64,000 bases of DNA, taken from Elusimicrobiota bacterium (lineage in GTDB: Bacteria > Elusimicrobiota > Elusimicrobia > UBA1565 > UBA9628). The notes beneath the pieces are model-generated. The model had not been told where the DNA came from. It did not search any database and was given only the letters and a program-made list of their open reading frames with translations. Location of the stretch: positions 58-64,057 of the forward strand of contig DAIDHI010000080.1 in the NCBI GenBank assembly GCA_027452025.1, written 5' to 3'. Positions 1-64,000 of this stretch are shown piece after piece (position 1 is the first letter of the stretch; every line of letters starts with the position of its first letter). Both the position numbers and the translations under genes were made by a program.

Positions 1-14
1 GCCGGCGAGGGCGA

Positions 15-470
15 CTACCCGCGGTGGGTGTCGAAGAAGAAGCGCAGGCCGACGACTCCCGTCCCGTCGACCCCGGCGTCAGGGGTCAAACGGAAGATGG
101 GGCCGGCCTCGACGAACGCCTGCACCGGATGCGCCGGGAGCCAATATTCGAGGCCGCCCACGGGCCGCAGCCCGAACTGGTCCTCGCGCAGCCGGAACCC
201 AAGCCCTCCATAGAGCCCGAAGGTTCCCTTGGGCGGCTTGGGCAAGATGTCCCAGGCATGCCACGTATAACCGGCGTGAAAGGACACTTCGCCGGCGCTG
301 TCGCCGAGTCCGGCGTCGAACGCCTGCGAAGGGCCGAGCCAGTATTGTCCCGTCACCCCGTCTTCCTCGCCCACTTCCACGCCCGCGCCCAGCTGCCCCG
401 CGTGCGGCTGAGCCGCGGCGGGAACGGCGGCGAGCGCGATCACGATTGCGGCTGCCAGTGTCTGCTTCAT
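15..470 (-). CDS. outer-membrane beta-barrel protein (OmpW/porin-like) with signal peptide
   Basis: Signal peptide MKQTLAAAIVIALAAVPAAA. Gly/aromatic-rich alternating beta-strand pattern. Phe-rich C-terminus. Confidence 0.5.
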   Translation of the reverse strand: MKQTLAAAIVIALAAVPAAAQPHAGQLGAGVEVGEEDGVTGQYWLGPSQAFDAGLGDSAGEVSFHAGYTWHAWDILPKPPKGTFGLYGGLGFRLREDQFGLRPVGGLEYWLPAHPVQAFVEAGPIFRLTPDAGVDGTGVVGLRFFFDTHRG

Positions 471-578
471 ATCGACGCGATCCTGCTAAAACAAAGAAGG
501 GCCGCACGTTGAGCCCCTCGTTCCGGGCAACCCTTCCCGTCCTCAGGATACCCGGCCGCGGCGCCCGCCGCCAGTCAA

Positions 579-3287
579 ATGGCGCTCAAATATCCATCGG
601 TTTCACATGTCGGCGCGCATTTGTTACACTGCAGCCCGGAGACCTTGATGGCCATTGCCCTGCCCAGCCGCGAGCGCCCAGCTTCCGCCGCCGCCAGCGC
701 CTCCGCGCAAGGCGAGCGTGAGATGCTCTCCTGCGCGTCGCTGACTCCCGAAGCGGCGCTGGCCAAACTCAGCTCCTCCGACAAGGGCATTGCGGCCTCC
801 GAGGCGGACGAGCGACGCGCGCGCTGCGGCGACAACTCCGTCGAGAAGGAGCACAAGGCCGGCCCGCTGAAAGACCTGCTCCACCGCTGCAGCAATCCTC
901 TCGTCGTCCAACTGCTCATCATCGCCGCCGTCTCCCTGGCCATGGGAGACCAGGCCTCTGCGGCCGTCGTCGGCCTCATGGTGGTGCTCAGCGTGGCCCT
1001 TTCCTATTTCCAGGAGCGCCGCTCGGGCAAAGCCGTGGAGCGGCTGATGGCCATGGTCAAGACCACCTGCACGGCCCTGCGCGACGGCAAGGAGACCGAG
1101 GTGGCGCTGACGGCGCTGGTGCCGGGCGACGTCGTCGTCCTGGCCGCGGGCTCCATCATCCCCGCCGATCTGCGCCTCATCTCCGCCAAGGACTTCTTCG
1201 TCAGCCAGGCCGCGCTGACCGGAGAATCGATGCCGGTCGAGAAAAACGCCGCGCCCTGCGACACGGCGGGCAAGACCGCGCTCGACTTGACCAACGCCGC
1301 CTTTCTCGGCAGCAACGTCCTCAGCGGAACGGCGCGGGGCGTCGTCGTCAACACGGGAACGCGCACGTATTTCGGCTCCATTTCCCGAAAGCTCGCCGCC
1401 CAGCGCACGCTGACCAGCTTCGACCGCGGCATCGCGGATTTCACCTGGCTGATGGTGCGCTTCATGGTCGTCATGGTCGCCGCCGTCTTCCTCATCGTCG
1501 GCGCGACGAAGGGCAACTGGATCGAGGCTCTGCTCTTCGGGCTCGCCGTCGCCGTCGGCCTGACCCCCGAGATGCTGCCGATGATCGTGACGGTCAACCT
1601 CTCGAAAGGCGCCATCGCGATGTCTCGCAAGAAAGTCATCGTCAAGCGCCTCAACTCCATCCAGAATTTCGGCGCGATGGACATCCTGTGCACGGACAAG
1701 ACCGGGACGATGACGCAGGACAAGATCGTCCTGGAGCGCCACGTCGACGTCACCAATCGCGAGAGCGCCGACGTGCTGCGCTACGCGTACATGAACAGCT
1801 ATTACCAGACGGGCCTGCGCAATCTCATCGACAAGGCCATCCTCGCGCACTCGGACCTCGACGTCGAGCGCACCTGCCGCAAGGTCGACGAGATTCCCTT
1901 CGATTTCCAGCGCCGGCGCATGTCGGTCATCATCGACTACGAAGGCGATCACGTGCTCATCTGCAAGGGAGCCGTGGAAGAGGTCTTCAACGCCTGCAGC
2001 CGCTACCAGGTCGACGATGAGATCTATCCGCTCATCGACATGCTCAAGCACGACCTTCTCGACGAGTATGAGGACCTCAGCGCCGACGGCTACCGGGTGC
2101 TCGCCGTGGCCTACCGGGAATTCCCGCGCAGCAAGGAGGTCTTCTCGGCGGGCGACGAGAGCGACTTGGTTCTCCTGGGCTACGTGGCCTTTTTCGACCC
2201 GCCGAAGGAATCGGCATCGGCCGCCCTCGAGGCCCTGCGCAAGGCCGGCGTGGCGACCAAGATCCTGACCGGCGACAACGCCCTCGTGACGCAGAAGATC
2301 TGCCGGGAAGTCGGCTTGCCGGTGGATCACATCGTCACGGGCAACGAGCTGCAGGGCCTCTCCGACGCCGAACTGACGGCCGCCGCGCAGAAAGCCAACG
2401 TCTTCGCGAGGCTCTCGCCGGCGCAGAAGGAAGACATCATCCGCGCCCTGCAGCGCGGCGGTCACGTCGTCGGCTTTTTGGGCGACGGCATCAACGACGC
2501 CCCCGCGATGAAGACGGCGGACGTCGGCATCTCCGTCGACACGGCCGTCGACGTAGCCAAGGAAGCCGCCGACATCATCCTGCTCAAGAAGAGCCTGCTC
2601 GTTCTCGACGACGGCATCATGGAAGGACGCAAGGTTTTCGGCAACATCATCAAGTACATCCGCATGGGCGCCAGTTCCAACTTCGGCAACATGTTCAGCA
2701 TGGTGGGCTCCAGCTACATTCTTCCCTTCCTGCCCATGGCCCCGATCCAGGTGCTCGTCAACAACCTGCTCTATGATTTCTCGCAAATCGGCATTCCCCT
2801 GGACCGCATCGACGACGAATATACGCAGAAGCCTCGCAAATGGGACATCGGGCTCATCAAGAAGTTCATGATCTGGATCGGGCCGACGAGCTCGGTCTTC
2901 GACTACACGACCTTCGCGATCATGCTGTATTTCTTCGGCTGCATCAAATGGTCGTCGGCGGCCGCCTCCCAAAAGGTCTACTTCGAGAGCTTGTTCCACA
3001 CCGGCTGGTTCGTGGAGTCTCTGCTCACGCAGACGATGATCGTGCACATCATCCGCACCAAGAAGATCCCGTTCCTGCAGAGCGCGGCGAGCCCCGCCTT
3101 GATCCTGACCACCGTCGCCGTGATGGCCGCGGCCTGTCTTCTGCCCTATTCGCCGCTGGCCCATCCGCTCGGGCTCGTCGCCCTGCCTTGGACGTTCTGG
3201 CCCTGGATGGTCGTGACGATCCTGGCCTACTCGCTGCTGACGCATTTCGTCAAGATGAAGTATTTCGCCTACTTCGGGGCGGACTAA
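579..3287 (+). CDS. mgtA: magnesium-translocating P-type ATPase
   Basis: DKTGTMTQDKIV phosphorylation motif, TGDNALV, GDGINDAPAMKTADVGIS and 10 TM segments. Length about 900 aa. True start may be the internal Met at 648. Confidence 0.9.
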   Translation: MALKYPSVSHVGAHLLHCSPETLMAIALPSRERPASAAASASAQGEREMLSCASLTPEAALAKLSSSDKGIAASEADERRARCGDNSVEKEHKAGPLKDLLHRCSNPLVVQLLIIAAVSLAMGDQASAAVVGLMVVLSVALSYFQERRSGKAVERLMAMVKTTCTALRDGKETEVALTALVPGDVVVLAAGSIIPADLRLISAKDFFVSQAALTGESMPVEKNAAPCDTAGKTALDLTNAAFLGSNVLSGTARGVVVNTGTRTYFGSISRKLAAQRTLTSFDRGIADFTWLMVRFMVVMVAAVFLIVGATKGNWIEALLFGLAVAVGLTPEMLPMIVTVNLSKGAIAMSRKKVIVKRLNSIQNFGAMDILCTDKTGTMTQDKIVLERHVDVTNRESADVLRYAYMNSYYQTGLRNLIDKAILAHSDLDVERTCRKVDEIPFDFQRRRMSVIIDYEGDHVLICKGAVEEVFNACSRYQVDDEIYPLIDMLKHDLLDEYEDLSADGYRVLAVAYREFPRSKEVFSAGDESDLVLLGYVAFFDPPKESASAALEALRKAGVATKILTGDNALVTQKICREVGLPVDHIVTGNELQGLSDAELTAAAQKANVFARLSPAQKEDIIRALQRGGHVVGFLGDGINDAPAMKTADVGISVDTAVDVAKEAADIILLKKSLLVLDDGIMEGRKVFGNIIKYIRMGASSNFGNMFSMVGSSYILPFLPMAPIQVLVNNLLYDFSQIGIPLDRIDDEYTQKPRKWDIGLIKKFMIWIGPTSSVFDYTTFAIMLYFFGCIKWSSAAASQKVYFESLFHTGWFVESLLTQTMIVHIIRTKKIPFLQSAASPALILTTVAVMAAACLLPYSPLAHPLGLVALPWTFWPWMVVTILAYSLLTHFVKMKYFAYFGAD

Positions 3288-3299
3288 AAGGCCCAAGCC

Positions 3300-4082
3300 A
3301 TGAAAAGCATGCTCAACGCCCTGCAGGAGGGACGGCTCATCGAGCTGCCCGACACGGACAAGGAGAAGTCGCTCAAGCTCCTGGCCCACCTCATCGAGGC
3401 CATCCCCGATCTCGGAGGCAATCCTGAGCTTGAGGAAGCGATGCTGGCGCGCGAGCGGGTCCAAAACACGGCCCTGGGCGTCGGCGTCGCCTGCCCGCAC
3501 GTGCGGGCGGCCTCCGGCTCCGGCGGAGAGCTGCTTTGCGCCGTGGGCTGGACGCCGGCCGGCATCGATTACGGCGCCCCCGACGGCAAGAAGGTCCACC
3601 TCGTCGTCATGTACTATATCCCCGACTCGCAGAAAGGGACCTATCTCAAGGAAGTGTCGGCGCTGGCCAACGCCATCCGCAAGGAAGGAGGCATACAATC
3701 CATCGCCTCCGCCGAGGACCTGGGCTCCGTGCGCGAGCGCCTGCTCGACTGGGTGCAGGCCGCCATCGACGCGAGCGTCCCGGAGGCCAAGGCGCGCATG
3801 ATCCGGCTGGAGGCGCGCCAAGCGGCGGTGGAAGCCGCCCCGTCCGGCGCGCCGGGCGCCGTCCAGGTCCTGCCCCTGACCGTGGTCACGCTGCCCGAGC
3901 GCCATATCGTGCTGTGCGCCAACCGCGAGCTCGCCGAGTTGCTCGAGCGAGACGAGACCCTGCCCGCCGCCCTCAAGGCGAAGACGCAATTCAACCGCGG
4001 CGGCTATCAGCTGGTTTTTCGCTGCGCGGCGGACTTCGACTCGCGTTCGCTCTACGAGTATCTGGCGGTCAAGGCGGGATGA
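3300..4082 (+). CDS. PTS EIIA (fructose/nitrogen type 2, PtsN-like) domain protein with C-terminal extension
   Basis: N-terminal about 150 aa with ALGVGVACPHVR active-site-His region typical of EIIA-Ntr/Fru. Extra about 110-aa C-terminal domain of unknown function. Confidence 0.6.
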   Translation: MKSMLNALQEGRLIELPDTDKEKSLKLLAHLIEAIPDLGGNPELEEAMLARERVQNTALGVGVACPHVRAASGSGGELLCAVGWTPAGIDYGAPDGKKVHLVVMYYIPDSQKGTYLKEVSALANAIRKEGGIQSIASAEDLGSVRERLLDWVQAAIDASVPEAKARMIRLEARQAAVEAAPSGAPGAVQVLPLTVVTLPERHIVLCANRELAELLERDETLPAALKAKTQFNRGGYQLVFRCAADFDSRSLYEYLAVKAG

Positions 4083-4133
4083 CCCCCCAGCCGCGGCGGC
4101 GAACTCCCCGGCGCGCCAGCGCCGGCCGAGGTC

Positions 4134-4862
4134 TCATTTCCTCCTGCCCATGATGCGCAGGATATCGAGAAAGAGGTTGATGAAATCCAAGTACAGGGTC
4201 AGCGCGCCGAGCACGGCCTCCTTGCGCTCCTGGTCGCTTCCGGGCACGGCGATGAGCTCCATCTGCCGGATCTTCTGCGTGTCGTAGGCGGTTAAGCCTA
4301 CGAAGACCAGCACGCCGATGTAGGTCGTCGCCCAGCCAAGGGCTCGGCTATGCAGGAAGAAGTTCACCACCGAAGCGATGATGATACCGATGAGGGCCAT
4401 CAAGCAGAGGTTTCCCACCCTGGTGAGGTCGGTCTGCGTCGCGTAGCCATACGCGCTCATCACCGCGAAGGTACCCGCCGTGACGAAGAAGGCGGAAGCA
4501 ATCGTGGATTGGGCGTAGGCCAGGAAGATCACGGACATGGTCACGCCGTTGAGCGCGGAGTAGAAGAGGAATAGGCCCGCGGCCGCCGAGGCGGAAAGCC
4601 TGTTGACCAGCCAGACCAAGCCGACCACCATGAGCAGCTCGACGCCCAAAAGGCCGAAAAAGAGGACTTGATCCCGGAGGATCATTGGAGCCAGGATCGG
4701 ATTGACTCCTATATAGGCGGCGACAGCGCCGGTGAGCGCGAGTCCTCCGGTCATCCAGCCGAAAACCTCGGCGAAGAAGCGGCGGTTCTCGGCGCTGTCG
4801 TGAGCCTGCAGGCCGGAACGGGCGTCTCTGAGCACGGCGGCGGCGTTGGCGGCGGCGTTTTC
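4134..4862 (-). CDS. Bax inhibitor-1/YccA family membrane protein
   Basis: 7-TM profile with FFAEVFGWMTGGLALTGAVAAY and YLDFINLFLDILRIMG C-terminal motif. Start taken at internal Met (MENAAANAAA) rather than the track's upstream start. Confidence 0.8.
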   Translation of the reverse strand, partial: ENAAANAAAVLRDARSGLQAHDSAENRRFFAEVFGWMTGGLALTGAVAAYIGVNPILAPMILRDQVLFFGLLGVELLMVVGLVWLVNRLSASAAAGLFLFYSALNGVTMSVIFLAYAQSTIASAFFVTAGTFAVMSAYGYATQTDLTRVGNLCLMALIGIIIASVVNFFLHSRALGWATTYIGVLVFVGLTAYDTQKIRQMELIAVPGSDQERKEAVLGALTLYLDFINLFLDILRIMGRRK

Positions 4863-4913
4863 CATGCCGCCAGTGTGGCCCCGAAGCCGCAGTGCGTCAA
4901 GGGCGGCTAAGCC

Positions 4914-4942
4914 TTGACAGCACCAGGCCCCCCTGTTATATA
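4914..4942 (+). promoter_or_regulatory. sigma70-like promoter (TTGACA-N17-TATATA) upstream of amidase gene
   Basis: TTGACA at 4914-4919, 17-nt spacer, TATATA at 4937-4942. ATG of the downstream CDS at 4959. Confidence 0.4.
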
Positions 4943-4958
4943 TGGAAAGCCGCCGCGC

Positions 4959-5666
4959 ATGAAAAATACGATCCTCGCCATCAGCCTGCTGTCGGTCTGC
5001 GCGCCGCTGCGCGCGCAGTTGCTCGTGCTCGATCCGGGCCACGGCGGCCACGATCTCGGGGCCGTCGTGCGCGGGCGCTACGAGAAGCGGCTCACGCTGG
5101 AGATCGCCCAAAAGCTCAAGGAAAAGCTAGAAAAAGAGGGGGCGTCGGTGGCGCTGACCCGCGATCACGACGTCTATCTGCCGCTCGACGAGCGCGTGAA
5201 TCTGGGCGAGCGCGGCGCCGCCTTCATCTCGCTGCATCTCAACGACGTGCGCTCGCGGCGCGAGCGCGGCATCACGGTCTACGCCTTCGGCCGCGACCGG
5301 CGCCGCATCCCGCGCCGCCGGCACCGATACGCCATCCCGCCGCTTCCCGCTCCGCCCATGCAGCAGCGGCGCCAGAGCGCGCGCCTGGCCGCCGCGTTCG
5401 TCGGCACGCTGCGCAGCCGAGGCTTCCGCGTCGACCCTCCGGCTCGCGCGGGCTTTTACGTGCTCAAGAATCCGGACGTTCCGAGCGTCCTCATCGAACT
5501 GGGCTACCTGAGCAACCCGCGGGAAGCGGCGCGCTTGGAAAGCCCCGCGTATCAGGACCGCCTGGCCGACGCCCTTGCCGCGAGCCTCAGGCGTTATTTC
5601 GGACCATTTGCCGGCTCCACGCTGCAGGCGAAAGCCTCCGCCCTCAGCGCCGGCCGCTTGCGTTGA
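4959..5666 (+). CDS. N-acetylmuramoyl-L-alanine amidase (Amidase_3 family)
   Basis: Signal peptide MKNTILAISLLSVCA, then LVLDPGHGGHDLGAV and ISLHLNDVRSRRERGITVY motifs typical of AmiC-like amidases. Start moved to MKNT. Confidence 0.75.
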   Translation: MKNTILAISLLSVCAPLRAQLLVLDPGHGGHDLGAVVRGRYEKRLTLEIAQKLKEKLEKEGASVALTRDHDVYLPLDERVNLGERGAAFISLHLNDVRSRRERGITVYAFGRDRRRIPRRRHRYAIPPLPAPPMQQRRQSARLAAAFVGTLRSRGFRVDPPARAGFYVLKNPDVPSVLIELGYLSNPREAARLESPAYQDRLADALAASLRRYFGPFAGSTLQAKASALSAGRLR

Positions 5667-5678
5667 CCGGAGATCGCC

Positions 5679-6074
5679 ATGCGAAGACTCCTTTTCGCCT
5701 TCTTCGCCTTGTCCGCCCTCGTCTCGGCGCGCCTCTTCGGCGGCCCGATGGACGGCACCGTCTGGGACGTCAAGGTCAAGCCCGACTCCTTTTTCGCGAT
5801 GTCGCATCGCGGCACTCTGATGTTCGCGCGAGGACGCCTCAGCGTAGCCACGGCCGCGTCGCCCGACTTCCAGCCCGGCTACTATACCGCGCAATCGGTC
5901 GACGGCACCACGGCCGACGCGGTCTGGAACGCCTCCCTTAAAGAGCCGGATCAAGGCGTCATGAACTGGCATGGGCTCGTCCGCGGAGATCGCATCGAGG
6001 GCTTCGCGGTCTGGTGGACTAGGTCGGGGAAAGCCCGGCGCTTCAGCTTCACCGGCTCTCGACGCGAAGGCTAG
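5679..6074 (+). CDS. hypothetical secreted protein
   Basis: Signal peptide [17 protein letters not shown]. No recognisable domain. Confidence 0.45.
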
Positions 6075-6631
6075 TGCTGCTGGCGTTCTACAAGCCCTAC
6101 GGCGTGGTGTCTCAGTTCACTCCTCTGGCGGGACATCCCACCCTCGCCGGCTTCGGCCTGCCCAAGGGCGTCTACCCCTGCGGCCGCCTCGACCGCGACA
6201 GCGAAGGCCTGCTGCTGCTCACCGACGACGGGGCCCTCCAGCATCGGCTCAGCGACCCGAGATTCGGCCAAGCGCGGACCTACTGGGCCCAGGTGGAGGG
6301 GGCGGCGCAGGAAGCGGCGCTCGCCAGGCTGCGGCGAGGGCCCCGGCTTTCCGATGGCCCGACTAGGCCGTGCGAGGCCCGGAGGCTTTCGGCGGAGCCC
6401 GATCTTGCGCCGCGCGATCCGCCGATCCGCTACAGAAGGACGGTCGCCACTTCGTGGCTCGAGATCACGCTGACCGAAGGCCGCAACCGCCAGGTGCGGC
6501 GTATGACGGCCGCCGTCGGCCTGCCTACCCTGCGCCTGGTACGCGTGCGCCACGGCGGCGCCGGGCTCGAAGGGCTCGCGCCCGGAGAGTGGCGGCCGGT
6601 CCGTCCAGACACTGTCACGCGTTCGCGCTAG
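6074..6631 (+). CDS. rluE: rRNA pseudouridine synthase (RsuA/RluE family)
   Basis: [22 protein letters not shown] catalytic Asp motif and NRQVRRM motif. GTG start overlapping the upstream stop (taGTG). Confidence 0.8.
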
Positions 6632-6824
6632 GCCGGGTACGACGCCTTTGTTAGCATCGCGCCATGTCCAACCGGGAATTTTTCTTCGTGGCGACGATGA
6701 CCCTGGGCCTGGCCTTCGCCAATCTCATGGGCCCGCATTGGCTGGTCCGCAAATTCGCGCCTGACGGCAGCTTCATCCTCTGGAAGGTGGTGCCGCGCCC
6801 GACCCTCCCCCGCCGGCGCCAACC

Positions 6825-7262
6825 TCAGACGCCGATGTCCTCGTTCCAGAGACGCGGATTGGAAGCGATGAAGCCGCGCATCAAGCCGATGCAAGCTTCG
6901 TCGCCGAGATCGACGATCTGGGCGCCTTGGGCGCGCAGCCAATGAGGCGCGCCGGCGAAATTCACCGACTCGCCGACGACGACCTTCGGGATGCGGAACT
7001 GCACGACGGCCCCGGAACACAGGTAGCAGGGCATCAGGGTCGAATACAGCACGGTCCCTTCATAGCGGCCGACGCGTCCGGCCTGGCGCAGGCAGTCGAT
7101 CTCGGCGTGGGCCATGGGGTCTCCCTGCTGGACGCGCCGATTGCGGCCCCGGCCGATGATGCGCCCGTCCTTGACCAGCACCGAGCCGATCGGAATGCCG
7201 CCTTCCTGGAGGCCCTGGCGAGCCTCGTCGAGAGCCGCTCGCAGAAAGACGTCGTGTTCCAT
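6825..7262 (-). CDS. nucleoside/nucleotide deaminase (CDA/TadA zinc-deaminase fold)
   Basis: HAEIDCL and PCYLCSGAV zinc-ligand motifs (H-A-E ... P-C-x-x-C). Confidence 0.75.
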   Translation of the reverse strand: MEHDVFLRAALDEARQGLQEGGIPIGSVLVKDGRIIGRGRNRRVQQGDPMAHAEIDCLRQAGRVGRYEGTVLYSTLMPCYLCSGAVVQFRIPKVVVGESVNFAGAPHWLRAQGAQIVDLGDEACIGLMRGFIASNPRLWNEDIGV

Positions 7263-7304
7263 GGCGATATGATATGATCTTTGCCGCTATATAAGGAGAG
7301 ATCA

Positions 7305-8012
7305 ATGAGAATGACCGCCGCCGTCGTCGCCCTCTTGCTCGGCTCGCAGGCCTTCGCCGACGCCGCCCCCGCGAAGAAGTCGTCGTCGACGGGGACGTCC
7401 TCGTCGATGAGCGCGGACCAGAAGACATTCTACGCCCTCGGCATGGCGTTGGCCGATAATCTGAAGGTGTTCAGCCTGACGCGCCCGGAAGTCAAGCTCG
7501 TGGAACGAGGCCTGGAAGACGCCACGCTGGGCCGGCCGACCTCGGTGACCCTGCAGGAATACGGTCCAAAGATCCGGGCCTTGGCGGAGCAGCGCATGGC
7601 TGCCCAGGCGAAGAAAGAAAAGGCGCGCGACGCCGCGTTCGCGACCAACGTCCTCAAGGAACCGGGCGCCAAGACGTATCCTTCGGGCCTGATCATGATC
7701 GTGCTCAAGCCCGGCAAGGGGCCCTCGCCCAAGGCGACGGACACCGTCAAGGTGGACTACGAAGGCAAGCTCACCAACGGCAAAGTCTTCGACAGCTCGA
7801 TTGCCCGCGGCCAGCCCGCGGAATTCCCGCTCAACGCCGTCATCCCGTGCTGGACGGAAGCCGTCCAGAAGATGAAGGTCGGAGAGACGGCCCGACTGAT
7901 CTGCCCGTCGAAGATCGCCTACGGCGACGAGGGCCGGCCGCCTCAGATTCCGGGCGGCGCGACGCTGGACTTTAAGGTCACCCTGCTCTCCATCGTCAAC
8001 AAGAAGCCCTGA
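7305..8012 (+). CDS. FKBP-type peptidyl-prolyl cis-trans isomerase (FkpA-like, periplasmic)
   Basis: Signal peptide MRMTAAVVALLLGSQAFA. C-terminal FKBP domain VKVDYEGKLTNGKVFDSS...GATLDFKVTLLSI. Confidence 0.85.
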   Translation: MRMTAAVVALLLGSQAFADAAPAKKSSSTGTSSSMSADQKTFYALGMALADNLKVFSLTRPEVKLVERGLEDATLGRPTSVTLQEYGPKIRALAEQRMAAQAKKEKARDAAFATNVLKEPGAKTYPSGLIMIVLKPGKGPSPKATDTVKVDYEGKLTNGKVFDSSIARGQPAEFPLNAVIPCWTEAVQKMKVGETARLICPSKIAYGDEGRPPQIPGGATLDFKVTLLSIVNKKP

Positions 8013-8015
8013 CGA

Positions 8016-8381
8016 TCAGCCGCGCCGGCGCCGGTGCTGGCGCAAAAGGCAATCGTCGGATACGACGAGGAGGCCCGCTTTGCGGGCGCGCTCTTCGCCG
8101 GCCGGGTGCGTGATCCCGTCTTGCAGCCAAAGCGCCTTCGCCTTGATCTTGATGGCCTCGTCGATCACGGGACCCACGACCTCGGGGTTGCGAAAGACAT
8201 CGACGACGTCGACGGGAAACGGGATCGCCGACAGGCTCGGATAGCACGTCTGCCCCAGCAATTCCTCGTGCCCGGGATTGACGGGAACCACGCGGTAGCC
8301 CCGCTCCTGCAGGTAGGCGGCCACGTAGTGGCCGGGACGGTCGGGCTTGGGCGAGCAGCCCACGACGGCGATGGTCTTCAT
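8016..8381 (-). CDS. CoA-binding domain protein (YccU-like)
   Basis: MKTIAVVGCSPKPDRPGHYVAAYLQERGYRVVPVNP Rossmann-like CoA-binding signature. Start moved to the internal Met. Confidence 0.7.
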   Translation of the reverse strand: MKTIAVVGCSPKPDRPGHYVAAYLQERGYRVVPVNPGHEELLGQTCYPSLSAIPFPVDVVDVFRNPEVVGPVIDEAIKIKAKALWLQDGITHPAGEERARKAGLLVVSDDCLLRQHRRRRG

Positions 8382-8452
8382 CGCCAGAATCCGATCGACG
8401 ACGTCGGCCGGCGCGCCTCCGGGCGTCAACCGGCAGGCGGAGCCGTCGGCCA

Positions 8453-8830
8453 CTAGGCGCGGTACGCTTCGACCTGGACTTCGCCGTCCTCGATCTGGAC
8501 GTGCACGGAGACGACGCGCGAGCAGACCTCGCAATCCTCGTACATCGTCTGCCCGTCGGATTCCGACGTGACATGGACCTCGAAAGTCTCCCCGCAATAG
8601 GGGCACTCGACTTCGGCGTCCTCGTCGATGGCCGGCGTCTCCGGTGCGGCCGTGACCTCGGTCAAAACGGCTTCCAGGACCTTGGCCTGCCGGCTTTCCT
8701 CCCGCTCCTCCGCCGGCTCGGCGGTCCGGGCGGAAGCCGCCTTCCTGCGAACGGCTGGCCTCTTCGCGTGACTCGGCTTGGCTTTCACAAGCAATATATA
8801 CCCCCCACCTTTTTCCCGCGCAAGACCCAA
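8453..8830 (-). CDS. CPXCG-motif cysteine-rich small protein
   Basis: CPYCGETFEVHV...CEVCSRVV zinc-ribbon-like pair. Confidence 0.5.
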   Translation of the reverse strand: MGLAREKGGGYILLVKAKPSHAKRPAVRRKAASARTAEPAEEREESRQAKVLEAVLTEVTAAPETPAIDEDAEVECPYCGETFEVHVTSESDGQTMYEDCEVCSRVVSVHVQIEDGEVQVEAYRA

Positions 8831-8846
8831 AACTCCTGGGACCAGC

Positions 8847-11561
8847 CTATGCGCCTTTGCTCACCTTCTCGAGAGTCAGCCAGCGGTTGGTGCCCGCGAA
8901 CTTTTGGTGCATGCGCGTGCGCGGCTCGCCGTGGGGTGCTCCGAGCTCGGCCACCTGCAAGTCGGCCAGCGCCTCCAGGCCCTTCTTCTTGAACTCGCGC
9001 AGCGAGGCCTCGAGAGCCATGCCCACTGTGCGGAAGGCCAGCAGCGTCGAGAATTGCAGGACGTAGCCGAGACCGCCGAGCTCCTCGTTGGCGATGAGCC
9101 GGCCCTCTTGCTTGGCCTTGCCCCAATGCAGCGAGGGGGAGAGATTGAAGCCCAGCATCTGATCCGGGAAATACTTGTGCACGCCTTGGGCGAAGGCCCT
9201 CGGCCCGTCGATGCCGGTGTCGTTGAACTCGGCCCAAATGACGTCCACGCCCAGAGACGCCGCCTCCAGGGCCCGCGCGATCGCGTGGTCGACGCCCGGC
9301 CCGCGCCCCCCCGGCACGGCGCCGTCCACGGCGTCGGTGCGCGCGATCACGACGAGGTCCGTCTCCGTCGCCTGGGCGGCGGCCTTGACGGCGATGAGCT
9401 TCTCGATCCACTTGTGGGTAGGTACGAGCACCTTGTCTCGCTTGCTGCCGTGATGGGCGATGATGTGGCCGCACGTGCGCTCGGCCGGATCCTGGTCCTC
9501 GAGATGCACGCCGGCGGCGCCCGCGCGGATGAGCTCGCGCGCCAGCGTGAATGTCTGCGTCGGCCCGCCGAAGCCGGCCTCGATGTCGGCGAAGATCGGA
9601 GGCGCGGCCAGGACCTCGCCGTCGCGGTCGTAGAAGTGTCGGTCGCGCGTGCCCTCGATGCCGCGCAGGAGCTCCTGCACCAGCGAGACCATGGAATGTG
9701 AAGGATATATCCCGATGTCTGGATACATGTTGTGGGCGACGGCCAGCTGCCAGCCGCTGGCGTAGATCGCCTCGAAGCCGAGCTCGGTCAGCAGCGACGC
9801 CGTCACGGCGTCGTAGGCCCCCGCCGTGTGGAGGTAGGACTCCGCCGGATCGCTCCGCCGCCGGGCGAAGCGCGCCTTGAGCAGCGCCCTCAGCTTCTGC
9901 GCCGGATGCGTTTTTTCAAGCGGCGCATACATCTTCGCGAACTGCGCCGCGGGATAGGTCCACTTCTTGAAACCTTCGCTGGGAACGGCCGCCGTCTCGC
10001 TGATCATATCTTGGCTCCATTGGCTGGCGCGCTCATAGCGTCGCTCCAGCGCCTCTCTTTGTGCGCGCTCGCCGTTCTGGCGCTGCGCGCGCAGATCCTT
10101 GAAAATCTTCTTCAGCTCCTCGTCGAACCAGCCCGCGACGAGCTCGCGCGTGACGCGCTCTCCCTCCGCGGCCGCGACGGCGTGCCTGATGCGCTGCGCG
10201 ACCATCAGCCGGTAAATCCGGTCCGTCGCCAGATCCTCCATGAAGTTGCCGATGAGGTCGCCGTGCCGGTCGTAGCCTTTGATCATCCGAGCGCCGAGCC
10301 CCGAGAGCACGCCGAATCGATATTCGATCATGGTCCGGATCGCGTCCTTGGTCCCGGCGACGGTGATCGCCCCGATCCCGGTCGGCGCGGGAGTCAGATC
10401 GGGCTTGACCTCGGCGCGCGCGGGAAACGAATGGAGCTGGTTGGGGGCGGGGAATTGGGAAATGGCGGCCTCGTGTTGATCGGGATGCCCGGTCCAAGCC
10501 CCGTCGAAGCCGCAATCCGCTTCATTCTTCTTGTCCGCGGCCAGCCGCTCCATGGCTCGTCCGTTGACCGCGGCATCGCCGCGGTCGGGAAAGAGCGCCG
10601 TCATGCCCCCGATCGCCAGCGCCCCTCGCCGATGGCAGATCTCGACGAGCCGGCGGCGAACATTCTGAAAAAAAGGGATGTCGTGCGGAATCGTGTTACG
10701 GTCCGGCAGGATCCAGCCCGGGTCGGCGAGCTTGAACTCGAGGAGGCTGGCCATATAGTCCCAGCGGCCCAAATTGAGGCCGATCGCGTGTCGGCGAGCC
10801 TCGTAGAGGATCTCCTCGATCTGATAAGCTGCGGGCAGCGACTCGATAAGATACATGATTTTCGTCGTTCCCTCCGGCACGCCGATCGCCGCCTCCATCG
10901 CGGCCAGCGCGTCCGAAAACCACCGCGCCTCGGCGGCCGATTCCACTTTCGGGATGTAGAATCCGAGCTTAGCCTGCAGCCCCGGCGAGTGGACCGCCGC
11001 TTTACGCAGGTCCGCCGTCGGGAAAAAGACCGCGACCATGTCGAAGAGCGAGGCCGACACAATCTCTCCCGGGACGGCTCGCGTTTCGTCGAGATGCAGG
11101 CCGCGGGGGCGGTAATACATAGCCTGAGCGCTCGGCTTGACGCGGGCGGTCTTGCCCGTTTGGGGGTCGGCATAGGCGAGCGTGCCGCGAATGGCCAAGA
11201 CGGTGTTTTCTTGGGCCGTCCGCACGTGCTCCCACTCGGGCGAGATGGAGTCCTCTCCATCCGGCATGCATCCCGGATCGTCGGCGTTGCACATGCCGAC
11301 CAGGATCTTCGCGTTGTCGGCCGGACCGGTGATCTGATTGCGCTGGTCCTTGGCCCAGTCCGGCAGCCGGATCTTCCAGGCCCCGCTCGTCGCCTCCGAT
11401 TCCGGGAGGTAGTCGGGCATCCGTCCTGCGCGCGCGGACGCCAGGGCCGCGCGGCGCTGCTGCAACAGGGCCTGGCGCCTAGGCTCGAAGCGCCTGTGGA
11501 GAGGCAGCAGGAACCCGCGCAAGTCATCCGGAACAATCGCGACGCTTTGTGTCGTTTTCAT
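8847..11561 (-). CDS. bifunctional malate synthase A / isocitrate lyase fusion (MS N-terminal, ICL C-terminal)
   Basis: Residues about 1-540 align with AceB (ITGP, RGLHL, GLNLGRWDY, ETLPA-like LIESLPA). Residues about 590-904 align with AceA (YASGWQLAVA, ADIEAGFGG, GVHLEDQ, TCGH in place of KKCGH, ARTDA). Single uninterrupted 904-codon frame. Confidence 0.85.
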   Translation of the reverse strand: MKTTQSVAIVPDDLRGFLLPLHRRFEPRRQALLQQRRAALASARAGRMPDYLPESEATSGAWKIRLPDWAKDQRNQITGPADNAKILVGMCNADDPGCMPDGEDSISPEWEHVRTAQENTVLAIRGTLAYADPQTGKTARVKPSAQAMYYRPRGLHLDETRAVPGEIVSASLFDMVAVFFPTADLRKAAVHSPGLQAKLGFYIPKVESAAEARWFSDALAAMEAAIGVPEGTTKIMYLIESLPAAYQIEEILYEARRHAIGLNLGRWDYMASLLEFKLADPGWILPDRNTIPHDIPFFQNVRRRLVEICHRRGALAIGGMTALFPDRGDAAVNGRAMERLAADKKNEADCGFDGAWTGHPDQHEAAISQFPAPNQLHSFPARAEVKPDLTPAPTGIGAITVAGTKDAIRTMIEYRFGVLSGLGARMIKGYDRHGDLIGNFMEDLATDRIYRLMVAQRIRHAVAAAEGERVTRELVAGWFDEELKKIFKDLRAQRQNGERAQREALERRYERASQWSQDMISETAAVPSEGFKKWTYPAAQFAKMYAPLEKTHPAQKLRALLKARFARRRSDPAESYLHTAGAYDAVTASLLTELGFEAIYASGWQLAVAHNMYPDIGIYPSHSMVSLVQELLRGIEGTRDRHFYDRDGEVLAAPPIFADIEAGFGGPTQTFTLARELIRAGAAGVHLEDQDPAERTCGHIIAHHGSKRDKVLVPTHKWIEKLIAVKAAAQATETDLVVIARTDAVDGAVPGGRGPGVDHAIARALEAASLGVDVIWAEFNDTGIDGPRAFAQGVHKYFPDQMLGFNLSPSLHWGKAKQEGRLIANEELGGLGYVLQFSTLLAFRTVGMALEASLREFKKKGLEALADLQVAELGAPHGEPRTRMHQKFAGTNRWLTLEKVSKGA

Positions 11562-11637
11562 GGTCGCCTAGCGTAAGAAATACCGCCGCGGGACTCAACG
11601 GAGGATCGGATGCGGGAGAGTAAAAGTTTCTTGACGG

Positions 11638-12396
11638 CTAGATGGCGATGCGAAGGAGGTCGCGCGCCAGGCCGACCCGACGCCGACCGCGCACGAGGGC
11701 GCGCAGCTCGGCCTCCGAGCGTTCCGACAGGTGGGTCAGCAGCCCGCGCCGGCACGCGGACGCGCCAAGAGTCGCCAAGGCCAAGGGAGGCGTCAAATGC
11801 CCGGCCGCGGGCGAAAGAGAGGACAGGGTGCACTCGAGAAGGAAGAGATCGGCCTCGGCCGCGAAATCGGCCAATCCCGGATCGTAGCCGGCGTCTCCGG
11901 AATAAACAAAGCTCTTCCTCTTATACGAGAGCCGGTATGCCAGGGCCGGCGTCGGATGCGGGACCGAGCGCGCCGCGACGCGCCAGTCCGCGCCTCGCGC
12001 GTCGCGGCCGGCAGAGAGTTCCTCGACCTCAAGGCGGTAGCCCCGGGGCGACAGCCAGGGGCGATAGGCGCCGCGCAAATCGTGGAGGAATCGCGCGAAA
12101 TCCCGCGGGCCCCAGAGCCGCAGCCGCCGGCTCCTCGGGCGGGCCTCGTAGCGCAGGAAGAAGAGGAGCGCCGCCAAGTCCCCTACGTGGTCGGGGTGGC
12201 GATGCGAGATGAAGACGTCGGTCACGCGCGCCGGGTCCAGGCCCGCGCGCGCCATCTGCCGGACGGCGCCGAACCCTAGGTCGAAGAGCATGATCCGGCC
12301 GTCCAGCACGACGGCGTTGGCCGCGGCGTTGCGTACCGCAGCTTTCGGCCGCCGCGGCGCGAACGCGCTGCCTGATCCCAAGATGACCAATTCCAT
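11638..12396 (-). CDS. MBL-fold metallo-hydrolase
   Basis: ISHRHPDHVGDL (HxHxDH) and downstream His/Asp ligands. Confidence 0.75.
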   Translation of the reverse strand: MELVILGSGSAFAPRRPKAAVRNAAANAVVLDGRIMLFDLGFGAVRQMARAGLDPARVTDVFISHRHPDHVGDLAALLFFLRYEARPRSRRLRLWGPRDFARFLHDLRGAYRPWLSPRGYRLEVEELSAGRDARGADWRVAARSVPHPTPALAYRLSYKRKSFVYSGDAGYDPGLADFAAEADLFLLECTLSSLSPAAGHLTPPLALATLGASACRRGLLTHLSERSEAELRALVRGRRRVGLARDLLRIAI

Positions 12397-12417
12397 GGGA
12401 CAATGTTAGAATAACAA

Positions 12418-12476
12418 GGTGTCAGACTTTCACTTTTCACTTACCTTTAATAAGTGGAAAGTGAAAGTCTGACACC
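12418..12476. repeat. 59-bp AT-rich near-perfect inverted repeat (23-bp arms, 11-nt spacer) in the divergent intergenic region upstream of acnA
   Basis: GGTGTCAGACTTTCACTTTTCAC ... GTGGAAAGTGAAAGTCTGACACC. One mismatch between the arms. Confidence 0.8.
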
Positions 12477-12518
12477 GATCGGACCGGTCGCCGTTAAGTC
12501 GGCTCCAGGAGAAACTCC

Positions 12519-15269
<2,751 letters not shown>

Positions 15270-16738
15270 CCCAGGGGTCCTCCCGGATCTGGGCGTCCCG
15301 CTGCTCGATCTGAGCGTCGAGGCGTTCGCGCTCGTTGGCCGGCAGGAGCTCGTTTTCCTGGCGCCGGCGCGCGGCCCAGCGCCGCCACCGCGCCAAAAAG
15401 TCGTGCACGAGGCGCTGGCGCCAACGCGCGTGGAAGGCGGCCGCGAAGCGCGCCAGCCGCGCGTCCGTGGGCGAGGGCGGAACCTTCGGAGCCATGCCCA
15501 GATCTTGATAAGGCTCGACCAGGTCCGAGGCGAGCAATTCCCGACGGCGCTCGCAGGCCGAGACCAGGCGGCGCAGGGGCGCGTCCAGGATCAAGTCGGG
15601 CTGGACCTGCTCGAGGCGGACGTAGAAGCGGCATTGGCTGGCCTGGGCGTCGCGCTCGTCGTAAAACCGGTCGCCTCCGCCTCCGTCCAGGCGCCGGTCC
15701 AGGTGCTGCAGTTCGTGAAGCAGCACGCCCGCCAACTGCCCTGACGCGTATTCGACCCGGGTGCTGCCGTCGGGATAGCCGTAGCGCACGGGCTCGCCGC
15801 GGCGGCCCGGCAGAAGATGCCGCCGCTCGTCGAGCGGATTGACGGCGGCCAGGGGAACAGGACGGCCTTGAAGCCCGGCCCGAGCCAACTGCTTGGCCAG
15901 AACCTGGGCATTGACGGCCAGGCGCCCCTTGAGCATCGGCGTCTCGACGTAGCCGGGAGTGACGGTGATGATCCAGCCGTCTTGCGGCTGCGCGGGAGAA
16001 ACCGGCACGACGAGCCCGTAAGGCTGGCCGCGCGTGCCGTCCATGACCAAAAAGGTTTGGGTCCTTTTGAGGGCGGCCACCGCGGCCCACGCGTCCTCGG
16101 GGTCGGCCGCCTGGAGGACCAACCTCGCCAGCGAATCGAAGGGCGGGCGCAGTGGGGGCAAGTCGGCCGCGGTGGGGCGTCCGGGATGCGGCTGGCGCCA
16201 GGGCACGACGAACGGCTTGGGAGCTTCGGCCTCCTTGGGCGGGGCGGCTCCGGTGCTGACGGCCACCGCGGGCGTGCTCACGGCCACCGCGGCGGTGCTT
16301 TGGGCGATCTGCGCGGCCGCGGTCGGCGTGCTGACGCGGACCGCCGCAGCCTTCGCTTTGCGCGGCGGGATCTTGACCTTGGGCAGCGGCTGGCCTTGCG
16401 CCTCCCATGCGGTCTCGAGATAGCGCTCGCCCTCGGGCGTCAGGCAGAGCTTCTTGAGGTCCTCGACGGCGACCAGCTTGGCCGCCACCGCGGGGCCGAA
16501 GCGCGTCTGGCACCTCCTCCAAAAGGCCATCTCGGCGGCCTTGCGGATGTTTTCCGGAGCATGGCCGGCCTCGCAGTCCTCGTTCCAGAGCCTCTGGTCG
16601 ACCTGCCAGTCGTCGGCCAGATCCTTGGTGAAGGAAGCCTCGCACTTCTTGACGGCCTGGGTGGCGCAGCCGCTCAAGAGCAGCGCGCCGGCCGCGCAAA
16701 GGCCCAGCGCCCGGACGGCGCTGCGCGCGCCGGCGACC

Positions 16739-17887
16739 TTAGGCCCTCGAGCGAAACCGGGACAGTCGGAAGCGGTGGAGGTTGAGATCGGGCTTGCCTC
16801 CCATGATCATCTCCGCCATCGTCTTACCGACGAGCGGGGCGAACTTGAAGCCGTGGCCGGAAAAGCCCGCCGCCACGAAGCCGTTGGGCGCGTCGGGCAG
16901 GCGGTCCAGGATGAAGTCGTCGTCCTTGGTGTTGTCGTAATGGCAGACGGCGCCCTCGAACTCGGTGAAATCGGCGAGCTCGGGGATGTAGCGGCGGAAA
17001 AAAGCCCGGCATTTTTTCTCGAACGCCGGCGGAGCCTCGCGCGGCGAGCCCGGCTCCGGCTTGCCCGCAGGCCCCTTGCGATGATCGGCGACCTTGAGGA
17101 AGCCGTGGATATGCAGAGGGAAGCCATAGAAGCCGAGCGGCAGGGCCGCGAAGACCGGGAAATGCTCGGGCCGGTAGCGCCCGCGGTTGGCCGGCGGGCG
17201 CACGTAGAGCTGGAACTGCCGTGTCACCTTGATCGGCAGGCGGAAATCCTTAAGCAGCTCGGGAGTCCAGACGCCGCCGGCGAAGAGATAGGCGTCGCCG
17301 CGCCAGACCTTGCCCGTCGCGTCCTTGACGCCCTTGATGCCCGACTTCTTGTCGTGGAGCACGGCGGTGACGCGGGTCTGCGCCCGAAACTTAGCGCCCT
17401 TGCGCTGGGCCAGGGCGGCGTAAGCCGCCACGGCGCGCTGGGCCCAAATCATGCCGCCGTCCTTGTGGAACAAGCCGTACTTGATGGCGCGGGTGTTCAC
17501 CATCGGGTAATTGCGGCGCACCTCGTCCTTGCTCATCTTGACGACGGGCAGCTTCATCTCCTTGAGGACGTCGTAGCTCTGGTCCTCGTAGCCCTTCGTC
17601 TTCGTGGCCAGCTCGAGCATGCCGTTCTGGACGAGGATCTTGTCCTCCCACTCGGCGTTGAGACCCAGCCACAGCGGCAGCGCCTTGACCGCCATGTCGG
17701 TGTAGAAAGCGTCCTTGCCGTAGGTCAGGCGGAAGGCGCGCAGGTGGTCGCCGGAGGCCTGCCACTGATTGGGGACGTCGAACTGGTCGAGCAGGGTGAC
17801 CGCCCGGCCCTTTTGGGCCAGCCAGTAGGCGGCGGTCACGCCCACGATCCCGCCTCCGACGACGATGACGCCGTTGCTGTCGTTCAT
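16739..17887 (-). CDS. FAD-dependent oxidoreductase (DAO / sarcosine-oxidase-like family)
   Basis: VIVVGGGIVGVTAAYWLA dinucleotide-binding motif. C-terminal GFSGHGFKFAPLVG typical of the DAO/SoxB/SolA family. Start moved to MNDSNG. Confidence 0.8.
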   Translation of the reverse strand: MNDSNGVIVVGGGIVGVTAAYWLAQKGRAVTLLDQFDVPNQWQASGDHLRAFRLTYGKDAFYTDMAVKALPLWLGLNAEWEDKILVQNGMLELATKTKGYEDQSYDVLKEMKLPVVKMSKDEVRRNYPMVNTRAIKYGLFHKDGGMIWAQRAVAAYAALAQRKGAKFRAQTRVTAVLHDKKSGIKGVKDATGKVWRGDAYLFAGGVWTPELLKDFRLPIKVTRQFQLYVRPPANRGRYRPEHFPVFAALPLGFYGFPLHIHGFLKVADHRKGPAGKPEPGSPREAPPAFEKKCRAFFRRYIPELADFTEFEGAVCHYDNTKDDDFILDRLPDAPNGFVAAGFSGHGFKFAPLVGKTMAEMIMGGKPDLNLHRFRLSRFRSRA

Positions 17888-18282
17888 CTCAAAAATCGAG
17901 CTTCGATGCGCCTGAGGACTCCGTCGTAGCCGCCGGGCCCCGTCCGCAGCCATACGGCTCCTTCCTGCTCGGCGGCCCGGCCCAACCCGCCGTCCGCCGT
18001 CACGACCGTCACTCCCGCGCCGGAATACCGGCGGGCGCGCACGCGATCGAGGATCAGCGCGTCCGCCGGCTCCTCATGAGAGGCCCTCACACGCAGGTTC
18101 TCGGCCTCCCAGCGCCAGCCCCGCCTGGGGCCGTCGAAGAACAGCTCGACTTCCAACTGCCCTCCGGCCTCGGCGCAGATGCGCGAAAGAATCGTCACCA
18201 GGCGCTGCGCTTCCTCGTCTTCGTCCTGGGCATCCACCCCGCGCACGAGGTTGGTCCCATCCACACAATAAAGCCGCGACAT
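17884..18282 (-). CDS. NYN/YacP-like domain protein
   Basis: YCVDGTNL ... LFFDG ... ADALILDRV pattern resembling the YacP NYN ribonuclease-like fold. Weak. Confidence 0.4.
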   Translation of the reverse strand: MSRLYCVDGTNLVRGVDAQDEDEEAQRLVTILSRICAEAGGQLEVELFFDGPRRGWRWEAENLRVRASHEEPADALILDRVRARRYSGAGVTVVTADGGLGRAAEQEGAVWLRTGPGGYDGVLRRIEARFLR

Positions 18283-18380
18283 CGGATTATATCTTAAAGT
18301 CTAGCAAACCTGTGTTCATAGGACCGGGACCCAGGGGCCCTTGACACCCACGGCCGGGCTCTTTAAACTTTTCGCAGGCG

Positions 18381-20517
<2,137 letters not shown>

Positions 20518-20534
<17 letters not shown>

Positions 20535-20967
20535 GGATCGCCGCCCATTCGGCGGGCGCGACCGGCTGGACCGAGAGGCGAGAGCGCTTGAAGAGCGCCA
20601 TATTCTCGAGCTCGGGCATCCCGCGAAGCTCGTCTAAAGGGATCAGCCGCTTAAACCTGCGCCCGAAGCGCACGTCGACATGGAACCAGATGGGCGCGTC
20701 CATTTTGGCCTTGGGATCGAAATGGACGTCCTTGCGGTCGAATTGGGTCGCGTCGGGATAGGCCTCGCGCGCGACCTCGACGACGCCGGCGATGCCGGAA
20801 GGCTCGGCATTGGAATGGTAGAAGTAGGCCAGATCGCCCCTCTTCATCTCCTTCATGTAGTTGCGCGCCTGGTAGTTGCGCACGCCGCTCCAGCCCGTGA
20901 CCTTGTCGCGCGCGAGGTCGGCGATGGAGTAGGCCGACGGCTCCGACTTCATGAGCCAGTGGCGCAC
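20518..20967 (-). CDS. EVE (PUA-like) domain protein
   Basis: MRHWLMKSEPSAYSI...GVRNYQARNYM EVE signature. Confidence 0.8.
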
Positions 20968-20968
20968 G

Positions 20969-22423
20969 TTATTTAGAGCCGTTGCTCTTGGGCCCGTAAG
21001 GATACCACCACGGCTTGGCCTTCTGCTCGAAGTCCCAGTGGACGTGCTTGGACTGCTGGAACTCCTCCAGGCCCTCTTCGCCGAGTTCCCGCGAGCCGCC
21101 GGTCGCCTTGTAGCCGCCGAAGGGACCGGCGTCGTTGTCGGTGAGCGGATCGTTGATCCAGATCGTGCCCGCCTGGACCTCCTCGAAGAACTTCTTGGCC
21201 TTGCGCGCGTCGTGCGTGTAGAGGTTGGCGCCGAGTCCGTAGATCGAGTCGTTGGCCAGCTTGATCGCGTCGTCGAAGTGCCGATAGGGCATGACGGGAC
21301 AGACCGGGCCGAAGGTCTCGTCGCGCATGACCGTCATCTTGTGGTCGACGTCGGCCAGCACGGTGGGCTCATAGAAGAAGCCCCGCGGCCGGTCCTTCGG
21401 CCGCTTGCCGCCGGCCAGGAGCTTGGCTCCCCTTTTGAGCGCGTCGCGCACGTGCTCCTCCACCTTCTCGCGGTAGACCCCGCCGATCATGGGCCCCACG
21501 TCGGTGGCCGGATCGAAGCCGTCGCCGAGCCGGAGGGACCTCGTGAAGTCGGCCAGCCTTTCCAGAAAGGGCTTATAGATATCCTTCTGGACGTAGACGC
21601 GCTCGGCCGACGTGCAGACCTGCCCGGTGTTGAGAAAAGAGGCCCAAGCCACGGCCTTGACGGCCACGTCGAGATCGGAGTCCTCGCAGACGACGAAGGC
21701 GTCCTTGCCGCCCAGCTCCAGGTGAGCCTTCTTGACCATGTCGGCGCAGATCCGCGAGATGCGCTTGCCGGTTTCCAGCGAGCCCGTGAAGGCGATGAGG
21801 GCGACGTCTGGATGCCGCACGATCGCCTCCCCCGCCGTCTCCCCCAGGCCGGTCACGATCTCGACGACGCCGGGAGGCAGGACGTCGAAGATCCTCTCGA
21901 AGGCGAGCGTCGAAAGCGGCGTCTGCTCGGCCGGCTTGAGCACGATGGTGTTTCCGGCGGCCAGCGCCGGAGCGAGCTTCCAGGCCATGAGCAGGATCGG
22001 GTAATTCCAGGGCACGATCGCGCCGACGACGCCGTAGGGCTCCTTGACGACGAGGTTGAGCTGCGAGGTCTCGATCGACGGGATCACGCGGCCGCGGCGG
22101 CCCCGCGCGAGCTCCGCGTAGAATTCAAAGCAGGAAGCCGACCAGCCCATCTCGTCCTTGTTCTCCCGAAAAGGCTTGCCGCCTTCCTGGGTGAGGACCT
22201 TGGCCAGGTCGTCGGCGCGGTCCTGGATGCGGCGGGCGATCTCGCGCAGCATCTGCGCCTTTTCGTGGGCCGGCGTCCGGCGCCAGCCGTCCCAGGCCTT
22301 CTTGGCGCGGGCGACGGCCTTGTGCACTTGCTCGGCCGGCATGTCGGGCACCTGGCCGATGATCTGCTCGGTGGCCGGATTGACGACGGATATGGCGGCG
22401 TTCTGGATTTTAGGCATGGTCAC
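20969..22423 (-). CDS. NAD(P)-dependent aldehyde dehydrogenase
   Basis: ALDH family. ELGGK and catalytic Cys region (GQVCTSAER), FTGS..TG. 484 aa. Confidence 0.9.
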   Translation of the reverse strand: MTMPKIQNAAISVVNPATEQIIGQVPDMPAEQVHKAVARAKKAWDGWRRTPAHEKAQMLREIARRIQDRADDLAKVLTQEGGKPFRENKDEMGWSASCFEFYAELARGRRGRVIPSIETSQLNLVVKEPYGVVGAIVPWNYPILLMAWKLAPALAAGNTIVLKPAEQTPLSTLAFERIFDVLPPGVVEIVTGLGETAGEAIVRHPDVALIAFTGSLETGKRISRICADMVKKAHLELGGKDAFVVCEDSDLDVAVKAVAWASFLNTGQVCTSAERVYVQKDIYKPFLERLADFTRSLRLGDGFDPATDVGPMIGGVYREKVEEHVRDALKRGAKLLAGGKRPKDRPRGFFYEPTVLADVDHKMTVMRDETFGPVCPVMPYRHFDDAIKLANDSIYGLGANLYTHDARKAKKFFEEVQAGTIWINDPLTDNDAGPFGGYKATGGSRELGEEGLEEFQQSKHVHWDFEQKAKPWWYPYGPKSNGSK

Positions 22424-23697
22424 ACCTTCGAGAACGCCCGGCGGGCGGCCAGGATCGTGCGGTCGACGTCCTTGGGCCGATGAGCCGCCGACAAGAAGGC
22501 CGCCTCGAATTGCGCGGGCGGGAAATAGACGCCCTCCCGGAGCATCGCGTTGAAGAAGCGCGCGTAGCGCTTGGCGTCGGCCTTCTTGGCCGACGCGTAG
22601 TCAAAGACGGGAGAGTCGCAGAAAAAGACCGTGAACATGGAGCCGGCGGAGTTGACCCGCACCGGCACCTTGGCCGCGCGCGCGGCGCCCAGCAGGCCGG
22701 CGACGAGCCGCGTCGTGGCTTCGTTGAGGCCCCGGTAGGGCCGGTCGCGGCGCAGCAGGCGCAGGCACTCGAGGCCGGCGGCCACGGCGACGGGGTTACC
22801 GGAAAGCGTGCCGGCTTGATAAACGGGGCCGAGGGGCGCCACGAGCTCCATGATCTCGCGCCGTCCGCCGTAGGCCGCCAGCGGCAGGCCGCCTCCGACG
22901 ATCTTGCCGAGAGTCGTCAGATCCGGCGTGATGCCCAGGGCGTTTTGCGCCCCGCCGTAGCAAAGGCGAAAGCCGGTGATCACCTCGTCGAAGATGAGCA
23001 GGGCCTTGTGCCTCTTCGTCAGCGCGCGCAGCCCCTCGAGAAAGCCGGGCCTCGGCAGCACGACGCCCATATTGCCCACGAAGGGCTCGACGATGACGGC
23101 GGCGATCTTGCCGCCGAGCTTGGAAAACGTCCGACGCGCCGCCTCGAGATCGTTGTAGGGCAGGGTCAGGGTGGTCCGGGCCCAGGCGGCGGGCACTCCC
23201 GCGGAGTCCGGCACCCCGAGCGTCGTCGCCCCCGAGCCGGCCTGCACCAGCAGGCTGTCCACGTGGCCGTGATAGCAGCCCGAGAACTTCACGATCAGGT
23301 CCCGCGAGGTCGCGGCCCGCGCCACCCGCAGCGCGCTCATCACGGCCTCGGTGCCGGAGCTCGTCAGCCGCACGCGCTCCAAGGACGGGATCGCGCGCCG
23401 CAGCTCCTCGGCGAGCTCCACTTCGGCCTCGGTGGCCGCGCCGAACGTCGAGCCCCGCCGCAGCGCCTTGGCCGCCGCGGCGGCGATCTCCGGCCGCGCG
23501 TGGCCCAGGATCAGCGGCCCCCAGGAGAGGCAGTAGTCGATGTAAGCGCGGCCGTCGGCGTCGACGAGCCGGCAGCCTGAGCCTTCGACGGCGAAGCGCG
23601 GCGCGCCCCCCACGGCCCTGAAGGCCCGCACCGGGGAATTGACGCCGCCGACGAGGACTTTTTGCGCGCGAGAAAAGAGCTTTTGGGACCGGGTCAT
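22420..23697 (-). CDS. hemL: glutamate-1-semialdehyde 2,1-aminomutase
   Basis: LVGGVNSPVRAF N-terminal motif. PLP-lysine region of aminotransferase class III. Start moved to MTRSQ. Confidence 0.9.
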   Translation of the reverse strand: MTRSQKLFSRAQKVLVGGVNSPVRAFRAVGGAPRFAVEGSGCRLVDADGRAYIDYCLSWGPLILGHARPEIAAAAAKALRRGSTFGAATEAEVELAEELRRAIPSLERVRLTSSGTEAVMSALRVARAATSRDLIVKFSGCYHGHVDSLLVQAGSGATTLGVPDSAGVPAAWARTTLTLPYNDLEAARRTFSKLGGKIAAVIVEPFVGNMGVVLPRPGFLEGLRALTKRHKALLIFDEVITGFRLCYGGAQNALGITPDLTTLGKIVGGGLPLAAYGGRREIMELVAPLGPVYQAGTLSGNPVAVAAGLECLRLLRRDRPYRGLNEATTRLVAGLLGAARAAKVPVRVNSAGSMFTVFFCDSPVFDYASAKKADAKRYARFFNAMLREGVYFPPAQFEAAFLSAAHRPKDVDRTILAARRAFSKV

Positions 23698-23734
23698 AGG
23701 GCCTAAGGTACAATAAATAAGGAGGGTACGGGCC

Positions 23735-24478
23735 ATGGTCCCGATCGGCGCGGTGCGGCGTTATCTGGACGCGATGTCGTTTCGCCTCAAGCAGGCCGAG
23801 GAGCGCGCCCAATGGAACGCGTTTCCTTTCGTGACGATCTCCCGCCGCGCGGGGGCGGGCGGCCGCAGCCTGGCCGCGGCGCTCGAGGGCGAGATGCGCT
23901 CGCGCAGCCGCGATGACCCCGCTCTATTCCTCGACTGGCACGTCTTCGACGAGACCCTCCTGCGGCTGCTCACGGAGCATCCGGGCTCCAAGACCCGCTT
24001 CGAAGAGCTCCTGGCCGAGGAATACCGCTCGAAGGCGCAGGATTACGTGCACCAGCTCCTCACGGGCGGCCCGCCCCAGGATCTCGTGCTCGCCCGGGTC
24101 TTTCACTCGCTGCGCGCCGTGGCGGGCTTCGGCAAGGCCCTCATCATCGGCCGCAGCGGCGCCTGCCTGACGCGCGACCTGCACAAGGGCGTGCACGTCA
24201 GGCTGGTCGGCAGCGAGAAGCCGTGCGTGGACCGGCTCAGGGAGCGTTACGGCCTCGACGAAGGCGAAGCCCGCCGGCGCCGGCTCCAGCTCGACGCCTC
24301 CCGCGCCAGGCTCGTCGCGGCGTATTTCGAGCGCGACATCGACGACCCGCTGCTTTACGACTGCGTCTGGAACACCGATCGCGTCTCCTTCGAGGAGATC
24401 GCGCGGGCGGTTTGCGACCGTGTGGAGGAGAAGGCGCGGGCCTACTCGGTCAGCCAGCGCGCCGCTTCGAGCGCGTAA
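23735..24478 (+). CDS. cytidylate-kinase-like family protein (AAA/P-loop-like)
   Basis: [13 protein letters not shown] Walker-A-like. Overall similarity to the cytidylate kinase-like family. Confidence 0.55.
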
Positions 24479-25416
24479 TAGGTGAGGATGAAGTCCGCCC
24501 CGGCGCGCTTGATCGAGCCGAGGGCTTCCAGGGCGATCTTTTTCTCGTCGATCCAGCCGTTCTTGGCGGCCGCCTTGATCATGGAGAACTCGCCCGAGAC
24601 CTGGTAGGCCGACGTGGGCAGGCCGAAGCGCTCGCGCACGGCGGCCAGCACGTCGAGGTAAGGCAGAGCCGGCTTGACCATGATCATGTCCGCGCCCTCC
24701 TCCACGTCGAGGGCGGCCTCGCGCAGGGCCTCGCGGAAATTGCCCGGGTCCATTTGATAGGTCGAGCGGTCGCCGAACTGCGGCGGAGACTCGGCGGCGT
24801 CTCGGAAAGGGCCGTAGAAGGCGCTGGCGTACTTGGCCGCGTAGGCGAGGATCGGCGTGTCGGCGAATCCCGCGCAGTCCAGCGCCCGCCTGATCGCCGC
24901 CACCTGCCCGTCCATCATACCCGAGGGCGCCACGACGTCGAAGCCGGCCTGGGCCTGGGAGACGGCCGTCTTGGCCGCCAGCTCCAGCGTCGGATCGTTG
25001 AGGACGCGGCCCTTCTCCACGATGCCGCAGTGCCCGTGATCGGTGTATTCGCAAAAGCAGAGATCGGCGATGACGCAAAGCTCCGGATGCCGGTCCTTGA
25101 CCGCGCGCGCCGCGCGCTGGACGATGCCGTCCTTGGCATAGGCGCCGCTGGCCTTGGCGTCCTTCTTGTCCGGGATGCCGAAGAGGATGACGGCCGGAAT
25201 CCCCAGCTTGACGACGGCGTCGGCCGCCTTGACGGCCTCGTCGACGGAATACTGGAAGTGGCCCGGCATGGACGCGATCGGCCGCTTTTCGCTCTTGCCG
25301 GGGCGCACGAAGAGCGGAAGGACGAAGTCCGTCGGGTGCAGGCGAGTCTCGCGCACCAGGCGCCGCAGGGCGGCAGCCGCGCGCAGGCGGCGCGGGCGAG
25401 TCGTGGGAAAGGCCAT
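24442..25416 (-). CDS. hemB: porphobilinogen synthase (delta-aminolevulinic acid dehydratase)
   Basis: RPRRLR...[12 protein letters not shown]-terminus. Active-site lysines region (MVKPA). 324 aa. Confidence 0.9.
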
Positions 25417-25436
25417 CTCGCCGTCATTTTACTATA

Positions 25437-26876
25437 ATGGTCCGCCCCATGAAAGAAGCCTTCACTTTCCACGATGTCCTCCTTGTCCCGAAGCGCTCCT
25501 CGATCCGCTCGCGCCGCGACGTCGACACCTCCGGGCGTTTCTCCAAGAACATCGCCCTGGAATGCCCCATCGTCTCCGCGAACATGGATACGGTCACGGA
25601 GGCGAAGATGGCCATCGCGCTCGCGCAGGCCGGGGGCCTGGGCGTCATCCACCGTTTTCTGACGATCGAGGAGCAGGTGGCCGAGGTGGCCAAGGTCAAG
25701 CGCGCCGAGAACATCGTCATCGAGAAGCCTTACACGGTGGGGCCCGACAACAGCGTGGATTTCGCCAGGCGCCTGATGGCCGAGCAGGAGGTTGGCGGCC
25801 TGCTGGTCGTCGACGCCGGGCAAAAGCTGCTGGGCATCGTCACCTCGCGCGACCTGCAGTTCCAAAAAGACGACACCCTCCCGATCAAGCGCGTAATGTC
25901 CAAGAAGCTCGTCACCGGCAAGGTCGGCCTGGACCTCGAGGAAGCCCAGGATATCCTGCGCGAGCACAAGATCGAGAAGCTTCCTCTCATCGACAAGGAC
26001 GGCAAGCTCGCCGGCCTCATCACCGCCAAGGACATCCGCAAGAAGAAGCACCATCCGCACGCCTCCAAGGACAAGAAGGGGCGGCTGATGGCCGGCGCCG
26101 CGGTGGGGGTCGTCGGGGATTTCATGGAGCGCTCCTCCGCGCTCATCGCGGCCGGCGCCGACGTCCTGGTCGTCGACGTGGCGCACGGCCATGCCGACCA
26201 CGTCATCGACGTCGTCAGGAAGATCAAGCGCAAGTGGCCGGGCGCGGAACTGGTGGCCGGAAACGTGGCGACTTACGAGGGCGCCAAGGACCTGGCCGGC
26301 GCCGGCGCCGACGGCGTCAAGGTAGGCGTCGGGCCGGGCTCGATCTGCAGCACCCGCATCGTCTCCGGCTCGGGGCTGCCGCAGCTCTCCGCCGTCATGG
26401 AGTGCGCCAAGATCACCCGCGAGCGCGGCATCCCGGTCTGCGCCGACGGCGGCATCCGGGACTCCGGAGACATCGCCAAGGCCCTGGCCGCGGGAGCTTC
26501 CTGCGTCATGCTCGGCTCTCTTTTTGCCGGCACCGAGGAAAGCCCGGGCTGGACCGTGGTGCGCGACGGAGCACGCTACAAGGTCTACCGGGGCATGGCC
26601 TCCCTGGGAGCGACGTTGTCGCGCAAGCGCAAGGAGCGCTCCGACGACGAGCTGGATCCCATCGAAGTGGCCGAGGTCGTGCCCGAGGGGGTGGAGTCCA
26701 TGGCGCCCTTCAAGGGTCCGGTGGCCGACGTGCTCTACCAGCTCCAGGGCGGCCTTCGCTCCGGCATGAGCTACTCCGGGGCGCGCACGCTCAAGGAGTT
26801 CTGGGACAACTCGGAGTTCGTCCGGATCACCGCCGCCGCTTGGGCGGAGTCGCGGCCGCATCATCTCGACCGCTGA
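25437..26876 (+). CDS. guaB: IMP dehydrogenase
   Basis: [14 protein letters not shown]-terminus, CBS pair, catalytic loop [11 protein letters not shown]. Confidence 0.9.
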
Positions 26877-28197
26877 AGAGCGGAGAAAGCTCCGGAAACG
26901 CTTCCAGCAGCTGCTCGCCGCGCAAGCGGTCCAGCCTCGCCGTCATCGAGCGCAACGCCTCGAGCTCTCCGCGGCAATCGTCGCGCGAATTCAAAAAGGC
27001 AAGCGCCGACCGAAACGGCGCCGCCGCGGCCTCACCCAAGGGCTCGAGGCGGTCGACGTAGGCCCGGTAAGCATCGATGGCGCGCTCCAGCAGCTCCGGG
27101 CCGAGGACGTGCGCCCGGTAATAGCGCGGCCAGCGCAGGGCTTTGATGCGCATGCCGTCCGCGGCCAGGTAGCCTTTTTCAACCCAGTCGCGGTGAAAAT
27201 TGGGCAGGTGGAGCGCGTTAAAGACGCTCAGCGTCGAGGCCACGGCGAAATCCACCCGGGGGCACTCACGCATGAGGCGCTTGCGGTTGTCCACTATGCC
27301 GTCCCACTTCTGCCCTTTGCGCAGGTACTGCGCCCGCGCGCCCATGGCATCGAGGCTGGCGACAACGCGCACTTCGCGGAACTTCGTCCAATAGCGCAAG
27401 GCGTCCCGGGAGCCCAGGCGCAGCGTGGAAAAGTTGGTCGTGTAGAACAAGGCGACGTCGAAGCGCCTGCGCGACGCCAGGTAGTCGAGGACGTCGTAAT
27501 GCTCGCGGGCCAGAAGAGGCTCTCCCGCGCCGCCGAATTGGATCGTGTGAGCCTCGTCGAGATGCGGCTTGAGGACCTCCAAGAAGCGCGCGCCCCGCGC
27601 CCCGGGCTCGATGAGCCTGGGCCGGGGGACCTTGCCGAGACGCTCGCCCGCCATGGCCGCCAGGTCGGGATACCAGCCCGAGCTGAGCTCGGGGTTGCAG
27701 GTCCGGCAGCTGTAGTTGCAAAGGTTGGAAAAGGTCAGGTGCAGGTAGCGCAGACGGGGATCGCGGAGGCCGCCGTCCTTCCTTGTCTGCGCGACCGCGT
27801 CGAAAAAACCGGAGAACCGGTCGTTGGCCCAATTGCGCATGCTGTACCAGCCGAAGCTCTCATGGGCCTGGCAGCGCTCGCATTGCGCAAGCCTCTTGCC
27901 CGCCAGCATGTCCCGGCGCGCCTTCTTGAGGGTTGGCTGGTTGAGAAAGCCGTCCGCGCGCAGGCCCTCCAAGCGCCCCAGGGACTTGCCTCGCGCGTCC
28001 CAGCGGCAGCACGGCGCCAGCCCCCCGTCGGCGAGGTTGCGCACGGCGAGCCAGGGCAGTATGCAGAAGCCCGGCGCTCGTTTAAGCGCGGCGTCGGGGC
28101 TCAGGCCTTCTTCAGGAGCTTGTTCTTGCAGAGTTGCTCGACCAGTGACCCAATCTCCGCCTCGGCCGCGGCGCCAGACACCTCGAAGAGACCGCAA
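26827..28197 (-). CDS. radical SAM protein with Cys-rich N-terminal domain, no SPASM cysteines
   Basis: CNYSCRTC CX3CX2C motif. N-terminal CILPW...CC...CERC cysteine cluster. N-terminal about 97 nt overlap the upstream PqqD gene in another frame. Confidence 0.7.
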   Translation of the reverse strand: MRSLRGVWRRGRGGDWVTGRATLQEQAPEEGLSPDAALKRAPGFCILPWLAVRNLADGGLAPCCRWDARGKSLGRLEGLRADGFLNQPTLKKARRDMLAGKRLAQCERCQAHESFGWYSMRNWANDRFSGFFDAVAQTRKDGGLRDPRLRYLHLTFSNLCNYSCRTCNPELSSGWYPDLAAMAGERLGKVPRPRLIEPGARGARFLEVLKPHLDEAHTIQFGGAGEPLLAREHYDVLDYLASRRRFDVALFYTTNFSTLRLGSRDALRYWTKFREVRVVASLDAMGARAQYLRKGQKWDGIVDNRKRLMRECPRVDFAVASTLSVFNALHLPNFHRDWVEKGYLAADGMRIKALRWPRYYRAHVLGPELLERAIDAYRAYVDRLEPLGEAAAAPFRSALAFLNSRDDCRGELEALRSMTARLDRLRGEQLLEAFPELSPLFSGRDDAAATPPKRRR

Positions 28198-28373
28198 AGC
28201 TCGTCGCGAGCCTCGGCCAGCGACAGGCCGCGGGTGAGGGAGTCCCAGATGGCCGCGCCCGTCTCATTGAGCGAGAAATAAGCGCTCGTGTCGGTGTCGA
28301 GGATCACCGTCTCTTTATCGACCTTCCTGAAGGCCACGTTATCAGGAATCTGGAACTTGTCGTTGAGCGTCAT
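28101..28373 (-). CDS. PqqD-family peptide chaperone (RiPP recognition element)
   Basis: 90 aa. VDKETVILDTDTSAYFSLNETGAAIWDSL...LVEQLCKNKLL matches the PqqD/RRE fold pattern. Confidence 0.75.
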   Translation of the reverse strand: MTLNDKFQIPDNVAFRKVDKETVILDTDTSAYFSLNETGAAIWDSLTRGLSLAEARDELCGLFEVSGAAAEAEIGSLVEQLCKNKLLKKA

Positions 28374-28385
28374 GTCGACCGGAGT

Positions 28386-29513
28386 CTACCTAAATATGGA
28401 TAACCGCAGGTAGGCCAGCGCGGCCGCCTCCCAGCGATAACGCGGCGAGCGCGCCAAGGCCGCCGCCCCGAGCCGCCGGCGCAAAGGGGCGTCTCGAAGC
28501 AGGCGCTCCAGCCCGGCGGCGAGCGCCGCCGGGTCCTTGGGCGCGACGAGCAGGCCCGTGCGCCCGTCCTGGACTACGTGGGCCAGCCCGCCGACGCGCG
28601 TCGCCAGGACGGGCTTCGCGCAGGCCATGGCTTCGACGGCGGCCATGCCGAATATCTCGAAGCGAGACGGCAGGACGAGGAAAAGGCACCGGCGCATCAA
28701 GGCGCGCAAGGCGGGGCGCTCGACGAGGCCTAAAAACCGCACGCGCCGGCCAAGGCCCAGCTTGGCGGCCAGCGACTGGAAATAGCCGTCGAAATGATCC
28801 GGGCCGCAGAGCACGAGCGTAACCCCGGGGAATCGCGCGCACACATCGCGCCAGGCGAGCAGCAGCAGGTCGATGCCTTTGTAGTAGTGAAGCCGCGCCG
28901 CGCAAAGGATGAAGCGCGAGCCCGCAGGCAGCGGAAGCGGCGCCGGGCGGCCCCGAAACTCGCCGGGGTCGAAGCCCGACGGCACGACGGCGACGCGGCG
29001 CGAGGCTCCGTCCGTGCGGCGGATGTCCTCGGCCACCGAGGGCGAGATCACGGTGACCCAGGCCGCGCGCCGAAACGCTTCGTCGAGAAGCCGCCAGCGC
29101 CGGCCGCGCTGAGGACGCTCGCCGGTGACCCGGTCCCAGGAATGAAAGGTCAGGCCTACGGGCACGCGGCGCGCCGAGCAGGCCCGCCAAAGCGCCGTGA
29201 GCTGGTTGTCTCGGAAGCAGCGCATGACGTGAAGATGGATCATGTCGGGCCGGAAGTCCGCGAGGGCCGAGGACAGCTGCGCGAAGATGCGCCGGCCGCG
29301 CCGGCGACGCTGCGAGCCGTTGCCCCCGAGGCGCCAGAAGCGGCCCCAGGGCCTGTCCTCGAAAAACGGCAGCCGCGCGCCGGGCGCCAACTGCGCCGCG
29401 GCGGCGACCGGGCAGCCGAGCTTGGCATAACCCGCGGCGAGGCCTGCGATGGTGGACTCGGCCGTCGGATCGCCGGCGAGGAACTCGGCGCAGATGAAAA
29501 CGCGGGGCCGGGC
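28386..29513 (-). CDS. glycosyltransferase family 1 (start codon unresolved)
   Basis: C-terminal GT1 (GT-B) signature ILCAARLHYYKGIDLLL...EIFGMAAVEAMACAKPVLATRVGG. Frame is open far upstream with no canonical start near the domain N-terminus. Confidence 0.55.
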   Translation of the reverse strand, partial: ARPRVFICAEFLAGDPTAESTIAGLAAGYAKLGCPVAAAAQLAPGARLPFFEDRPWGRFWRLGGNGSQRRRRGRRIFAQLSSALADFRPDMIHLHVMRCFRDNQLTALWRACSARRVPVGLTFHSWDRVTGERPQRGRRWRLLDEAFRRAAWVTVISPSVAEDIRRTDGASRRVAVVPSGFDPGEFRGRPAPLPLPAGSRFILCAARLHYYKGIDLLLLAWRDVCARFPGVTLVLCGPDHFDGYFQSLAAKLGLGRRVRFLGLVERPALRALMRRCLFLVLPSRFEIFGMAAVEAMACAKPVLATRVGGLAHVVQDGRTGLLVAPKDPAALAAGLERLLRDAPLRRRLGAAALARSPRYRWEAAALAYLRLSIFR

Positions 29514-29635
29514 TAGGGGAGGACGGCCAGGGCGATGCCGGCCTGCGTGGCCAAATAGGTCAACGCGCCGTGGACCACCAGCACCGGCTTGAGCCAAGGG
29601 CGCCTCTTGCGCTTCTTGTCCTTTCCCTTGGCCAT
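29513..29635 (-). CDS. small ORF (40 aa) with Lys-rich N-terminus and one hydrophobic segment, not in ORF track
   Basis: MAKGKDKKRKRRPWLKPVLVVHGALTYLATQAGIALAVLP. Lies between GT2 stop and GT1 domain. Confidence 0.3.
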   Translation of the reverse strand: MAKGKDKKRKRRPWLKPVLVVHGALTYLATQAGIALAVLP

Positions 29636-29653
29636 CCTCGGAATTAAAGCAGG

Positions 29654-30622
29654 TCACGGGGCCCCTGTCAACGCCAGGACGCCTCGCAGAGCGGGAGAGG
29701 CGAAATAAGGGTGCGCCGCGGCGCGCGAAAGCCACTCGCGCGCCCGCGGCCCGTCGCCGCTTTTGAGGCAGAGACCGGCCATCGCCGCGTAGAACTGCGC
29801 CGGCGCGGGATGTCCCTTGACGGCCTCGGCGTAGCGCCTGATGGCCAGGTCGAAGCGTCCGGCGGCGGCGTGCCGGGCCGCCAGCCACTCCGCGCGGTCC
29901 CAAGGGTGGCTGTCGGGCAGCGGAAAGCGCGCGAGACGAGAGCCCCATTTCTCGAAGAACTTCAAGCGCGCCGCCCCGGAGTCCGGATTGCGCCGCAGAT
30001 GGTCGTGGATCACGGCGCTGCCGCCGTGATAGAGGACGGCGAGCCCCTTCAAGCGAGCCCTCAGGCAATAGTCGAGGTCCTCGAACTGGCAAGGGAAGAA
30101 CCTCTCGTCGAACGGACCGACGCGCGAAAACAGCGAGCGGCGCATGAGCCAGCAGGCGCCGATCACGCTTTCGCAGCGGCGGGTGTAGTCGCGCTGGCCC
30201 AGGTCGCGCTCTTCCTCCCCGGCGTTGCGGCTCCACGGAGAGCCCATCTCCGCGGCGTTGATCGTGCCGTCCGGCCGCGCCACCTTGCAGCCGACGATGA
30301 CGGCCTTACGGTCGCCCTCGGCGGCCCGGAGCATCCCTTCCAGCCAGCCAGCCGTGGCGCGGGCATCGTCATCGAGCAGGACCACCCAATCAGAGCGGAG
30401 TCGCCCGCGGACGGCGTTGACGGCGCCGGAAAATCCCAGGTTGCGGCGGTGGCGAACCGCCTCGACGTCGGCGCCTCGCAGCCACGACGCCGTTCCGTCG
30501 CGGGAGGCGTTGTCGACGATGATCAGCCGGTGCGGGACGGCCCGCGTGTGGCGTCGGACCGATTGCACGCACGACGCCAGAGCCCGTCTGGCGTCGTGCG
30601 TGACCACGACGATGTCGATCAT
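29654..30622 (-). CDS. glycosyltransferase family 2
   Basis: IDIVVVTHDA...LIIVDNASRDGT GT-A N-terminus. DxD region. Confidence 0.8.
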   Translation of the reverse strand: MIDIVVVTHDARRALASCVQSVRRHTRAVPHRLIIVDNASRDGTASWLRGADVEAVRHRRNLGFSGAVNAVRGRLRSDWVVLLDDDARATAGWLEGMLRAAEGDRKAVIVGCKVARPDGTINAAEMGSPWSRNAGEEERDLGQRDYTRRCESVIGACWLMRRSLFSRVGPFDERFFPCQFEDLDYCLRARLKGLAVLYHGGSAVIHDHLRRNPDSGAARLKFFEKWGSRLARFPLPDSHPWDRAEWLAARHAAAGRFDLAIRRYAEAVKGHPAPAQFYAAMAGLCLKSGDGPRAREWLSRAAAHPYFASPALRGVLALTGAP

Positions 30623-30629
30623 CGGCTCC

Positions 30630-32612
30630 TCAGCTGGCCGCGGCGGAAAACGCGGCGAAATCGCTCATGCGAGGCATCTTGCGCACATAGGCGACGGCCT
30701 GCATCCGGTCGAGCGCGAGGCGCTGGGCGACCGGCAGGCTCGACATGGGCATGGCCAGGAAAAGGAAAGAGTCGTCCTCTTCGAAGACCCAGCGCCGCTT
30801 GACGAGGTCTGCGAGCGCCCGGCGCACGCGCTTGGCCGAGCAGCGGGGAAACTTTTCTTGGCAGGCCCGCAGGACGCCGGGGAAGGGACGGATCTCGTCG
30901 CAGGCTTCCAGGATCGCGGCCTCAAGGCCCGTGACCAGGCGCTGCCGGTGCTCGATGCGCCGGGAAAGCCCGAGCGGACGCGAGTCGTAGACCTCCATGA
31001 AGCCGAGGCCCTTGCGATAGGCGAAATAGTTCTTCTGGTAGATCCGCTGCCAATGGTCGAATATCGGGCGTATCACGGGCTCGGCGTAGTCAGCCGGATC
31101 CGGCTGCCCTTCGACGCTCGGCGCCTCGAAGAAGTAGGCGATCTCGCCGCGCTTGAAGCGCGGCTCTGGGTAGAGGAAACGGTATTCCTCCATAGGCACG
31201 GGCTCCCGCAGCCCGAAGCGCCGCCAGTCGAAGTAGTAGGGGCTGAAGCGGTCGACCCGGATGACGTGGGCGTAAAACGGCGGCTGCAGGTGCGTCGCCG
31301 CCGCCATCGTATCGGCGATCCTGCGGTACTCGTCGGGCGACTCGCCGGGAAAGCCCCACAGCATCCCCCACGTCAGCTGAATGCGGCCCGCGCAGGCCTT
31401 GAGCGCCTGGAGGTTTTGGATGGTCTTGACGCCCTTGCGCATCAGCTTGAGGACGGGCGTGCTGAAGCTCTCGATGCCCGCTTGGATCGCCAGGATTCCG
31501 GCCTCGTGAAGAGTCTCGATCTGGGCCGCCGTCAAGTTCGCCTTGGTCTCGAAAAAAACGTGCCACTCGAGCTTGTGCTTCTTGCGAAACTCCGCCAGGA
31601 CGGCGGTGAGGCTGGTGAGGTGCTCCACGCTCAGGATGTTGTCGCAGGCATGCAGCCGGTAGGTCTTGTATCTCTCGAAGAGGAAGGCGATCTCGGCGGC
31701 GACGGCCTGCGCCGGCTTGGCGCGGAACGTCATGCCGTCGCGGTTGAGCCCGCAGAACGTGCAGTGCTGCTTCTGCCCCCACCAGCATCCGCGGGAGGCC
31801 TCGAAAGTCACCTGCGGCGAGACCCACGATGCCATGCCCGAGGCCTCAAGCTCACGGAAATAGTCGTCGTGGTCGGGAACTGGCACGCGGCGCATGTCGG
31901 CCAGGCGCGTCTCAGCGGGGTTTCGGGAGACGACGCCCTCGCCTGTCCGCGCCGAGACATGCGGCATCCCCTTCGGGAGCCGGCCGGAGCGGATGTGCCG
32001 CAGCAGCGCCGGAAACGCCTCCTCGGCCTCGCCTTCGACGACGTAGTCGACCCACTCGCAGCCCTTGAGCGTCGCCACCCCCATCTCGCCGTCGCAATTG
32101 GCTCCGCCGAGGACGATCGTCGTTTTCGGATGCTTGCGCTTGATGAGGCGGGCCAGCGCCAGAGAGGCGATGTGATTGTGGAACATGCTGCTGAAGCCGA
32201 CGACGTCGTAGCGCCCCCAGGGGACGTCGGCCAGGCAATGCTCGAGGAAAGCCGGCACGTCGTCGCGCACGAGCCTGCGCAGGCGCTCGCGCGGAAATTT
32301 TCCAAGGTTCTTGGCGAACACGGGCTCGGCGAGGACGTCCTCGAGCTCGTCAGGCAGCTCCTTGAGGCCGCCCGGGCCGAAAAGATGATAGGCGAAGGCC
32401 CACTGCGCGAAATGCCCGTAGGGAGCGAGCGCGAAGGCGTCGAGAAGGTCGTCGGCCCACCGGCCGAAGCGCAAGTTGAGGTAGTGGACGTCGCAAGGCA
32501 TCCCTTCACGCGCGAGGACGCTTTTGAGCACGCCGACTCCGAGCGGAGGCCGGTCGGGCGCGGCCCAAGGCATGACGACCAAGGCGACGCGGAGGCTGCG
32601 CGGTTTGGACAT
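30630..32612 (-). CDS. B12-binding domain radical SAM protein
   Basis: N-terminal B12-binding-like domain (LRVALVVMPWAAPDRPPLGVGVL). Radical SAM core with CWWGQKQHCTFC. Start moved to MSKPRSL because the upstream part of the long ORF would overlap the divergent oxygenase gene. Confidence 0.8.
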   Translation of the reverse strand: MSKPRSLRVALVVMPWAAPDRPPLGVGVLKSVLAREGMPCDVHYLNLRFGRWADDLLDAFALAPYGHFAQWAFAYHLFGPGGLKELPDELEDVLAEPVFAKNLGKFPRERLRRLVRDDVPAFLEHCLADVPWGRYDVVGFSSMFHNHIASLALARLIKRKHPKTTIVLGGANCDGEMGVATLKGCEWVDYVVEGEAEEAFPALLRHIRSGRLPKGMPHVSARTGEGVVSRNPAETRLADMRRVPVPDHDDYFRELEASGMASWVSPQVTFEASRGCWWGQKQHCTFCGLNRDGMTFRAKPAQAVAAEIAFLFERYKTYRLHACDNILSVEHLTSLTAVLAEFRKKHKLEWHVFFETKANLTAAQIETLHEAGILAIQAGIESFSTPVLKLMRKGVKTIQNLQALKACAGRIQLTWGMLWGFPGESPDEYRRIADTMAAATHLQPPFYAHVIRVDRFSPYYFDWRRFGLREPVPMEEYRFLYPEPRFKRGEIAYFFEAPSVEGQPDPADYAEPVIRPIFDHWQRIYQKNYFAYRKGLGFMEVYDSRPLGLSRRIEHRQRLVTGLEAAILEACDEIRPFPGVLRACQEKFPRCSAKRVRRALADLVKRRWVFEEDDSFLFLAMPMSSLPVAQRLALDRMQAVAYVRKMPRMSDFAAFSAAAS

Positions 32613-32657
32613 TTTGTTGCAAGGGGACGTCGCTGAAGTATTATAGTATATCGCCCT

Positions 32658-33209
32658 ATGGAGATCGTCGAGGAAGCCAGCGATATTTTCAGCTTTCAGC
32701 TCCTCTCGCCGAGCTATTGCCAAAAACTCGTCCGGTGGGCTTCGCGGGACCTCCGGTGGAATCGCGGGCGCGTGTACGCCGGTCCGCGGCGCCTGCAGGA
32801 CGCCGCCTCCCGCCGCTGCCTGGAGCGCACGGTCGCCGGCCTGCCCCCTCCCTGGAACGAGCTGGCGCAGGCTTGCCGCGAAAAGGCGCTTTCCGCGGCG
32901 CGGCTGTGCTGGCGCGAGCGCTTCAGGCGGCTGACCGGAGCGCGTCTGGTGCGCTACGACCCCGGCGGCTATTTCAAGATGCATTGCGACTTCCTCCCCA
33001 GCCTGCGGGTCAAGCCGCGCTTCCTGAGCCTGGTCTGCTATCTCAACGAAGACTTCTCGGGCGGGCGCACGGCCTTCCCGCGGCAAGCCCACGACATCGT
33101 CCCAAAGACCGGGAAAGCCGTCCTCTTCCCGTCCTCGATCACGCACCCTCACGAAGCCCAGGCCGTCCGAGAGGGGACCCGCTACGTGATCGTGGCCTGG
33201 GTCGAATGA
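32658..33209 (+). CDS. 2OG-Fe(II) oxygenase (prolyl-4-hydroxylase-like)
   Basis: YFKMHCDF ... ITHPHEA His-x-Asp...His facial triad spacing. RYVIVAWV. Confidence 0.75.
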   Translation: MEIVEEASDIFSFQLLSPSYCQKLVRWASRDLRWNRGRVYAGPRRLQDAASRRCLERTVAGLPPPWNELAQACREKALSAARLCWRERFRRLTGARLVRYDPGGYFKMHCDFLPSLRVKPRFLSLVCYLNEDFSGGRTAFPRQAHDIVPKTGKAVLFPSSITHPHEAQAVREGTRYVIVAWVE

Positions 33210-33964
33210 GGGGCCGCCGCCCCGCGGTCTGCGTCGTCATCCCGACCTTCGACCGCATCGAGTTCCTCAAGCCCTGCCTGGAGTCCGTCTACGCGCAGAC
33301 GTTTCGCGGCTTCGAAATCGTCGTCGTGGACGACGGCTCGACCGACGGCACGGCGCGCTGGCTTGCCTCGCGGCGGCTGCCGCGCCTGACCTTGCTGCGC
33401 AACGCGCGCAACCGCGGCCCGGCCAGAGCCCGCAACCGCGCCCTCGCCGCGGCTTCGGCGCAGCTCTTGGCGTTCCTCGATTCGGATGACCTCTGGCGGC
33501 CCGGCTATCTGGACGCGATGACGCGCGCCTTTCGCGATCCGGGCATCGTGGCCGCGTTCTCGGGCTACGACCGCATCGACGAGCGCGGACGCCTGCGCCG
33601 CGGCGCCGGGCGCCCGCGCCGCAACCTGGCCCTGGAGGCGGTCGCGGGCCTCGAGACCCCGCCGCCGCCCTCGACGATGGTCATCCGAAGGCAGGCCTGC
33701 CGAGAGCTCGGCGGCTTCGACGAGCGCTTCGGACGGGTAAACGAGGACATCGACTTCCTGCTGCGCGCGGGCCTGCGCTACGGACCCGCCTCCTTCCGCC
33801 TCCAGCCGCGCAAGCTTGTCTTGCGCCGGCGTCATGGCGGCCAGATCAGCCGCCGCCTGCAAATCGAGCCTCTCGACACCGCCTGGCTCAACCTCAAGCA
33901 TCGCTGGTGGCTCGAGCTCCTGGCCGAAGGCGCTGGGCCCGGGCCCAGCGCGCTTAGGCCCTAA
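33205..33964 (+). CDS. glycosyltransferase family 2
   Basis: VCVVIPTFDRIEFLKPCLESV...VVVDDGSTDGT. ATGA overlap with the oxygenase stop. Confidence 0.8.
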
Positions 33965-34005
33965 GCCCCTGGGGCGCGCGGCGTGTTGCCGTTAAAATAG
34001 TCCAG

Positions 34006-35943
34006 ATGCTCAGAATATTGGCAGCTCTCCTGCTCGCCTGCCCGGCCGCCGCCGGCCAACTCCAGCAGGCCCCGGGGCCAGTCGAAGTCCCCTCTTTGCC
34101 CGCCGCGCAGGCCGCCGTTTTCCCGCGGCTCGACGCCCCGGCCGCGGCCGCGTCGCCCCAGGCGACGGCTTCCCAGGCGCCTCAAGCGCCCGCCGCGGCC
34201 GAAGCGGCGGAGCCGGCGGCCGCTCCGGCGCCGGCAGCCTTCGAGGCCCGGCCCTCCTTCGCGCGCCGCCTGCTCTATTCCAACTTCGCCGCGCGGCGCA
34301 TGGCGGCGCGCCTGCTCGACCGAAACCTTGGCTCCGCCCTCGGCGACCGGCTGTCATCGGAGCCGGCGCTGGCCCCTCACGCGCGGTTTTGGAGCGACCA
34401 ATCCGTGCGCATCGAGCTCGTCCCGGCCAAGGCCCTCGGTGCCTCGACGCGCGCGGCGAGCTACTCCCACAACCGGCGAGTCGTCCGGATCAACCGCGAC
34501 CGGGCCGCGCGCTGGCTCTGCGAGATCGCCGCCCAGGGAGCCCCTTTCGCGCAAGGCATCGACGTCCTGACCGAGAAACTCTTGCCGCTGCTGGCCCACG
34601 AGTTGCGCCACGGAATCACCAAGACCCAATGGCAGCGCGCCCTGGGCCATCGCCTCCCGATCGAGGCGCGCGAAAACGAGGTCCTCTCCTTCGCCGACGA
34701 GCTGCGCGTCTGGCAGGGGCTCAAGGATCGGCCGTCGGCGAGCGCCGAGCTCAGCCACCTCGACGAGCATCACCGGATCGTCGCCTCCTACTGGGCGCGG
34801 GACGGCTGGGCCGGTCTGGACTCGATCATCGACCAGGTGTATCGCCAGCCCGCCTTGCTCGGAGACCGGCAGGCCGTGCACGACGCCGCGCTCGCGGCCG
34901 CGGTCCGGACGCTCGGCGGCTCCGAGATCTCCGGCCTCCCCCAGACGCTCGCCGCGGCCTCCGGCGACGAGTCTTGGAGCCGCTTTCAGGAAGGCTTCCG
35001 CCCGCTCTATGAGGAGCAAAAGCGGGCCGTGGCGCCGGCGCCCGAGGAGACGCATCCGGCCTCGGCCATCGTCGCCGCGCTCAAGGCGACGGCGCTCAGG
35101 CGCCTGGCCTTCCGGCCTTGGGTCGTTCATCGCCTTCTGCCGCGCCTGCTCGGCGGCGCCGTGGTCAAGACCATGACCGCGGAGCTCGCGCGTCTCGCCT
35201 CGACCGGAGAGGAGGCCGCGTATCTGGCGCGCCAAGGTCCGGCGATCAAGCTCGACGGCGCTCCGCGCCTCGACGCGCACGACATGGCGCTCTACGACCG
35301 GGGCGCGCGCGACACGATCTATCTCAACCGCGACCGGCTGGGCGTCTGGCTGGCCTACCGTCTCATCGAGGGAGACTCGCCCAGGCAAGCCGCGCGCACG
35401 GTCGGCCTGAAGTTCCTTCCCACTCTCGCACACGAAGTGCGTCACGCGATCACCGACGGCCAATGGCTCGAGCGTTTGGGGTTCACCTTCATGGGCGGCA
35501 ACATCGAGACGGAGATGATCTCCCACGCGCAGACCGTCCGGGTCATCGGCGAGGTCAGGGCCAGGCACGAAAAGGAGCTTTCCTCGCGCCCGATCCCCGG
35601 ACTCGACGACCACCACGACGAGCTGCTCGAGCTTTGGCGGCAGGGCGGCTGGAGCGCCCTGGGCGCCTACGTGCGCCGCGAATACGAGACGCGCGTCTCC
35701 ATCCTCCGGACGGAGCGCGGCGAGCTCCACAACGTCATGAGCGCCATCGGCCTCGTCACCGCCGTGGGCATGTCCCAGGAAAAGGACGCCGCCGCGGCGA
35801 TGCGCGCCGTCTACGGCGACTTCCGCGCGTTTTTCTCCCAGCTCGACGACGCGGCCTCCTGGGAGGCCTTCCGCGGCCGCTTTTCCGGCGTCTACGCGCG
35901 CCAACTGCGCGCCGTCAGCCCCCGCCTTCCTTCCGCCCGCTGA
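34006..35943 (+). CDS. secreted protein with internally duplicated HExRH-containing domain
   Basis: Signal peptide MLRILAALLLACPAAAG, Ala/Pro-rich linker. Two repeats each containing LAHE(L/V)RH(G/A)IT..QW. Confidence 0.5.
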   Translation: MLRILAALLLACPAAAGQLQQAPGPVEVPSLPAAQAAVFPRLDAPAAAASPQATASQAPQAPAAAEAAEPAAAPAPAAFEARPSFARRLLYSNFAARRMAARLLDRNLGSALGDRLSSEPALAPHARFWSDQSVRIELVPAKALGASTRAASYSHNRRVVRINRDRAARWLCEIAAQGAPFAQGIDVLTEKLLPLLAHELRHGITKTQWQRALGHRLPIEARENEVLSFADELRVWQGLKDRPSASAELSHLDEHHRIVASYWARDGWAGLDSIIDQVYRQPALLGDRQAVHDAALAAAVRTLGGSEISGLPQTLAAASGDESWSRFQEGFRPLYEEQKRAVAPAPEETHPASAIVAALKATALRRLAFRPWVVHRLLPRLLGGAVVKTMTAELARLASTGEEAAYLARQGPAIKLDGAPRLDAHDMALYDRGARDTIYLNRDRLGVWLAYRLIEGDSPRQAARTVGLKFLPTLAHEVRHAITDGQWLERLGFTFMGGNIETEMISHAQTVRVIGEVRARHEKELSSRPIPGLDDHHDELLELWRQGGWSALGAYVRREYETRVSILRTERGELHNVMSAIGLVTAVGMSQEKDAAAAMRAVYGDFRAFFSQLDDAASWEAFRGRFSGVYARQLRAVSPRLPSAR

Positions 35944-36011
35944 GGGAACTTTTTTACCCCCTCGTTCGTATACCTAGGGTCGAGACCTTCGACAAGGAGG
36001 AGGAAGAAGCC

Positions 36012-36371
36012 ATGAAACGGACACGTTGGGCGTTGACGTTGGGCCTGCTGCTCGCCACCGCGGCGGCGACGCAGGCCAAGGGCCGCAAGGCGGATCAGGC
36101 TCTGCCGGACTCGGCGTTCGCGTCGATCGAGCAGGGGCCGCAGGGCCAGAAGATCCGGCGCCTGCCCTACCGCGACTCGTCGGGCGTGGTCGACCCCAAG
36201 CGCCTGCGCGCCGCGCTGCGCATGTGGAAGCGCGTCAAATGGCAGGACCCCACGGATGCGCAGCCGGCGCTGGCCCTGCTCACGCAGGCCAAGCAGCGGC
36301 TGTGCCAAGAGGGCAAGATGAAGTGCGGCAAGGGCCGCAAGAAGGGCAAGCCCAAGAAAGCCAAGGTCTGA
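36012..36371 (+). CDS. small secreted basic protein
   Basis: Strong SD aaggaggagg upstream of ATG. Signal peptide MKRTRWALTLGLLLATAAATQA. Lys-rich C-terminus. Confidence 0.5.
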   Translation: MKRTRWALTLGLLLATAAATQAKGRKADQALPDSAFASIEQGPQGQKIRRLPYRDSSGVVDPKRLRAALRMWKRVKWQDPTDAQPALALLTQAKQRLCQEGKMKCGKGRKKGKPKKAKV

Positions 36372-36389
36372 GACGGCCGCGAAAGCGGC

Positions 36390-36426
36390 GCGGCCTCTCC
36401 GCTCGCGCGGAGAGGCCGCTCATTTT
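36390..36426 (+). terminator. rho-independent terminator hairpin (shared region with the 3' end of antisense RNase P RNA)
   Basis: GCGGCCTCTCCGC-tcgc-GCGGAGAGGCCGC followed by TCATTTT. Confidence 0.6.
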
Positions 36427-36799
36427 AGGGAGAGCCTGTACCCCGAATTCTGTTCCCCCCTCGCGGAGGGCGAGGATCATTTCTCTGATGCGGCTACCGA
36501 GGAGCCGCCCCGCCTCTCGGCGGGACCGCGCGGGCCGCGCGAGCTCCCACACTGCCTTGCTCCGGACGGGGTTTGCCGTGACGCCGTCCCTCGCGGGACG
36601 GCCGGTGGGCTCTTGCCCCACCTTTTCACCCTTGCACTCCGCACGGTCTGCGGAGTGCGGTTGTTCTCTGTGGCACTTTCCGTCGGCGAAGCGTATGGTC
36701 TTCGCCTCCCCGCCTTTCGACGGGCGTCCTGCCCTGCGGAGTTCGGAAGTTCCTCCCCCCGCGACGCGTCGCGGAAGGCGATCCCCCGGCTCTCCCTAA
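36424..36799 (-). ncRNA. rnpB: RNase P RNA (bacterial type A)
   Basis: Minus-strand sequence has the P1 pairing AGGGAGAGCC / GGCUCUCCCU. It has GGAGGAACUUCCGAACUCCGCAGGGCAGG (P4/P5 region), GGAAAGUGCCACAGAGAACAACCG, AAGGGUGAAAAGGUGGGGCAAGAGCCCACC, CCGUCCGGAGCAAGG and ACAGAAUUCGGGGUA. These are collinear with E. coli M1 RNA conserved regions. Confidence 0.85.
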
Positions 36800-36802
36800 A
36801 TC

Positions 36803-37540
36803 TTACGCCGCCGGAGCCGAGGCCTTGGCCAGGATCTCGGGGCGATAGAGGATGCGCTGGCAGCTCTCGCAGGTGACCAGGCTTTTGAGCTTGGTCGCCT
36901 CGACGATGACCTGGGGCGCCAGATTGATGCGGCAGGCGCTGCAGATCGCGGCCTCGATGGGCACCACGGCGTCCGGCTTGCCGCGGGAGCGGATGTGATC
37001 GTAGACGCGCATGGCCTGCGGAGGGATCGGAGCCGCGTCTTGGTCGCGCACGGCCTTGGCGGCGTCGTATTCCGCCTGGGCCTGCTTGAGGCGCCCCTCG
37101 TGGGCGGCGATCTCGGCCTCGAACTTCTTGGCCTCGGCGGCCACCTCGGCGGCGGCGGCCTTTTCGTCCTTGCGCGCCCCGTCGATCTGCTCCATCAGCA
37201 TCAAGATCTCGGTCTCGATCTCGCCGGCCGCCTGCTTGGCGAATCCGATCTCGGTCTGGAGAGCCTTGAAAGCCTCGTTGGTCTTGACCGTGTTGAGCTC
37301 GGCGCCGTGCTTCTTGGCCTGCTCTTCCTTCTGGGCGAGTTCGAGCTCCTTTTCCTTCTTCTTCTTTTCCAGGGCGATCGTCCTGGCCTTGGTCTCGCCG
37401 GCCCTGGCCTTCTCGGCCTCGAGCTGCGCCTTGAGATTGGCGATCATGACGGGAATCTTGTCCAGGACGGCCTTGAGCTTGTCGAGCGCGAAATCCTGCT
37501 TCTGGAGCTCGATAAGTTTAAGCAAGCTCTCCTTGTTCAT
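36803..37540 (-). CDS. zinc-ribbon / coiled-coil protein (COG1579-like)
   Basis: Long coiled-coil region. C-terminal CSAC...CESCQ zinc ribbon. Confidence 0.7.
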   Translation of the reverse strand: MNKESLLKLIELQKQDFALDKLKAVLDKIPVMIANLKAQLEAEKARAGETKARTIALEKKKKEKELELAQKEEQAKKHGAELNTVKTNEAFKALQTEIGFAKQAAGEIETEILMLMEQIDGARKDEKAAAAEVAAEAKKFEAEIAAHEGRLKQAQAEYDAAKAVRDQDAAPIPPQAMRVYDHIRSRGKPDAVVPIEAAICSACRINLAPQVIVEATKLKSLVTCESCQRILYRPEILAKASAPAA

Positions 37541-37565
37541 CGTTTTATTATACTATAGAAACGTC

Positions 37566-38084
37566 ATGGCGGCCTCAAAAGTCGTTTTGCTCGTCGGCCA
37601 CGGGGGAATCCCCAAGGATTGCCCGCCGCAGCTCGTCTCCGAGTTCAAGCGCGAGGAGGCCCGGGCGGCCGGAAAGCCCTCCGCGCGCCTCCTCGAGCTC
37701 GACGCCCGCCTGCGCCAATGGCCCCGGACGCCGGAAAACGACCCCTATAAGCCCGGCTTGGAGGCCGTGGCGGCCTCCCTCGCCGCGGCCCTGCCGGAGC
37801 ACGACGTCGTCACCGCCTACAACGAATTCTGCGCGCCAAGCCTCGAGCAGGCCTTCGACGAGGCCGTGGCGGGCGGCGCCCGCCAGATCATTGTGATCAC
37901 CACCATGTACACGCGCGGGGGCATCCACAGCGAAAAGGAAATCCCAGCGATCCTGGAGGGCCTGCGCCGGCGCCATCCGGGAGTCGAGGCCCGCTACGTC
38001 TGGCCCTTCGATGCCGCGGCGATCGGGGAGTTCCTGGCCCGGGAAGTGCGCCGTACCGAGACGGACGCGCCGGCCCCGGCATGA
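37566..38084 (+). CDS. sirohydrochlorin chelatase CbiX-like
   Basis: VVLLVGHGGIPKD and second-half His region typical of small CbiX/SirB chelatases. Only the last 173 codons of the long track ORF are used. Confidence 0.65.
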   Translation: MAASKVVLLVGHGGIPKDCPPQLVSEFKREEARAAGKPSARLLELDARLRQWPRTPENDPYKPGLEAVAASLAAALPEHDVVTAYNEFCAPSLEQAFDEAVAGGARQIIVITTMYTRGGIHSEKEIPAILEGLRRRHPGVEARYVWPFDAAAIGEFLAREVRRTETDAPAPA

Positions 38085-39865
38085 AGCTCTGGCTGACCTT
38101 GGCCGCGCTCCTGGCAGCCGCGACGCCCGCGCAAGCTTTCTTCTCCCACGCCCGAAAGGCCGCTTCCCCGCCGGCCGCGCCCGCGCCGCCGCCCGAACCC
38201 CTCGATCCGCTGACGACGGCCGAGATCGACGGCGCGGCGCAGGCGCTGCGCGACTCGCGGCTTTTCAGCGATTCCGCCGTCTACCTTTCCATCGCCCTCC
38301 AGGAGCCGTCCAAAGACGAGCCGGGCGCGGGCAAAAGGCTCGCCGCCGCCGTCATCTATGACCGCGCGCGCCGCGAGACCTCGGAGGCCGTCGTCGACGT
38401 CGCCAACCGCAAGCTCGAGTCGTGGCGCCTGGTCCCCGGCATAGAGCCCGGGCTTTCCGACGAGGAGCTCTCGCGGGCGCGGAAACTGGCGTTGTCCGAC
38501 TCCCGCTTCAAGGCGGCGATGGCGGCGCGCGGCCGCAAGACCTGGGACGATCTCGAGGTCGACGGCTGGTCGCCCGGGCCGCTCGACGCGGCGCGCAACT
38601 CGCCGCACCGGGTGGCGCGTCTGGACTTCTACGTGCCCGCGGCGCGCGGCCGCGTCCTCATCGACGGGCTGCAGGCGCTGGCCGACCTGACCGAGGGCAC
38701 GGTCGTCGAGCTGCTCGACGCCGGCGGGCCGCCTCTGCCGCCGCCGGCCCAGGCCCAGGCCCCGGCCCCCGCGCCGCCGCCGCAGCCGGCCAAGAAGAAG
38801 AAAAAACGGGAGGAAGCCCCCGCGCCTGCGGCGCCCTCCTACCCGTTCGAGGTCGCCGGCCACGAACTGCGCTGGCGAGGATGGACGCTGCGCTACGCGC
38901 TGACGCCGCGCGAAGGGCTCGTCCTCTACGAGGTCTCGCGCGACGGCCGGGGGATCGCCGACCGGGCGAGCCTTTCCGAGACGTTCGTCGTCTACGGCGA
39001 CGCGCGGCCGCAGTGGGCCGACCGCTCGGTTTTCCAGGAAGGCGAGCGCGGCCTGGGCCTGCGCGATATCCCGCTCGATCCCGCCCTGGACGCTCCCTCG
39101 CAAGCCGCCTTTTTCGACGAACCGGGCCCGGGGCCGGACGGCCGGGGCCGGATGCTGACGCGCGCCGTCGCCGTCTTCGAGCGAGACGCCGGCCGCGGAG
39201 CCGTCCGCCGCCTCAAGGAGCTCGTCCTCGAATCCAAGGCGCAGGCCGGACCCGAGACCTACGTCACGCGCTGGACCCTGGGCGACGACGGCGAGCTCGA
39301 CGCCGGCGTCGACGTCTCGCAAGACGACCCGGAGGCGCCGCCGCACCAGCATTTCTTCAATTTCAGGGTGGATTTCGACGTCGACGGCAGCACCGACTCG
39401 GTGGCCGAGCTGGAGGCCGCGCCCGGACGGATGACCCTGCTGTCGACGCCCCTGGAAAACCGCTCCCAGGCCCGTCGCGACGTCGACGAGGCGGCGGGCC
39501 GCCGGTGGCTCGTGACGGCGTCCTCCCCCTCGGCCGACGCCTCCCGAGGCTACCTGATCATCCCGGAGGGCAACGCGGCGCCGCTTTCGCCCGCCTTCTC
39601 GCCCGCGCGCCGCGCCGCGCCCTTCATCGGTCACCAGCTTTGGATCACGGCCTACCGCCCCGACGAGCTTTACGCGGCCGGAGAGTTCCCGGGCCGCCGC
39701 GCGCGCGCCGGAGGCGTCGAGCGCTGGACCCAGCGCGACGAGCCGATCCGCGACGCAGACCTCGTCGTCTGGTACACGCTGGGAGCCACGCATCTGCCCA
39801 GGGCCGACGGCTCCGCCCGCCGCCCGCTTTCCTGCCGCCTGCGCCTGGTCCCCGCCGGGCGCTAG
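38081..39865 (+). CDS. copper amine oxidase-like secreted protein (TPQ consensus absent)
   Basis: HQHFFNFRVDFDVDG matches the CuAO copper-His / RLDxDVDG signature. No T-x-x-N-Y-(D/E)-Y topaquinone motif at the expected position. Poly-Lys/Pro low-complexity insert. Confidence 0.5.
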   Translation: MKLWLTLAALLAAATPAQAFFSHARKAASPPAAPAPPPEPLDPLTTAEIDGAAQALRDSRLFSDSAVYLSIALQEPSKDEPGAGKRLAAAVIYDRARRETSEAVVDVANRKLESWRLVPGIEPGLSDEELSRARKLALSDSRFKAAMAARGRKTWDDLEVDGWSPGPLDAARNSPHRVARLDFYVPAARGRVLIDGLQALADLTEGTVVELLDAGGPPLPPPAQAQAPAPAPPPQPAKKKKKREEAPAPAAPSYPFEVAGHELRWRGWTLRYALTPREGLVLYEVSRDGRGIADRASLSETFVVYGDARPQWADRSVFQEGERGLGLRDIPLDPALDAPSQAAFFDEPGPGPDGRGRMLTRAVAVFERDAGRGAVRRLKELVLESKAQAGPETYVTRWTLGDDGELDAGVDVSQDDPEAPPHQHFFNFRVDFDVDGSTDSVAELEAAPGRMTLLSTPLENRSQARRDVDEAAGRRWLVTASSPSADASRGYLIIPEGNAAPLSPAFSPARRAAPFIGHQLWITAYRPDELYAAGEFPGRRARAGGVERWTQRDEPIRDADLVVWYTLGATHLPRADGSARRPLSCRLRLVPAGR

Positions 39866-39938
39866 TCATCCGGGCGTCCCGACCTTTTGACGCGGCCGCC
39901 ATGGCCGCTCCTATGGCGCGCCGATATGATGAGGCGCC

Positions 39939-41699
39939 ATGTCCCGACGCCGCCGCGCCCCGCTCCTGCTGGCCGCCGCGCTGCTGGGGGCGGGGCCGGC
40001 GTCGGCGAGGACGTCGAGCAGGGCTGCCGCGGTCGAGCAGCTGTGCCCCCGCATCCGCTTCGTAGGCCCGGCGATCGACCTCGACGACGTCGAGAAGCGC
40101 CTGGTCTGCGGAGATCCGAGCCGCCCGGCCTGGAGCCGCATCCCGCTCAACCAGGCCGAGCAGTTCATGCGCGCGTTCCTGCAGAGGCGCGGGCGCAATT
40201 TCCCGACCTTCAAGGCCGTCGACGACACCCTGGAGGTGCGCATCGGGACGCCGACCTACGTGACGAAGATGACGACCACGGGACTGGAGGGCATTTTGGA
40301 CATGAGCAAGCGCCGCCACATCGTCGGCGAGCTCATGACCCCGGCGGAGCTCGACAAGTTCACCAGCGCCGTCAAGTTCGAGCTCCAGAGCCGCGGCTAC
40401 GCCTGCCCCAAGATCAGCGTGACCGGCGACGCCCGCACGGGCGAGGTGCACGCCTCAGTCGATCCCGGGCCGCGCTACACGATGAGCGACATCGCCACGC
40501 CGCCGCCTCCGGGCATCGACCCGGACATCTTCCGCCGCTATTGGGCCTTCGAGCCCAGCCAGCCATTCGACACGCGCCTGCTGTCTTTGACCTCCGACCG
40601 CATCCAGACCGACGCGCTCTTCCTGAGCGCCTATTACGAGGTCGCGTGCACGACCACGGGGCTGCACATCACCCAAAGGGTCGTCGAGGCTCCTCCGCGC
40701 GAGGTGCGCATCGGCGTGGGGGCCGACACCGAAGGCTATCTGCGCGGCCGCGCCGAGTGGAAGCATTCCCGGATAGGCTACCGCGCCAGCTCCATCGACG
40801 TCACGGCCTTCGACTCCTTCCTCGAACAGTCGGTCGACGGCAACATGAAGTACTACCTGCGGCCTTCCGACCGCATCTACCTGATGCCGCGGGTCTTCCT
40901 GCGGCGCGAGAGCTACACTCCCTACGAAGCCGCCCACTCCGAGGCCGCGATCCTGCCCAGCTGGACTTGGGACGGCACCGACCTCCACGTCGAGACGCGC
41001 GGCGGCCCGGGCATCGAATATTTCAACACCTTGCGCGGCGAGGGCCCGATCGACGACAAGTTCCTCAGCTTCGACACTCAGGCCAAGGTGATGTCGCACC
41101 TCTACGAATATTACGAGCGCGACCCGCGCGAAGGCTGGACGGCCTCGTTCCAATCCAAGTCCCGCGTCTCCGGAGCTTATTCCGACCTGACGGCGCACAT
41201 GATGCGCGTCGACGAGGAGGATCTCTGGAACCTCGGGCGCTACAGCCCGCCGCTGGCCGTCCTGGCGATCCGAGGCTTTGCCGGCACCACCTGGCTCTCC
41301 GACCCCTCTCTGGCCTTCACCAAGCTCCCGCCGAGCATGCGCTTCTTCATGGGCGGCGACGCTAATTTCCGCGGAGCCCCGCTCATGGAGCTGCCCAACG
41401 ACGCCGGCGGGTTTTTGACGGCCGTCTATCAAGGCGTCGAGCTGCGCGCGGGCGACCTCCTTCCCTACGGGCTGCAGCCGCTCGTCTTCATGGACGGCGC
41501 GATGGGAGGCGAGAGCGCCTTCCACCTCGACCCCGCCGTCTACTGGGCTCCGGGAGCGGGCCTGCGCTGGGCGCTGCCCTTCGGCTCCATGCGCGCCACG
41601 ATCGCGCGGGGCCTGACCTGGGCGCGAGGCCAGCAGACCCTGCCGACCTTGAATCTGCCTCGCTGGCAGTTCTTCTTCACGTTCGGACAGGAATTCTGA
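39939..41699 (+). CDS. Omp85-family outer-membrane protein (TamA-like)
   Basis: Signal peptide. POTRA-like N-terminal region. C-terminal beta-barrel ending FFFTFGQEF. Confidence 0.6.
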   Translation: MSRRRRAPLLLAAALLGAGPASARTSSRAAAVEQLCPRIRFVGPAIDLDDVEKRLVCGDPSRPAWSRIPLNQAEQFMRAFLQRRGRNFPTFKAVDDTLEVRIGTPTYVTKMTTTGLEGILDMSKRRHIVGELMTPAELDKFTSAVKFELQSRGYACPKISVTGDARTGEVHASVDPGPRYTMSDIATPPPPGIDPDIFRRYWAFEPSQPFDTRLLSLTSDRIQTDALFLSAYYEVACTTTGLHITQRVVEAPPREVRIGVGADTEGYLRGRAEWKHSRIGYRASSIDVTAFDSFLEQSVDGNMKYYLRPSDRIYLMPRVFLRRESYTPYEAAHSEAAILPSWTWDGTDLHVETRGGPGIEYFNTLRGEGPIDDKFLSFDTQAKVMSHLYEYYERDPREGWTASFQSKSRVSGAYSDLTAHMMRVDEEDLWNLGRYSPPLAVLAIRGFAGTTWLSDPSLAFTKLPPSMRFFMGGDANFRGAPLMELPNDAGGFLTAVYQGVELRAGDLLPYGLQPLVFMDGAMGGESAFHLDPAVYWAPGAGLRWALPFGSMRATIARGLTWARGQQTLPTLNLPRWQFFFTFGQEF

Positions 41700-44074
41700 T
41701 GCGTACCCTGCGGCGCGCCGTCAAACGGCTCCTCCAGGCCCTCGGCCTGCTCCTCACGCTGACGACCGCGCTCCTGACGGCCTTCATCGCCCGTCCCGAA
41801 TGGTTCCTGACCTCGAGTCGCGTCGAGAGGCTGGCGCGCCGGTTCGGCAAGGCCTATCAGCCCTCATGGACGAGCTTCCATTTCGAGATCGTGTCCCGAA
41901 GCTTCCGCGACAAGACCGTCTCGGTCCGCGTGAAAGACCTGCGCTTCGACGATCCCGCCGCCGGCGCTTCCGGACTGGCGTCCACGGCGGCCGTGACCGT
42001 CAGCTTCCGCCTCGGCCTGCGTCCCCTCGTCCGGCTGACCAGGCTGGACTCGGCCGAGCTCGACGCGCGCTGGCTGCGGCTCGACGAGCGCGGGCCGCGC
42101 CCGGCCAAGCCGGCCAGGAAGACGGTGGAGCGCTACGTCTCGCTGCCGAACCTCCTGCCCGGGCCGGCGCGCTCGATGACATTCGGGGTCGTCGACCTGC
42201 GCGCCCGGCGATTCGTGATCCTGCGCTCGAGCGGCTCTCTGTCCGGCTCGGCCTGGGCGCGCTATCCGTGGCGCAGCCGGCCGCAGCTCGACGCCGCCTC
42301 CGACGTGATCTCGCGCTCGGCCGCGGGCGCCTCGCGCTGGCGCGCCCGCGCGGCCGTGACCTCCGACGTGTTCCAGAAAGGCGGCCTGACCTATCTCCAG
42401 GCGCGGGCGGACTTGGCGGGCCCGGGCTCGACGGCCAAGCTGAGCGCGCGGGTGTTCCAATCCGGGCCCCGGCAGACCCGGCTTCGCGCCGTCGCCGGCG
42501 GCCGCATCGGCGGGCACGCTTTCACCGCCGACCTAGCCGGCTCGCAGACGCCCGCGGCCTACGCCCTGCGCGGCTCGCTGGCCGTACTCGCTCCGACGCC
42601 GCGGCTGCGCTCCGTCTCCTTGGACGACTGCCGCCTCGACGTTCCCCTGCGCAAGGGCTCCCTTTCGCCGCGCGCGCTGACGCTCGATTGCCAGCTCGCG
42701 CTGGCGCCCGCGCCGTTCGGCCCGTCGCCCAACGCCGTTCCCAAGACCATCGCGGGGCGCGTCGCCTTCGACGCCGACGTCAAGAGCTACACGCTGGAGG
42801 GCAAGCCCGACGCCTTCGACGCCCGCCTAGACGCTGCGCTTGGGCCGATGCGCGGCTGGTACCGGTTCGACGCGCGCCTCCAGCTCCAGGCCTCCGGACG
42901 GCTCGCCGCGCTGCCCGCGAGCCTCAAAGCCCGGCACCGCTTGAGCGCCCGCCTGCGCGTGGCGCGCTTCCGCGACCTGGTCGAGTTCCTCAAAGGCACG
43001 AAATACGCCATTCCAGCCCCGCTCAACGTCCTGGAAGGCTCGATCGGCGCCTCGTTTTACGGCTCGGGCGACGCGCGCAGCCCCTCCCAGACGTTCGATT
43101 ATCGCGCGGGAACGGACCTCTCGGGCGCCGGCGAGCGCCTGAAGGTCTCCGTCGCCGGCTCGCTGCTCGCCAAGCGGCTCTTCGAGCCCTCGCGCTCCTT
43201 TTTTGACCGCACCGACGTCGACTTGGAGGAGGTGTCCGTCGAGCTGCCCTATCTGCGCCTGGGGCCGCTGCCGAAGGTGTTCGTCGACAGCCGGATCCAG
43301 ACCGGAGCCGCTTCGCGGCGCGCGGTCGACCCCGTGCCCCCCCCGCCCGCCGAGGCCGTGGCGGGCTCCACCGCGTCCGTGGTCGACTACGACGCGCGCG
43401 TGTTCACCTCCTCGCCCGCCGTGGTCCGGTCCAATCTCGCCAAGACGCCGGTCCCGGTCTCTCTGCGCCTGCGCGCCAGGCCGCAAGCCGTGAGCGGCAC
43501 GATCGCGATCGGGCGCTTCGAAGCCGAGCTGTTCCGGCAGCTGGCCGTCATCGACCACGTGATCCTGACCGAGCACCCGGGCGCCTCGGCGCTCGGCCTC
43601 GACGGCCTCGTCACCTATAAGCGTCCGGAAGCGACGATCTACATCCATCTGCTCGGCAGCACCTCCAAGCCGCAGGTCGCCCTGTCCAGCGACCCTCCGA
43701 TGACGCGAGACGAGATCCTGGCCCTGCTGCTCTACGGCCAGCCGCCGGACGCGCTCGACGAAGATCAGCGCAGCAACGTCGGAAACGCCTCCAACGGCAT
43801 GGCCGCGGGAGCCTTCGGCCTGGCCTCGCTCTATCTCTTCGCCTCCACGCCCGTGGAATACGTGGGCTACGATCCGGCGACGCAGACCTACGCCGTGCGG
43901 CTGAAGCTTCCGGGCGGGGTGCACATGCAGCTGGGCTCCTCGGCGCTGCAGGAATCGCGCACGCTCACGCTGCGCAAGCGGCTGGCGCCCCATTGGCAGA
44001 TCGAGACGCAAGCCGCGACCAGCCAGCAAGGCAACGCCATCACCACGTTCCTCGAGTGGTTCGAACGCTACTAG
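41699..44074 (+). CDS. TamB-like translocation and assembly module protein (DUF490 C-terminus)
   Basis: N-terminal TM anchor, long beta-rich body. C-terminal DEILALLLYGQPP...TFLEWFERY resembling the TamB DUF490 end. Start overlaps the TamA stop. Confidence 0.6.
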   Translation: MRTLRRAVKRLLQALGLLLTLTTALLTAFIARPEWFLTSSRVERLARRFGKAYQPSWTSFHFEIVSRSFRDKTVSVRVKDLRFDDPAAGASGLASTAAVTVSFRLGLRPLVRLTRLDSAELDARWLRLDERGPRPAKPARKTVERYVSLPNLLPGPARSMTFGVVDLRARRFVILRSSGSLSGSAWARYPWRSRPQLDAASDVISRSAAGASRWRARAAVTSDVFQKGGLTYLQARADLAGPGSTAKLSARVFQSGPRQTRLRAVAGGRIGGHAFTADLAGSQTPAAYALRGSLAVLAPTPRLRSVSLDDCRLDVPLRKGSLSPRALTLDCQLALAPAPFGPSPNAVPKTIAGRVAFDADVKSYTLEGKPDAFDARLDAALGPMRGWYRFDARLQLQASGRLAALPASLKARHRLSARLRVARFRDLVEFLKGTKYAIPAPLNVLEGSIGASFYGSGDARSPSQTFDYRAGTDLSGAGERLKVSVAGSLLAKRLFEPSRSFFDRTDVDLEEVSVELPYLRLGPLPKVFVDSRIQTGAASRRAVDPVPPPPAEAVAGSTASVVDYDARVFTSSPAVVRSNLAKTPVPVSLRLRARPQAVSGTIAIGRFEAELFRQLAVIDHVILTEHPGASALGLDGLVTYKRPEATIYIHLLGSTSKPQVALSSDPPMTRDEILALLLYGQPPDALDEDQRSNVGNASNGMAAGAFGLASLYLFASTPVEYVGYDPATQTYAVRLKLPGGVHMQLGSSALQESRTLTLRKRLAPHWQIETQAATSQQGNAITTFLEWFERY

Positions 44075-44086
44075 GCGGAGCTTGAT

Positions 44087-44155
44087 GGTGTCAGGCCTTG
44101 AATTGTTTGACTTGTTTGCCGAGCAAACAAGTCAAACAATTCAAGGCCTGACACC
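44087..44155. repeat. 69-bp perfect AT-rich palindrome (32-bp arms, 5-nt loop) between convergent genes; likely bidirectional terminator / REP- or MITE-like element
   Basis: GGTGTCAGGCCTTGAATTGTTTGACTTGTTTG-ccgag-CAAACAAGTCAAACAATTCAAGGCCTGACACC. Shares GGTGTCAG/CTGACACC termini with the repeat at 12418-12476. Confidence 0.8.
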
Positions 44156-44163
44156 AAGCCCAG

Positions 44164-44679
44164 TCAGTAGCCGCCGGGAACGGCGCCGTAGGGACCCGGC
44201 ACGGACGGAGCCGGCCGCTCGGGCGGGATCGCCGGCTCCGCTTCCTCGCGGGAAAGCTCCGACCAGAATTGCCGGATCTCGCGGGGCAAGATGAACCGGA
44301 TCGCCCGTACTTCGCCCGGGGATAAATGCTCCTCGACGACCCGGAACACCGCCCGCGCCGCGAGCGCGCCGTCGAGACCCGGCTGGCCGCGCAGGGCGTC
44401 GCCGATCGCGCGCAAGAACCGGTCCTTGGTGTAGCGCCGGGGCTTGCGCCGCGGCTTCCAGCCGTCGAAAAAGACGCCTCGCACGAGCAGCGGCATCTGG
44501 GACGAGAACTTGGCCGTCTCGTCGACGGGCATGCAGTCGCGCAGCGCATGCAGCACGGCCCTCAGCGCCGAATAGGCGCGGGGCCGGTCCGTCGAGTGGA
44601 TCTCCGACTCCACCCCCTTGATCCAGAGGTTCGTCTTTTGGAGCGACGAATCGAAGACGTCGATGTTCCTCACCGCCAT
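44164..44679 (-). CDS. DUF2267 domain protein
   Basis: Two-helix-bundle repeat pattern typical of DUF2267 (YALRAVLHALRD ... FLRAIGDALRG). Confidence 0.6.
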   Translation of the reverse strand: MAVRNIDVFDSSLQKTNLWIKGVESEIHSTDRPRAYSALRAVLHALRDCMPVDETAKFSSQMPLLVRGVFFDGWKPRRKPRRYTKDRFLRAIGDALRGQPGLDGALAARAVFRVVEEHLSPGEVRAIRFILPREIRQFWSELSREEAEPAIPPERPAPSVPGPYGAVPGGY

Positions 44680-44710
44680 AAATCCTCCCTCACTGGATTG
44701 TATCGGGCGG

Positions 44711-45655
44711 CTAGACCGACGGGACTGGGCGAGCTTGCAACTGTTTTGTGGCGGGAATGAGACGCTGGATCGCCTCCGCCATCCCCCTCGCGGCGGCTTC
44801 CTCGCCCGCGGCGTTGGGCCACGGCAGGCCCGGACGCAGCCGATAGCGCTTGAGCGGCGGCCTCAGGTCGCCGACCCCGTCATGAAAGGGAAGGCCGCAG
44901 GCGGCCGCGTACGTCCGGTAGGCCTGACGGACGGGCTCGGCGTCTCGAAGCGACCGCAAGGCGGGATCGGGGAACAGGACGACGACCCCCGGAACGCGGG
45001 CGCGGCGCAGGATCCTCGCGACGAGCGCCAAGTTGTCCCGGATCGACTTCGGATGAAACGGGATCGCGGGCCTGGGCCGCGACCAATAGGAGCGTTCCAT
45101 GTACCAGCGCAGCAAGACGCTGTGCGTCCTGAGGAAGTTCTTGAGGCGGGGAAAAGGATACCGCGCCTTGGCCAGAGGAGGCCCTTGGTCCAAGGCGGCT
45201 TCGAAGACCACGAGATCGGGGTGCCATTGCAGCGCCCGCGCCTTGAGGAACTCCCGCTCCTGGCCGAACTGGTAATGGTACATCGAAGCGTTGATCACAA
45301 CCAGCCGCATGCCCCGCGGCGGCCGGAGCAGGCCTTCCAGGCGGCGGACGAAGCCGGCCGCCTCCGGCAGCCCCAAAGCGAACGCCGGCTCGTCTCCGAC
45401 GACGACGACCCGGTATTCGCCGGCGGGCTTGGCCTTCGGGATGTCGCGCTCGCGCAGGCCGTCGGCGTTGATGCGGGTAAACGCCCCTTCCTTCATGCCG
45501 GCGGCCCCAGGACGCAGCTCGAAGCCGAGGCCGGGATCGAGGCTGTCCTCGTAGACGAGCGCGTCCTCGTGAATCACGGCCCTGGCGACGGCCTCCGCGC
45601 AGGCGGCCGCGGCGACAAGCGCGCAGGCGGCCGCGGCTATGGTCCTCGGCAACAT
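44711..45655 (-). CDS. SGNH/GDSL-like hydrolase family protein
   Basis: Signal peptide. RVVVVGDEPAF GDS-like block. C-terminal DxxH-like region. Moderate. Confidence 0.55.
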   Translation of the reverse strand: MLPRTIAAAACALVAAAACAEAVARAVIHEDALVYEDSLDPGLGFELRPGAAGMKEGAFTRINADGLRERDIPKAKPAGEYRVVVVGDEPAFALGLPEAAGFVRRLEGLLRPPRGMRLVVINASMYHYQFGQEREFLKARALQWHPDLVVFEAALDQGPPLAKARYPFPRLKNFLRTHSVLLRWYMERSYWSRPRPAIPFHPKSIRDNLALVARILRRARVPGVVVLFPDPALRSLRDAEPVRQAYRTYAAACGLPFHDGVGDLRPPLKRYRLRPGLPWPNAAGEEAAARGMAEAIQRLIPATKQLQARPVPSV

Positions 45656-45773
45656 CTCGTGCTCAGATTATCAACTTTTCCGGCAACCCACAACCCGGGC
45701 ATAAATCACTGACGAAACGGCTATCCCGCCGGCTTCGCCTCGGGCGCCTATAATTCGAGCAAGGAGGAAAACC

Positions 45774-46346
45774 ATGAACTCTTGGAAACCATGCATAAGA
45801 CGGGCGCTCGCGGCCGTCGGCGCGACGGCGCTGGCGCTGAGCGTGCTGGCGCTGCCGTCCGCCGTGTCCGCGGACACCGAAAGCGACGCGCACCCGCATA
45901 CGGGCGTGTCGATCGGAGGCAACGCGACGTACTTTCACGGCAACAAGGGCACGGCCGACGGCTGGTACGGCGGGGCGGACCTGCGGCTGCAATTCGCTCC
46001 CGCCTTGGCGCTGGAAGGCTCGGTCAACTACCAGCAGGATCGTTCCATCGACTACTACCCGGTCCAGGCGTCGCTGCTGGTCTACCTGACGCCGCAATAT
46101 CGCTTGAGCCCCTACATCCTGGGCGGCGGCACGTGGTATCTTCAAAGCGGGCCGGGCAACATGGGCAATTCGTTCGGGCCGCACGCGGGCGCAGGCCTGG
46201 AGCTCTATCTCAGCCGCGACTGGTCCATCGACAGCTCGTGGCGCTACATGTGGCTCCAGAACACCGGCACGGGCACGAACTACTTCAACCGCAGCTACAG
46301 CAGCAACACCTGGATGGTGCAGTCGGGCCTGCACTACCACTTCTAA
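45774..46346 (+). CDS. outer-membrane beta-barrel protein (OmpA-like barrel family)
   Basis: AGGAGG SD, signal peptide, alternating aromatic/Gly strands. C-terminal GLHYHF. Confidence 0.65.
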   Translation: MNSWKPCIRRALAAVGATALALSVLALPSAVSADTESDAHPHTGVSIGGNATYFHGNKGTADGWYGGADLRLQFAPALALEGSVNYQQDRSIDYYPVQASLLVYLTPQYRLSPYILGGGTWYLQSGPGNMGNSFGPHAGAGLELYLSRDWSIDSSWRYMWLQNTGTGTNYFNRSYSSNTWMVQSGLHYHF

Positions 46347-47236
46347 AAGAGGCGGACCGCGCCCCGGACGCCGCTGGAATCGCCGTGCCGGGCCCGGGCC
46401 AGCTTGGTGCGGACGTCGTCGGAGAAGACGTAGCGCCCCCAGAGCCGCGGGACGGACTGATAGAGCCGCGCGAGGTTGGAGAGCCCGCCGCCGAGCACGA
46501 TCACCTCGGGATCGAGGACGTTGATGACGGTGGCCAGCGCCCGGGCGAGGCGGTCCTCGTAGCGCTCAAGCGCCGCCGCCGCCCGAGGCTCTCCGGCGGC
46601 GGCCCGACGCGCGACCTCCTCGGACGCGACCCGCGTTTTCGCGCCCGGCTCGTAGTCGCGCGCCAGGCCCGGGCCCGACAAGAAGGTCTCGATGCAGCCG
46701 CGCTTGCCGCAGTAGCAGGACGGTCCCGGGCGCTCGTCGTCGGCCGGCCAGGGCAGCGGGTTGTGCCCCCACTCGCCGGTGATGGCGTTGGGGCCGGAGA
46801 GGATGCGTCCCGAAACCACCACGCCCCCGCCCACGCCCGTGCCGAGGATCGCGCCGAAGACGCAAGAGGCTCCGGCGGCGGCCCCGTCGGCCGCTTCCGA
46901 AAGGGCGAAACAGTCGGCGTCGTTGGCCAGCCGCACCGGCCGGCCCAGCGCCCGCGCCAAGTCCCGGTCCAGGGGCTTGCCGATGAGGCACGTCGAGTTG
47001 GCGTTCTTGACGAGGCCGGTGGCGGGCGAGAGCGCGCCCGGCATGGCGACGCCGATTCCCGCCGCCCGCGCTCCCGTCCGCTCCTCGGCCCGCCGGACGA
47101 GGCCGACGATGGCCGAAAGCGTCGCCTCGTAATCGCCGGCCGGCGTGGGCACGCGCTCCCGGAAGAGCTCCCGGTCCCCGCCGTCCAGGACGGCGGCCTC
47201 GATCTTGGTGCCGCCCAAGTCGACGCCGATGCGCAC
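46343..47236 (-). CDS. ROK family sugar kinase (N-acetylglucosamine kinase-like)
   Basis: MRIGVDLGGTKIE N-terminus. CxCGxxGCxE zinc motif (CYCGKRGCIE). Confidence 0.8.
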   Translation of the reverse strand: MRIGVDLGGTKIEAAVLDGGDRELFRERVPTPAGDYEATLSAIVGLVRRAEERTGARAAGIGVAMPGALSPATGLVKNANSTCLIGKPLDRDLARALGRPVRLANDADCFALSEAADGAAAGASCVFGAILGTGVGGGVVVSGRILSGPNAITGEWGHNPLPWPADDERPGPSCYCGKRGCIETFLSGPGLARDYEPGAKTRVASEEVARRAAAGEPRAAAALERYEDRLARALATVINVLDPEVIVLGGGLSNLARLYQSVPRLWGRYVFSDDVRTKLARARHGDSSGVRGAVRLF

Positions 47237-47253
47237 GCCGCTAGACTAGCCTA

Positions 47254-47733
47254 TTATGGCGACGTCTGCACGCCCCCCGAAGGCGTCGCCGCCGCGCCCT
47301 GGCCGGCCGCCCCCGCCGCCGGGCGCTTGACCTCGACGAGGACCAAGTCGCAGGCATGATCGCCCGTGGCCGCGGCGCCGCGCTGGGCGGCGTCCGACCA
47401 GATGACTTGGTCCTTCTTCGTGTTCAGGTCCCACGTCCGTCCGTCCGCGGACTCCAGCCGCAGAGAGCAGTCCTGAAGCGAATACATCATCTCGTTGGGC
47501 GTATCCGGCATCGTGACGCGCTGGCCGGGACTGATCGACAGCCGGCTCACGCGCACTTGCGCGTTGTCGTAGATGGGCTGCGCCTGGCCCGGCAAGGGCG
47601 CCTCTCCGGCCGGCTGCACGTTGGTGGCGGACGGGGAACTCGACGACGCCTGGGCCGTGGCCTCGCCGGCGCGGGTGTGAGCGCACGCGCACCCCAGCAC
47701 GGCGGCCGCGGCCAAGAGAAACAGTCTCTTCAT
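47254..47733 (-). CDS. hypothetical lipoprotein
   Basis: AAGGAGG SD. MKRLFLLAAAAVLGCACA lipobox. Start moved to the internal Met. Confidence 0.55.
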   Translation of the reverse strand: MKRLFLLAAAAVLGCACAHTRAGEATAQASSSSPSATNVQPAGEAPLPGQAQPIYDNAQVRVSRLSISPGQRVTMPDTPNEMMYSLQDCSLRLESADGRTWDLNTKKDQVIWSDAAQRGAAATGDHACDLVLVEVKRPAAGAAGQGAAATPSGGVQTSP

Positions 47734-47804
47734 GGCTGCCTCCTTTGCGACGCCTCCAGTATAGCCGGACGGACGCGACGATCCTCGGACGGGGCGCAAA
47801 CGAG

Positions 47805-48467
47805 TCAGTGAAGCAGCGCGGCCCAGTCCAGCCGCAGAAGGTCGCCGATGCGCGGGACCGCGACGTCGGCCCAGTCCCCCCGCGAGACACCCGCCGCGTA
47901 ATGCCCCTGGCGGGGCCACACGGTGATCACGCGGTCCTTCCACGCTCTCTTGACGGCCTTCAGGATGCGCGGCTTGTCGTCGACGAGCACATAGCGCCGG
48001 GCGGGATACAGACGCTCGACGTCGCGCAGGTTCTTCTCCTTGTGCACGTAGACGAGGGCCCGGCCGCCCGTCGCGCGGGAAAGGCCCGACGCGCGGGTCT
48101 TGAGCGGCTGGAACACGGCGTCGCCGTCGGTGAAGAGCACGGTCCTCCCGAGGCGGCGCAAAAGCCCGAGGACCCGCCGCGCGCGCGGGTAGACGCGGCG
48201 GGCGAAGGGATAGTCGATCAAGAAGGCGGAGACTTGGGCGAAATGCTGGTCGGCGGGATAGCGCGCCCGATAGCGCTGGACGGCGCCCAGATAGTCGGCG
48301 TAGCCGAGCTCCCGGCGCAGGCTCTCGAAGATGCGCCAGTAAAGCCTCTGGCGCGCGGCGCCGATCTGGCGATTGAGATGCCGGCGCAAGTCGGCCGCCA
48401 CCGTGTCGTTGTCGAGCAGGGTGTTGTCGACGTCGAGCAGGAAGACGACGCGGCCGATGCGCTTCAC
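47805..48467 (-). CDS. HAD-family hydrolase
   Basis: FLLDVDNTLLD motif I (DxD). Later K and DD motifs (FTDGDAV, VLVDDKP). Confidence 0.7.
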   Translation of the reverse strand: MKRIGRVVFLLDVDNTLLDNDTVAADLRRHLNRQIGAARQRLYWRIFESLRRELGYADYLGAVQRYRARYPADQHFAQVSAFLIDYPFARRVYPRARRVLGLLRRLGRTVLFTDGDAVFQPLKTRASGLSRATGGRALVYVHKEKNLRDVERLYPARRYVLVDDKPRILKAVKRAWKDRVITVWPRQGHYAAGVSRGDWADVAVPRIGDLLRLDWAALLH

Positions 48468-49000
48468 GAGCCGAGCACGGCCTCCGGCCTGAGATAATGG
48501 CAGGTGTAGCCGCCGGGGTCCTTCTGCAGGTAGTCCTGATGGTAATCTTCGGCGGGATAAAACGGCCCCGCGGGCGAGATCTCGGTGACCAGCGGCGCGC
48601 CCCAGCCGCCCGCCTCGTCGATCCTCCTCTTGAGCGCCTCGGCGGCCTTGCGCTGCTCCTCGGTATGGAAGAAGATCGCCGAGCGGTAGGAGGTGCCGAC
48701 GTCGTTGCCCTGCCGGTTGAGGGTCGTCGGATCGTGCATGCGGAAGAACCAGCGCAGGAGGACCTCGAAGGGCAGCCGGTCCGGGTCGTATTCGACGCGC
48801 ACGGCCTCGGCGTGGCCCGTGGCGCCGGAATGGACGGCCTCGTAGCGCGGGTTGGGCGTGCGCCCCCCGGTATAGCCGACTTCCGTGCGCGTCACGCCGG
48901 GGATGCGGCGCAGCAGCTCCTGCATGCCCCAGAAGCAGCCTCCCGCCAGGTCCACCGTCTCCGTCCGCTTGCGCTCGGTCATGTCCTCGGTCTCCGCCAA
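48464..49000 (-). CDS. msrA: peptide methionine sulfoxide reductase A
   Basis: AGGCFWGMQ active-site motif. Confidence 0.9.
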   Translation of the reverse strand: MAETEDMTERKRTETVDLAGGCFWGMQELLRRIPGVTRTEVGYTGGRTPNPRYEAVHSGATGHAEAVRVEYDPDRLPFEVLLRWFFRMHDPTTLNRQGNDVGTSYRSAIFFHTEEQRKAAEALKRRIDEAGGWGAPLVTEISPAGPFYPAEDYHQDYLQKDPGGYTCHYLRPEAVLGS

Positions 49001-49048
49001 ATGGTATAGTGCGCTGCCGGGGAAAAATTACTTTAAAAGGAAGACGAC

Positions 49049-49474
49049 ATGCCAGGGCACTTCAAGAAACGCCGCCACGCGCCGGGACCGAGCAAGAACG
49101 AGGAGAAGATCATGCGCGCCCGCCGCGCCGAGAATCAAACCCGCCTGGGCTCCCGCCACGCCGCCGTGCGTCAACTGCGCGCGGAATTGGTGTTCCTCGA
49201 CGCCCACCAGACGGAGCTCGACCGCAAGGCCGTGACCCGCGGACCCTCGGACGCCGCCTCGCTTTCCTTCTCCTGTCCCGGCCTCTGCGGGCGCAGCGTC
49301 TTCGACCTGGAGCCGCTGCTTTTGCAGAACGTGGCGTCCCGAGCGCCCTCCTTCGAGGTCGGTCTAAAATGCGCGGCGCAGGTCGCCTCCTCCGGCCAGC
49401 CCTGCGGCTGCGAGCTCAAGGGCCGCATCGACATCGACTACTTCCCGGCCGAGAACCCCGCCCCCGGCGCCTGA
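49049..49474 (+). CDS. hypothetical Cys-rich protein
   Basis: SD aaaggaag upstream. No recognisable domain. Confidence 0.35.
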   Translation: MPGHFKKRRHAPGPSKNEEKIMRARRAENQTRLGSRHAAVRQLRAELVFLDAHQTELDRKAVTRGPSDAASLSFSCPGLCGRSVFDLEPLLLQNVASRAPSFEVGLKCAAQVASSGQPCGCELKGRIDIDYFPAENPAPGA

Positions 49475-49634
49475 CGCTCCGGGCTCGAGGGCAGCCTGCT
49501 TTTCCGCCCGACAGCCCGGGTCCCTTGGCCCGCGCGGAGGGCGCGCACGACGGCGAATCTATGATCCCCATCATGGTCGCCGCATTGCCGCACTGGTAAA
49601 CTTCGAAAGCCCAGGAGGGCCCGACCCGCCAACC

Positions 49635-50300
49635 GTGCTGTCATCAAAGGAGATTCGCCGCTTCCTCGCCTGCATCAAGCCCTTCGCCGCGCTGCCCAGC
49701 CGGGAGCTCGACCGCGTCGCCAGCCACGCCGTGAGCCGGCGATTCCTGGACGGGGAGACGGTCTACGAGGAAAGCGCCGCGGCCGAGAGCATCTGGATCG
49801 TCCATCAGGGCCGCGTCGTCGTCTTTAAGAACGCGCCGCTCCAGGGCCGCTTCCCGATCGAGTCGCTGGGCCCGGGCGAGGTCTTCGGCGCCTTCTGCCG
49901 CCTCGGCGAGGATTCCGGGAAATACCCCTGCTCGGCCCTGGCCGCAGGCAAGGCGACGATCATCCGCCTGCCCGAGCGCTCCTTCTTCGAGCCTTACGAC
50001 GGCAACTCCGCCTTCGCCCGCCAGGCTTGCGCGCTCTGCTCGGTGCGCCTGGCGATCACGCTCACTCTCAGGAACGTCGATCAAGCGCCGGTCGAGACGC
50101 GCGTCGCCCACACGCTCGCGCGCCTGCACCGCGTCTACGGGGCGACGATCCCCTTGACCAAGCGCGAGCTCGCCGAGCTCGTCGGCTCAGCCCTAGAGAC
50201 CACCTTCCGGGCGCTGGCCAAACTCCAGCGCCAGGGAGTGGTCTTTTCCTCGCGCGGCAGGATCGAGATCAAGAAGCCGGAGCGGCTGACGGCTTCTTAG
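49635..50300 (+). CDS. Crp/Fnr family transcriptional regulator
   Basis: cNMP-binding beta-roll (GEVFGA...). C-terminal HTH (TKRELAELVGSALETTFRALAKLQRQG). Confidence 0.8.
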   Translation: MLSSKEIRRFLACIKPFAALPSRELDRVASHAVSRRFLDGETVYEESAAAESIWIVHQGRVVVFKNAPLQGRFPIESLGPGEVFGAFCRLGEDSGKYPCSALAAGKATIIRLPERSFFEPYDGNSAFARQACALCSVRLAITLTLRNVDQAPVETRVAHTLARLHRVYGATIPLTKRELAELVGSALETTFRALAKLQRQGVVFSSRGRIEIKKPERLTAS

Positions 50301-50302
50301 CC

Positions 50303-50902
50303 CTACTCGACGCGAAAGACCTGCCCCGTCTGCGCGCCCTCCACGCTCTTGGCGTAGGCCAGCGCCACCCGCGCGCCGGCCACGGGCTCGTAGCCCCGGA
50401 AATAGGGCCCGAAATCCTTCATCGACTCGGCGAGCACTCCGGGGCAAACGGCGTTGATGCGCCGGCCGCGCGAAAGCTCCACGGCCGCCGCGACGCAGAA
50501 CGAGTTGATCGCGCCGTTGACCATGGAAGCGGAGCTGCCGAAGCGGATCGGGTCGCGGTCGAGGATTCCGGAGGTCAGAGTGAAGGAGCCTCCGTCGCTG
50601 ACGTGCTCGCGGCCGAGGAGCACCAGGTTGACCTGCCCCATGAGCTTGTCCTTGAGGCCGATCTCGAAGCCGCTTGCGTCGAGCTGCTCGAGCGGCGCGA
50701 ACTTCACGCGCCCGGCCGCCGACACGACGGCGTCGACTTTGCCGAGCTTCGCGAACGCCGCCCTGATCGACTCGACCGAGGTGATGTCGACGCGAATGTC
50801 GCCCGTCTTGCTGCCGCCCGAAACGATCTCGTGCCGCGAGCCCAGCTCCGCGGCCACGGCCCGCCCGATGGTGCCCGACGCGCCCACGAGGAATATTTTC
50901 AT
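50303..50902 (-). CDS. SDR-family NAD(P)-dependent oxidoreductase
   Basis: MKIFLVGASGTIGRAVA Rossmann motif. Short-chain dehydrogenase length. Confidence 0.8.
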   Translation of the reverse strand: MKIFLVGASGTIGRAVAAELGSRHEIVSGGSKTGDIRVDITSVESIRAAFAKLGKVDAVVSAAGRVKFAPLEQLDASGFEIGLKDKLMGQVNLVLLGREHVSDGGSFTLTSGILDRDPIRFGSSASMVNGAINSFCVAAAVELSRGRRINAVCPGVLAESMKDFGPYFRGYEPVAGARVALAYAKSVEGAQTGQVFRVE

Positions 50903-50944
50903 GGGCCGATTATGACAATTCCAGGGGGCGGGCCGCGACGCCGG

Positions 50945-51496
50945 CTACTGATTTCCGCCAGAGGGCTGCGTCGACTCGCCGAGCTTGCCCTGCAGACGCT
51001 TGGCCTCGCCCAGGTGCCGGGCGACGGTCTCCCGGGTGCTCTCGATGAACCGCCGGAATTCCTTGTTCGACGTGGAAGCCAGGGCCGAATCGAGCTTGTC
51101 GAGCGCCTGCTGGTGCTCCTTGATCTGCGCTTCGATGTAGGCGGCGTCGAAGCCGCCGGCGCCCCGCGCCTGCAGCTGCTGCGTCGTCTCCTGCGCCTGG
51201 CTCGACAAGGCCTGGACCTCCGACGTCGCCTCCGGCTGTATTCCCTGGCGCTTGTCGACGGACGCCAACTGGGAGTCGTTCTTGCTGTGGTCTCGCAGCA
51301 TCATATGGGCGAAGCGCTTGACCGCCGGCGACTGGGCGCTCTGCTCGGCGACCTTCGCCTGGGAGATCTCCGCGTGGTTGATCGCCTGGATCATCGCCGC
51401 CGTCTGCGCGTCCGCGGGGCCCTGGTTGGAAGTCCCTTGAGCGAAAGCCGTCGCCGCCAGCGCCGCCGCCGAGACCGCCAAGATCAATCTGTTCAT
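50945..51496 (-). CDS. DUF4142 domain protein (periplasmic)
   Basis: AAGGAGG SD. Signal peptide MNRLILAVSAAALAATAFA. Paired helical repeats with HAEISQAK / EAQIKEHQQAL typical of DUF4142. Start moved. Confidence 0.6.
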   Translation of the reverse strand: MNRLILAVSAAALAATAFAQGTSNQGPADAQTAAMIQAINHAEISQAKVAEQSAQSPAVKRFAHMMLRDHSKNDSQLASVDKRQGIQPEATSEVQALSSQAQETTQQLQARGAGGFDAAYIEAQIKEHQQALDKLDSALASTSNKEFRRFIESTRETVARHLGEAKRLQGKLGESTQPSGGNQ

Positions 51497-51676
51497 AGTG
51501 TTCCTCCTTGGTTGGGCGGTCATTCTACCAGCGCGCCGCGACGGCCCGGCGTCGGCCGCGTAAGCAAGGCCGGACGGACGTCGCCGGCGTTGAATTACCT
51601 GGAGTTGCGGAAAATCGGCGGTCCCCGTCAAGCAAAAGCCCTTCCGCGAGGAAGGGCTTATCCGGCAGGGTCGAGA

Positions 51677-51751
51677 TGGTGGGCAGTATAGGATTCGAAC
51701 CTATGACCCCTGTCGTGTGAGGACAGTGCTCTACCGCTGAGCTAACTGCCC
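51677..51751 (-). tRNA. tRNA-Val (anticodon CAC)
   Basis: Minus strand GGGCAGUUAGCUCAGCGGUAGAGCACUGUCCUCACACGACAGGGGGUCAUAGGUUCGAAUCCUAUACUGCCCACCA. 7-bp acceptor stem, GGUUCGAAUCC T-arm, anticodon loop CUCACAC, encoded CCA. Confidence 0.9.
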
Positions 51752-51803
51752 GCAAAGCGGTTCGTTGATTATAGCAATTTCCCGATTTGCCACTCGCAGC
51801 CAA

Positions 51804-51832
51804 TTGACAACCCAAGTTCTCCCTTATTAGTA
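51804..51832 (+). promoter_or_regulatory. sigma70-like promoter (TTGACA-N17-TTAGTA) in AT-rich region upstream of the regulator/cluster
   Basis: TTGACA at 51804-51809. TTAGTA at 51827-51832. Local AT-rich island in a 68% GC genome. Confidence 0.4.
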
Positions 51833-51862
51833 TTTTCAGAACTTATTGAAACAATAGAAACC

Positions 51863-52378
51863 ATGAGCGACAGGCTTAAGGCGGCGAAGGCGCGGTTCGT
51901 GTCCACCTGGGGCGAGATGGCGTCCCATTGGGGCATCAACAAGACGATGGCGCGCATCCATGCGCTGCTCATCGCCTCCGACGCCGCGCTCTCGGTCGAC
52001 GAGATCATGGCAACGCTCTCGATCAGCCGCGGTAACGCCAGCATGAACCTGCGGGCGCTGATGGACTGGGGCCTGGTCAGGCGCGTTTCGGTGGGCAGCG
52101 AGCGGCGCGAGTATTTCCAGAGCGAGAAGGACGTCTGGAACATGTGCTGCCGCATCGCGCGCGAGCGCAAGAAGCGGGAGATCGAGCCCGTGATCGGCGC
52201 TCTGGAGGAATGCCTGCGCGAAGCCGGGGAAGGCCAGGACTCGGCGGCCTTCCGGCGCCGGACCAAGGAGCTCTTGGAGCTGGTCAAGACCCTCGATTTC
52301 GTGCTCGGCAAGGTCGCCGCGCAAGAGAAGAACGCCGTCATGCCGCGCGTGCTGACGCTGCTCAAGGCCATGTCATGA
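51863..52378 (+). CDS. MarR/GbsR-family transcriptional regulator
   Basis: Winged-helix pattern (SVDEIMATLSISRGNASMNLRALMDWGLVRRV) as in GbsR/MarR-like regulators. Confidence 0.65.
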   Translation: MSDRLKAAKARFVSTWGEMASHWGINKTMARIHALLIASDAALSVDEIMATLSISRGNASMNLRALMDWGLVRRVSVGSERREYFQSEKDVWNMCCRIARERKKREIEPVIGALEECLREAGEGQDSAAFRRRTKELLELVKTLDFVLGKVAAQEKNAVMPRVLTLLKAMS

Positions 52379-53319
52379 CTCCCGCTTCTTTATTAAAGGT
52401 GGAGGACTCGCTCTCCCGCGTTCGCGCGGGCCTGGAGAGCCGCGCCCTGCGCATCGAGGGCCGGGTCGGCCGGGAGCTGGCGGCCTTCGTGGCCCGCCCG
52501 GGAAAGATGCTGCGCTCGCGCTTCTGCCTGCTTTTGGGCGGCGCGCTGGGCGTGCCGCGGGACAAGGCCGAGGCGGCCGCCCGGGCGCTGGAGCTGGTGC
52601 ACAACGCCAGCCTCCTCCATGACGACTGCATCGACGAGGCCACGCTTCGCCGCAGCCGGCCCACGCCCAACGCCCTTTTCAACATCCCGACGGCGCTGCT
52701 CATCGGCGATCTGGCTTTTTCCCAAGGCCTCGAGGAGGCCGTGGACGTTTCGCCGAGCGCGGCCAAGCTCCTGGCCGCGGCGGTGCGCGAGATGTCGGTC
52801 GGGGAGCTTCAGGAGGAGTTCCTCAAGGGCGACGCCGACTTGACCGTCGACGCCTACATCGGCGTCTGCTCGCGCAAGACCGGCGCGCTCTTCGAGTGGG
52901 CCGGGGCGGTGCTCTCGGAGCTGAGCCCCTTTCCCCACGAGCAGGCGGACCCGCCGCGGCTGGCCTGCGCGGCCGGCATCCTCCTTCAGGTCGTCGACGA
53001 CATCCACGACTACACCCTGGGCGAGCGGGTGTCGGGCAAGGACGAGGGCCAGGACGTCAAGAACCGGCGGCTGACGCTGCCCTGCCTCTACGCCCTGGCC
53101 GACGCGCGGGCCCGCGAGGAGTTTCTCAAGCTTTGGCGAGGCGGCGACGCGACGGGAGTGGGACGGTTCCTCGTCGAGGGCGGGTTCGTCGCGAAGGCGC
53201 GCGGGAAGGGGCGGGAGCTGGCCGACTCCATGACGGCGATGGCGCGCGCCCTGCCCTGCCGCGCCGAGGCCTCCCAATTGGCCTTCTTCATCGACCTGCT
53301 GGTCAAGAGGGAATTTTGA
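52375..53319 (+). CDS. polyprenyl diphosphate synthase (trans-isoprenyl diphosphate synthase family)
   Basis: First Asp-rich motif LLHDDCIDE and second VVDDIHDY. ATGA overlap with the regulator stop. Confidence 0.85.
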   Translation: MTPASLLKVEDSLSRVRAGLESRALRIEGRVGRELAAFVARPGKMLRSRFCLLLGGALGVPRDKAEAAARALELVHNASLLHDDCIDEATLRRSRPTPNALFNIPTALLIGDLAFSQGLEEAVDVSPSAAKLLAAAVREMSVGELQEEFLKGDADLTVDAYIGVCSRKTGALFEWAGAVLSELSPFPHEQADPPRLACAAGILLQVVDDIHDYTLGERVSGKDEGQDVKNRRLTLPCLYALADARAREEFLKLWRGGDATGVGRFLVEGGFVAKARGKGRELADSMTAMARALPCRAEASQLAFFIDLLVKREF

Positions 53320-53320
53320 G

Positions 53321-53761
53321 ATGTCTTACGAGGCCCTGGTCAAGAAAGCGTGGGCGAGCGGGACGTTCAAGCTCGACGAGGCCGAGGCCGGAAAGGCCGA
53401 TCCGTCGGCGGCCGTCAGTCGCGAGGCCGTGCGCCGGGAGATGGAACAGATCGCGGAGAGGGAGACCTGGGACGCCGCAAGCTGCTTCTCCGCCCATAAA
53501 GAGGGAATCATGAAACTAGCTCCGTTCGTGAAGTTCCGTGAAGAGAAGTTCGGCGCCGTGCTCTTTGAGACGCGCTCGGAGAAGGTCTATACGCTCAGCC
53601 CGAGCGGCGCCGCCGTCGTGCGGGAAGTGGTCGCCGGGGCCACTTCCAGCGACCTGCCGGCCAGGCTCAAGCAGAAGTTCGAGGACCCCACCGGGAAGAT
53701 GGAGCAGGAAGCGGCAAGCTTCCTGGCCCAGCTCAAGGACAAGGGCCTCGTCGTCGAGTAG
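53321..53761 (+). CDS. PqqD/MftB-like RiPP recognition element protein with about 65-aa N-terminal extension
   Basis: C-terminal VKFREEKFGAVLFETRSEKVYTLSPSGAAVVREVVAG...AASFLAQLKDKGLV matches the PqqD/MftB pattern. SD aagaggga before the ATG. Confidence 0.65.
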   Translation: MSYEALVKKAWASGTFKLDEAEAGKADPSAAVSREAVRREMEQIAERETWDAASCFSAHKEGIMKLAPFVKFREEKFGAVLFETRSEKVYTLSPSGAAVVREVVAGATSSDLPARLKQKFEDPTGKMEQEAASFLAQLKDKGLVVE

Positions 53762-53767
53762 GGCGCC

Positions 53768-54739
53768 GTGACCGCGCAAGCTCCCGAAAGCGCGCCGCAG
53801 ACGGGCACCGAGGATCTCGGCGCCCCGCTCTACGTCGCCTGGCAGATCACCAACGAGTGCAACCTGGCCTGCCTACACTGCATCGAGGAGTCCGGGCCGG
53901 GAAAGGCCTTCAAGGACGAGCTGACCACCGAGGAGGCTTACCGCCTCATCGACCAGCTCGCGCAAGGCGAGGTGCCCTACGTCTCCTTCTCGGGCGGCGA
54001 GCCGATGGTCCGGCCGGACTTCTTCGGCATGGTCGAGAGAATCACTCGGGGCGGCGTCGGGCTCAAGATCGAGACCAACGGCCATTACCTAACCGCTGAC
54101 AACTGCCGCCGCCTCAAGGACCTGGGCGTCAAGGCCGTCCAGGTCTCCCTCGACGGCGCCAGCCCCGCCTCGTTCAACAAGATGCGGGTCCACGGCCGCT
54201 TCGAGTCGGCGCTGGAAGGCATCGGCCGGCTGCGCGAGGCGGGCGTGCCGATCGAAATCAACTTCGTGCCGGCGAAGTTTAATATCCGCGAGATCGGCGC
54301 CGCCGTCGACTTGGCCTACCGGCTCGGGGCGTATTCGTTCTATACCGGCAAGCTGATGTATACCGGCAACGCCGTGCGCACCTGGGGCATCACCGCCCCC
54401 GACGAGGCGGAGTATCCCGCCTACTTCGCCGCGCTCAAGGAGAAGGCCAAGGAGTACGAAGGCCGCATGCGCGTCTACTACCACGAGATGGGGCTGCTCG
54501 AGGAGCTGCGCTACCGCCTGAAAAACCCCGCCGCCCTCTTCATCGTCCTGCCCAACGGCAAGGTCAAGCTCATCAACGCCCTGCCCTTTATCTGCGGCGA
54601 CCTGCGCCGCCAGAGCCTGGGCCAGGTCTGGCAGAGCTTCCAGCTCGCCTGGAAAAGCCCGCGGGTCAGCGCCTTCATCGACGAGCTCGCCGCCGACCCC
54701 TCGATCCTGTCTCGTCTGCACCGCTGGGAGGAGGTCTAG
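53768..54739 (+). CDS. radical SAM enzyme (PqqE/MftC/NirJ-like N-terminus, no SPASM cysteines), paralog 1
   Basis: APLYVAWQITNECNLACLHC CX3CX2C. SFSGGEP and KIETNG motifs. Single Cys in the C-terminal half. Confidence 0.8.
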   Translation: MTAQAPESAPQTGTEDLGAPLYVAWQITNECNLACLHCIEESGPGKAFKDELTTEEAYRLIDQLAQGEVPYVSFSGGEPMVRPDFFGMVERITRGGVGLKIETNGHYLTADNCRRLKDLGVKAVQVSLDGASPASFNKMRVHGRFESALEGIGRLREAGVPIEINFVPAKFNIREIGAAVDLAYRLGAYSFYTGKLMYTGNAVRTWGITAPDEAEYPAYFAALKEKAKEYEGRMRVYYHEMGLLEELRYRLKNPAALFIVLPNGKVKLINALPFICGDLRRQSLGQVWQSFQLAWKSPRVSAFIDELAADPSILSRLHRWEEV

Positions 54740-54745
54740 GCGGAC

Positions 54746-55633
54746 ATGAGCCTCGTCGGCAAGGCCGCGGCGCTGGTGCGCTACCGCTTCTTTCTCTACG
54801 CGGGCCTCCTGCCCTATCTGCTGGGCGCGGCCTGGGCCTACGGCGTGGACCGGCAGTTTCGGCCCGGCGTCTTCTGGCTCGGCCTGCTCGGGATCTTCCT
54901 CGCCGTCGTCGGAGTCGAGAGCTTCAACGAGTATTTCGACGCGAAGATGGGGACCGACCGGGTCTTCAATCCCGACGCCGACGAGAACATCCCGGAGTGG
55001 ATGTTCTCGCTCGGCGTGGCCGCCTTCGCGCTGGCCGCGGCGGTCGGCTTCTACCTGGCCTGGGAAGGCGGCTGGCCCGTGGTCCTCTATACTCTGCTCG
55101 GCGGCGCCGCCGCCGTCTGGTACGTGGGCCCGCCCGTGCGCTGGGTCTACCGGGGCCTTGGCGAGGCCGTGATCGGGCTGTCCTACGGCCCGTGGATGAC
55201 GCTGGGCTCGGTGCAGCTGCACACGCACCGTTTTTCCTGGGGCGCGCTGGCCGCGTCGCTCGTCCCCGGCCTGCTGATCATGGCGCTGGCCGTGGTCAAC
55301 AACATCCCCGATTATCATCAGGACCGGCTGGTCGGCAAGAGGAACCTCGTCGTGAGGCTGGGCCGGGAGAAGGGACGGCTGCTCTACCTCGCCTTGTCGG
55401 GGCTGGGCTTGGCCGTGATCGTCGCCGGAGCGGCGGCGGGGACGTTCCCGCGCCTTTGCCTGCTGGCCGCGCTGCCCGGCGCCGCCCTTTGGTGGGCGAG
55501 CCTGCGCGCCGGCCGGGACACCTGGGACACGCCCCGCGCCTTCCTGCCGGCCATCAAGAGCATCGTGCAATGCTACGCCTTGACGACGCTGATCTTCGCC
55601 TTGGCGGTGGCGTTCGGAGCGCGCCTGGCATGA
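54746..55633 (+). CDS. UbiA-family aromatic prenyltransferase
   Basis: 8-9 TM helices. Asp-rich motifs NEYFDAKMGTD and NNIPDYHQD. Confidence 0.85.
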   Translation: MSLVGKAAALVRYRFFLYAGLLPYLLGAAWAYGVDRQFRPGVFWLGLLGIFLAVVGVESFNEYFDAKMGTDRVFNPDADENIPEWMFSLGVAAFALAAAVGFYLAWEGGWPVVLYTLLGGAAAVWYVGPPVRWVYRGLGEAVIGLSYGPWMTLGSVQLHTHRFSWGALAASLVPGLLIMALAVVNNIPDYHQDRLVGKRNLVVRLGREKGRLLYLALSGLGLAVIVAGAAAGTFPRLCLLAALPGAALWWASLRAGRDTWDTPRAFLPAIKSIVQCYALTTLIFALAVAFGARLA

Positions 55634-56592
55634 GGATCGATTCCCTGAGCGCCCCGGCGATGGTCGCCTGGCAGCTCACGCGCGACTGCAACCTCGCCTG
55701 CCTGCACTGCTGCACGGACTCCGCGCCGGGCCGGGCGCTGCCCGGCGAGCTGCCGCGCGAGAGAGCCCTGTCTCTGGCGCGCGAGATCGCCGAGGCGGGC
55801 GTGCCTTACGCGCTGATCGCCGGCGGCGAGCCGAGCTTGGTCTCGCATTTCGGCGAGGTCTGCGCCGCGCTTTCCCAGGGCGGCGTCTGGCTCAAGGTCG
55901 AGACCAACGGCCAGAGCTTCGACGTCTCGGCGCTGCGCGGCCTGCGCGTGCGCTCGGTGCAAGTCTCGCTCGACGGCGCGACTCGGCGCGTCTACGCCCG
56001 ACAGCGGCCGGGCGGCGACCTGGAGAAGGCCCTGGCCTGCGGCCGCGCCGTGCGCGCCGCCGGGCTGCCCCTGGAGATCACGTTCGCCCCCACTCTCCTC
56101 AACATCGACGAGGCCGGCGCCGTCATCGACTTGGCCCTGGAGCTCGGAGCCTTCCGCTTCAACACCGGAAGGCTCATGCGATTGGGCACCGCCGCCAAGC
56201 TCTGGCAGCGCCTGGAGCCTTCGCAGGAGCGCTACGAAAGGTTCCTCGCGCTGCTCGAGCGGCGCGAGCGCGAGCTGGCCGGACGCCTGGAGCTGTGCTT
56301 CCGGCCGTTTTCGCTGCCCGAGGATGCCCGGGCCCTCAGACGCGAGCCCCCGGGGACCTTGCTGATCCTCCCCGACGGCCGCGTGAAAGTGGCCGCGCCG
56401 CTGCCCTACACCTGTTTCGACGTGACGAAACGTCCGTTTCTCGAGGCGTGGGACGCGTATCGCAAGTCTTTCGGCGATCCGCGCGTCCTGCGCGCCTTCG
56501 AGCGCCTCGCCGCCGACCCCGCGTCGTCGGCGAAGGCCAATGAGTGGGTCGACCTGGAGTCCGTCGCCTTCGATTTGCCGGCCGTGGTCTGA
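55629..56592 (+). CDS. radical SAM enzyme, paralog 2
   Basis: MVAWQLTRDCNLACLHC. IAGGEP, KVETNG. ATGA overlap with the UbiA stop. Confidence 0.8.
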
Positions 56593-56612
56593 CCGGCAGA
56601 CAGGAGTCAAGC

Positions 56613-56735
56613 ATGAACGACCAGAAGAAGACCGTGACCGTCGTGAAGGCCGAGCCGAAGCTCGTTTGGCAGACCCCCTCCCTGGAGGAGGTCTCCGATC
56701 GGGTGATGGCGCAGCCTTACATCCGGTTCACGTGA
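56613..56735 (+). CDS. 40-aa candidate precursor peptide (PqqA-like leader)
   Basis: MNDQKKTVTVVKAEPKLVWQTPSLEEVSDRVMAQPYIRFT. caggag SD 7 nt upstream. Located between radical SAM paralogs 2 and 3. Stop overlaps GTG of paralog 3. Confidence 0.5.
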   Translation: MNDQKKTVTVVKAEPKLVWQTPSLEEVSDRVMAQPYIRFT

Positions 56736-57700
56736 CGCACGGGAGAGGGGCGTCCGTGGGCGACTACGGCGCCCCTCTCTTTCTGGCCTGGCAGCTGACC
56801 AACCGCTGCACGGGCAGCTGCCTGCACTGCTGCGAGGAATCCGGGCCCGACAAGGCTTGGCCCGACGAGATGAGCCGCGAGCAGTGCTTGTCGCTGGCCC
56901 GGCAGATCGCGCGCATGGGCGTGCCTTACGTGGCCTTCGGCGGCGGCGAGCCGATGGGCTCGCCCCACGTCTGGGAGATCTTCGAGATCCTGGCGCGCGG
57001 CGGCGTCGAGATCAAGATCGAGACCAACGGGCTGCTCCTGGACGACGCGGCCTGCGACCGGCTCAAGGCCTTGAACGTCGCCTGCGTGCAGATCTCCATC
57101 GACGGGGCGACGGCCGCCGTTCACGAGGGCCTGCGTCCCGGCTCCGGCTACGCGCCGGCCTGGGAGGCGATCGACCGCCTGGTCTCGCGCGGCCTGGGTC
57201 CCGAGCTCGTTTTCATCCCCACCAAGCTCAACGTCTCCGGCGCCGTCGCCGTCTATGAGCAAGCGGCGCGGCGGGGCGTGCGCACGTTCGTGACGGGGCC
57301 GCTCATGCGCCTGGGGCGGGCCGCCGCGGCCTGGGAGGCCCTGGCCTGCTCCGAGGAGCAATGGGCCGCCGCGGCCGAGGCCCTGCGGCAGGCCTCGCTG
57401 CGCGAAAAAGGCCCGCGCCTGGCGCTCTATCCTTGGGGCATCCAGGCCGAGATGAAGACCCGCGCCGAAAGCCCGCAGGCCATGGTGCTGGTCGTGCCCA
57501 ACGGCCGGGTCAAGCTCCTCAACGCCCTGCCCTTCGCCGCCGCCGACCTCAAGACCGAGACGCTGGCCGCGGCCTGGCCGAAGGTCGCCGCCGCCTGGCG
57601 GCGGCCCGAGGTCCAGGACTTCGTGCGCCGCGCGCAAAGCGACCCCGGTCTTCTGCGCCACGCCAACGAGTGCTGGGACGTGGCCCTCGCCGGCGCCTAA
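56731..57700 (+). CDS. radical SAM enzyme, paralog 3
   Basis: APLFLAWQLTNRCTGSCLHC. FGGGEP, KIETNG. GTG start overlapping the peptide stop (GTGA). Confidence 0.75.
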
Positions 57701-57744
57701 AACTCGCTGCGACGGGCGGCAAAACTGCTATCCTGAGACGTCGC

Positions 57745-58191
57745 ATGGCGGCTCTCTTTCCTCACGGCTGGATCCATTACTTGGCGGGCGGCCTGCTCAT
57801 CGGCTGCGGGGTCTCGCTGATCTATCTCTGCACCGGCGTGGCCGCCGGCACGAGCTCTTTTTTCAGCGCGCAGTGGTCCTGGTTCTCGCGCCTGGGCTTT
57901 TTTAGGCAGGAGCGCTGGCGCGAGGAACGCGGCTGGCGGCTGATCTACGCCGCCGGCCTGGTCGCCGGAGCGCTGCTTTGGCGGCTCGAGACCGGCGTCT
58001 GCCTGACGACGTCCGTGGAGCCGCGCAGGCTCCTCGTCGGCGGCCTGCTGGCCGGCTTCGGTGCGCGCCTTTCGGGCGGCTGCACGGCCGGCCACGGCAT
58101 CTGCGGCCTCGCCTCTCTCAAGAAGGAGTCTTTCGTGGCCGTTCCCGTCTTCCTGCTCACGGCGATCCTCGTGGCGAGGCTCCTGCCGTGA
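57745..58191 (+). CDS. YeeE/YedE-family membrane protein (sulfur-compound transporter half)
   Basis: LSGGCTAGHGICG signature. 4 TM. Confidence 0.7.
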   Translation: MAALFPHGWIHYLAGGLLIGCGVSLIYLCTGVAAGTSSFFSAQWSWFSRLGFFRQERWREERGWRLIYAAGLVAGALLWRLETGVCLTTSVEPRRLLVGGLLAGFGARLSGGCTAGHGICGLASLKKESFVAVPVFLLTAILVARLLP

Positions 58192-58598
58192 AGCGCGCCG
58201 CCGCGGCGCTCTTGGGCGGCGTCCTCTTCGGCCTGGGCCTGGCCGTTTCCGGCATGGTCCGGCCCGAGACCGTCCTCGATTTCCTCCACCTGCGCGACAT
58301 GGGCCTTTTGCTCGTGCTCGGCGGGGCGGCGGGCGTCAGCCTCCTCGCCTTCCAGCTCGCGCCGCGGCTGCTCGGCCGGCCGGCGTTCGGAGGAAGCTTC
58401 GAGCCGCATCCCGGGCGCCTGAGCGGACGCACCTTCGCCGGCGCGGCGATCTTCGGGGCGGGCTGGGGCCTGTGCGGAGTCTGCCCGGGGCCGGCCGTGG
58501 CGGGCCTGGGCGCGGGCCTGACGGCGCTCTTGTGGTCCGTCGCCGGGCTCGCGCTCGGCGCCTGGCTGCACGGGCTCTATCAAGAGCTGGCCGGCTAG
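58188..58598 (+). CDS. YeeE/YedE-family membrane protein (second half)
   Basis: GWGLCGVCPG signature. GTGA overlap with the preceding gene. Confidence 0.7.
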   Translation: MKRAAAALLGGVLFGLGLAVSGMVRPETVLDFLHLRDMGLLLVLGGAAGVSLLAFQLAPRLLGRPAFGGSFEPHPGRLSGRTFAGAAIFGAGWGLCGVCPGPAVAGLGAGLTALLWSVAGLALGAWLHGLYQELAG

Positions 58599-58599
58599 C

Positions 58600-59760
58600 T
58601 CAGGTTCCGATCTTGTCGCTGCGCGCCGGCAGGGGATTGTCCCCCGGCCGGAACGGATGAGCCAGCAGGTAATGCGCGTAGCGCTGCACGCCCCACAACG
58701 GCGGCTGGCGCAGCGCCTGCCGGTAGGCGTCCCGGGCGTCCGCCCGGCGTCCGAGCAAGTCCAGCGACTCGCCCTTGAACAAGCTCAAGACGCTGCAGAA
58801 GCGCTGGCCGCGCGGCACGAATTGCGCGGCCCGTTCGTAGTCGACGAGGGCTTCCTGGGGCCGGCCCTCCATCTGGCGGGCCAGGCCGAGGAAGCCGCGG
58901 CCGATGGCGCGGTCGAGCGGCCGGTAGAACGGCGCTTTGGCGCGCGCGTGGTCCAGATACCGGCGCGCCTGCTCGCCTAGGCCCTGCGCGTCGCCCAGGC
59001 GCACGAGCCCGACGAGCCGCAGGAAGGCGAAGAAGGGGCTGCCGGGATAGCGCTTGCCGGCGTCCTCCAGGATCTGCCAGGCCTCCTGGGGCTTCTTCTC
59101 GAAGGTCCAGTCGATGGCGACGAGCAGGAGCTTGGCGGCCATGGCGCTGAAGCGGCCTTGCGAGGCCAGCGCCAATTCGTGAAGACCGCGCGCCTTGCCG
59201 CCGCCGCCCATGAAGGCCAGGAAGCGCACGATGCGAGACAGCGTGGCCAGGTAGTAGTCGAAGGCTCCAAGGCCGAGATAGGCGTCGTCGAGGGCCGGGT
59301 CGAGGGAAACGGCGCGCCGCTCCGCCTTGTAGGCGCGGCGGCCGTCGAAGTAGGCGCGCACCCATTTCTGGCGCGCGGCCTCCCAGCGCCCGCGCAGGCC
59401 GTAGGCCGCGCCCAGATAAAGGTAGGCCTCGGGATCCTTGGCGTGGCCGCGCGCGTAGGACGAGGCGTCGGCGATCGCCGTCGAGACGGCGGCGGTGAAC
59501 CTCGCTTCCTCCGGGCTGCCCGGAAGCGCCAGGAGGTTTTCCATGCGCCACCAGGTCGCCGTGGCGTAGCCCAGGGAGAGCACGGGGTCGCCGGGGCGCT
59601 GCGCCATCAAGACGGCGAAGTCCTGTTCCGCGCCGTCGTAGTCGCACATGTAGAGCGCGTCGATGCCCTTGGTGACGGCGGCCTGGTCCTCGGGCGTCAT
59701 GGCTCGGGCCGCGCCAGGGATCGCGAGCAGCGCCGCCAACGCCAGGCCCCGAAGGTTCAC
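58600..59760 (-). CDS. secreted TPR-like repeat protein
   Basis: Signal peptide MNLRGLALAALLAIPGAARA. Repeated helical TPR-like units (AYLYLGAAYGLRGRWEAA etc.). Confidence 0.55.
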   Translation of the reverse strand: MNLRGLALAALLAIPGAARAMTPEDQAAVTKGIDALYMCDYDGAEQDFAVLMAQRPGDPVLSLGYATATWWRMENLLALPGSPEEARFTAAVSTAIADASSYARGHAKDPEAYLYLGAAYGLRGRWEAARQKWVRAYFDGRRAYKAERRAVSLDPALDDAYLGLGAFDYYLATLSRIVRFLAFMGGGGKARGLHELALASQGRFSAMAAKLLLVAIDWTFEKKPQEAWQILEDAGKRYPGSPFFAFLRLVGLVRLGDAQGLGEQARRYLDHARAKAPFYRPLDRAIGRGFLGLARQMEGRPQEALVDYERAAQFVPRGQRFCSVLSLFKGESLDLLGRRADARDAYRQALRQPPLWGVQRYAHYLLAHPFRPGDNPLPARSDKIGT

Positions 59761-59860
59761 GGGGGCATCATACCCGATTTTGAAGCGTGATTTTATCGCC
59801 TAGCCGCGCCGAGTTTTGTTAGGATGATCTCAAGCCGTTTCCATTTCAGGAGGAATCTCA

Positions 59861-60241
59861 ATGCCAATCACCACAGATCGTCAGACGTCCGTCGCGGGAG
59901 CCGTGGACTATTTCCGCGCCAAGCTCCAGTTCGAGACGACGCCGCACCAAGTCAAGGCCGCCGTCGAGCATGGCGACATCGTGCTCCTCGACGTGCGCGA
60001 CGCCGAGTCCTACAAGGCCGAACGCATCCCCGGCGCCAAGAACGTCCCCATGACCGAGCTCGAGAAGCACCTCAAGAGCCTGCCCAAGGACAAGACCCTC
60101 GTGACCTACTGCTGGAACATCACCTGCGCCATGGCGCCCAAGGCGGCCCTCATGCTGGCCGAGAAAGGCTTCCAGGTCCAGGAGCTCGTCGGCGGCCTGG
60201 AGGAATACCGCAAGAAGTTTCCCACCGAAAAGGCCAAGTAG
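59861..60241 (+). CDS. rhodanese-domain sulfurtransferase
   Basis: AGGAGG SD. VLLDVRDAESYKAERIPGAKNVP. Active-site loop CWNITC. Confidence 0.8.
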   Translation: MPITTDRQTSVAGAVDYFRAKLQFETTPHQVKAAVEHGDIVLLDVRDAESYKAERIPGAKNVPMTELEKHLKSLPKDKTLVTYCWNITCAMAPKAALMLAEKGFQVQELVGGLEEYRKKFPTEKAK

Positions 60242-60259
60242 ATCGCCTGTCGCCGTCTC

Positions 60260-60294
60260 GACCCCGCTCGCCCCGCGAGCGGGGTCTTTTTTTT
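60260..60294 (+). terminator. rho-independent terminator
   Basis: GACCCCGCTCG-cccg-CGAGCGGGGTC followed by T8. Confidence 0.8.
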
Positions 60295-61478
60295 CAGCGC
60301 AAGACCAGCCGCGAGTCCGGCGGCCACAGGCGCGGCGTCTGATCCCGGCCGAAGCCCCGGGCCGCGTCCTCGACGCGCGGCGCGAGATAGCGCTCGAGGC
60401 CCGCGGCCGTCACGCGGCCGGAGGCGTCGGCGGCCTCGCCGTCGAGGCCCTTGAGCAGGTAATACGTGAAGGCGCCATGGCCGACGCGGTCGAGCGAGAC
60501 GGAGACTTGCCTCGGGCCGGAGGCCGTCAGGACGGTCAGCGTGGGGTCGCGAGGCAGAGCTGATTCGACCCGCGTGACCAGCGGGCGGACGTTGGAGGCC
60601 AGGACCGAGCGCGGGCCCGCGCCCGAAAAGCAGGCGTCGAGCGCGACGAAGGTTTGGCGCGCGCCGAGCTCGGAAAGGTCGGCATAGAGGCGTTTGAGCG
60701 GGAAGCCAGTTTTCTTGAGGTAGTTCGCATCGCCGTCCCAGGGCACCAGATAAGCCGCGCCGGTGACCGGGTCCGGCGCTCCGTGGCCGGAAAAGAAGAA
60801 ATAGACCCGGCTGTCCTCCTTGACGCGGCGAGGCAGCCACAGCTCCAGGTATTTCTCCAGGCTCGCCAGCCCGGCCTTGTCGTCGGCCAGGAAGACCACG
60901 TTGCGCGGCGGCACGCCCAGGGCGAGCAGGTGCCGGTAGACGGCCCGGGCGTCGCGCACGGCGTAGCGCGCGTCGGGCAGGTCCGAATAATGCTCGACGC
61001 CGACGGCCACGGCCAGGTCGTGCGGCCGCTGCGGCAGCCGGTAGTCCGGCTCGGCCAGCGGGTCCTCGGAGCCGGGCAGCGGCCCGGGCGCGGACGGCTG
61101 GGCCCCGGCCGCCGGCAGCGAGGCGAGCAGGCCGGGGTCGGAGAGCAGCCGGCGGGCGACCTTCCGCGACAAGTCGCGCATCGCGCCCGACCACGTCCAG
61201 AGGCTGCGCGTCTCGACTGAAAAAAGCCGCCGCGAGCGGGCGCCGTCGTAGACGTCCGCGGTGAATCCCACGCCGCGCCCGAGCTCTATTTGCAGGTCGC
61301 AGTCCCGCTTGCCCTGCCGCGCGCGGTCAAACTCCGCGGCGTAGCGCAGAAACAGGGGAACCAGCGGCTCGTCGTCGGCGGTCTTGGCCGAGACGCAGAC
61401 CGCGGCGTCGAACCCCGCGCGCGCCGGCGCGGCGGCGGGCCCGAAGGACGACAGAAGGAGCAGAAGCGCGGCGGTCAT
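60294..61478 (-). CDS. caspase-domain (peptidase C14) secreted protein
   Basis: Signal peptide. His-Gly (YFFFSGHG) and Cys (ALDACFSG) catalytic dyad blocks. Confidence 0.7.
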   Translation of the reverse strand: MTAALLLLLSSFGPAAAPARAGFDAAVCVSAKTADDEPLVPLFLRYAAEFDRARQGKRDCDLQIELGRGVGFTADVYDGARSRRLFSVETRSLWTWSGAMRDLSRKVARRLLSDPGLLASLPAAGAQPSAPGPLPGSEDPLAEPDYRLPQRPHDLAVAVGVEHYSDLPDARYAVRDARAVYRHLLALGVPPRNVVFLADDKAGLASLEKYLELWLPRRVKEDSRVYFFFSGHGAPDPVTGAAYLVPWDGDANYLKKTGFPLKRLYADLSELGARQTFVALDACFSGAGPRSVLASNVRPLVTRVESALPRDPTLTVLTASGPRQVSVSLDRVGHGAFTYYLLKGLDGEAADASGRVTAAGLERYLAPRVEDAARGFGRDQTPRLWPPDSRLVLR

Positions 61479-62493
61479 GCGGCGGGGCGGGGCTAGCCGC
61501 AAGGGTAGCCCCGGCCGCGGCTCCCGTCAAGGCGTCGAGGGCCCAGCGCGCGGCGCCGGTCGCCACGGCGAGGTCCCCCAGCCGCGCCGGGACGACGCGC
61601 ACGACGCGCGCGATCGGGGCCAAGGCATGGCGGCGCATGGTCTTTTCGGCCTCCGGCACGATGATGTCCCCCAAGGCCTTCACCAGGCCTCCGCCGAGGA
61701 CGACCATGTCGGGATTGAGAAAGTTCACGAGGTTGGCGAGCACCAGGCCCACGACGCTTGCGCGGCTGCGCACGAGCTCCTCCAGCTGAGCGTCGCCCTT
61801 GCGGATGGCGCGGGCCATGACGTCGGCGCGGATGTCGAGGAGGTTGGCCCCCGCCTCGCGAAACAGCGCGGGCGCCCACTGCTTGGCCGCGAGCGCCGCG
61901 GCCTGCGCGGCCACGGCGTGGCGGCTGGCGATGTCGTCGAAGAGACCCTGCCGCCCGGAGCCCGAGAGCGGCCCCAAGGCGTCGAGCAGGTAGTGGCCGA
62001 TCTCGCCGGCGAGGCCCGAGGAGCCCTGGTAAAGCCGGCCTTCGAGGATGATCGCCCCTCCGATGCCCGTGCCCAGGAATAGGCCGATCACGTTGCGCGC
62101 CAGCGCCGCCGCGCCGAGCTTGAACTCGCCGTAGAGGCCCATTTGCGCGTCGTTGCCGACGAAAACGGGGCAGCCGGTCGCGCGGCGCAGGCGGGCGGCG
62201 ATCGGGAAGTCGCGGATGAATGGGATGTTGGGGCAGGACGCCAGCGCGCCGGACTCGGCGTCGATGAAGCCCGCGCAGCCGGCGCCCACGGCTTGGATTT
62301 CGAGGCGCTCGCGGCGGGCGCGGGCTGCCAGCCTTTGCACGCTCTCATCGAGCCTGGCCGAGAACAGGCGCAGGCCCTTATCGGGCTCCGAGCGGTGCAG
62401 CAGCGACTCGACGGGCCGCAGCTTCTCGTCGAAAAGCGCCGCCAGCACTTTGGAGCCGCCCAGATCCAGGCCCAGGTAAGCCCGCCCGCTCAT
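61327..62493 (-). CDS. ROK family protein (sugar kinase/regulator) with Ala/Arg-rich C-terminal tail
   Basis: YLGLDLGGSKV N-terminus. GTGIGGAI and GEIGH motifs. The last about 80 codons are low-complexity and overlap the caspase gene start; true stop uncertain. Confidence 0.65.
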   Translation of the reverse strand: MSGRAYLGLDLGGSKVLAALFDEKLRPVESLLHRSEPDKGLRLFSARLDESVQRLAARARRERLEIQAVGAGCAGFIDAESGALASCPNIPFIRDFPIAARLRRATGCPVFVGNDAQMGLYGEFKLGAAALARNVIGLFLGTGIGGAIILEGRLYQGSSGLAGEIGHYLLDALGPLSGSGRQGLFDDIASRHAVAAQAAALAAKQWAPALFREAGANLLDIRADVMARAIRKGDAQLEELVRSRASVVGLVLANLVNFLNPDMVVLGGGLVKALGDIIVPEAEKTMRRHALAPIARVVRVVPARLGDLAVATGAARWALDALTGAAAGATLAASPAPPHDRRASAPSVVLRARRRAGARGVRRRGLRLGQDRRRRAAGSPVSALRRGV

Positions 62494-62553
62494 GATTGAA
62501 TTTTACCGCCGCCAAGATGACGGGCGCTTGCCCGCGAGGTCGCGATCGGTCGC

Positions 62554-63861
62554 CTAGCGAGCGGCGGCGTCGGCCTGGGTGGCGACCGGCAGGGCGGGCC
62601 GGTCCTGGTAGGCGGCGACGAAATTGCGCATGATCGTGACGACGTAAGCGCGCGTCTCCGCCGGCAGGCTGCGCCCGCGGGTGACGAACTGGTCGACGCG
62701 CCCCATGCCCGCGTTGTAGGCCGCCAGCGCGAGGATGACGGCCTTGACGGCCTGCGTCATCTGGCTCGTCGCGTCATAGCCGCCGCGGCGCACCTGGCGG
62801 TAGGCGACCTCGACGACGTCGTCGGCGTCCCTGCGGACCGCGGCCCCGAACTCGGCCATGACCTGCTGCGCGGAACGGCCGGAATAGCGCTCCAAGAGCA
62901 TCCGGAAGATGCCCGTGCCCTTATCGACGTTCTCGCGCGGCCGCAGCATCTGCGCGCGCGTCGTGTTCCAATCGCCGGGGACCACCTGCATCAGGCCGAC
63001 GGCCTGCCGGCCGCTGATCGCCGCCGTCTTGAAGTCGGATTCGATCCGGGCCATGGAGGTCACGAGCCGCGCGGCGGCGGCGCGTGCCTTGCCGAAAGAC
63101 CGAGACGCCGCGTCCAAGGCCAGGGTGTAGACTTGGCCATAGGACAGCCGCCGGGCGGCGGCCGCGTCGGGGACGGCCGCCGCGGGAACAGGGGCGAGAT
63201 CGGGCGACGAGGCCCCCGGCCAGCGCCTGGCGGGCTCGAAATCCCGCGCGACCATGGTGGAAAGGGCGTCGAGGCGGCGGCGCTCGGCGACGGGCAGGCG
63301 GTCGGCCAGGACGCCGAGGTCCACGTCGCCTCGTCCGGACTGCAGCGCGGCCACGATGCCCTCGGCCTTGGCCTTGGCGCGCGAGGCCGCCGGCCCGCGG
63401 CGCCGGCTGAGGCTTTCAACGATCGCCTTTTCGCTAGCCGTCAGGGCTTTCGCCTGCAGCCGAGCAACATAGCCCTGGACGCCCAGGGCCATGTAGCGGC
63501 CGTCCTGGGCCTGGGATTCATAGCTGAGGCGCAGGGCGCAGGAGAGGGCGGCCTTGAAGCGCTCGCCCTGCTTATTGAGCTGGGTCAGATACATGGGAGC
63601 GGCGGTGACTTTCCGGACCTCCTCCATCTCGCCCCTATAATAGGCGTAGCCTTGCGGGCACTGCGCCTCGGGCCCCGGGCTCTTATCGAGAGTTTCCGGC
63701 AGGAGCTGAAGGTAGCCCGCGGCGTCGGAGTTGAGCTGGAGCCTTTCTTGACGGACGGCCTCGGAAAACGGCACCGTCTGCGGCTTGGCGGCGCCGAGGC
63801 CCTCGGCGAAAGCGCCCTGGGCGGGGAACGCCAGGACCGCGGCGAGCAGGACCGTCTTCAT
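62554..63861 (-). CDS. lytic transglycosylase domain protein (SLT family)
   Basis: GGGGAGG SD. Signal peptide MKTVLLAAVLAFPAQGAFA. C-terminal SLT domain with ...ESDF... and AVGLMQVV block. Start moved. Confidence 0.75.
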   Translation of the reverse strand: MKTVLLAAVLAFPAQGAFAEGLGAAKPQTVPFSEAVRQERLQLNSDAAGYLQLLPETLDKSPGPEAQCPQGYAYYRGEMEEVRKVTAAPMYLTQLNKQGERFKAALSCALRLSYESQAQDGRYMALGVQGYVARLQAKALTASEKAIVESLSRRRGPAASRAKAKAEGIVAALQSGRGDVDLGVLADRLPVAERRRLDALSTMVARDFEPARRWPGASSPDLAPVPAAAVPDAAAARRLSYGQVYTLALDAASRSFGKARAAAARLVTSMARIESDFKTAAISGRQAVGLMQVVPGDWNTTRAQMLRPRENVDKGTGIFRMLLERYSGRSAQQVMAEFGAAVRRDADDVVEVAYRQVRRGGYDATSQMTQAVKAVILALAAYNAGMGRVDQFVTRGRSLPAETRAYVVTIMRNFVAAYQDRPALPVATQADAAAR

Positions 63862-64000
63862 CCTCCCCAGTATGCCCCCGGCCGCTCCCGCGGCGGCTGA
63901 GGCCAAGGGCCCATTCCCGGTTGGGACTAAAGGCCTAGGCGCGCAAGCGGCCTGCCGGCTGGCTGGCATGCTCTAAGGATAAGGGACATTCGGCGGGCCC

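Follow-up and report, generated by a model that had tools for sequence, protein, structure and literature searches.

The described systems closest to the locus reported here are PQQ biosynthesis (PqqA/PqqD/PqqE), mycofactocin biosynthesis (MftA/MftB/MftC), the late steps of menaquinone synthesis (MenA/UBIAD1 with a heptaprenyl/octaprenyl-type synthase), the AhbD/NirJ radical SAM enzymes with their SPASM-less relatives from hemE/hemH operons, and the prenylated RiPPs. PQQ, which is soluble and unprenylated, is made from a short precursor with a W-x-x-P-type leader, as at the present locus; a PqqD-fold protein presumably recognizes this leader, and the highly conserved core carries a tyrosine (Glu-X3-Tyr). 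Mycofactocin is a redox cofactor obtained from a small peptide that is modified at its extreme C-terminus (Gly-Val-Tyr); its RRE protein is separately encoded, and its decoration is glycosylation. AhbD is a precedent for oxidative decarboxylation by a radical SAM enzyme. Isoprenoids are attached to ribosomal peptides in the ComX/ComQ system and by the F-type prenyltransferases of cyanobactins; these systems use soluble ComQ (prenyl synthase fold) or ABBA-fold enzymes, C5-C15 donors, and hypervariable peptides.

The locus lies in a 64,000-nucleotide stretch of DNA from an Elusimicrobiota bacterium (GenBank GCA_027452025.1, contig DAIDHI010000080.1, positions 58 to 64,057), referred to as the window. 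The initial annotation had described ten plus-strand ORFs forming one translationally coupled operon. All ten were found, along with the motifs and 4-nt overlaps, at coordinates within 1 nt of those given (Table 1). The start/stop overlaps ATGA at 52375 and GTGA at 58188 were located as claimed, and those assigned to 55629 and 56731 are ATGA at 55630 and GTGA at 56732; the remaining junctions, read directly, are spacers of 1-44 nt. Of the ten genes, seven recur as a unit, the MarR gene is variable, and the two YeeE/YedE genes are not conserved with the array, so the functional unit comprises seven genes, not ten. This unit (52375-57700) encodes a polyprenyl diphosphate synthase, a PqqD protein, radical SAM enzyme 1 (rSAM1), a UbiA-family prenyltransferase, rSAM2, a 40-residue peptide, and rSAM3. 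Roughly one in two Elusimicrobiota loci retains the MarR gene (8 loci in one set and 5 of 10 places in another), which is missing at L001, L036-L038, and L040; another promoter must be used at loci of this type. The candidate promoter in Table 1 is one of two promoter-like sites found, compared to 0.3 expected in shuffles. The YeeE/YedE pair occurs in none of the ∼30 homologous Elusimicrobiota loci.

Table 1. Features of the cassette and its flanks in the window
Feature	Position	Strand	Length	Basis
Sigma-70-like promoter candidate	51804..51833	+		TTGACA-N18-TAGTAT, 5' of MarR gene; 10/12 matches
MarR/GbsR-like regulator, accessory	51863..52378	+	171 aa	Pfam MarR_2 29.2 bits; CudC 44.9 bits vs cutoff 218
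trans-Polyprenyl diphosphate synthase	52375..53319	+	314 aa	PF00348 140.8 bits
PqqD-family peptide chaperone (RiPP recognition element)	53321..53761	+	146 aa	PF05402 37.8 bits vs 23.4
Radical SAM enzyme 1	53768..54739	+	323 aa	CNLACLHC; PF04055 92.1 bits
UbiA-superfamily prenyltransferase, MenA/UBIAD1-like	54746..55633	+	295 aa	PF01040 83.1 bits
Radical SAM enzyme 2	55630..56592	+	320 aa	CNLACLHC, CX3CX2CC; PF04055 68.4 bits
Precursor peptide	56613..56735	+	40 aa	MNDQKKTVTVVKAEPKLVWQTPSLEEVSDR followed by VMAQPYIRFT; GGAG RBS; constrained core
Radical SAM enzyme 3	56732..57700	+		CTGSCLHC, CX3CX2CC; PF04055 85.1 bits
Sulf_transp/DUF6691 halves (split YeeE/YedE)	57745-58191 and 58188-58598	+		Pfam

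The seven-gene arrangement is far above chance. Its order (synthase-PqqD-rSAM-UbiA-rSAM-peptide-rSAM) is identical in every homologous Elusimicrobiota locus that is long enough (∼30 loci), the synthase heading the core in all of them and the rSAM3 orthologues being 60-100% identical; two divergent variants (L042 and L044) keep the same order with rSAM3 orthologues that are 43-49% identical. A minimal, rearranged five-gene form, peptide-PqqD-rSAM-UbiA-synthase, is kept in one Planctomycetes metagenome-assembled genome and in all of the 80 metagenome loci with enough sequence to show it, with named relatives in Planctomycetota, Phycisphaerales, Omnitrophota, and Aminicenantia. The peptide, PqqD, the rSAM enzyme(s), UbiA, and usually the synthase thus occur together in at least four phyla despite differing gene order and rSAM copy number, and we propose that a single ancestral rSAM gene was triplicated in Elusimicrobiota. 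Both the small ORF and the RRE, whose conservation had been left as a question by the initial annotation, are present in all loci where the sequence reaches far enough, PqqD being kept in all cassette loci compared. The cross-phylum comparison supports the earlier view that one system here combines RiPP logic with prenylation logic of the quinone type. No account of this cassette was found in the literature searched, and the system is probably undescribed.

The precursor gene has a GGAG sequence 7 nt 5' of its ATG and encodes a leader with the motif W-x-x-P-x-h-E-E-V-S-x-R followed by an invariant 10-residue core. Among 21 distinct DNA versions, the last 11 residues (RVMAQPYIRFT) are unchanged, with zero nonsynonymous changes and with synonymous variation at 7 of these 11 codons; the sequences indicate that the peptide is translated and under strong purifying selection. 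In 61 further peptides the core reads VMAQPYIRFT (52), IMAQPYIRFT (6), or ILAQPYIRFT (1), the other two being AEPYIWCRVC from a second ORF of L048 and a spurious motif match, and the residue before the canonical core is always K or R. The five-gene cassettes of other phyla have the same core, (V/I)(M/L)AQPYIRFT. Homologues of the peptide fall into 56 protein clusters, all unnamed or "hypothetical," and neither Pfam nor NCBIfam provides a matching curated family. The leader resembles the N-terminus of PqqA at a sub-threshold level (E = 0.089), and the conservation of the peptide, with its tyrosine in the core, is cofactor-like as in PQQ; unlike those precursors, it possesses neither Glu-X3-Tyr nor a C-terminal Gly-Val-Tyr. 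Each Elusimicrobiota cluster has one precursor gene, its flanks are syntenic housekeeping genes (purH, ligA, nusB, and the rib operon), and the conserved core includes no transporter, immunity gene, or protease, which suggests a cofactor-like rather than antibiotic-like cassette. That these flanks are not respiratory genes speaks against a respiratory role.

None of the cassette enzymes scores above its NCBIfam cutoff. The PqqD domain (residues 79-144) follows an N-terminal extension of ∼78 residues, and the protein reaches none of the NCBIfam cutoffs for named PqqD subfamilies. In rSAM1, the CX3CX2C cysteines are C31, C35, and C38, and only C113 and C276 are further conserved (27 sequences); its top NCBIfam match is AhbD (147.5 bits versus a cutoff of 500), followed by NirJ2. 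The best matches of rSAM2 and rSAM3 are both MftC (82.8 and 111.5 bits, respectively, versus a cutoff of 265), which is also the best curated match of the single rSAM in other phyla. Sharing 37.5% identity with rSAM1, rSAM2 is the fastest-evolving paralogue, having 17% invariant positions compared to 34-35% in rSAM1 and rSAM3. The length of rSAM3 is 322 residues only if translation starts at the GTG overlapping the peptide stop; this start codon is uncertain, and public gene calls place it 0-24 nt 3' of that stop. Two further cysteines, C118 and C314, are conserved in rSAM3. An AF2 model of rSAM3 (pLDDT 90.9) gave SkfB, MoaA, PqqE (6c8v), and SuiB as the best Foldseek matches, consistent with the structural lineage of PqqE, and a PDB profile search returned SkfB (1e-24) and PqqE (3.6e-13). 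The trio had been described as PqqE-like, but Pfam detected no SPASM domain and the cysteine census no SPASM/twitch auxiliary-cluster cysteines in the cassette rSAM enzymes; because these cysteines are absent, they are not PqqE-like SPASM enzymes. They further differ from PQQ biosynthesis in scoring 47-90 bits against a PqqE cutoff of 381 and in the lack of PqqB, PqqC, and PqqF, and from mycofactocin biosynthesis in MftC scores of 83-126 bits, the missing SPASM cysteines, and the lack of MftD, MftE, and MftF. As in mycofactocin biosynthesis, the RRE protein comes from its own gene, and the residues predicted to be modified lie at the very C-terminus of a small peptide. A match to a defined non-RiPP family had been named as one possible refutation of the RiPP assignment; when compared with AhbC, AhbD, NirJ, and MoaA in NCBIfam, none of the three enzymes reached the cutoff.

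Overall, the rSAM affinities point to oxidative chemistry on a peptide or a tetrapyrrole. In the latter case, AhbD/NirJ-like rSAM enzymes would remodel haem side chains and UbiA would prenylate or esterify the macrocycle. Besides the AhbD and NirJ2 matches of rSAM1, this proposal can draw on the nearest non-cassette relatives, which are 31-40% identical, have a similar size (∼310-325 residues), and include enzymes of hemE-hemH-rSAM-hemY and hemE-rSAM-hemH operons that equally lack C-terminal cluster cysteines, on weak ChlG/BchG matches of UbiA, and on haem-type genes near the cassette in at least seven loci (NirDL/AhbAB-like, uroporphyrinogen methyltransferase/synthase, and HemL-like). We nevertheless consider it improbable: it leaves the invariant peptide with a PqqA-like leader and the dedicated PqqD of every locus unexplained, UbiA scores 109 bits against MenA and 36 bits against ChlG, MftC is the better match for all rSAM enzymes but rSAM1, and every AhbD/NirJ score is less than one third of its cutoff. 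Moreover, no peptide, PqqD, or UbiA gene lies beside the AhbD/NirJ-group genes, and a rough neighbor-joining tree groups the cassette enzymes in a clade of their own. As a point against the peptide-derived product favoured below, the haem-operon outgroups and Ahb-like haem neighbours would fit a tetrapyrrole link just as well; UbiA would then act like haem O synthase or chlorophyll synthase and the peptide and PqqD as chaperone or regulator rather than substrate.

The prenylation module is, by its sequence, of the quinone type. The synthase carries two DDxxD motifs (LLHDDCID and VVDDIHD), with small residues (A and S) at -5/-4 ahead of the first, which we take to indicate a medium-/long-chain enzyme; its best NCBIfam matches, all below cutoff, are encapsulin-cargo, heptaprenyl, solanesyl, nonaprenyl, and octaprenyl synthases. 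UbiA displays MenA-style Asp-rich motifs (FNEYFDAKMGTD and NNIPDYHQDRLVGKRNLVV), and 41% of its positions are invariant among 27 orthologues. MenA models are its best NCBIfam matches (109.3 bits versus 264, and 63.5 versus 102.15 for TIGR00751), no other model apart from the ChlG/BchG ones reaches E ≤ 0.01, and human UBIAD1 (8djk) is its sole PDB sequence match. The cassette nonetheless differs from the late menaquinone pathway: UbiA misses all MenA cutoffs, its gene invariably accompanies the precursor, PqqD, and rSAM genes, and no other men/mqn genes are linked. On the L097 contig, a canonical MenA that passes the cutoff is encoded with a synthase 7 kb from a cassette whose UbiA fails it; the product is therefore not simply the menaquinone of that organism and need not have a redox role. 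Another account, already disfavoured, sees two independent systems side by side, a radical SAM RiPP and the usual tail genes of menaquinone synthesis (menA with a polyprenyl synthase gene); it would fit the commonness of such housekeeping genes and the non-adjacent synthase in some loci of other phyla (e.g., L067, L070, L088, and L092). It is, however, highly implausible given the true MenA of L097 and a UbiA gene that is interleaved among the rSAM genes with a 4-nt overlap and adjoins an rSAM gene in all loci of four phyla though other genes are rearranged.

The sequences show which genes are present and conserved, how selection acts on the peptide, which families the proteins resemble, and what lies around the cassette, whereas all chemical steps, the prenyl acceptor, and the physiological role are inferred. 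The ∼40-residue precursor would be translated and its leader (W-x-x-P-x-L/M/I-E-E/D-V-S-x-K/R) bound by the PqqD-type protein, offering the C-terminal decapeptide to the rSAM enzyme(s) of the MftC/AhbD/PqqE neighbourhood, which lack an auxiliary Fe-S cluster. Radical oxidation at the tyrosine of P-Y-I and/or the C-terminus, likely by C-C cross-linking or oxidative decarboxylation, would yield an aromatic group to which UbiA may join a long polyprenyl chain made by the dedicated synthase, and trimming of the peptide by unlinked proteases may follow. We know of no UbiA-family enzyme that takes a peptide-bound substrate. The cassette includes no protease, oxidoreductase, or methyltransferase gene, so this scheme does not explain how a free quinone would be released or matured. 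Whereas mycofactocin is glycosylated and PQQ undecorated by isoprenoids, prenylation is predicted here as an integral step; the prenylated RiPPs share the proposed gain of an isoprenoid by a ribosomal peptide but, compared by general description, lack the integral-membrane UbiA, long-chain-type synthase, and invariant core of the cassette.

In other phyla, the cassette lies directly 3' of nqrABCDEF in at least 10 loci and is followed by NapC/NirT and multihaem cytochromes or by NrfD and an ArrA-like molybdoenzyme; it adjoins quinone-dependent respiratory complexes. We give slightly better than an even chance to a RiPP-type cassette that makes a polyprenylated, membrane-bound derivative of the invariant core. 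This product most likely serves respiratory chains as a lipid-soluble electron carrier or redox cofactor that differs from menaquinone and, like mycofactocin, derives from a peptide. An undescribed lipid-anchored cofactor of this origin is probable because the same cassette adjoins respiratory enzymes in several other phyla; the quinone-like nature that we infer for the product is strengthened by these neighbours and tempered by the MenA of L097. A less likely alternative, though one with some merit, is a non-redox prenylated lipopeptide, e.g., a signal anchored in the membrane, a part of the envelope, or a factor that assembles or assists NQR-type complexes. The invariance of all ten core residues, not one or two, fits a product that keeps its peptide; the missing protease, the coexisting MenA of L097, and a histidine kinase with a response regulator encoded 3' of the cassette in 9-13 loci also favour this alternative. 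Such a product would keep the entire modified peptide, with the polyprenyl group only as an anchor, in loose analogy to prenylated ComX. Peptides that act as signals or in the envelope usually differ from phylum to phylum, however, whereas Elusimicrobiota and Planctomycetota have an identical core here; there is no conserved exporter, the prenyltransferase and synthase are of the quinone and long-chain types, and the neighbouring enzymes reduce quinones or oxidise quinols, NqrB and NqrD of L050 passing their equivalog cutoffs.

All ten open reading frames that the initial annotation had placed in one plus-strand array were recovered (51863-58598), with the expected family affinities, in a window of ~68% G+C from an uncultured Elusimicrobiota genome. 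Direct reading of the junctions upheld the start/stop overlaps ATGA at 52375 and GTGA at 58188; the two others were offset by one base and lie at 55630 (ATGA) and 56732 (GTGA), and the remaining junctions have spacers of 1-44 nt. A promoter-like site (TTGACA-N18-TAGTAT) was located at 51804, just downstream of the divergent tRNA-Val gene. The protein encoded by the third radical SAM gene (rSAM3) is 100% identical to an NCBI protein from a metagenome-assembled genome (MAG), and its named relatives are all from Elusimicrobia; exact-sequence look-ups of rSAM1 and of P0001 returned no record.

Features of the window discussed in the text
Feature	Position	Strand	Basis
tRNA-Val(CAC), adjoining the cassette promoter region on its upstream side, in divergent orientation	51677-51751	-	
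MarR_2 family regulator	within 51863-58598	+	Pfam
Polyprenyl synthase (polyprenyl_synt) with DDCID and DDIHD		+	Pfam PF00348
146-aa protein, PqqD domain in C-terminal half		+	Pfam
N-terminal extension of the PqqD protein	53321-53554	+	
Radical_SAM protein rSAM1 (the three are 320-323 aa)	53768-54739	+	Pfam
UbiA-family protein	54746-55633	+	Pfam
Radical_SAM protein rSAM2	55630-56592	+	Pfam
40-aa ORF, no family assigned; GGAG precedes ATG	56613-56735	+	Pfam, direct reading
Radical_SAM protein rSAM3	56732-57700	+	Pfam
YeeE/YedE-type sulfur transporter, two halves	57745-58598	+	Pfam
Rhodanese	59861-60241	+	
Malate synthase-isocitrate lyase/PEP mutase fusion	8847-11561	-	
Aconitase	12519-15269		
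B12-binding radical SAM protein	30630-33152	-	
RNase P RNA, class A (182.5 bits)	36423-36797	-	
Copper amine oxidase	38081-39865	+	

The array was compared with loci from species-representative genomes (30), from exact-protein look-ups (11), and with 2 divergent variants. Every compared locus of sufficient length had the gene order synthase, PqqD, rSAM1, UbiA, rSAM2, peptide, rSAM3, and the earlier proposal of a ten-gene unit was narrowed to these seven. The MarR gene lies directly upstream in about half of the compared loci and was rejected as an obligatory component. YeeE/YedE homologues are missing from all 40 related Elusimicrobiota loci and were rejected as part of the system; because they are kept with the cassette in no related locus, they probably form a separate sulfur-handling module, and the window copies fit better with the rhodanese gene nearby. 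That gene lies 1.3 kb beyond the split transporter, which consists of a Sulf_transp C-half and N-half/DUF6691 parts with the GTGA overlap between them. The flanks of the other Elusimicrobiota loci are syntenic and of housekeeping type (purH, ligA, nusB, the riboflavin operon, and PPK2). These loci have no transporter, protease, or immunity gene in common, neither PqqB nor PqqC is encoded in the seven-gene core, and no MftD, MftE, or MftF was found in the flanks.

By the substitution pattern of its codons, the small ORF is a real precursor under strong constraint. Among 21 distinct DNA versions of its last 11 codons (RVMAQPYIRFT), 7 codons vary synonymously and none changes its amino acid, and VMAQPYIRFT is unchanged in the related loci L042 and L044 although their enzymes have diverged to 40-50% identity. 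N-terminal to this core is a conserved motif, W-x-x-P-x-(L/M/I/V)-E-E-V-(S/T). The 61 motif-matching ORFs in loci from L041 onward comprised VMAQPYIRFT (52), IMAQPYIRFT (6), ILAQPYIRFT (1), AEPYIWCRVC (1), and one spurious motif match, with the canonical core always preceded by K or R; in L050, from a Planctomycetes MAG, the peptide ends ...WQKPKFEDVSGKVMAQPYIRFT. A single short metagenome contig, L048, carries two tandem precursor-like ORFs (57-206 and 246-377), one with the near-canonical ILAQPYIRFT and the second with AEPYIWCRVC, which keeps only P-Y-I. The PYI tyrosine is conserved in every variant, including this second ORF. Such peptides form 56 clusters in the protein database, every one unnamed or "hypothetical", and an identical sequence was met on 149 contigs or more. 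In Pfam and NCBIfam scans (E <= 10), none of five precursor variants was assigned to a family; the sole trace was a sub-threshold PqqA match (PF08042) to the leader (W-x-K-P) of one homologue (E = 0.089; 13.4 bits versus 21.1), and the window peptide gave no match to this model. Unlike PqqA, the cassette core contains no Glu and hence no Glu-X3-Tyr, and unlike the mycofactocin precursor, which ends in ...GVY, the peptide ends in ...PYIRFT. A gene-encoded precursor (leader plus conserved core) adjoins an RRE and tailoring enzymes, as in RiPP systems generally, modification of the precursor is predicted, and the precursor-RRE-radical SAM arrangement first noted in the window was borne out by conserved linkage and the constrained core in related loci.

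Restriction of the system to Elusimicrobiota was rejected. An exhaustive profile search revealed intermediate relatives such as P0328, encoded in L048 within a rearranged cluster of two precursor-like ORFs, PqqD, one rSAM, and UbiA. More than 120 proteins of >=57% identity make up the P0328 family, whose named members come from Planctomycetota, Phycisphaerales, Omnitrophota, and Aminicenantia; L050 (9380-12943) has the order peptide, PqqD, one rSAM, UbiA, polyprenyl synthase. In 80 further metagenome loci, the rSAM is flanked by PqqD on its upstream side and by UbiA on its downstream side wherever the sequence extends far enough, the synthase often follows UbiA, and two rSAMs are present in 3 loci. 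Tandem pairs of cassette-type rSAMs replace the single gene in three loci outside Elusimicrobiota (L086, 4229-5218; L093, 11037-12047; L095, 9735-10685); they cluster together in a neighbor-joining (NJ) tree and look like independent duplications. The neighborhood survey found peptide, PqqD, rSAM, and UbiA linked in each related locus of sufficient length; chance juxtaposition of two systems is hardly credible. In L046 (9001-13724), an rSAM of more distant relationship (35% identity) belongs to a classical RiPP-like cluster that also encodes a PqqD protein of 236 aa, a B12-binding rSAM, and an ABC transporter but no UbiA.

The three rSAMs scored 68-92 bits against PF04055 (gathering threshold 29.5), which places them in the superfamily, and are 37.5-41.5% identical to one another; the CX3CX2C cysteines are kept in 27/27, 28/29, and 34/34 orthologues of rSAM1, rSAM2, and rSAM3, respectively. 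Their description as PqqE-like had to be abandoned: Pfam detected no SPASM domain (PF13186), and the PqqE equivalog TIGR02109 gave 90.1, 52.4, and 47.1 bits, far below its cutoff of 381. The MftC equivalog TIGR03962 (cutoff 265) gave 126.3, 82.8, and 111.5 bits. Auxiliary [4Fe-4S] clusters define PqqE, MftC, AhbD, and the sactisynthases. Outside the SAM-cluster motif, each paralogue conserves only two cysteines, as does the single-rSAM family (C225, C291); together with the missing SPASM match, this implies that the cassette enzymes cannot bind such clusters. Assignment to a defined non-RiPP family, which would have undercut the peptide-based reading, was not obtained: rSAM1 reached 147.5 bits on AhbD (TIGR04545; cutoff 500) and 132.5 on NirJ2 (NirJ model cutoffs 500-650), and rSAM2 and rSAM3 reached 83 bits or less on the AhbD/NirJ models. 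The top curated matches (AhbD for rSAM1, MftC for rSAM2 and rSAM3) were all below half of the cutoff. A futalosine-type role was rejected, as no MqnC or MqnE model was among the best 25 NCBIfam matches of each rSAM (E <= 0.01). An alignment-based AlphaFold model of rSAM3 (pLDDT 90.9), which replaced a discarded single-sequence model (pLDDT 48), superposed best on SkfB, MoaA, PqqE, and SuiB despite the lack of SPASM, and a sequence-profile search of the PDB returned SkfB, BlsE, and PqqE. In the NJ tree, a rough distance-based reconstruction that carries no support values, all peptide-linked rSAMs fall in one clade, and the three Elusimicrobiota paralogues appear as lineage-specific duplicates, each with L042 and L044 variants. 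Since a single enzyme handles the same core elsewhere, the three copies may share out one function by subfunctionalisation instead of each catalysing its own reaction.

The PqqD domain (aa 79-144) scored 37.8 bits against PF05402 (threshold 23.4), and peptide binding is predicted; on the MftB model (cutoff 33) the protein reached 22.4 bits. The Elusimicrobiota proteins carry an N-terminal extension of ~78 aa with several invariant residues, which is missing from the 83-110-aa PqqD proteins of L042, L048, and L050. The prenyltransferase belongs to the UbiA superfamily (PF01040, 83.1 bits versus 34.2), with two Asp-rich motifs of MenA style (N-E-Y-F-D-x5-D and N-N-I-P-D-x3-D-x3-G-K); across 27 orthologues, N-E-Y-F-D-x5-D and N-N-I-P-D-x3-D vary hardly or not at all. 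It matched only MenA-type models and, weakly, chlorophyll synthase, below every cutoff (TIGR00751, 63.5 bits versus 102.15; NF004751, 109.3 versus 264); the L050 enzyme gave 80.2 bits on TIGR00751, also below 102.15. Human UBIAD1 was the sole PDB sequence match. On contig L097, the cassette UbiA scored 60.8 bits on TIGR00751, against 127.2 for another UbiA encoded there. The latter is a canonical MenA with its own polyprenyl synthase (11563-13482), 7 kb downstream of a cassette without an adjacent synthase; AsrAB/sulfhydrogenase-like genes precede the pair. This true MenA disfavors a housekeeping MenA role for the cassette UbiA and marks the latter as a distinct paralogue, and the cassette product is probably not the menaquinone of that organism. 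The linked synthase (PF00348, 140.8 bits; DDCID and DDIHD conserved) is of the trans-isoprenyl type and resembles hepta- to nonaprenyl diphosphate synthases in NCBIfam; presumably, the small residues before the first DDxxD indicate a medium or long chain.

We lean modestly toward a pathway in which, as these gene families suggest, the peptide would be oxidised, polyprenylated, and bound to the membrane. The PqqD domain is predicted to bind the leader; the cluster-poor rSAM(s) would then oxidise the core radically at the PYI tyrosine and/or the free C-terminus. The closest named relatives of these rSAMs, MftC and AhbD, are oxidative decarboxylases. The MenA-like enzyme would add a polyprenyl chain supplied by the linked synthase, and the membrane-bound product would most likely be a redox-active cofactor. 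Counted against this picture is the absence of a protease, oxidoreductase, or methyltransferase from the cassette. The same genes could instead yield a prenylated lipopeptide without redox function, which we consider unlikely; the hint in favor of a redox role comes from neighboring genes. At least ten loci have a full nqrABCDEF operon immediately upstream of the cassette and in the same orientation. In L050, NqrB and NqrD exceed the NCBIfam equivalog cutoffs, NqrC, NqrE, and NqrF fall narrowly below, and NqrA falls far below. RNF is disfavored as the upstream complex, as NqrB and NqrD pass the NQR cutoffs and the NqrF-type subunit reaches 281 bits versus 295; the NqrA-like first subunit (L050, 3239-4651) has an RnfC-like C-terminal 4Fe-4S dicluster region, which suggests an NQR/RNF intermediate form. 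Downstream of the cassette there is commonly a response regulator-histidine kinase pair, followed either by NapC/NirT and multihaem cytochromes or by NrfD, a 4Fe-4S subunit, and an ArrA-like molybdoenzyme (1300 bits versus a cutoff of 1600). NQR, NapC/NirT, and NrfD-type enzymes reduce or oxidise membrane quinones, and these neighbors are the strongest functional hint, still indirect. The most far-reaching version of the redox reading is a tentative possibility: an oxygen-independent, peptide-templated route to a new quinone-like membrane carrier, in which the PYI tyrosine would be cross-linked or oxidised, polyprenylated, and excised, the lipid cofactor serving NQR, NapC/NirT, and NrfD-type enzymes in anaerobic Planctomycetota, Omnitrophota, Aminicenantia, and Elusimicrobiota.

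Haem genes point in another direction. Ahb-type genes are frequent neighbors of the cassette, and the nearest non-cassette rSAMs lie in hemE-hemH-rSAM-hemY (L041, 1276-5690, from an Actinomycetota MAG) and hemE-rSAM-hemH (L045, 1139-4087) operons, which also counts against the favored picture. These SPASM-less proteins of 310-324 aa reach the cutoff of no curated family; they are probably haem-pathway enzymes and could serve the coproporphyrin-dependent pathway without requiring oxygen. A tetrapyrrole-modifying role for the cassette itself appears quite improbable, given the constrained peptide core and the low AhbD and NirJ scores.

The joining of a RiPP or peptide-derived cofactor pathway with UbiA-type prenylation appears to be unprecedented. 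As the initial annotation had surmised, we found no described pathway uniting the two in full-text searches, including for the core sequence, outside most subscription journals, and an earlier description may exist. A paper on groundwater Elusimicrobia mentions neither the cluster nor quinone genes in its text and supplements. The peptide has no curated family, and no cassette enzyme reaches a named-family cutoff. To our knowledge, PQQ and mycofactocin are the only free redox cofactors derived from ribosomal peptides, neither is lipidated, and UbiA-type prenyltransferases are known only on small molecules. If the most far-reaching version is correct, no lipoquinone of ribosomal origin would have preceded this product, which would also be the third peptide-derived redox cofactor after these two. 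A decapeptide core identical from Elusimicrobiota to Planctomycetota, its constant linkage to a MenA-like enzyme, and the recurrent placement beside NADH:quinone and quinol-dependent respiratory complexes point to an overlooked but widespread part of anaerobic electron transport, or at the least to lipidated RiPPs of a new class. Metabolic reconstructions may wrongly count cassette UbiA genes as menA. The cassettes would also offer a tractable set of peptide-acting radical SAM enzymes without SPASM clusters, and the minimal five-gene system is directly testable by heterologous expression.

Several other features of the window were recorded. A 904-aa ORF fuses N-terminal malate synthase domains to C-terminal isocitrate lyase/PEP mutase domains, placing both glyoxylate-shunt enzymes in one polypeptide, and the aconitase gene adjoins it. 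The copper amine oxidase belongs to a family in which a tyrosine-derived quinone is made in situ; because this enzyme needs O2, a strictly anaerobic lifestyle is unlikely for the organism. The 840-aa B12-binding radical SAM protein is unrelated to the cassette, and a class A RNase P RNA is also encoded.

Follow-up and report, generated by a model that had tools for sequence, protein, structure and literature searches.

The window, the whole 64,000-nucleotide stretch of Elusimicrobiota DNA analysed here, contains an operon on the forward strand that encodes, in order, a regulator, a polyprenyl diphosphate synthase, a PqqD-domain protein, a radical SAM enzyme (rSAM1), a UbiA-family prenyltransferase, a second radical SAM enzyme (rSAM2), a 40 aa peptide and a third radical SAM enzyme (rSAM3). 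We compared it with 80 non-redundant loci that were retrieved by UbiA similarity; the comparison covers the window and about 20 kb at each locus. A promoter-like site (TTGACA, 18 nt spacer, TAGTAT; 51804–51833, + strand), recognized by consensus match only, lies 30 nt upstream of the first gene, and two such sites were found compared with 0.4 expected in shuffles. The first gene (51863–52378, + strand) encodes a 171 aa MarR/GbsR-like winged-helix regulator (Pfam MarR_2, 29.2 bits) that matches the NCBIfam CudC model at 44.9 bits, under the cutoff, and is found in the same place in 17 Elusimicrobiota loci. The two translational couplings proposed in the initial annotation correspond to real overlaps: the regulator stop overlaps the synthase start (ATGA, 52375–52378) and the UbiA stop overlaps the rSAM2 start (ATGA, 55630–55633).

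The synthase gene (52375–53319, + strand) encodes a 314 aa trans-polyprenyl diphosphate synthase of the long-chain type (Pfam PF00348, polyprenyl_synt, 140.8 bits; cutoff 27). The motifs by which it was initially recognized, LLHDDCIDE and VVDDIHDY, are present and supply the first (DDCID) and second (DDIHD) Asp-rich motifs. Alignment to E. coli IspB (28% identity; ELVHNASLLHDDCID aligned to EFIHTATLLHDDVVD) places Ala and Ser, both small, at positions −5 and −4 relative to the first of these motifs. Nearly all of the closest solved structures are hexa-, octa-, nona-, decaprenyl or solanesyl synthases, and the top NCBIfam matches are long-chain models, all under cutoff. The protein looks like the long-chain synthases that make quinone tails, and its product is probably of comparable length.

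The UbiA-family gene (54746–55633, + strand) encodes a 295 aa aromatic prenyltransferase of the MenA/UBIAD1 clade (Pfam UbiA, 83.1 bits; cutoff 34.2), a clade that prenylates quinol rings. Both motifs given in the initial annotation were found, N61-E-Y-F-D65-x5-D71 (NEYFDAKMGTD) and N185-x3-D189-x3-D193 (NNIPDYHQD). The N-x3-D-x5-D spacing of the first had been called atypical; it is in fact a hallmark of this clade, shared by UBIAD1 and by E. coli MenA, whose aligned motifs are NDYGDAVKGSD and NNLRDINSD. The protein is 27% identical to E. coli MenA (E 1e-10, both motifs aligned), and similarity to E. coli UbiA was not significant. Subfamily classification with NCBIfam returned MenA-type models, all under cutoff (109.3 bits against a cutoff of 264, and 63.5 against 102), weak BchG/ChlG chlorophyll-synthase matches (35.8 and 32.3 bits) and no match whatever to haem O synthase. 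Based on these profiles and the E. coli UbiA comparison, assignments as haem O synthase, DGGGP synthase or 4-hydroxybenzoate UbiA were rejected. The top PDB fold match of an AlphaFold2 model (pTM 0.76) is UBIAD1 (8djk, TM 0.69–0.72). Orthologues of this protein are automatically annotated as DHNA octaprenyltransferase.

The gene downstream of the synthase (53321–53761, + strand) encodes a predicted peptide-binding chaperone of 146 aa (Pfam PqqD, 37.8 bits), in which two N-terminal helices (residues 1–57) precede a PqqD-type RiPP recognition element (residues 64–146). The protein models as such an element: its AlphaFold2 model (pLDDT 78) has three strands followed by three helices, and the top Foldseek matches are leader-peptide-bound lasso B1 proteins (target TM 0.79–0.80) and PqqD (5sxy). 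The proteobacterial versions (82–83 aa) consist of the PqqD domain alone.

The three radical SAM enzymes are paralogues. rSAM1 (53768–54739, + strand, 323 aa; Pfam Radical_SAM, 92.1 bits) has CNLACLHC and GGEP motifs and a Cys-poor, SPASM-like C-terminal region (LPNGKVKLINALPFICGDL); besides the cluster motif, Cys113 and Cys276 are its only conserved cysteines. Its top NCBIfam matches are AhbD (147.5 bits), NirJ2 (132.5) and MftC (126.3), all under cutoff, and its closest PDB entries are SkfB (6efn) and PqqE (6c8v). rSAM2 (55630–56592, + strand, 320 aa; 68.4 bits) also carries CNLACLHC, is 38% identical to rSAM1 and is closest to SkfB and PqqE among PDB entries; MftC (82.8 bits) and AhbD (82.6 bits) are its top matches, again under cutoff. 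rSAM3 (56756–57700, + strand, 314 aa; 84.5 bits), which has a GTG start with GGGAGAGGGG upstream, is 41% identical to rSAM1 and closest to SkfB. It carries CTGSCLHCC, lacks a conserved Cys where a PFxCGDL motif would sit, and has MftC as its top match (110.7 bits against a cutoff of 265). Both of the solved proteins closest to the trio, SkfB and PqqE, are maturases of RiPPs.

Between rSAM2 and rSAM3 is the ORF for the 40 aa candidate precursor peptide (MNDQKKTVTVVKAEPKLVWQTPSLEEVSDRVMAQPYIRFT; 56613–56735, + strand), found at this position in 68 of 68 loci. A Shine-Dalgarno site (AGGAG) is located 8 nt upstream of its ATG. The leader includes W19-x2-P22-x-L24 and is followed by the core VMAQPYIRFT. 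These last 10 residues are unchanged in 74 copies, with two to four synonymous codons in use at most positions, and the N-terminus varies between copies. Given the Shine-Dalgarno site and a core that is invariant despite synonymous codon variation, the sequences indicate that the peptide gene is real and under selection. In a collection of 5.8 billion proteins the peptide falls into 56 clusters, which carry either the name "hypothetical protein" or no name.

Gene order is the same in all 80 further loci, which derive from different species, mostly from Elusimicrobiota MAGs but also from Beta-, Gamma- and Alphaproteobacteria MAGs. The UbiA gene sits between rSAM1 and rSAM2 in every one. Where enough sequence was available, PqqD and rSAM1 were found in 71/71 loci, rSAM2 with the peptide in 68/68, rSAM3 in 63/64 and the synthase in 52/64, the synthase being absent solely from proteobacterial and a few Elusimicrobiota loci. 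In Elusimicrobiota the cassette additionally has its own long-chain synthase and a regulator. Single contigs encode a synthase–PqqD fusion (P0140) and a UbiA–rSAM fusion (P0265). Because 80 of 80 non-redundant loci are colinear, the arrangement of the synthase and UbiA genes is not due to chance. None of the cassette proteins reached an NCBIfam equivalog model, no paper on the cassette was found in the library searched, and a full-text search for UbiA together with RiPP, prenylation and radical SAM gave no result. This broadly conserved and hitherto undescribed cassette has a MenA-type prenyltransferase and a long-chain synthase as constant members.

The genomic context differs between host groups. 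Among the 16 proteobacterial loci, some of them from related MAGs, 13 have quinol-linked modules of anaerobic respiration within 10 kb, several directly adjoining on the same strand. These modules are frdCAB for a Wolinella-type fumarate reductase (FrdC, 384 bits to NF010072, cutoff 187; FrdA, 1119 bits to NF006383, cutoff 663), a NapC/CymA-like cytochrome with MtrCAB, FdhE with formate dehydrogenase, a NiFe hydrogenase and Fnr. Wolinella-type fumarate reductase uses menaquinol in model organisms. The association could instead stem from common anaerobic regulation. The neighbours of Elusimicrobiota cassettes are housekeeping rather than respiratory genes, which counts against a respiratory role. 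In some Elusimicrobiota loci, but not elsewhere, rSAM3 is followed by a pair of genes for caspase-family peptidases, and a HemN-like gene adjoins the cassette in one locus (L089).

The closest parallel in layout is PQQ biosynthesis. The peptide aligns without gaps to PqqA (the verified K. pneumoniae sequence), and the two share a superimposable W-x2-P-x3-[DE]-[ILV]-x8-Y-x4-stop layout, a pattern that arose in 2 of 2,000,000 shuffles of the peptide. The cassette also has a PqqD-fold chaperone, PqqE is among the closest solved relatives of its radical SAM enzymes, and its core shows the invariance of a cofactor precursor. However, HMM similarity to PqqA is weak (median 1.3 bits, attained by about 3.5% of shuffles), and the W-x-x-P-x-hydrophobic motif may reflect just general recognition-element binding. 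The peptide has Met in place of the Glu that PqqE joins to Tyr. There are three radical SAM paralogues rather than one, all without the cysteines for SPASM auxiliary clusters on which PqqE and MftC depend. This absence, like the weak HMM similarity and the Met, counts against the reading favoured below. PqqB, PqqC and PqqF/G homologues are absent, the cassette has a membrane prenyltransferase and a prenyl-diphosphate synthase in addition, and the NCBIfam PqqE, PqqD and PqqA models are not reached.

Mycofactocin (MftA/MftB/MftC) likewise involves the C-terminal Tyr region of a ribosomal peptide, radical SAM remodelling (proposed here for the cassette) and a PqqD-like chaperone, and MftC is the top NCBIfam match of rSAM2 and rSAM3. 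These matches (83 and 111 bits) are under the MftC cutoff of 265, the core ends in QPYIRFT rather than GVY, and MftD, MftE and MftF genes are absent. Mycofactocin is glycosylated, whereas we propose that the cassette product is prenylated. The last steps of menaquinone synthesis (MenA/UBIAD1 with IspB/HepT) resemble the cassette in the motif spacing and fold of the prenyltransferase, its pairing with a synthase of the quinone-tail kind and, in Proteobacteria, the adjacent respiratory enzymes. The differences are the distance from E. coli MenA, the lack of nearby men/mqn genes and the origin of the acceptor, for which the cassette offers no plausible source other than the peptide with its radical SAM enzymes, in place of chorismate. 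Prenylated RiPPs (ComX/ComQ and cyanobactin prenyltransferases) also combine a ribosomal peptide locus with isoprenoid transfer. Those systems use soluble, synthase-like ComQ or an ABBA-fold enzyme with short C5–C15 donors, in contrast to the integral-membrane UbiA-family enzyme and probably long-chain donor of the cassette.

On balance, we consider it moderately probable that the cassette makes a peptide-templated, radical-SAM-tailored, polyprenylated Tyr-derived aromatic, probably a membrane redox carrier. The 40 aa peptide would be translated, and the PqqD domain would grip its W-x-x-P-x-L leader segment and offer the core to the radical SAM enzymes. These may cross-link and/or cleave the peptide in the vicinity of its single Tyr, by analogy with PqqE acting on Glu-Tyr and MftC on Val-Tyr. 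The MenA-like enzyme would then put a long polyprenyl chain on the resulting aromatic ring, supplied by the cassette's own synthase or, in Proteobacteria, by IspB, which this group possesses. The outcome would be a membrane-anchored Tyr-derived aromatic, most likely a quinone-like redox carrier for anaerobic electron transport. Counting against this route, the cassette has no conserved gene for a protease, hydroxylase, oxidase or methyltransferase, and so it does not explain the origin of the quinone oxygens or the release of a small molecule.

The initial annotation placed the synthase and UbiA genes in a RiPP-type locus without ubi/men partners and suggested the product of the peptide and radical SAM steps as the acceptor. 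This much has held up: the two genes are embedded in the same way in different phyla, none of the 37 ORFs scanned at 18–64 kb of the window was found to belong to a men, ubi or mqn family, and the conserved precursor gene strengthens the acceptor idea. Given the conserved embedding, the missing men/ubi partners and the lack of a housekeeping UbiA assignment, that source of acceptor is the most economical. Of the original interpretation, what did not survive is the atypical spacing.

The same absence of a conserved protease or oxidase to cut out and oxidise a small molecule would suit a different product, a prenylated lipopeptide. Here the core would be cross-linked, UbiA would put the polyprenyl group directly on Tyr (or Phe), and the peptide would be retained as a RiPP anchored in the membrane, where it would have a role in structure, signalling or antimicrobial activity and not as a redox cofactor. 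We regard this as possible though rather unlikely. The locus has the full RiPP hallmarks (leader and core, recognition element, radical SAM maturases), the caspase-family genes of some Elusimicrobiota loci could fit, and ComX and cyanobactins provide precedent for prenylated peptides. However, a core that is constant across Elusimicrobiota and three proteobacterial classes follows the pattern of cofactor precursors (PqqA, MftA) and not of RiPP natural products. The cassette has no exporter or immunity gene, the tail of at least C30 to which the synthase points is usual for quinones and carrier lipids, and the recurrent adjacency to quinol-linked respiratory operons would be left unexplained.

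Readings in which the peptide is not the substrate fare worse. The AhbD and NirJ2 matches of rSAM1, the membership of haem O and chlorophyll synthases in the UbiA superfamily together with the weak BchG/ChlG matches, and the HemN-like gene in L089 could suggest that an AhbD/NirJ-like radical SAM trio and UbiA act on a non-peptide small molecule, such as a tetrapyrrole or a metabolite-derived aromatic, with the small ORF and the PqqD protein as scaffold or regulator. This is improbable: the AhbD/NirJ scores are all far under the cutoffs (500 to 650 bits), haem O synthase matches are lacking, the UbiA enzyme is clearly MenA/UBIAD1-like, and there is no account of an invariant peptide under purifying selection, fixed between rSAM2 and rSAM3, or of the recognition element. 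The automatic annotation of the orthologues and the MenA-type motifs would fit ordinary menaquinone genes (MenA and HepT/IspB-like) adjoining an unrelated RiPP cluster. Synteny makes this the least credible reading and a very unlikely one, as UbiA is interleaved among the radical SAM genes with overlapping codons in 80/80 loci from several phyla. Moreover, the enzyme misses every MenA equivalog cutoff, proteobacterial cassettes retain it without the synthase, and men/mqn genes occur in none of the neighbourhoods examined.

In combination, the results are best explained by a self-contained cassette for the biosynthesis of a polyprenylated, peptide-derived aromatic, in which the synthase and the MenA-like enzyme have dedicated roles. 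The cassette suggests that bacteria use a ribosomal peptide as the starting material for a lipid-anchored and possibly quinone-like molecule.

On the forward strand of the window (GC content about 68%; genes were picked by third-position GC and translation), a promoter-like site (51804-51833, a sequence match) lies 5′ of an operon that opens with a MarR/GbsR-like regulator (51863-52378, +). The following genes, all on the same strand, encode a polyprenyl diphosphate synthase (52375-53319), a 146-aa PqqD-domain protein in which PqqD is the C-terminal half (53321-53761), a radical SAM enzyme (rSAM1, 53768-54739), a UbiA-family enzyme (54746-55633), a second radical SAM enzyme (rSAM2, 55630-56592), a 40-aa precursor peptide (56613-56735, with AGGAG 8 nt upstream) and a third radical SAM enzyme with a GTG start (rSAM3, 56756-57700). 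The peptide gene was spotted via a called 39-aa gene at the same position in a related genome; a 386-aa ORF at 56540 that spans it was rejected as an over-extension. The synthase and UbiA genes reported in the initial annotation, with their motifs (LLHDDCIDE and VVDDIHDY; NEYFDAKMGTD and NNIPDYHQD), correspond to ORFs with Pfam matches, and the proposed coupling of the synthase to the regulator and of the UbiA gene to rSAM2 is seen as ATGA overlaps at 52375-52378 and 55630-55633. The annotation had also seen no ubi or men partners nearby, and we found no men, ubi or mqn genes among the window ORFs scanned between 18 and 64 kb. An Rfam scan of 49000-60500 gave no riboswitch and only a tRNA, a tRNA-Val (anticodon CAC; 51677-51751, -) between a DUF4142 gene and the promoter-like site.

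The UbiA enzyme passes the gathering threshold of Pfam PF01040 (83.1 vs 34.2 bits), and N61, D65, D71, N185, D189 and D193 of its two Asp-rich motifs are invariant in 17 homologues. Its AlphaFold2 model is an all-helical membrane fold (pLDDT 74, pTM 0.76) that matches UBIAD1, DGGGPS, ApUbiA and AfUbiA in the PDB at TM 0.55-0.72. UBIAD1 is the closest fold (TM 0.69-0.72), followed by DGGGPS and archaeal UbiA homologues, and is also the sole PDB match by sequence. Both MenA/UBIAD1-type motifs, N-x-Y-x-D-x3-G-x-D and N-N-x-x-D-x3-D, are present and align with those of UBIAD1 and of E. coli MenA (NDYGDAVKGSD and NNLRDINSD; 27% identity, E = 1e-10). The spacing of the first motif, initially described as atypical, is normal for this clade. 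The NCBIfam matches are to MenA-type models, plus weak ones to chlorophyll synthase, all below the curated cutoffs. Given the MenA-type matches, the alignment with MenA and the sequence and fold matches to UBIAD1, the enzyme is a divergent member of the MenA/UBIAD1 clade.

Haem O synthase and DGGGP synthase had been raised as identities that would refute the initial proposal, and DGGGPS resembles the enzyme at the level of fold only (12-13% identity). No NCBIfam subfamily model for haem O synthase, DGGGP synthase or 4-hydroxybenzoate UbiA matched the protein (E up to 0.01), so the haem O and DGGGP synthase readings are rejected; similarity to E. coli UbiA was not significant either (E = 0.72). 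Annotation pipelines name the protein DHNA octaprenyltransferase, as would suit a housekeeping MenA. It misses all nine MenA equivalog cutoffs (best 109.3 vs 264; NF004751 was among the models tested), and scores 63.5 against the 102.15 cutoff of TIGR00751 (MenA). A housekeeping role is essentially excluded by the interleaving of the gene within a cassette that is syntenic across phyla.

The synthase (PF00348, 140.8 bits) has both DDxxD motifs and shares 28% identity with IspB. In the region of the first DDxxD (synthase, ELVHNASLLHDDCID; IspB, EFIHTATLLHDDVVD), small residues occupy positions -5 and -4 in both proteins (Ala and Ser in the synthase, Ala and Thr in IspB), and they are conserved in 56 members of the synthase family. 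Its nearest PDB entries are nearly all C30-C50 synthases (hexa- to decaprenyl, solanesyl) and its best NCBIfam matches are long-chain models, with all equivalog cutoffs missed. Chain-length rules are established for trans-prenyl synthases, and from these we infer a medium or long product, C30 or more. The initial annotation had proposed predicting chain length from the residues upstream of the first DDxxD, and the Ala-Ser pair points to the long-chain class.

With one genome scanned per GTDB species, 259 loci were found to encode a relative of the UbiA enzyme, and the best 80 of these, collected by UbiA similarity, were fetched for comparison as regions of about 20 kb. The cassette is colinear in 80 of these 80 non-redundant loci. 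Among those of the best 80 of 259 with enough sequence, PqqD and rSAM1 are present in 71 of 71, rSAM2 and the small ORF in 68 of 68, rSAM3 in 63 of 64 and the synthase in 52 of 64. The synthase gene is missing from the proteobacterial and a few Elusimicrobiota loci, where the PqqD protein has just 82-83 aa. The sources of the best 80 of 259 are mostly Elusimicrobiota MAGs, with about ten MAGs of Beta-, Gamma- and Alphaproteobacteria at 60-65% UbiA identity. That the UbiA gene is always accompanied by the cassette was tested with these UbiA-seeded loci; the converse is covered by the peptide search only. Metagenomic relatives of the UbiA enzyme form thousands of 90%-identity clusters, the closest of which are named Elusimicrobia, and a search seeded with a proteobacterial orthologue brought in over 2000 additional clusters, every one of them from an environmental assembly. 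All hosts seen are uncultured MAGs or metagenome contigs, with no isolate among them. These colinear loci, with their peptide gene, PqqD-type recognition element and radical SAM enzymes, agree with the RiPP-like setting proposed initially and strongly support the synthase and MenA-like enzyme as dedicated parts of a peptide/chaperone/radical SAM cassette.

The protein-collection searches also returned an apparent synthase-PqqD fusion (P0140, 380 aa, on a 1.7-kb contig of JGI 3300050046; weakly supported) and an apparent UbiA-rSAM fusion (P0265, 485 aa, on a 134-kb contig). Each was seen just once and might result from misassembly or from a frameshift at overlapping stop and start codons; if real, they would be Rosetta-stone evidence for physical coupling.

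The peptide gene has the features of a RiPP precursor gene: it is short, encodes a variable leader followed by a conserved core, and adjoins its putative maturases. Every recovered copy ends in the ten-residue core VMAQPYIRFT, which contains the single Tyr of the peptide (Tyr36). Before the core comes W-[EQ]-x-P-x-[LMI]-E-[ED]-[VI]-[ST]-x-[RQ], whereas the N-terminus varies. Across 74 copies most of the invariant core positions are encoded by 2-4 synonymous codons (four each for Ala, Pro and Arg), which indicates that selection acts on the protein sequence. The peptide forms 56 clusters in a collection of 5.8 billion proteins, none of them named. No NCBIfam model was found for it, and full-text searches found no paper containing the core sequence PYIRFT.

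The peptide was compared with PqqA, using as reference the K. pneumoniae sequence, verified against its annotated record, together with four further PqqAs. When anchored on W-x-x-P, the two align without gaps, and the W, the P, an acidic/aliphatic pair at +7/+8, the Tyr at +17 and the stop four residues past this Tyr all coincide. A pattern derived from PqqA was found in only 2 of 2,000,000 shuffles of the peptide. The PqqA profile scores the new peptides weakly (median 1.3 bits, reached by 3.5% of shuffles), which is not significant alone, so we limit the claim to a shared, shuffle-supported layout: the peptide appears PqqA-like in arrangement, and homology to PqqA is not claimed. In M. extorquens PqqA, Glu16 is cross-linked with Tyr20 (PMC10906245). 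The corresponding Glu (Y-4) is replaced by Met in all copies of the peptide, which thus lack the E-x3-Y motif of PqqA.

The PqqD-domain protein passes the Pfam PqqD model (37.8 bits). Its predicted structure (pLDDT 78) has two helices at the N-terminus and then a recognition element of three strands and three helices. By fold it best matches lasso B1 proteins solved with their leader peptides (target TM 0.79-0.80) and PqqD itself. The lasso leaders of those B1 proteins carry Y-x-x-P-x-L, which the W-x-x-P-x-L of the peptide resembles. The top match in a representative-protein search with the PqqD-domain protein, the repetitive 2515-aa protein P0121, matched the N-terminal helices 35 times (317 bits) and was judged spurious; its repeat looks low-complexity or eukaryote-like.

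All three radical SAM enzymes pass PF04055 (92.1, 68.4 and 84.5 vs 29.5 bits for rSAM1-3) and have the Cx3Cx2C and GGE motifs, with the motif cysteines conserved in 97-100% of sequences. They are paralogous (37-41% identity among themselves), and among solved structures the RiPP maturases SkfB and PqqE are closest to them. The best NCBIfam matches are AhbD, NirJ2 and MftC, all far below cutoffs. A SPASM-like C-terminal region is retained; no Pfam SPASM match was obtained in any of the three, and the C-terminal Cx2Cx5Cx3C-plus-partners motif, with which peptide maturases of the PqqE, MftC, AhbD and SkfB class bind auxiliary Fe-S clusters, is absent. Because they lack this cysteine motif, they are not SPASM/twitch enzymes in the defining sense. 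Conserved cysteines outside the radical SAM motif occur at 113 and 276 in rSAM1, at 28, about 138, 223 and 262 in rSAM2, and at 26 and 110 in rSAM3; rSAM2 may hold an unconventional auxiliary cluster.

Defining features of the PQQ, mycofactocin and menaquinone pathways were tested and found to be lacking, so the cassette is not classed with any of these. For PQQ, the radical SAM enzymes score 90, 52 and 46 bits against a PqqE equivalog cutoff of 381, the PqqD-domain protein scores 20 bits against the PqqD equivalog cutoff of 46, and no PqqB, PqqC or PqqF/G Pfam families were found in any fetched neighbourhood read. For mycofactocin, the core ends in QPYIRFT rather than the C-terminal GVY of MftA, rSAM1-3 score 126, 83 and 111 bits against the MftC cutoff of 265, the MftB score is 22.4 against a cutoff of 33, and the partner genes MftD, MftE and MftF do not occur with the cassette. 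For menaquinone, the UbiA enzyme falls below the MenA equivalog cutoffs, and neither the 18-64 kb part of the window nor any fetched neighbourhood read gave men or mqn genes. None of the seven proteins of the cassette reaches an NCBIfam equivalog cutoff. Full-text searches of the literature found no description of the cassette; a paper on groundwater Elusimicrobia describes other radical SAM clusters, adjoining nitrogenase paralogues, and does not discuss it. All component families are known and their combination appears new, and we place the cassette with peptide-derived cofactors and RiPPs.

Third-position GC calling gave antisense shadow ORFs in the flanks, so conclusions about neighbourhoods use Pfam scans, tblastn and pre-called genes. 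In Elusimicrobiota the cassette is flanked by housekeeping genes (an aminotransferase, purH, ligA, nusB and riboflavin genes). Of the fetched Elusimicrobiota loci, 8 (9 if the window is counted) have caspase-domain (Peptidase_C14) genes close to the cassette, usually just downstream of rSAM3. Their products are candidate peptide-trimming proteases, though missing from most loci. Such genes are at 60294-61502 (-) in the window and 13021-15551 (+) in locus L096, where two of them begin 5 nt past rSAM3 on the same strand; further loci are L025, L031, L032, L036, L038, L040, L042 and L049.

The proteobacterial loci have quinol-linked modules within 10 kb in 13 of 16 cases, some of which come from related MAGs and so are not 16 independent events. 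In L091, L095 and L077, frdC (cytochrome b; not detected in L077), frdA and frdB are directly upstream on the same strand, as they are in L079 with a DctQM transporter in between, and in L093 Fnr and then frdBAC are just downstream. The L091 proteins pass the cutoffs for epsilonproteobacterial-type fumarate reductase (FrdC 384 vs 187 bits, FrdA 1119 vs 663 bits), an enzyme that uses menaquinol. In L090 and L092, a NapC/CymA-like cytochrome and MtrC-MtrA-MtrB are directly upstream, and FdhE and formate dehydrogenase directly downstream. MtrCAB modules are nearby in L064, L071, L074 and L094 (the last also with a NapC/CymA-like cytochrome), MtrAB-like genes in L066 and an MtrB-like gene in L075; L064 and L074 have a NiFe hydrogenase large subunit. 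In L094, a Caldimonas MAG, a Polyketide_cyc2/RatA-type START-fold gene (13121-13558, -) is directly downstream of the cassette, between it and the cytochrome gene; COQ10, which binds lipids and quinones, has this fold. Crp/Fnr-family regulators near the cassette are encoded at 13340-14107 in L093 (176.8 bits with the Fnr subfamily model), at 19597-20319 in L091 and at 49635-50300 (+) in the window. Their position is consistent with putative anaerobic control.

Several other genes in the window drew attention. Two YeeE/YedE-type (Sulf_transp, DUF6691) membrane genes directly follow rSAM3 (57739-58191 and about 58185-58598, +), and a rhodanese gene is at 59861-60241 (+). A link to sulfur is intriguing beside the invariant Met of the core; tblastn against the fetched loci places them beside the cassette in the window only, so they were left out of it and are probably unrelated. 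A copper amine oxidase gene (38081-39865, +; Pfam Cu_amine_oxid, 202 bits) has no apparent link to the cassette; copper amine oxidases make their own Tyr-derived quinone cofactor (TPQ). An 840-aa B12-binding radical SAM protein (30630-33152, -), unrelated to the radical SAM paralogues of the cassette, adjoins a glycosyltransferase-2/TPR protein (29654-30622, -). Two ROK-family kinase/regulator genes (46343-47236 and 61327-62493, both -) lie within 15 kb of each other, and ORFs of 645, 314 and 456 aa (34006-35943, +; 44711-45655, -; 26827-28197, -) have coding-type GC3 and no Pfam match (E up to 1e-4).

In the most economical mechanism, the peptide leader would be bound by the recognition element, the core remodelled around Tyr36 by the radical SAM enzymes, and a long polyprenyl chain, supplied by the synthase of the cassette or by IspB, then added by the MenA-like enzyme. 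The product of such a route might be an antibiotic-type lipopeptide or a cofactor-like membrane redox carrier. We favour a putative carrier in view of the invariant core, a prenyltransferase of the quinol-prenylating clade, a synthase similar to makers of quinone tails and the respiratory modules beside the proteobacterial copies. Against a carrier, or unexplained by it, are the absence from the cassette of a conserved protease, hydroxylase or oxidase, radical SAM enzymes that lack the cysteine motif for auxiliary clusters, and Elusimicrobiota copies without respiratory neighbours. Caldariellaquinone is a sulfur-containing, probably Tyr-derived quinone, and given the invariant Met of the core, quinones of this kind might be a chemical analogue of the product.

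A more specific proposal, which we regard as possible rather than probable, is that the cassette is an oxygen-independent, ribosomally templated route to a new polyprenyl quinone, or quinone-like carrier, of low potential. Its assembly from the Tyr of the PqqA-like peptide would fall to the three radical SAM enzymes and the MenA-like prenyltransferase, and the carrier would feed menaquinol-type respiratory enzymes, namely Wolinella-type fumarate reductase, CymA/MtrCAB extracellular electron transfer, formate dehydrogenase and NiFe hydrogenase. The hosts would be Proteobacteria that otherwise have ubiquinone only, and respiring Elusimicrobiota.

The UbiA enzyme is widespread, with relatives in at least 259 species-level genomes and in the metagenomic clusters, from Elusimicrobiota and from MAGs of Beta-, Gamma- and Alphaproteobacteria. 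The DHNA octaprenyltransferase label is a misannotation, from which metabolic reconstructions may wrongly infer menaquinone synthesis. Peptide-derived cofactors are few, with PQQ and mycofactocin the classic examples, and to our knowledge none is lipidated. A UbiA-family enzyme in a PqqA/PqqD/radical-SAM cassette of only six or seven genes would connect the chemistry of RiPPs with that of isoprenoid quinone-type compounds. A redox carrier as the product would account for low-potential chains (fumarate reduction, extracellular electron transfer) in ubiquinone-type Proteobacteria, and would be the first ribosomally derived lipid cofactor of respiration.

Follow-up and report, generated by a model that had tools for sequence, protein, structure and literature searches.

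A previously undescribed peptide–PqqD–radical SAM–UbiA cassette of at least six bacterial phyla and its tentatively proposed polyprenylated product

Few cofactors are derived from peptides; the principal cases are PQQ, mycofactocin, and the protein-bound quinones, and the discovery of each of them opened a new area of redox biochemistry. In the PQQ system, the precursor is a small peptide whose leader reads W-x-x-P-x-x-x-[DE]-[VLI] and in which a Tyr follows the Trp at a distance of 17 residues; it is accompanied by a distinct PqqD-domain protein and a PqqE-related radical SAM (rSAM) enzyme. Mycofactocin, a redox cofactor as well, is made with a PqqD-like chaperone and an rSAM enzyme from the very C-terminal end of a small, conserved peptide. 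We know of no UbiA-family enzyme acting on peptides and, to our knowledge, a membrane prenyltransferase is used by no peptide-modification pathway. Our literature search, with few subscription papers within reach, found nothing on the peptide described below or on UbiA-type enzymes in rSAM/RiPP pathways. We analyzed a stretch of 64,000 nucleotides from an Elusimicrobiota bacterium (hereafter the window), in which the listed features of the PQQ system were found in one operon, including a core conserved as for a cofactor. The cassette is previously undescribed and occurs in at least six bacterial phyla.

A precursor peptide of 40 amino acids, MNDQKKTVTVVKAEPKLVWQTPSLEEVSDRVMAQPYIRFT, was encoded on the forward strand (56613..56735; ATG 56613, TGA 56733–56735), exactly as quoted in the preliminary description. 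The caggag Shine–Dalgarno sequence reported upstream of its start was located at 56601–56606, with AGGAG ending 6 nt before the ATG. The peptide was composed of a variable leader (residues 1–18), a recognition motif (W19–S28), and an invariant core (V31–T40, VMAQPYIRFT) ending at the stop codon. The 63-aa ORF into which the peptide had been merged does exist; it starts at GTG 56544, and its extension overlaps the 3′ end of the rSAM-B gene in another frame. In the other loci, such an upstream-extended ORF varied from 42 to 296 aa, while the peptide ATG and its Shine–Dalgarno sequence were conserved. A small hairpin between rSAM-B and the peptide Shine–Dalgarno sequence (−5.9 kcal/mol, no covariation) was unsupported.

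The peptide family was covered by no Pfam or NCBIfam model. A profile search retrieved 2,718 protein clusters at 90% identity, and 99 representatives at 50% identity were obtained among 1.84 billion proteins; AQPYIRFT was encoded in more than 600 metagenome stretches. The 56 close homologues were 36–41 aa long, apart from a few longer calls. The tail consensus W-x-x-P-x-[LMI]-E-[DE]-V-[ST]-x-x-[VI]-M-A-Q-P-[YF]-I-R-F-T-stop was almost invariant and the N-termini were hypervariable; thus, the alignments and tail statistics reveal a leader/core organization in which a recognition motif separates the variable N-terminus from a conserved region. Among 189 distinct tails, the motif residues W, P, [DE], and V occurred in 184, 186, 188, and 188, respectively, and the Tyr position was occupied by Y in 184, F in 4, and C in 1. 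The W..P...E[IV] pattern and the Trp-to-Tyr distance of 17 residues, noticed earlier in the window alone, are therefore features of the whole family, the spacing being nearly invariant, and both the peptide and the pattern are conserved in orthologous loci. The core was essentially invariant across at least six phyla, the ten residues being found in Elusimicrobiota, Omnitrophota, Planctomycetota, Thermodesulfobacteriota, Acidobacteriota, and Burkholderiales.

In the peptide alignment, variable columns at codon positions 1, 2, and 3 amounted to 8/40, 9/40, and 27/40, respectively; for the last ten codons, these values were 0/10, 0/10, and 6/10. This codon pattern, far beyond chance, marks the ORF as protein-coding and as subject to strong purifying selection. 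The amino acids of the tail were conserved between GC-rich and AT-rich lineages with differing DNA.

The overlap of the peptide stop codon with the GTG of the next rSAM gene was confirmed: the GTG lies at 56732, in frame with rSAM-C, and the overlap reads GTGA. A start of rSAM-C at GTG 56756, with GGAG of the hairpin described below as its Shine–Dalgarno sequence, was rejected, as about 15 loci lack this codon. When about 60 loci of the Elusimicrobiota type were compared, each had an in-frame ATG or GTG at −1, +2, or +4 from the peptide stop. Since all loci have a start codon in contact with the peptide stop, and not all have GTG 56756, GTG 56732 is the real rSAM-C start; the residues between the two codons (..RGASVGDY..) also align with N-termini of orthologues from other lineages. 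The GTGA overlap suggests translational coupling of the two genes.

Directly 3′ of the peptide gene, inside codons 4–16 of rSAM-C, a strong hairpin of 17 bp was found on the forward strand (56742..56779), followed by a T-rich run. RNAalifold yielded −36 kcal/mol and two pairs with compensatory changes, the single-sequence z-score was −3.4, and a terminator scan flagged the inner stem. An equivalent hairpin with a TTTTTCTT tail was present in other lineages, where 83.6% of cells pair, versus 41–59% in slid controls, and the covariation score exceeded that of 500 of 500 shuffles. From its sequence and position, the hairpin is probably an attenuator or a translation barrier favoring peptide over enzyme. 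A strong RNA structure immediately 3′ of the ORF might also mean that the conservation reflects an RNA element, or else that the ORF encodes an unmodified small protein or subunit, the more so as translation and modification of the peptide are deduced from sequence rather than directly seen. Both explanations are highly improbable: variation within the ORF, as in its last ten codons, falls at third positions only, the amino acid tail is kept between GC-rich and AT-rich lineages, and the hairpin lies outside the ORF.

With the peptide defined, its relation to PqqA can be considered. The window peptide had no Pfam or NCBIfam match even at E ≤ 10, and PqqA models were matched by few relatives: PF08042 by 2 of 62 (best E 0.055) and TIGR02107 by 1 of 62 (E 0.035). 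Profile–profile comparison (hhalign) aligned 10 columns only (P = 0.0036), and its weight is reduced by the use of four manually entered PqqA sequences. A paeninodin-family lasso precursor model was weakly matched by 14 of the 62 family members. Because this model is matched through the same motif, it is best interpreted as one by which PqqD-type domains in general recognize peptides, and not as a sign of PqqA membership. By these comparisons, the peptide is not a member of the PqqA family, and only its 10-residue leader motif is PqqA-like. The Glu cross-link partner of PqqA was indeed absent, as had been pointed out: the segment reads M-A-Q-P-Y, and that position was Met in 184 of 189 tails. 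The missing Glu and the confinement of the likeness to the leader motif support the earlier proposal of a chemistry different from that of PqqA.

The W-x-x-P motif, the Tyr 17 residues on, and the adjacent PqqD and PqqE-like rSAM genes could still suggest that the peptide is a genuine PqqA, from which PQQ or a closely similar soluble compound is made; this reading is refuted on its defining features. The PqqA model is unmatched by the window peptide, and the Glu is replaced by an invariant Met, followed by an invariant terminal IRFT. Genes pqqB, pqqC, and pqqF were absent from the cassette, and no PqqB or PqqC domain was detected in the operon, in which the PqqD domain is present. The rSAM enzymes, lacking the SPASM cysteines and auxiliary clusters, scored 47–90 bits against the PqqE model TIGR02109 (cut-off 381). 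Finally, the cassette contains one or three rSAM paralogues and an obligatory MenA-like prenyltransferase, in contrast to the PQQ system.

The earlier suggestion of a PqqD-linked peptide with a PqqA-like W-x-x-P...E-V motif held throughout the family: the peptide was always co-located with a PqqD-domain protein and rSAM enzymes. Two fixed arrangements were found in 93 of 93 additional loci from other lineages, judged as far as each contig reaches: pqqD, rSAM-A, ubiA, rSAM-B, peptide, rSAM-C; or peptide, pqqD, rSAM, ubiA. The cassette was also present in about 20 Elusimicrobiota genomes, with no exception where the contig reaches far enough, so that the PqqD and rSAM neighbors expected for such a peptide accompany it in both sets. 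The joint conservation of a small ORF, a PqqD-type domain, and rSAM enzymes across taxa is that of a PqqD-dependent radical SAM peptide system, and the peptide is very probably a genuine substrate of the rSAM/PqqD proteins. UbiA was missing from none of the cassettes whose contigs extend as far as its position, and a polyprenyl synthase was often added, being linked in both architectures. A "UbiA plus Radical_SAM" fused gene call in locus L124 proved to be a frameshifted contig and not a fusion.

In the window, the operon has the order marR, polyprenyl-PP synthase, pqqD, rSAM-A, ubiA, rSAM-B, peptide, rSAM-C, packed with gaps of 0–20 nt or with ATGA/GTGA overlaps. A candidate promoter (TTGACA, 18 nt, TAGTAT; 51804..51833, forward strand) was located 30 nt upstream of the first gene by a consensus scan only, which returned 2 sites versus 0.3 expected. 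The first gene (51863..52378, forward) encodes a MarR/ArsR-type winged-helix regulator (PF12802 MarR_2, 29 bits), its stop codon overlapping the next start (ATGA); the regulator gene precedes the cassette in many Elusimicrobiota loci. The cassette is flanked in the window by SDR, DUF4142, and YeeE/YedE genes. YeeE/YedE-like genes (about 57745–58598) were considered as members of the system and discarded, being missing from all other loci.

The PqqD-domain protein (53321..53761, forward; PF05402, 37.8 bits versus a cut-off of 23.4) is the putative peptide-recognition element. Its PqqD domain comprises residues 79–144 and is preceded by an Elusimicrobiota-specific N-terminal extension of 63 aa, as seen by comparison with 83-aa orthologues. 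NCBIfam matches were weak and all below cut-off, to lasso PqqD (the best), MftB, and PqqD models. Recognition of lasso leaders by the PqqD-like B1 protein is a close parallel, with a shared aromatic-x-x-P-x-L leader motif; however, neither a B2 protease nor a lasso cyclase (C) was found in any cassette, and the core lacks the macrolactam acceptor/donor pattern.

Three rSAM paralogues were encoded on the forward strand: rSAM-A (53768..54739; PF04055, 92 bits), rSAM-B (55630..56592; 68 bits), the start of which overlaps the UbiA stop (ATGA), and rSAM-C (56732..57700; 85 bits), with its start codon set by the locus comparison above. The CX3CX2C motif was present in all of them (CNLACLHC, CNLACLHCC, and CTGSCLHCC, respectively). 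rSAM-B was 38% identical to A and C, and 53–58% identical to B-orthologues of other lineages; A, B, and C form separate orthologous sets across phyla. No SPASM Pfam match was obtained for these enzymes, and the auxiliary-cluster cysteines of SPASM/twitch domains were lacking: at most one conserved C-terminal Cys (LPFICGD) was found, and none in rSAM-C. The absence of auxiliary clusters, which are typical of peptide-modifying SPASM/twitch enzymes, counts against the reading that we favor.

MftC was the top NCBIfam match of rSAM-B and rSAM-C, reaching for the latter 111 bits versus a cut-off of 265, and the exact position of the C-terminus is conserved, as in mycofactocin. The cassette differs from the mycofactocin system in a peptide ending in RFT versus the Gly-Val-Tyr of MftA, in the lack of MftD, MftE, and MftF, and in a proposed tailoring by prenylation versus glycosylation. 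Scores for TIGR03962 were 83–126 bits (cut-off 265), MftB scored 22 versus 33, and no further mft domains were detected.

rSAM-A stayed below every NCBIfam cut-off, with AhbD, NirJ2, and MftC as the best matches; among solved sequences, SkfB was the closest, and PqqE (6c8v) was second-best. The leading matches to heme b synthase AhbD and to NirJ2 raise another explanation, a tetrapyrrole-modifying cassette in which AhbD/NirJ-like rSAM enzymes work with a heme-O-synthase-like prenyltransferase and the peptide is a chaperone or regulator rather than a substrate; NirDL/AhbAB-like, uroporphyrinogen, or CcmH-like TPR genes do lie close by in some loci. We regard it as very unlikely: the tetrapyrrole-type matches are far below cut-off (147 versus 500 bits), UbiA matches MenA models and not heme O synthase, the PqqD domain and the leader-type motif indicate a peptide substrate, and heme genes are not consistently linked.

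The prenyltransferase (54746..55633, forward) is a MenA-like membrane protein of the UbiA family (PF01040, 83 bits versus 34). Its best NCBIfam matches were 1,4-dihydroxy-2-naphthoate polyprenyltransferase models, both below cut-off (NF004751, 109 versus 264 bits; TIGR00751, 63.5 versus 102), and UBIAD1 was the only PDB sequence match. Most of the lineages compared retained the Asp-rich motifs NE[YF]FDxxxGTD and PD[YF]xxDxLVGKRN; in locus L037, single acidic residues of the motifs were substituted. The window enzyme carries both Asp-rich motifs of the MenA branch, as NEYFDAKMGTD and PDYHQDRLVGKRN. A trans-polyprenyl diphosphate synthase of the long-chain type was encoded at 52375..53319 (forward; PF00348, 141 bits). 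Its best NCBIfam matches were hepta-, octa-, nona-, and solanesyl-diphosphate synthases, all below equivalog cut-offs. Its DDxxD motifs, DDCID and DDIHD, occur in the translation within ..HNASLLHDDCID.. and ..VVDDIHD.., the first being preceded by Ala at −5 and Ser at −4. By the determinant rule (small residues at −4/−5), the chain would be long.

These two enzymes share with menaquinone side-chain attachment (MenA/UBIAD1 plus a HepT/IspB-type synthase) the MenA-type Asp-rich motifs, MenA and UBIAD1 as closest families, the long-chain determinants, and quinone-dependent respiratory complexes as neighbors. An alternative explanation would be that the peptide and the rSAM/PqqD proteins form one system, while UbiA and the synthase are ordinary menaquinone genes sharing the operon and the product is unprenylated; the MenA and UBIAD1 matches, the resemblance of the synthase to quinone-tail (HepT/IspB-like) synthases, and the lack of a known role of UbiA enzymes as peptide modifiers agree with it. 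We consider it unlikely, since ubiA lies between rSAM-A and rSAM-B, or directly 3′ of the single rSAM gene, in every cassette from at least six phyla; UbiA is far below the MenA cut-offs; and other men or mqn genes were never seen in the cassette. The rest of the window likewise contained neither men, mqn, or ubi genes nor respiratory complexes. As UbiA is embedded in a peptide-modification cassette, its acceptor is probably not 1,4-dihydroxy-2-naphthoate. Polyprenylation of a peptide-derived moiety is, taken alone, slightly favored; that the peptide is an rSAM/PqqD substrate and that a moiety derived from it is polyprenylated is, as a joint statement, probable.

Quinone-linked modules adjoined the cassette in 10 of 12 annotated non-Elusimicrobiota loci, a guilt-by-association signal from loci of related metagenomic lineages that are not independent. 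One such setting contained SdhCAB; in another, an operon of the Nqr/Rnf type preceded the cassette by 18 nt on the same strand. Further modules combined MtrAB/OmcA with NiFe hydrogenase and a NapC/NirT cytochrome, MtrAB with a Mo-oxidoreductase and cytochrome b561, and FrdA/SdhA with fumarase, or consisted of MtrB, MtrA-like, and SdhB-like genes.

Respiratory neighbors were absent from the window and from other Elusimicrobiota, the flanks in the latter containing purH, ligA, nusB, and rib genes. Downstream Elusimicrobiota genes resembling a Nuo operon by size were in fact purH, ligA, nusB, and riboflavin genes, reflecting the synteny of close relatives.

The layout of leader and core, the PqqD-type recognition domain, the rSAM enzymes, and an attenuator-like hairpin after the structural gene, typical of RiPP operons, would also fit a conventional secreted RiPP, either a lipopeptide antibiotic or a pheromone like ComX, which sets a precedent for a prenylated bacterial peptide. 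This is improbable: antibiotics and pherotypes diversify, whereas the core is invariant across phyla; genes for an exporter, a leader protease, immunity, or a sensor do not recur in the neighborhoods examined; and the product of a long-chain-type synthase would be anchored in the membrane, preventing diffusion. ComX/ComQ has in common with the cassette a ribosomal peptide thought to receive an isoprenoid and a polyprenyl-synthase-fold gene in the operon. The resemblance ends there: ComQ is the transferase itself and ComX cores are hypervariable, whereas the cassette has an optional synthase, a membrane UbiA as transferase, a probably long chain, and an invariant core.

Returning to the favored reading of a polyprenylated, rSAM-modified peptide product, the following pathway may be proposed. 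The peptide would be translated from its own Shine–Dalgarno sequence, with rSAM-C starting on its stop codon and the hairpin probably keeping peptide output above enzyme output. The PqqD-domain protein would bind the leader motif W19-x-x-P22-x-L-E-E-V-S28 and present VMAQPYIRFT to the rSAM enzymes, whose sole cluster is predicted to be the 4Fe-4S cluster that cleaves SAM. Tyr36, which follows Trp19 by 17 residues as does the Tyr of PqqA, appears to be the likeliest site of hydrogen abstraction or cross-linking, with Met32 at the place of the PqqA Glu. The MenA-like UbiA may then attach a long polyprenyl chain, supplied by the adjacent synthase, either to the core after its modification or to a piece excised from the core, and the product would be embedded in the membrane. 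The chemistry of every modification step is inferred.

With UbiA, the long-chain synthase, and the respiratory neighbors taken into account, the likely product is a polyprenylated compound of the membrane and no longer a soluble one resembling PQQ. Because the core is invariant and the gene neighborhoods are respiratory, the product might be a housekeeping component of electron transfer in the membrane, either a carrier similar to quinones or a redox cofactor with a lipid anchor, and not an antibiotic or pheromone. A respiratory redox carrier as the product is possible, though we do not regard it as probable. With somewhat less confidence still, we tentatively propose a new class of respiratory lipid cofactor for uncultured anaerobes belonging to at least six phyla: its head would be carved by rSAM enzymes from the peptide C-terminus, its tail would be a long polyprenyl chain, and it would carry electrons in the membrane for modules of the fumarate reductase, Nqr/Rnf, Mtr/CymA, and hydrogenase types. 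Against the favored reading stands the lack in the cassette of a peptidase to release a small molecule. In addition, the small sub-clade with Phe in place of Tyr (4 of 189 tails) retains an intact cassette in locus L036, so the phenol oxygen is dispensable there; as far as these variants tell, this counts against a quinone ring formed from the Tyr as well as against a simple aromatic prenylation of that residue.

The present analysis extends the preliminary description by the scale of the peptide family, the obligatory MenA-like UbiA, the long-chain prenyl synthase, and the respiratory neighborhoods; the minimal version of the cassette consists of four genes, for the peptide, PqqD, rSAM, and UbiA. 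Even if the product were only a prenylated lipopeptide, two features would be new, namely the action of a UbiA-family member on a peptide and the lack of auxiliary clusters in radical SAM peptide enzymes. If it is a lipid-anchored redox carrier, the cassette would represent a new route to a respiratory cofactor and could explain how quinone-dependent complexes operate in many uncultured anaerobes.

The peptide gene begins at ATG 56613, in the plus-strand context ..acaggagtcaagcATGAACGAC.., and the frame extends to a TGA at 56733–56735, encoding the product MNDQKKTVTVVKAEPKLVWQTPSLEEVSDRVMAQPYIRFT. The last base of the Shine–Dalgarno sequence AGGAG lies 6 nt 5′ of the ATG. A longer ORF of 63 aa opens at GTG 56544, its extension lying across the 3′ end of the preceding radical SAM gene, in a different frame. 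Across 21 related loci the length of this longer ORF ranged from 42 to 296 aa, while ATG 56613 and its Shine–Dalgarno sequence were conserved. In the alignment of the window with these loci, variable columns at codon positions 1, 2 and 3 numbered 8/40, 9/40 and 27/40 for the whole ORF, and 0/10, 0/10 and 6/10 for its last ten codons. At the level of sequence, this is the signature of a translated gene under strong purifying selection, and the proposed 40-aa ORF with its own Shine–Dalgarno sequence is confirmed in coordinates, start and coding pattern.

The stop codon shares the tetranucleotide GTGA with GTG 56732, which is in frame with the third radical SAM gene (rSAM-C). An in-frame ATG or GTG at −1, +2 or +4 from the peptide stop was present in every Elusimicrobiota-type locus compared, and the early residues RGASVGDY of rSAM-C align with the N-termini M-x-G-R-[STA]-V-[DE]-[DE]-Y of orthologues elsewhere. 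A later start at GTG 56756 was rejected because about 15 loci carry GTA, GCG or GGC there. The locus comparison therefore places the rSAM-C start at GTG 56732, and the stop/start overlap noted previously is real.

A 17-bp GC-rich hairpin (56742–56779, codons 4–16 of rSAM-C, about −36 kcal/mol, single-sequence z-score −3.4) follows the overlap and is itself followed by a T-rich run; two of its pairs vary in a compensatory manner among Elusimicrobiota. Other lineages, from several phyla, have an equivalent hairpin at the same place with TTTTTCTT after it; there, 83.6% of cells pair, compared with 41–59% in slid controls, and all 500 shuffles scored lower in covariation. Devices that couple or limit downstream expression are frequent in RiPP operons. 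Hairpin and overlap together look like such a device, which would couple rSAM-C translation to that of the peptide and keep it, or transcription, below peptide output; the hairpin may be an attenuator setting the peptide-to-enzyme ratio.

The peptide-only search retrieved 56 homologues, nearly all of 36–41 aa with a few longer calls, having an identical C-terminus VMAQPYIRFT. A profile searched against 1.84 billion representatives gave 99 matches at E ≤ 1e-3 and 39 at E ≤ 1e-10, nearly all of 30–78 aa, with unrelated N-termini and a common tail. A broader profile recovered 2,718 clusters at 90% identity from a word-indexed collection, and a metagenome scan with AQPYIRFT gave at least 600 matches, 581 being confirmed among the matches listed. 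The 189 distinct 24-residue tails follow the pattern W(184)-x-x-P(186)-x-[LMI]-E(175)-[DE](188)-V(188)-[ST](189)-x-x-[VI](188)-M(184)-A(188)-Q(187)-P(189)-Y(184; F 4, C 1)-I(189)-R(189)-F(189)-T(188)-stop. Named hosts belong to Elusimicrobiota (the window lineage being of the groundwater type), Omnitrophota, Planctomycetota, Thermodesulfobacteriota, Aminicenantia and Casimicrobiaceae; the genomes are without exception metagenome-assembled, and every entry is annotated as ‘hypothetical protein’.

The reading of a PqqA-like signature proposed earlier is supported, with one correction. The motif W-x-x-P-x-x-x-[DE]-V and the Tyr 17 residues after the Trp, the same distance as in PqqA, are near-invariant in the 189 tails; the likeness is, however, confined to the recognition motif. 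In the suggested comparison with PqqA models, the window peptide matched none of the Pfam and NCBIfam models, even when the threshold was relaxed to E ≤ 10. Of 62 diverse relatives, two matched PF08042 (best E 0.055), one TIGR02107 (best E 0.035) and 14 the paeninodin-family lasso precursor model (best E 0.0043). Profile–profile alignment with PqqA, represented by four sequences, covered ten columns only, W-x-x-P-x-x-x-[DE]-[VL] (P = 0.0036, probability 9%). These weak matches and the short alignment indicate a leader motif of the kind recognised by PqqD-type domains in several peptide classes. The core is unrelated to that of PqqA: the Glu cross-link partner is replaced by an invariant Met (184/189 tails), and pqqB and pqqC are absent, in agreement with the different chemistry proposed from the missing Glu. 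By its sequence, the peptide is predicted to act like PqqA at the recognition step and lies outside the PqqA family.

The window operon consists of eight tightly packed plus-strand genes encoding a MarR-like regulator (51863–52378), polyprenyl diphosphate synthase (52375–53319), PqqD-domain protein (53321–53761), rSAM-A (53768–54739), UbiA-family prenyltransferase (54746–55633), rSAM-B (55630–56592), the peptide (56613–56735) and rSAM-C (56732–57700). A near-consensus sigma-70-like promoter (TTGACA, 18 nt, TAGTAT; 51804–51833; pattern match only) was found 30 nt 5′ of the MarR-like gene. This gene order is kept in about 20 Elusimicrobiota genomes, and in a further 93 loci, drawn from metagenomes and from other phyla, two arrangements alone occurred, with no exception within contig reach: [MarR] [synthase] PqqD, rSAM-A, UbiA, rSAM-B, peptide, rSAM-C (type 1) and peptide, PqqD, one rSAM, UbiA, [synthase] (type 2). 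The conserved core thus has four components, peptide, PqqD, radical SAM enzyme and UbiA, and within contig reach the peptide gene was accompanied by radical SAM and PqqD genes at all these loci. The PqqD protein bears a 63-residue N-terminal extension (53321–53509), conserved in Elusimicrobiota (tblastn matches span residues 1–146) and absent from the 82–98 aa orthologues of other phyla. An apparent UbiA–radical SAM fusion on a long ENA contig (L124:8020–10004) was rejected, the call being produced by assembly frameshifts.

The radical SAM enzymes A, B and C are each orthologous across lineages (53–69% identity), compared with only 36–44% among one another and with the single type 2 enzyme. 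All those compared contain the CX3CX2C motif; the SPASM/twitch cysteine set is absent, with at most one conserved C-terminal Cys, and none in rSAM-C. None in the window reached an NCBIfam equivalog cut-off (best MftC, AhbD and NirJ2, 83–147 bits against 265–500), and the nearest solved sequences were SkfB and PqqE. UbiA has both Asp-rich motifs, conserved in most lineages compared, with single acidic positions substituted in the divergent locus L037; it is nearest to MenA models and UBIAD1, scoring under the MenA cut-offs. In the synthase, the DDxxD motifs are accompanied by Ala/Ser at −5/−4, features which by the established chain-length rule mark long-chain (C30 and longer) enzymes, e.g., HepT and IspB; its best model matches were hepta- to nonaprenyl synthases.

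A MenA-like membrane enzyme together with a long-chain synthase implies a long polyprenyl tail, with which the product would be retained in the membrane. The invariance of the ten-residue core across phyla resembles that of the cofactor precursors PqqA and MftA, unlike antibiotic and pheromone cores, which diversify; exporter, protease and immunity genes were not recurrent in the neighbourhoods examined. The best explanation is that the peptide would be the precursor of a polyprenylated, peptide-derived membrane molecule. The reading of this product as a quinone has several points against it. A sub-clade ending in ..MAQPFIRFT (L036:356–478; proteins P0135, P0139, P0149, P0152) carries Phe for Tyr, and L036 keeps the full peptide, PqqD, radical SAM and UbiA cassette; the phenol oxygen is thus dispensable there, which constrains any Tyr-based chemistry. 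Furthermore, we know of no UbiA enzyme using a peptide acceptor, and no peptidase is encoded within the cassette. Possible alternative prenyl acceptors would be the hydroxyl group of Thr40, the carboxylate at the C-terminus, Arg38 or a site generated by the radical SAM enzymes. The latter might form an aromatic-to-Cβ cyclophane on [YF]-I-R or a Met–Tyr link, or catalyze C-terminal decarboxylation, as MftC does.

PqqD-assisted radical SAM peptide systems are of a known general kind. New are the obligatory union of such a system with a MenA-like prenyltransferase, the cluster-only radical SAM enzymes, and a peptide family of such breadth and invariance. The peptide is covered by none of the curated models in Pfam and NCBIfam (June 2026) and is not named in any source; full-text literature search turned up neither a paper on it nor one on UbiA-type enzymes acting within radical SAM peptide pathways.

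The flanks in the window and its close relatives were uninformative on a respiratory role. In the window, and in none of the related loci, the cassette is followed by neighbouring genes for two sulphur-transport half-proteins of the YeeE/YedE type (Sulf_transp and DUF6691; 57745–58598, plus strand). Elsewhere in the window, the two halves of a single 904-aa ORF (8847–11561, minus strand) carry malate synthase domains (N-terminal) and isocitrate lyase/PEP mutase domains (C-terminal), apparently a fusion of the two glyoxylate-shunt enzymes. A copper amine oxidase homologue (38081–39865, plus strand; enzyme domain 202 bits), of a family with a Tyr-derived topaquinone cofactor and to our knowledge unusual in Elusimicrobiota genomes, has, as far as can be seen, no relation to the cassette. 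An 840-aa B12-binding radical SAM protein is encoded at 30630–33152 (minus strand), and in L031 and L126 genes for such proteins lie immediately 5′ of the cassette in the opposite orientation, perhaps by coincidence, perhaps as a sign of an accessory methylase.

Quinone-linked respiratory modules adjoin the cassette in 10 of the 12 annotated non-Elusimicrobiota loci, the others being L038/L039 and L042. These encode SdhC (cytochrome b), SdhA and SdhB in L124; MtrB, MtrA, OmcA/MtrC, a NapC/NirT cytochrome and NiFe hydrogenase in L126 and L031; MtrAB, cytochrome b561 and a Mo-oxidoreductase in L111; FrdA/SdhA and fumarase in L105; SdhA-like and CCG/Hdr-like proteins in L040; and MtrB, MtrA-like and SdhB-like proteins in L084, L069 and L085. 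In L125, a six-gene Nqr/Rnf-type operon (4602–13447), whose first gene gave faint Fer4 matches only and whose last is NqrF-like (Fer2, FAD_binding_6, NAD_binding_1), ends 18 nt upstream of the cassette and leads directly into it and the following prenyl synthase gene on the same strand; it may encode a complex of hybrid Rnf/Nqr type that is expressed together with the cassette. The neighbourhoods support a role of the polyprenylated product in membrane electron transfer, by association among loci that are phylogenetically non-independent. There is a realistic chance, although below even, that this product would be a respiratory cofactor of a class that is categorically new.
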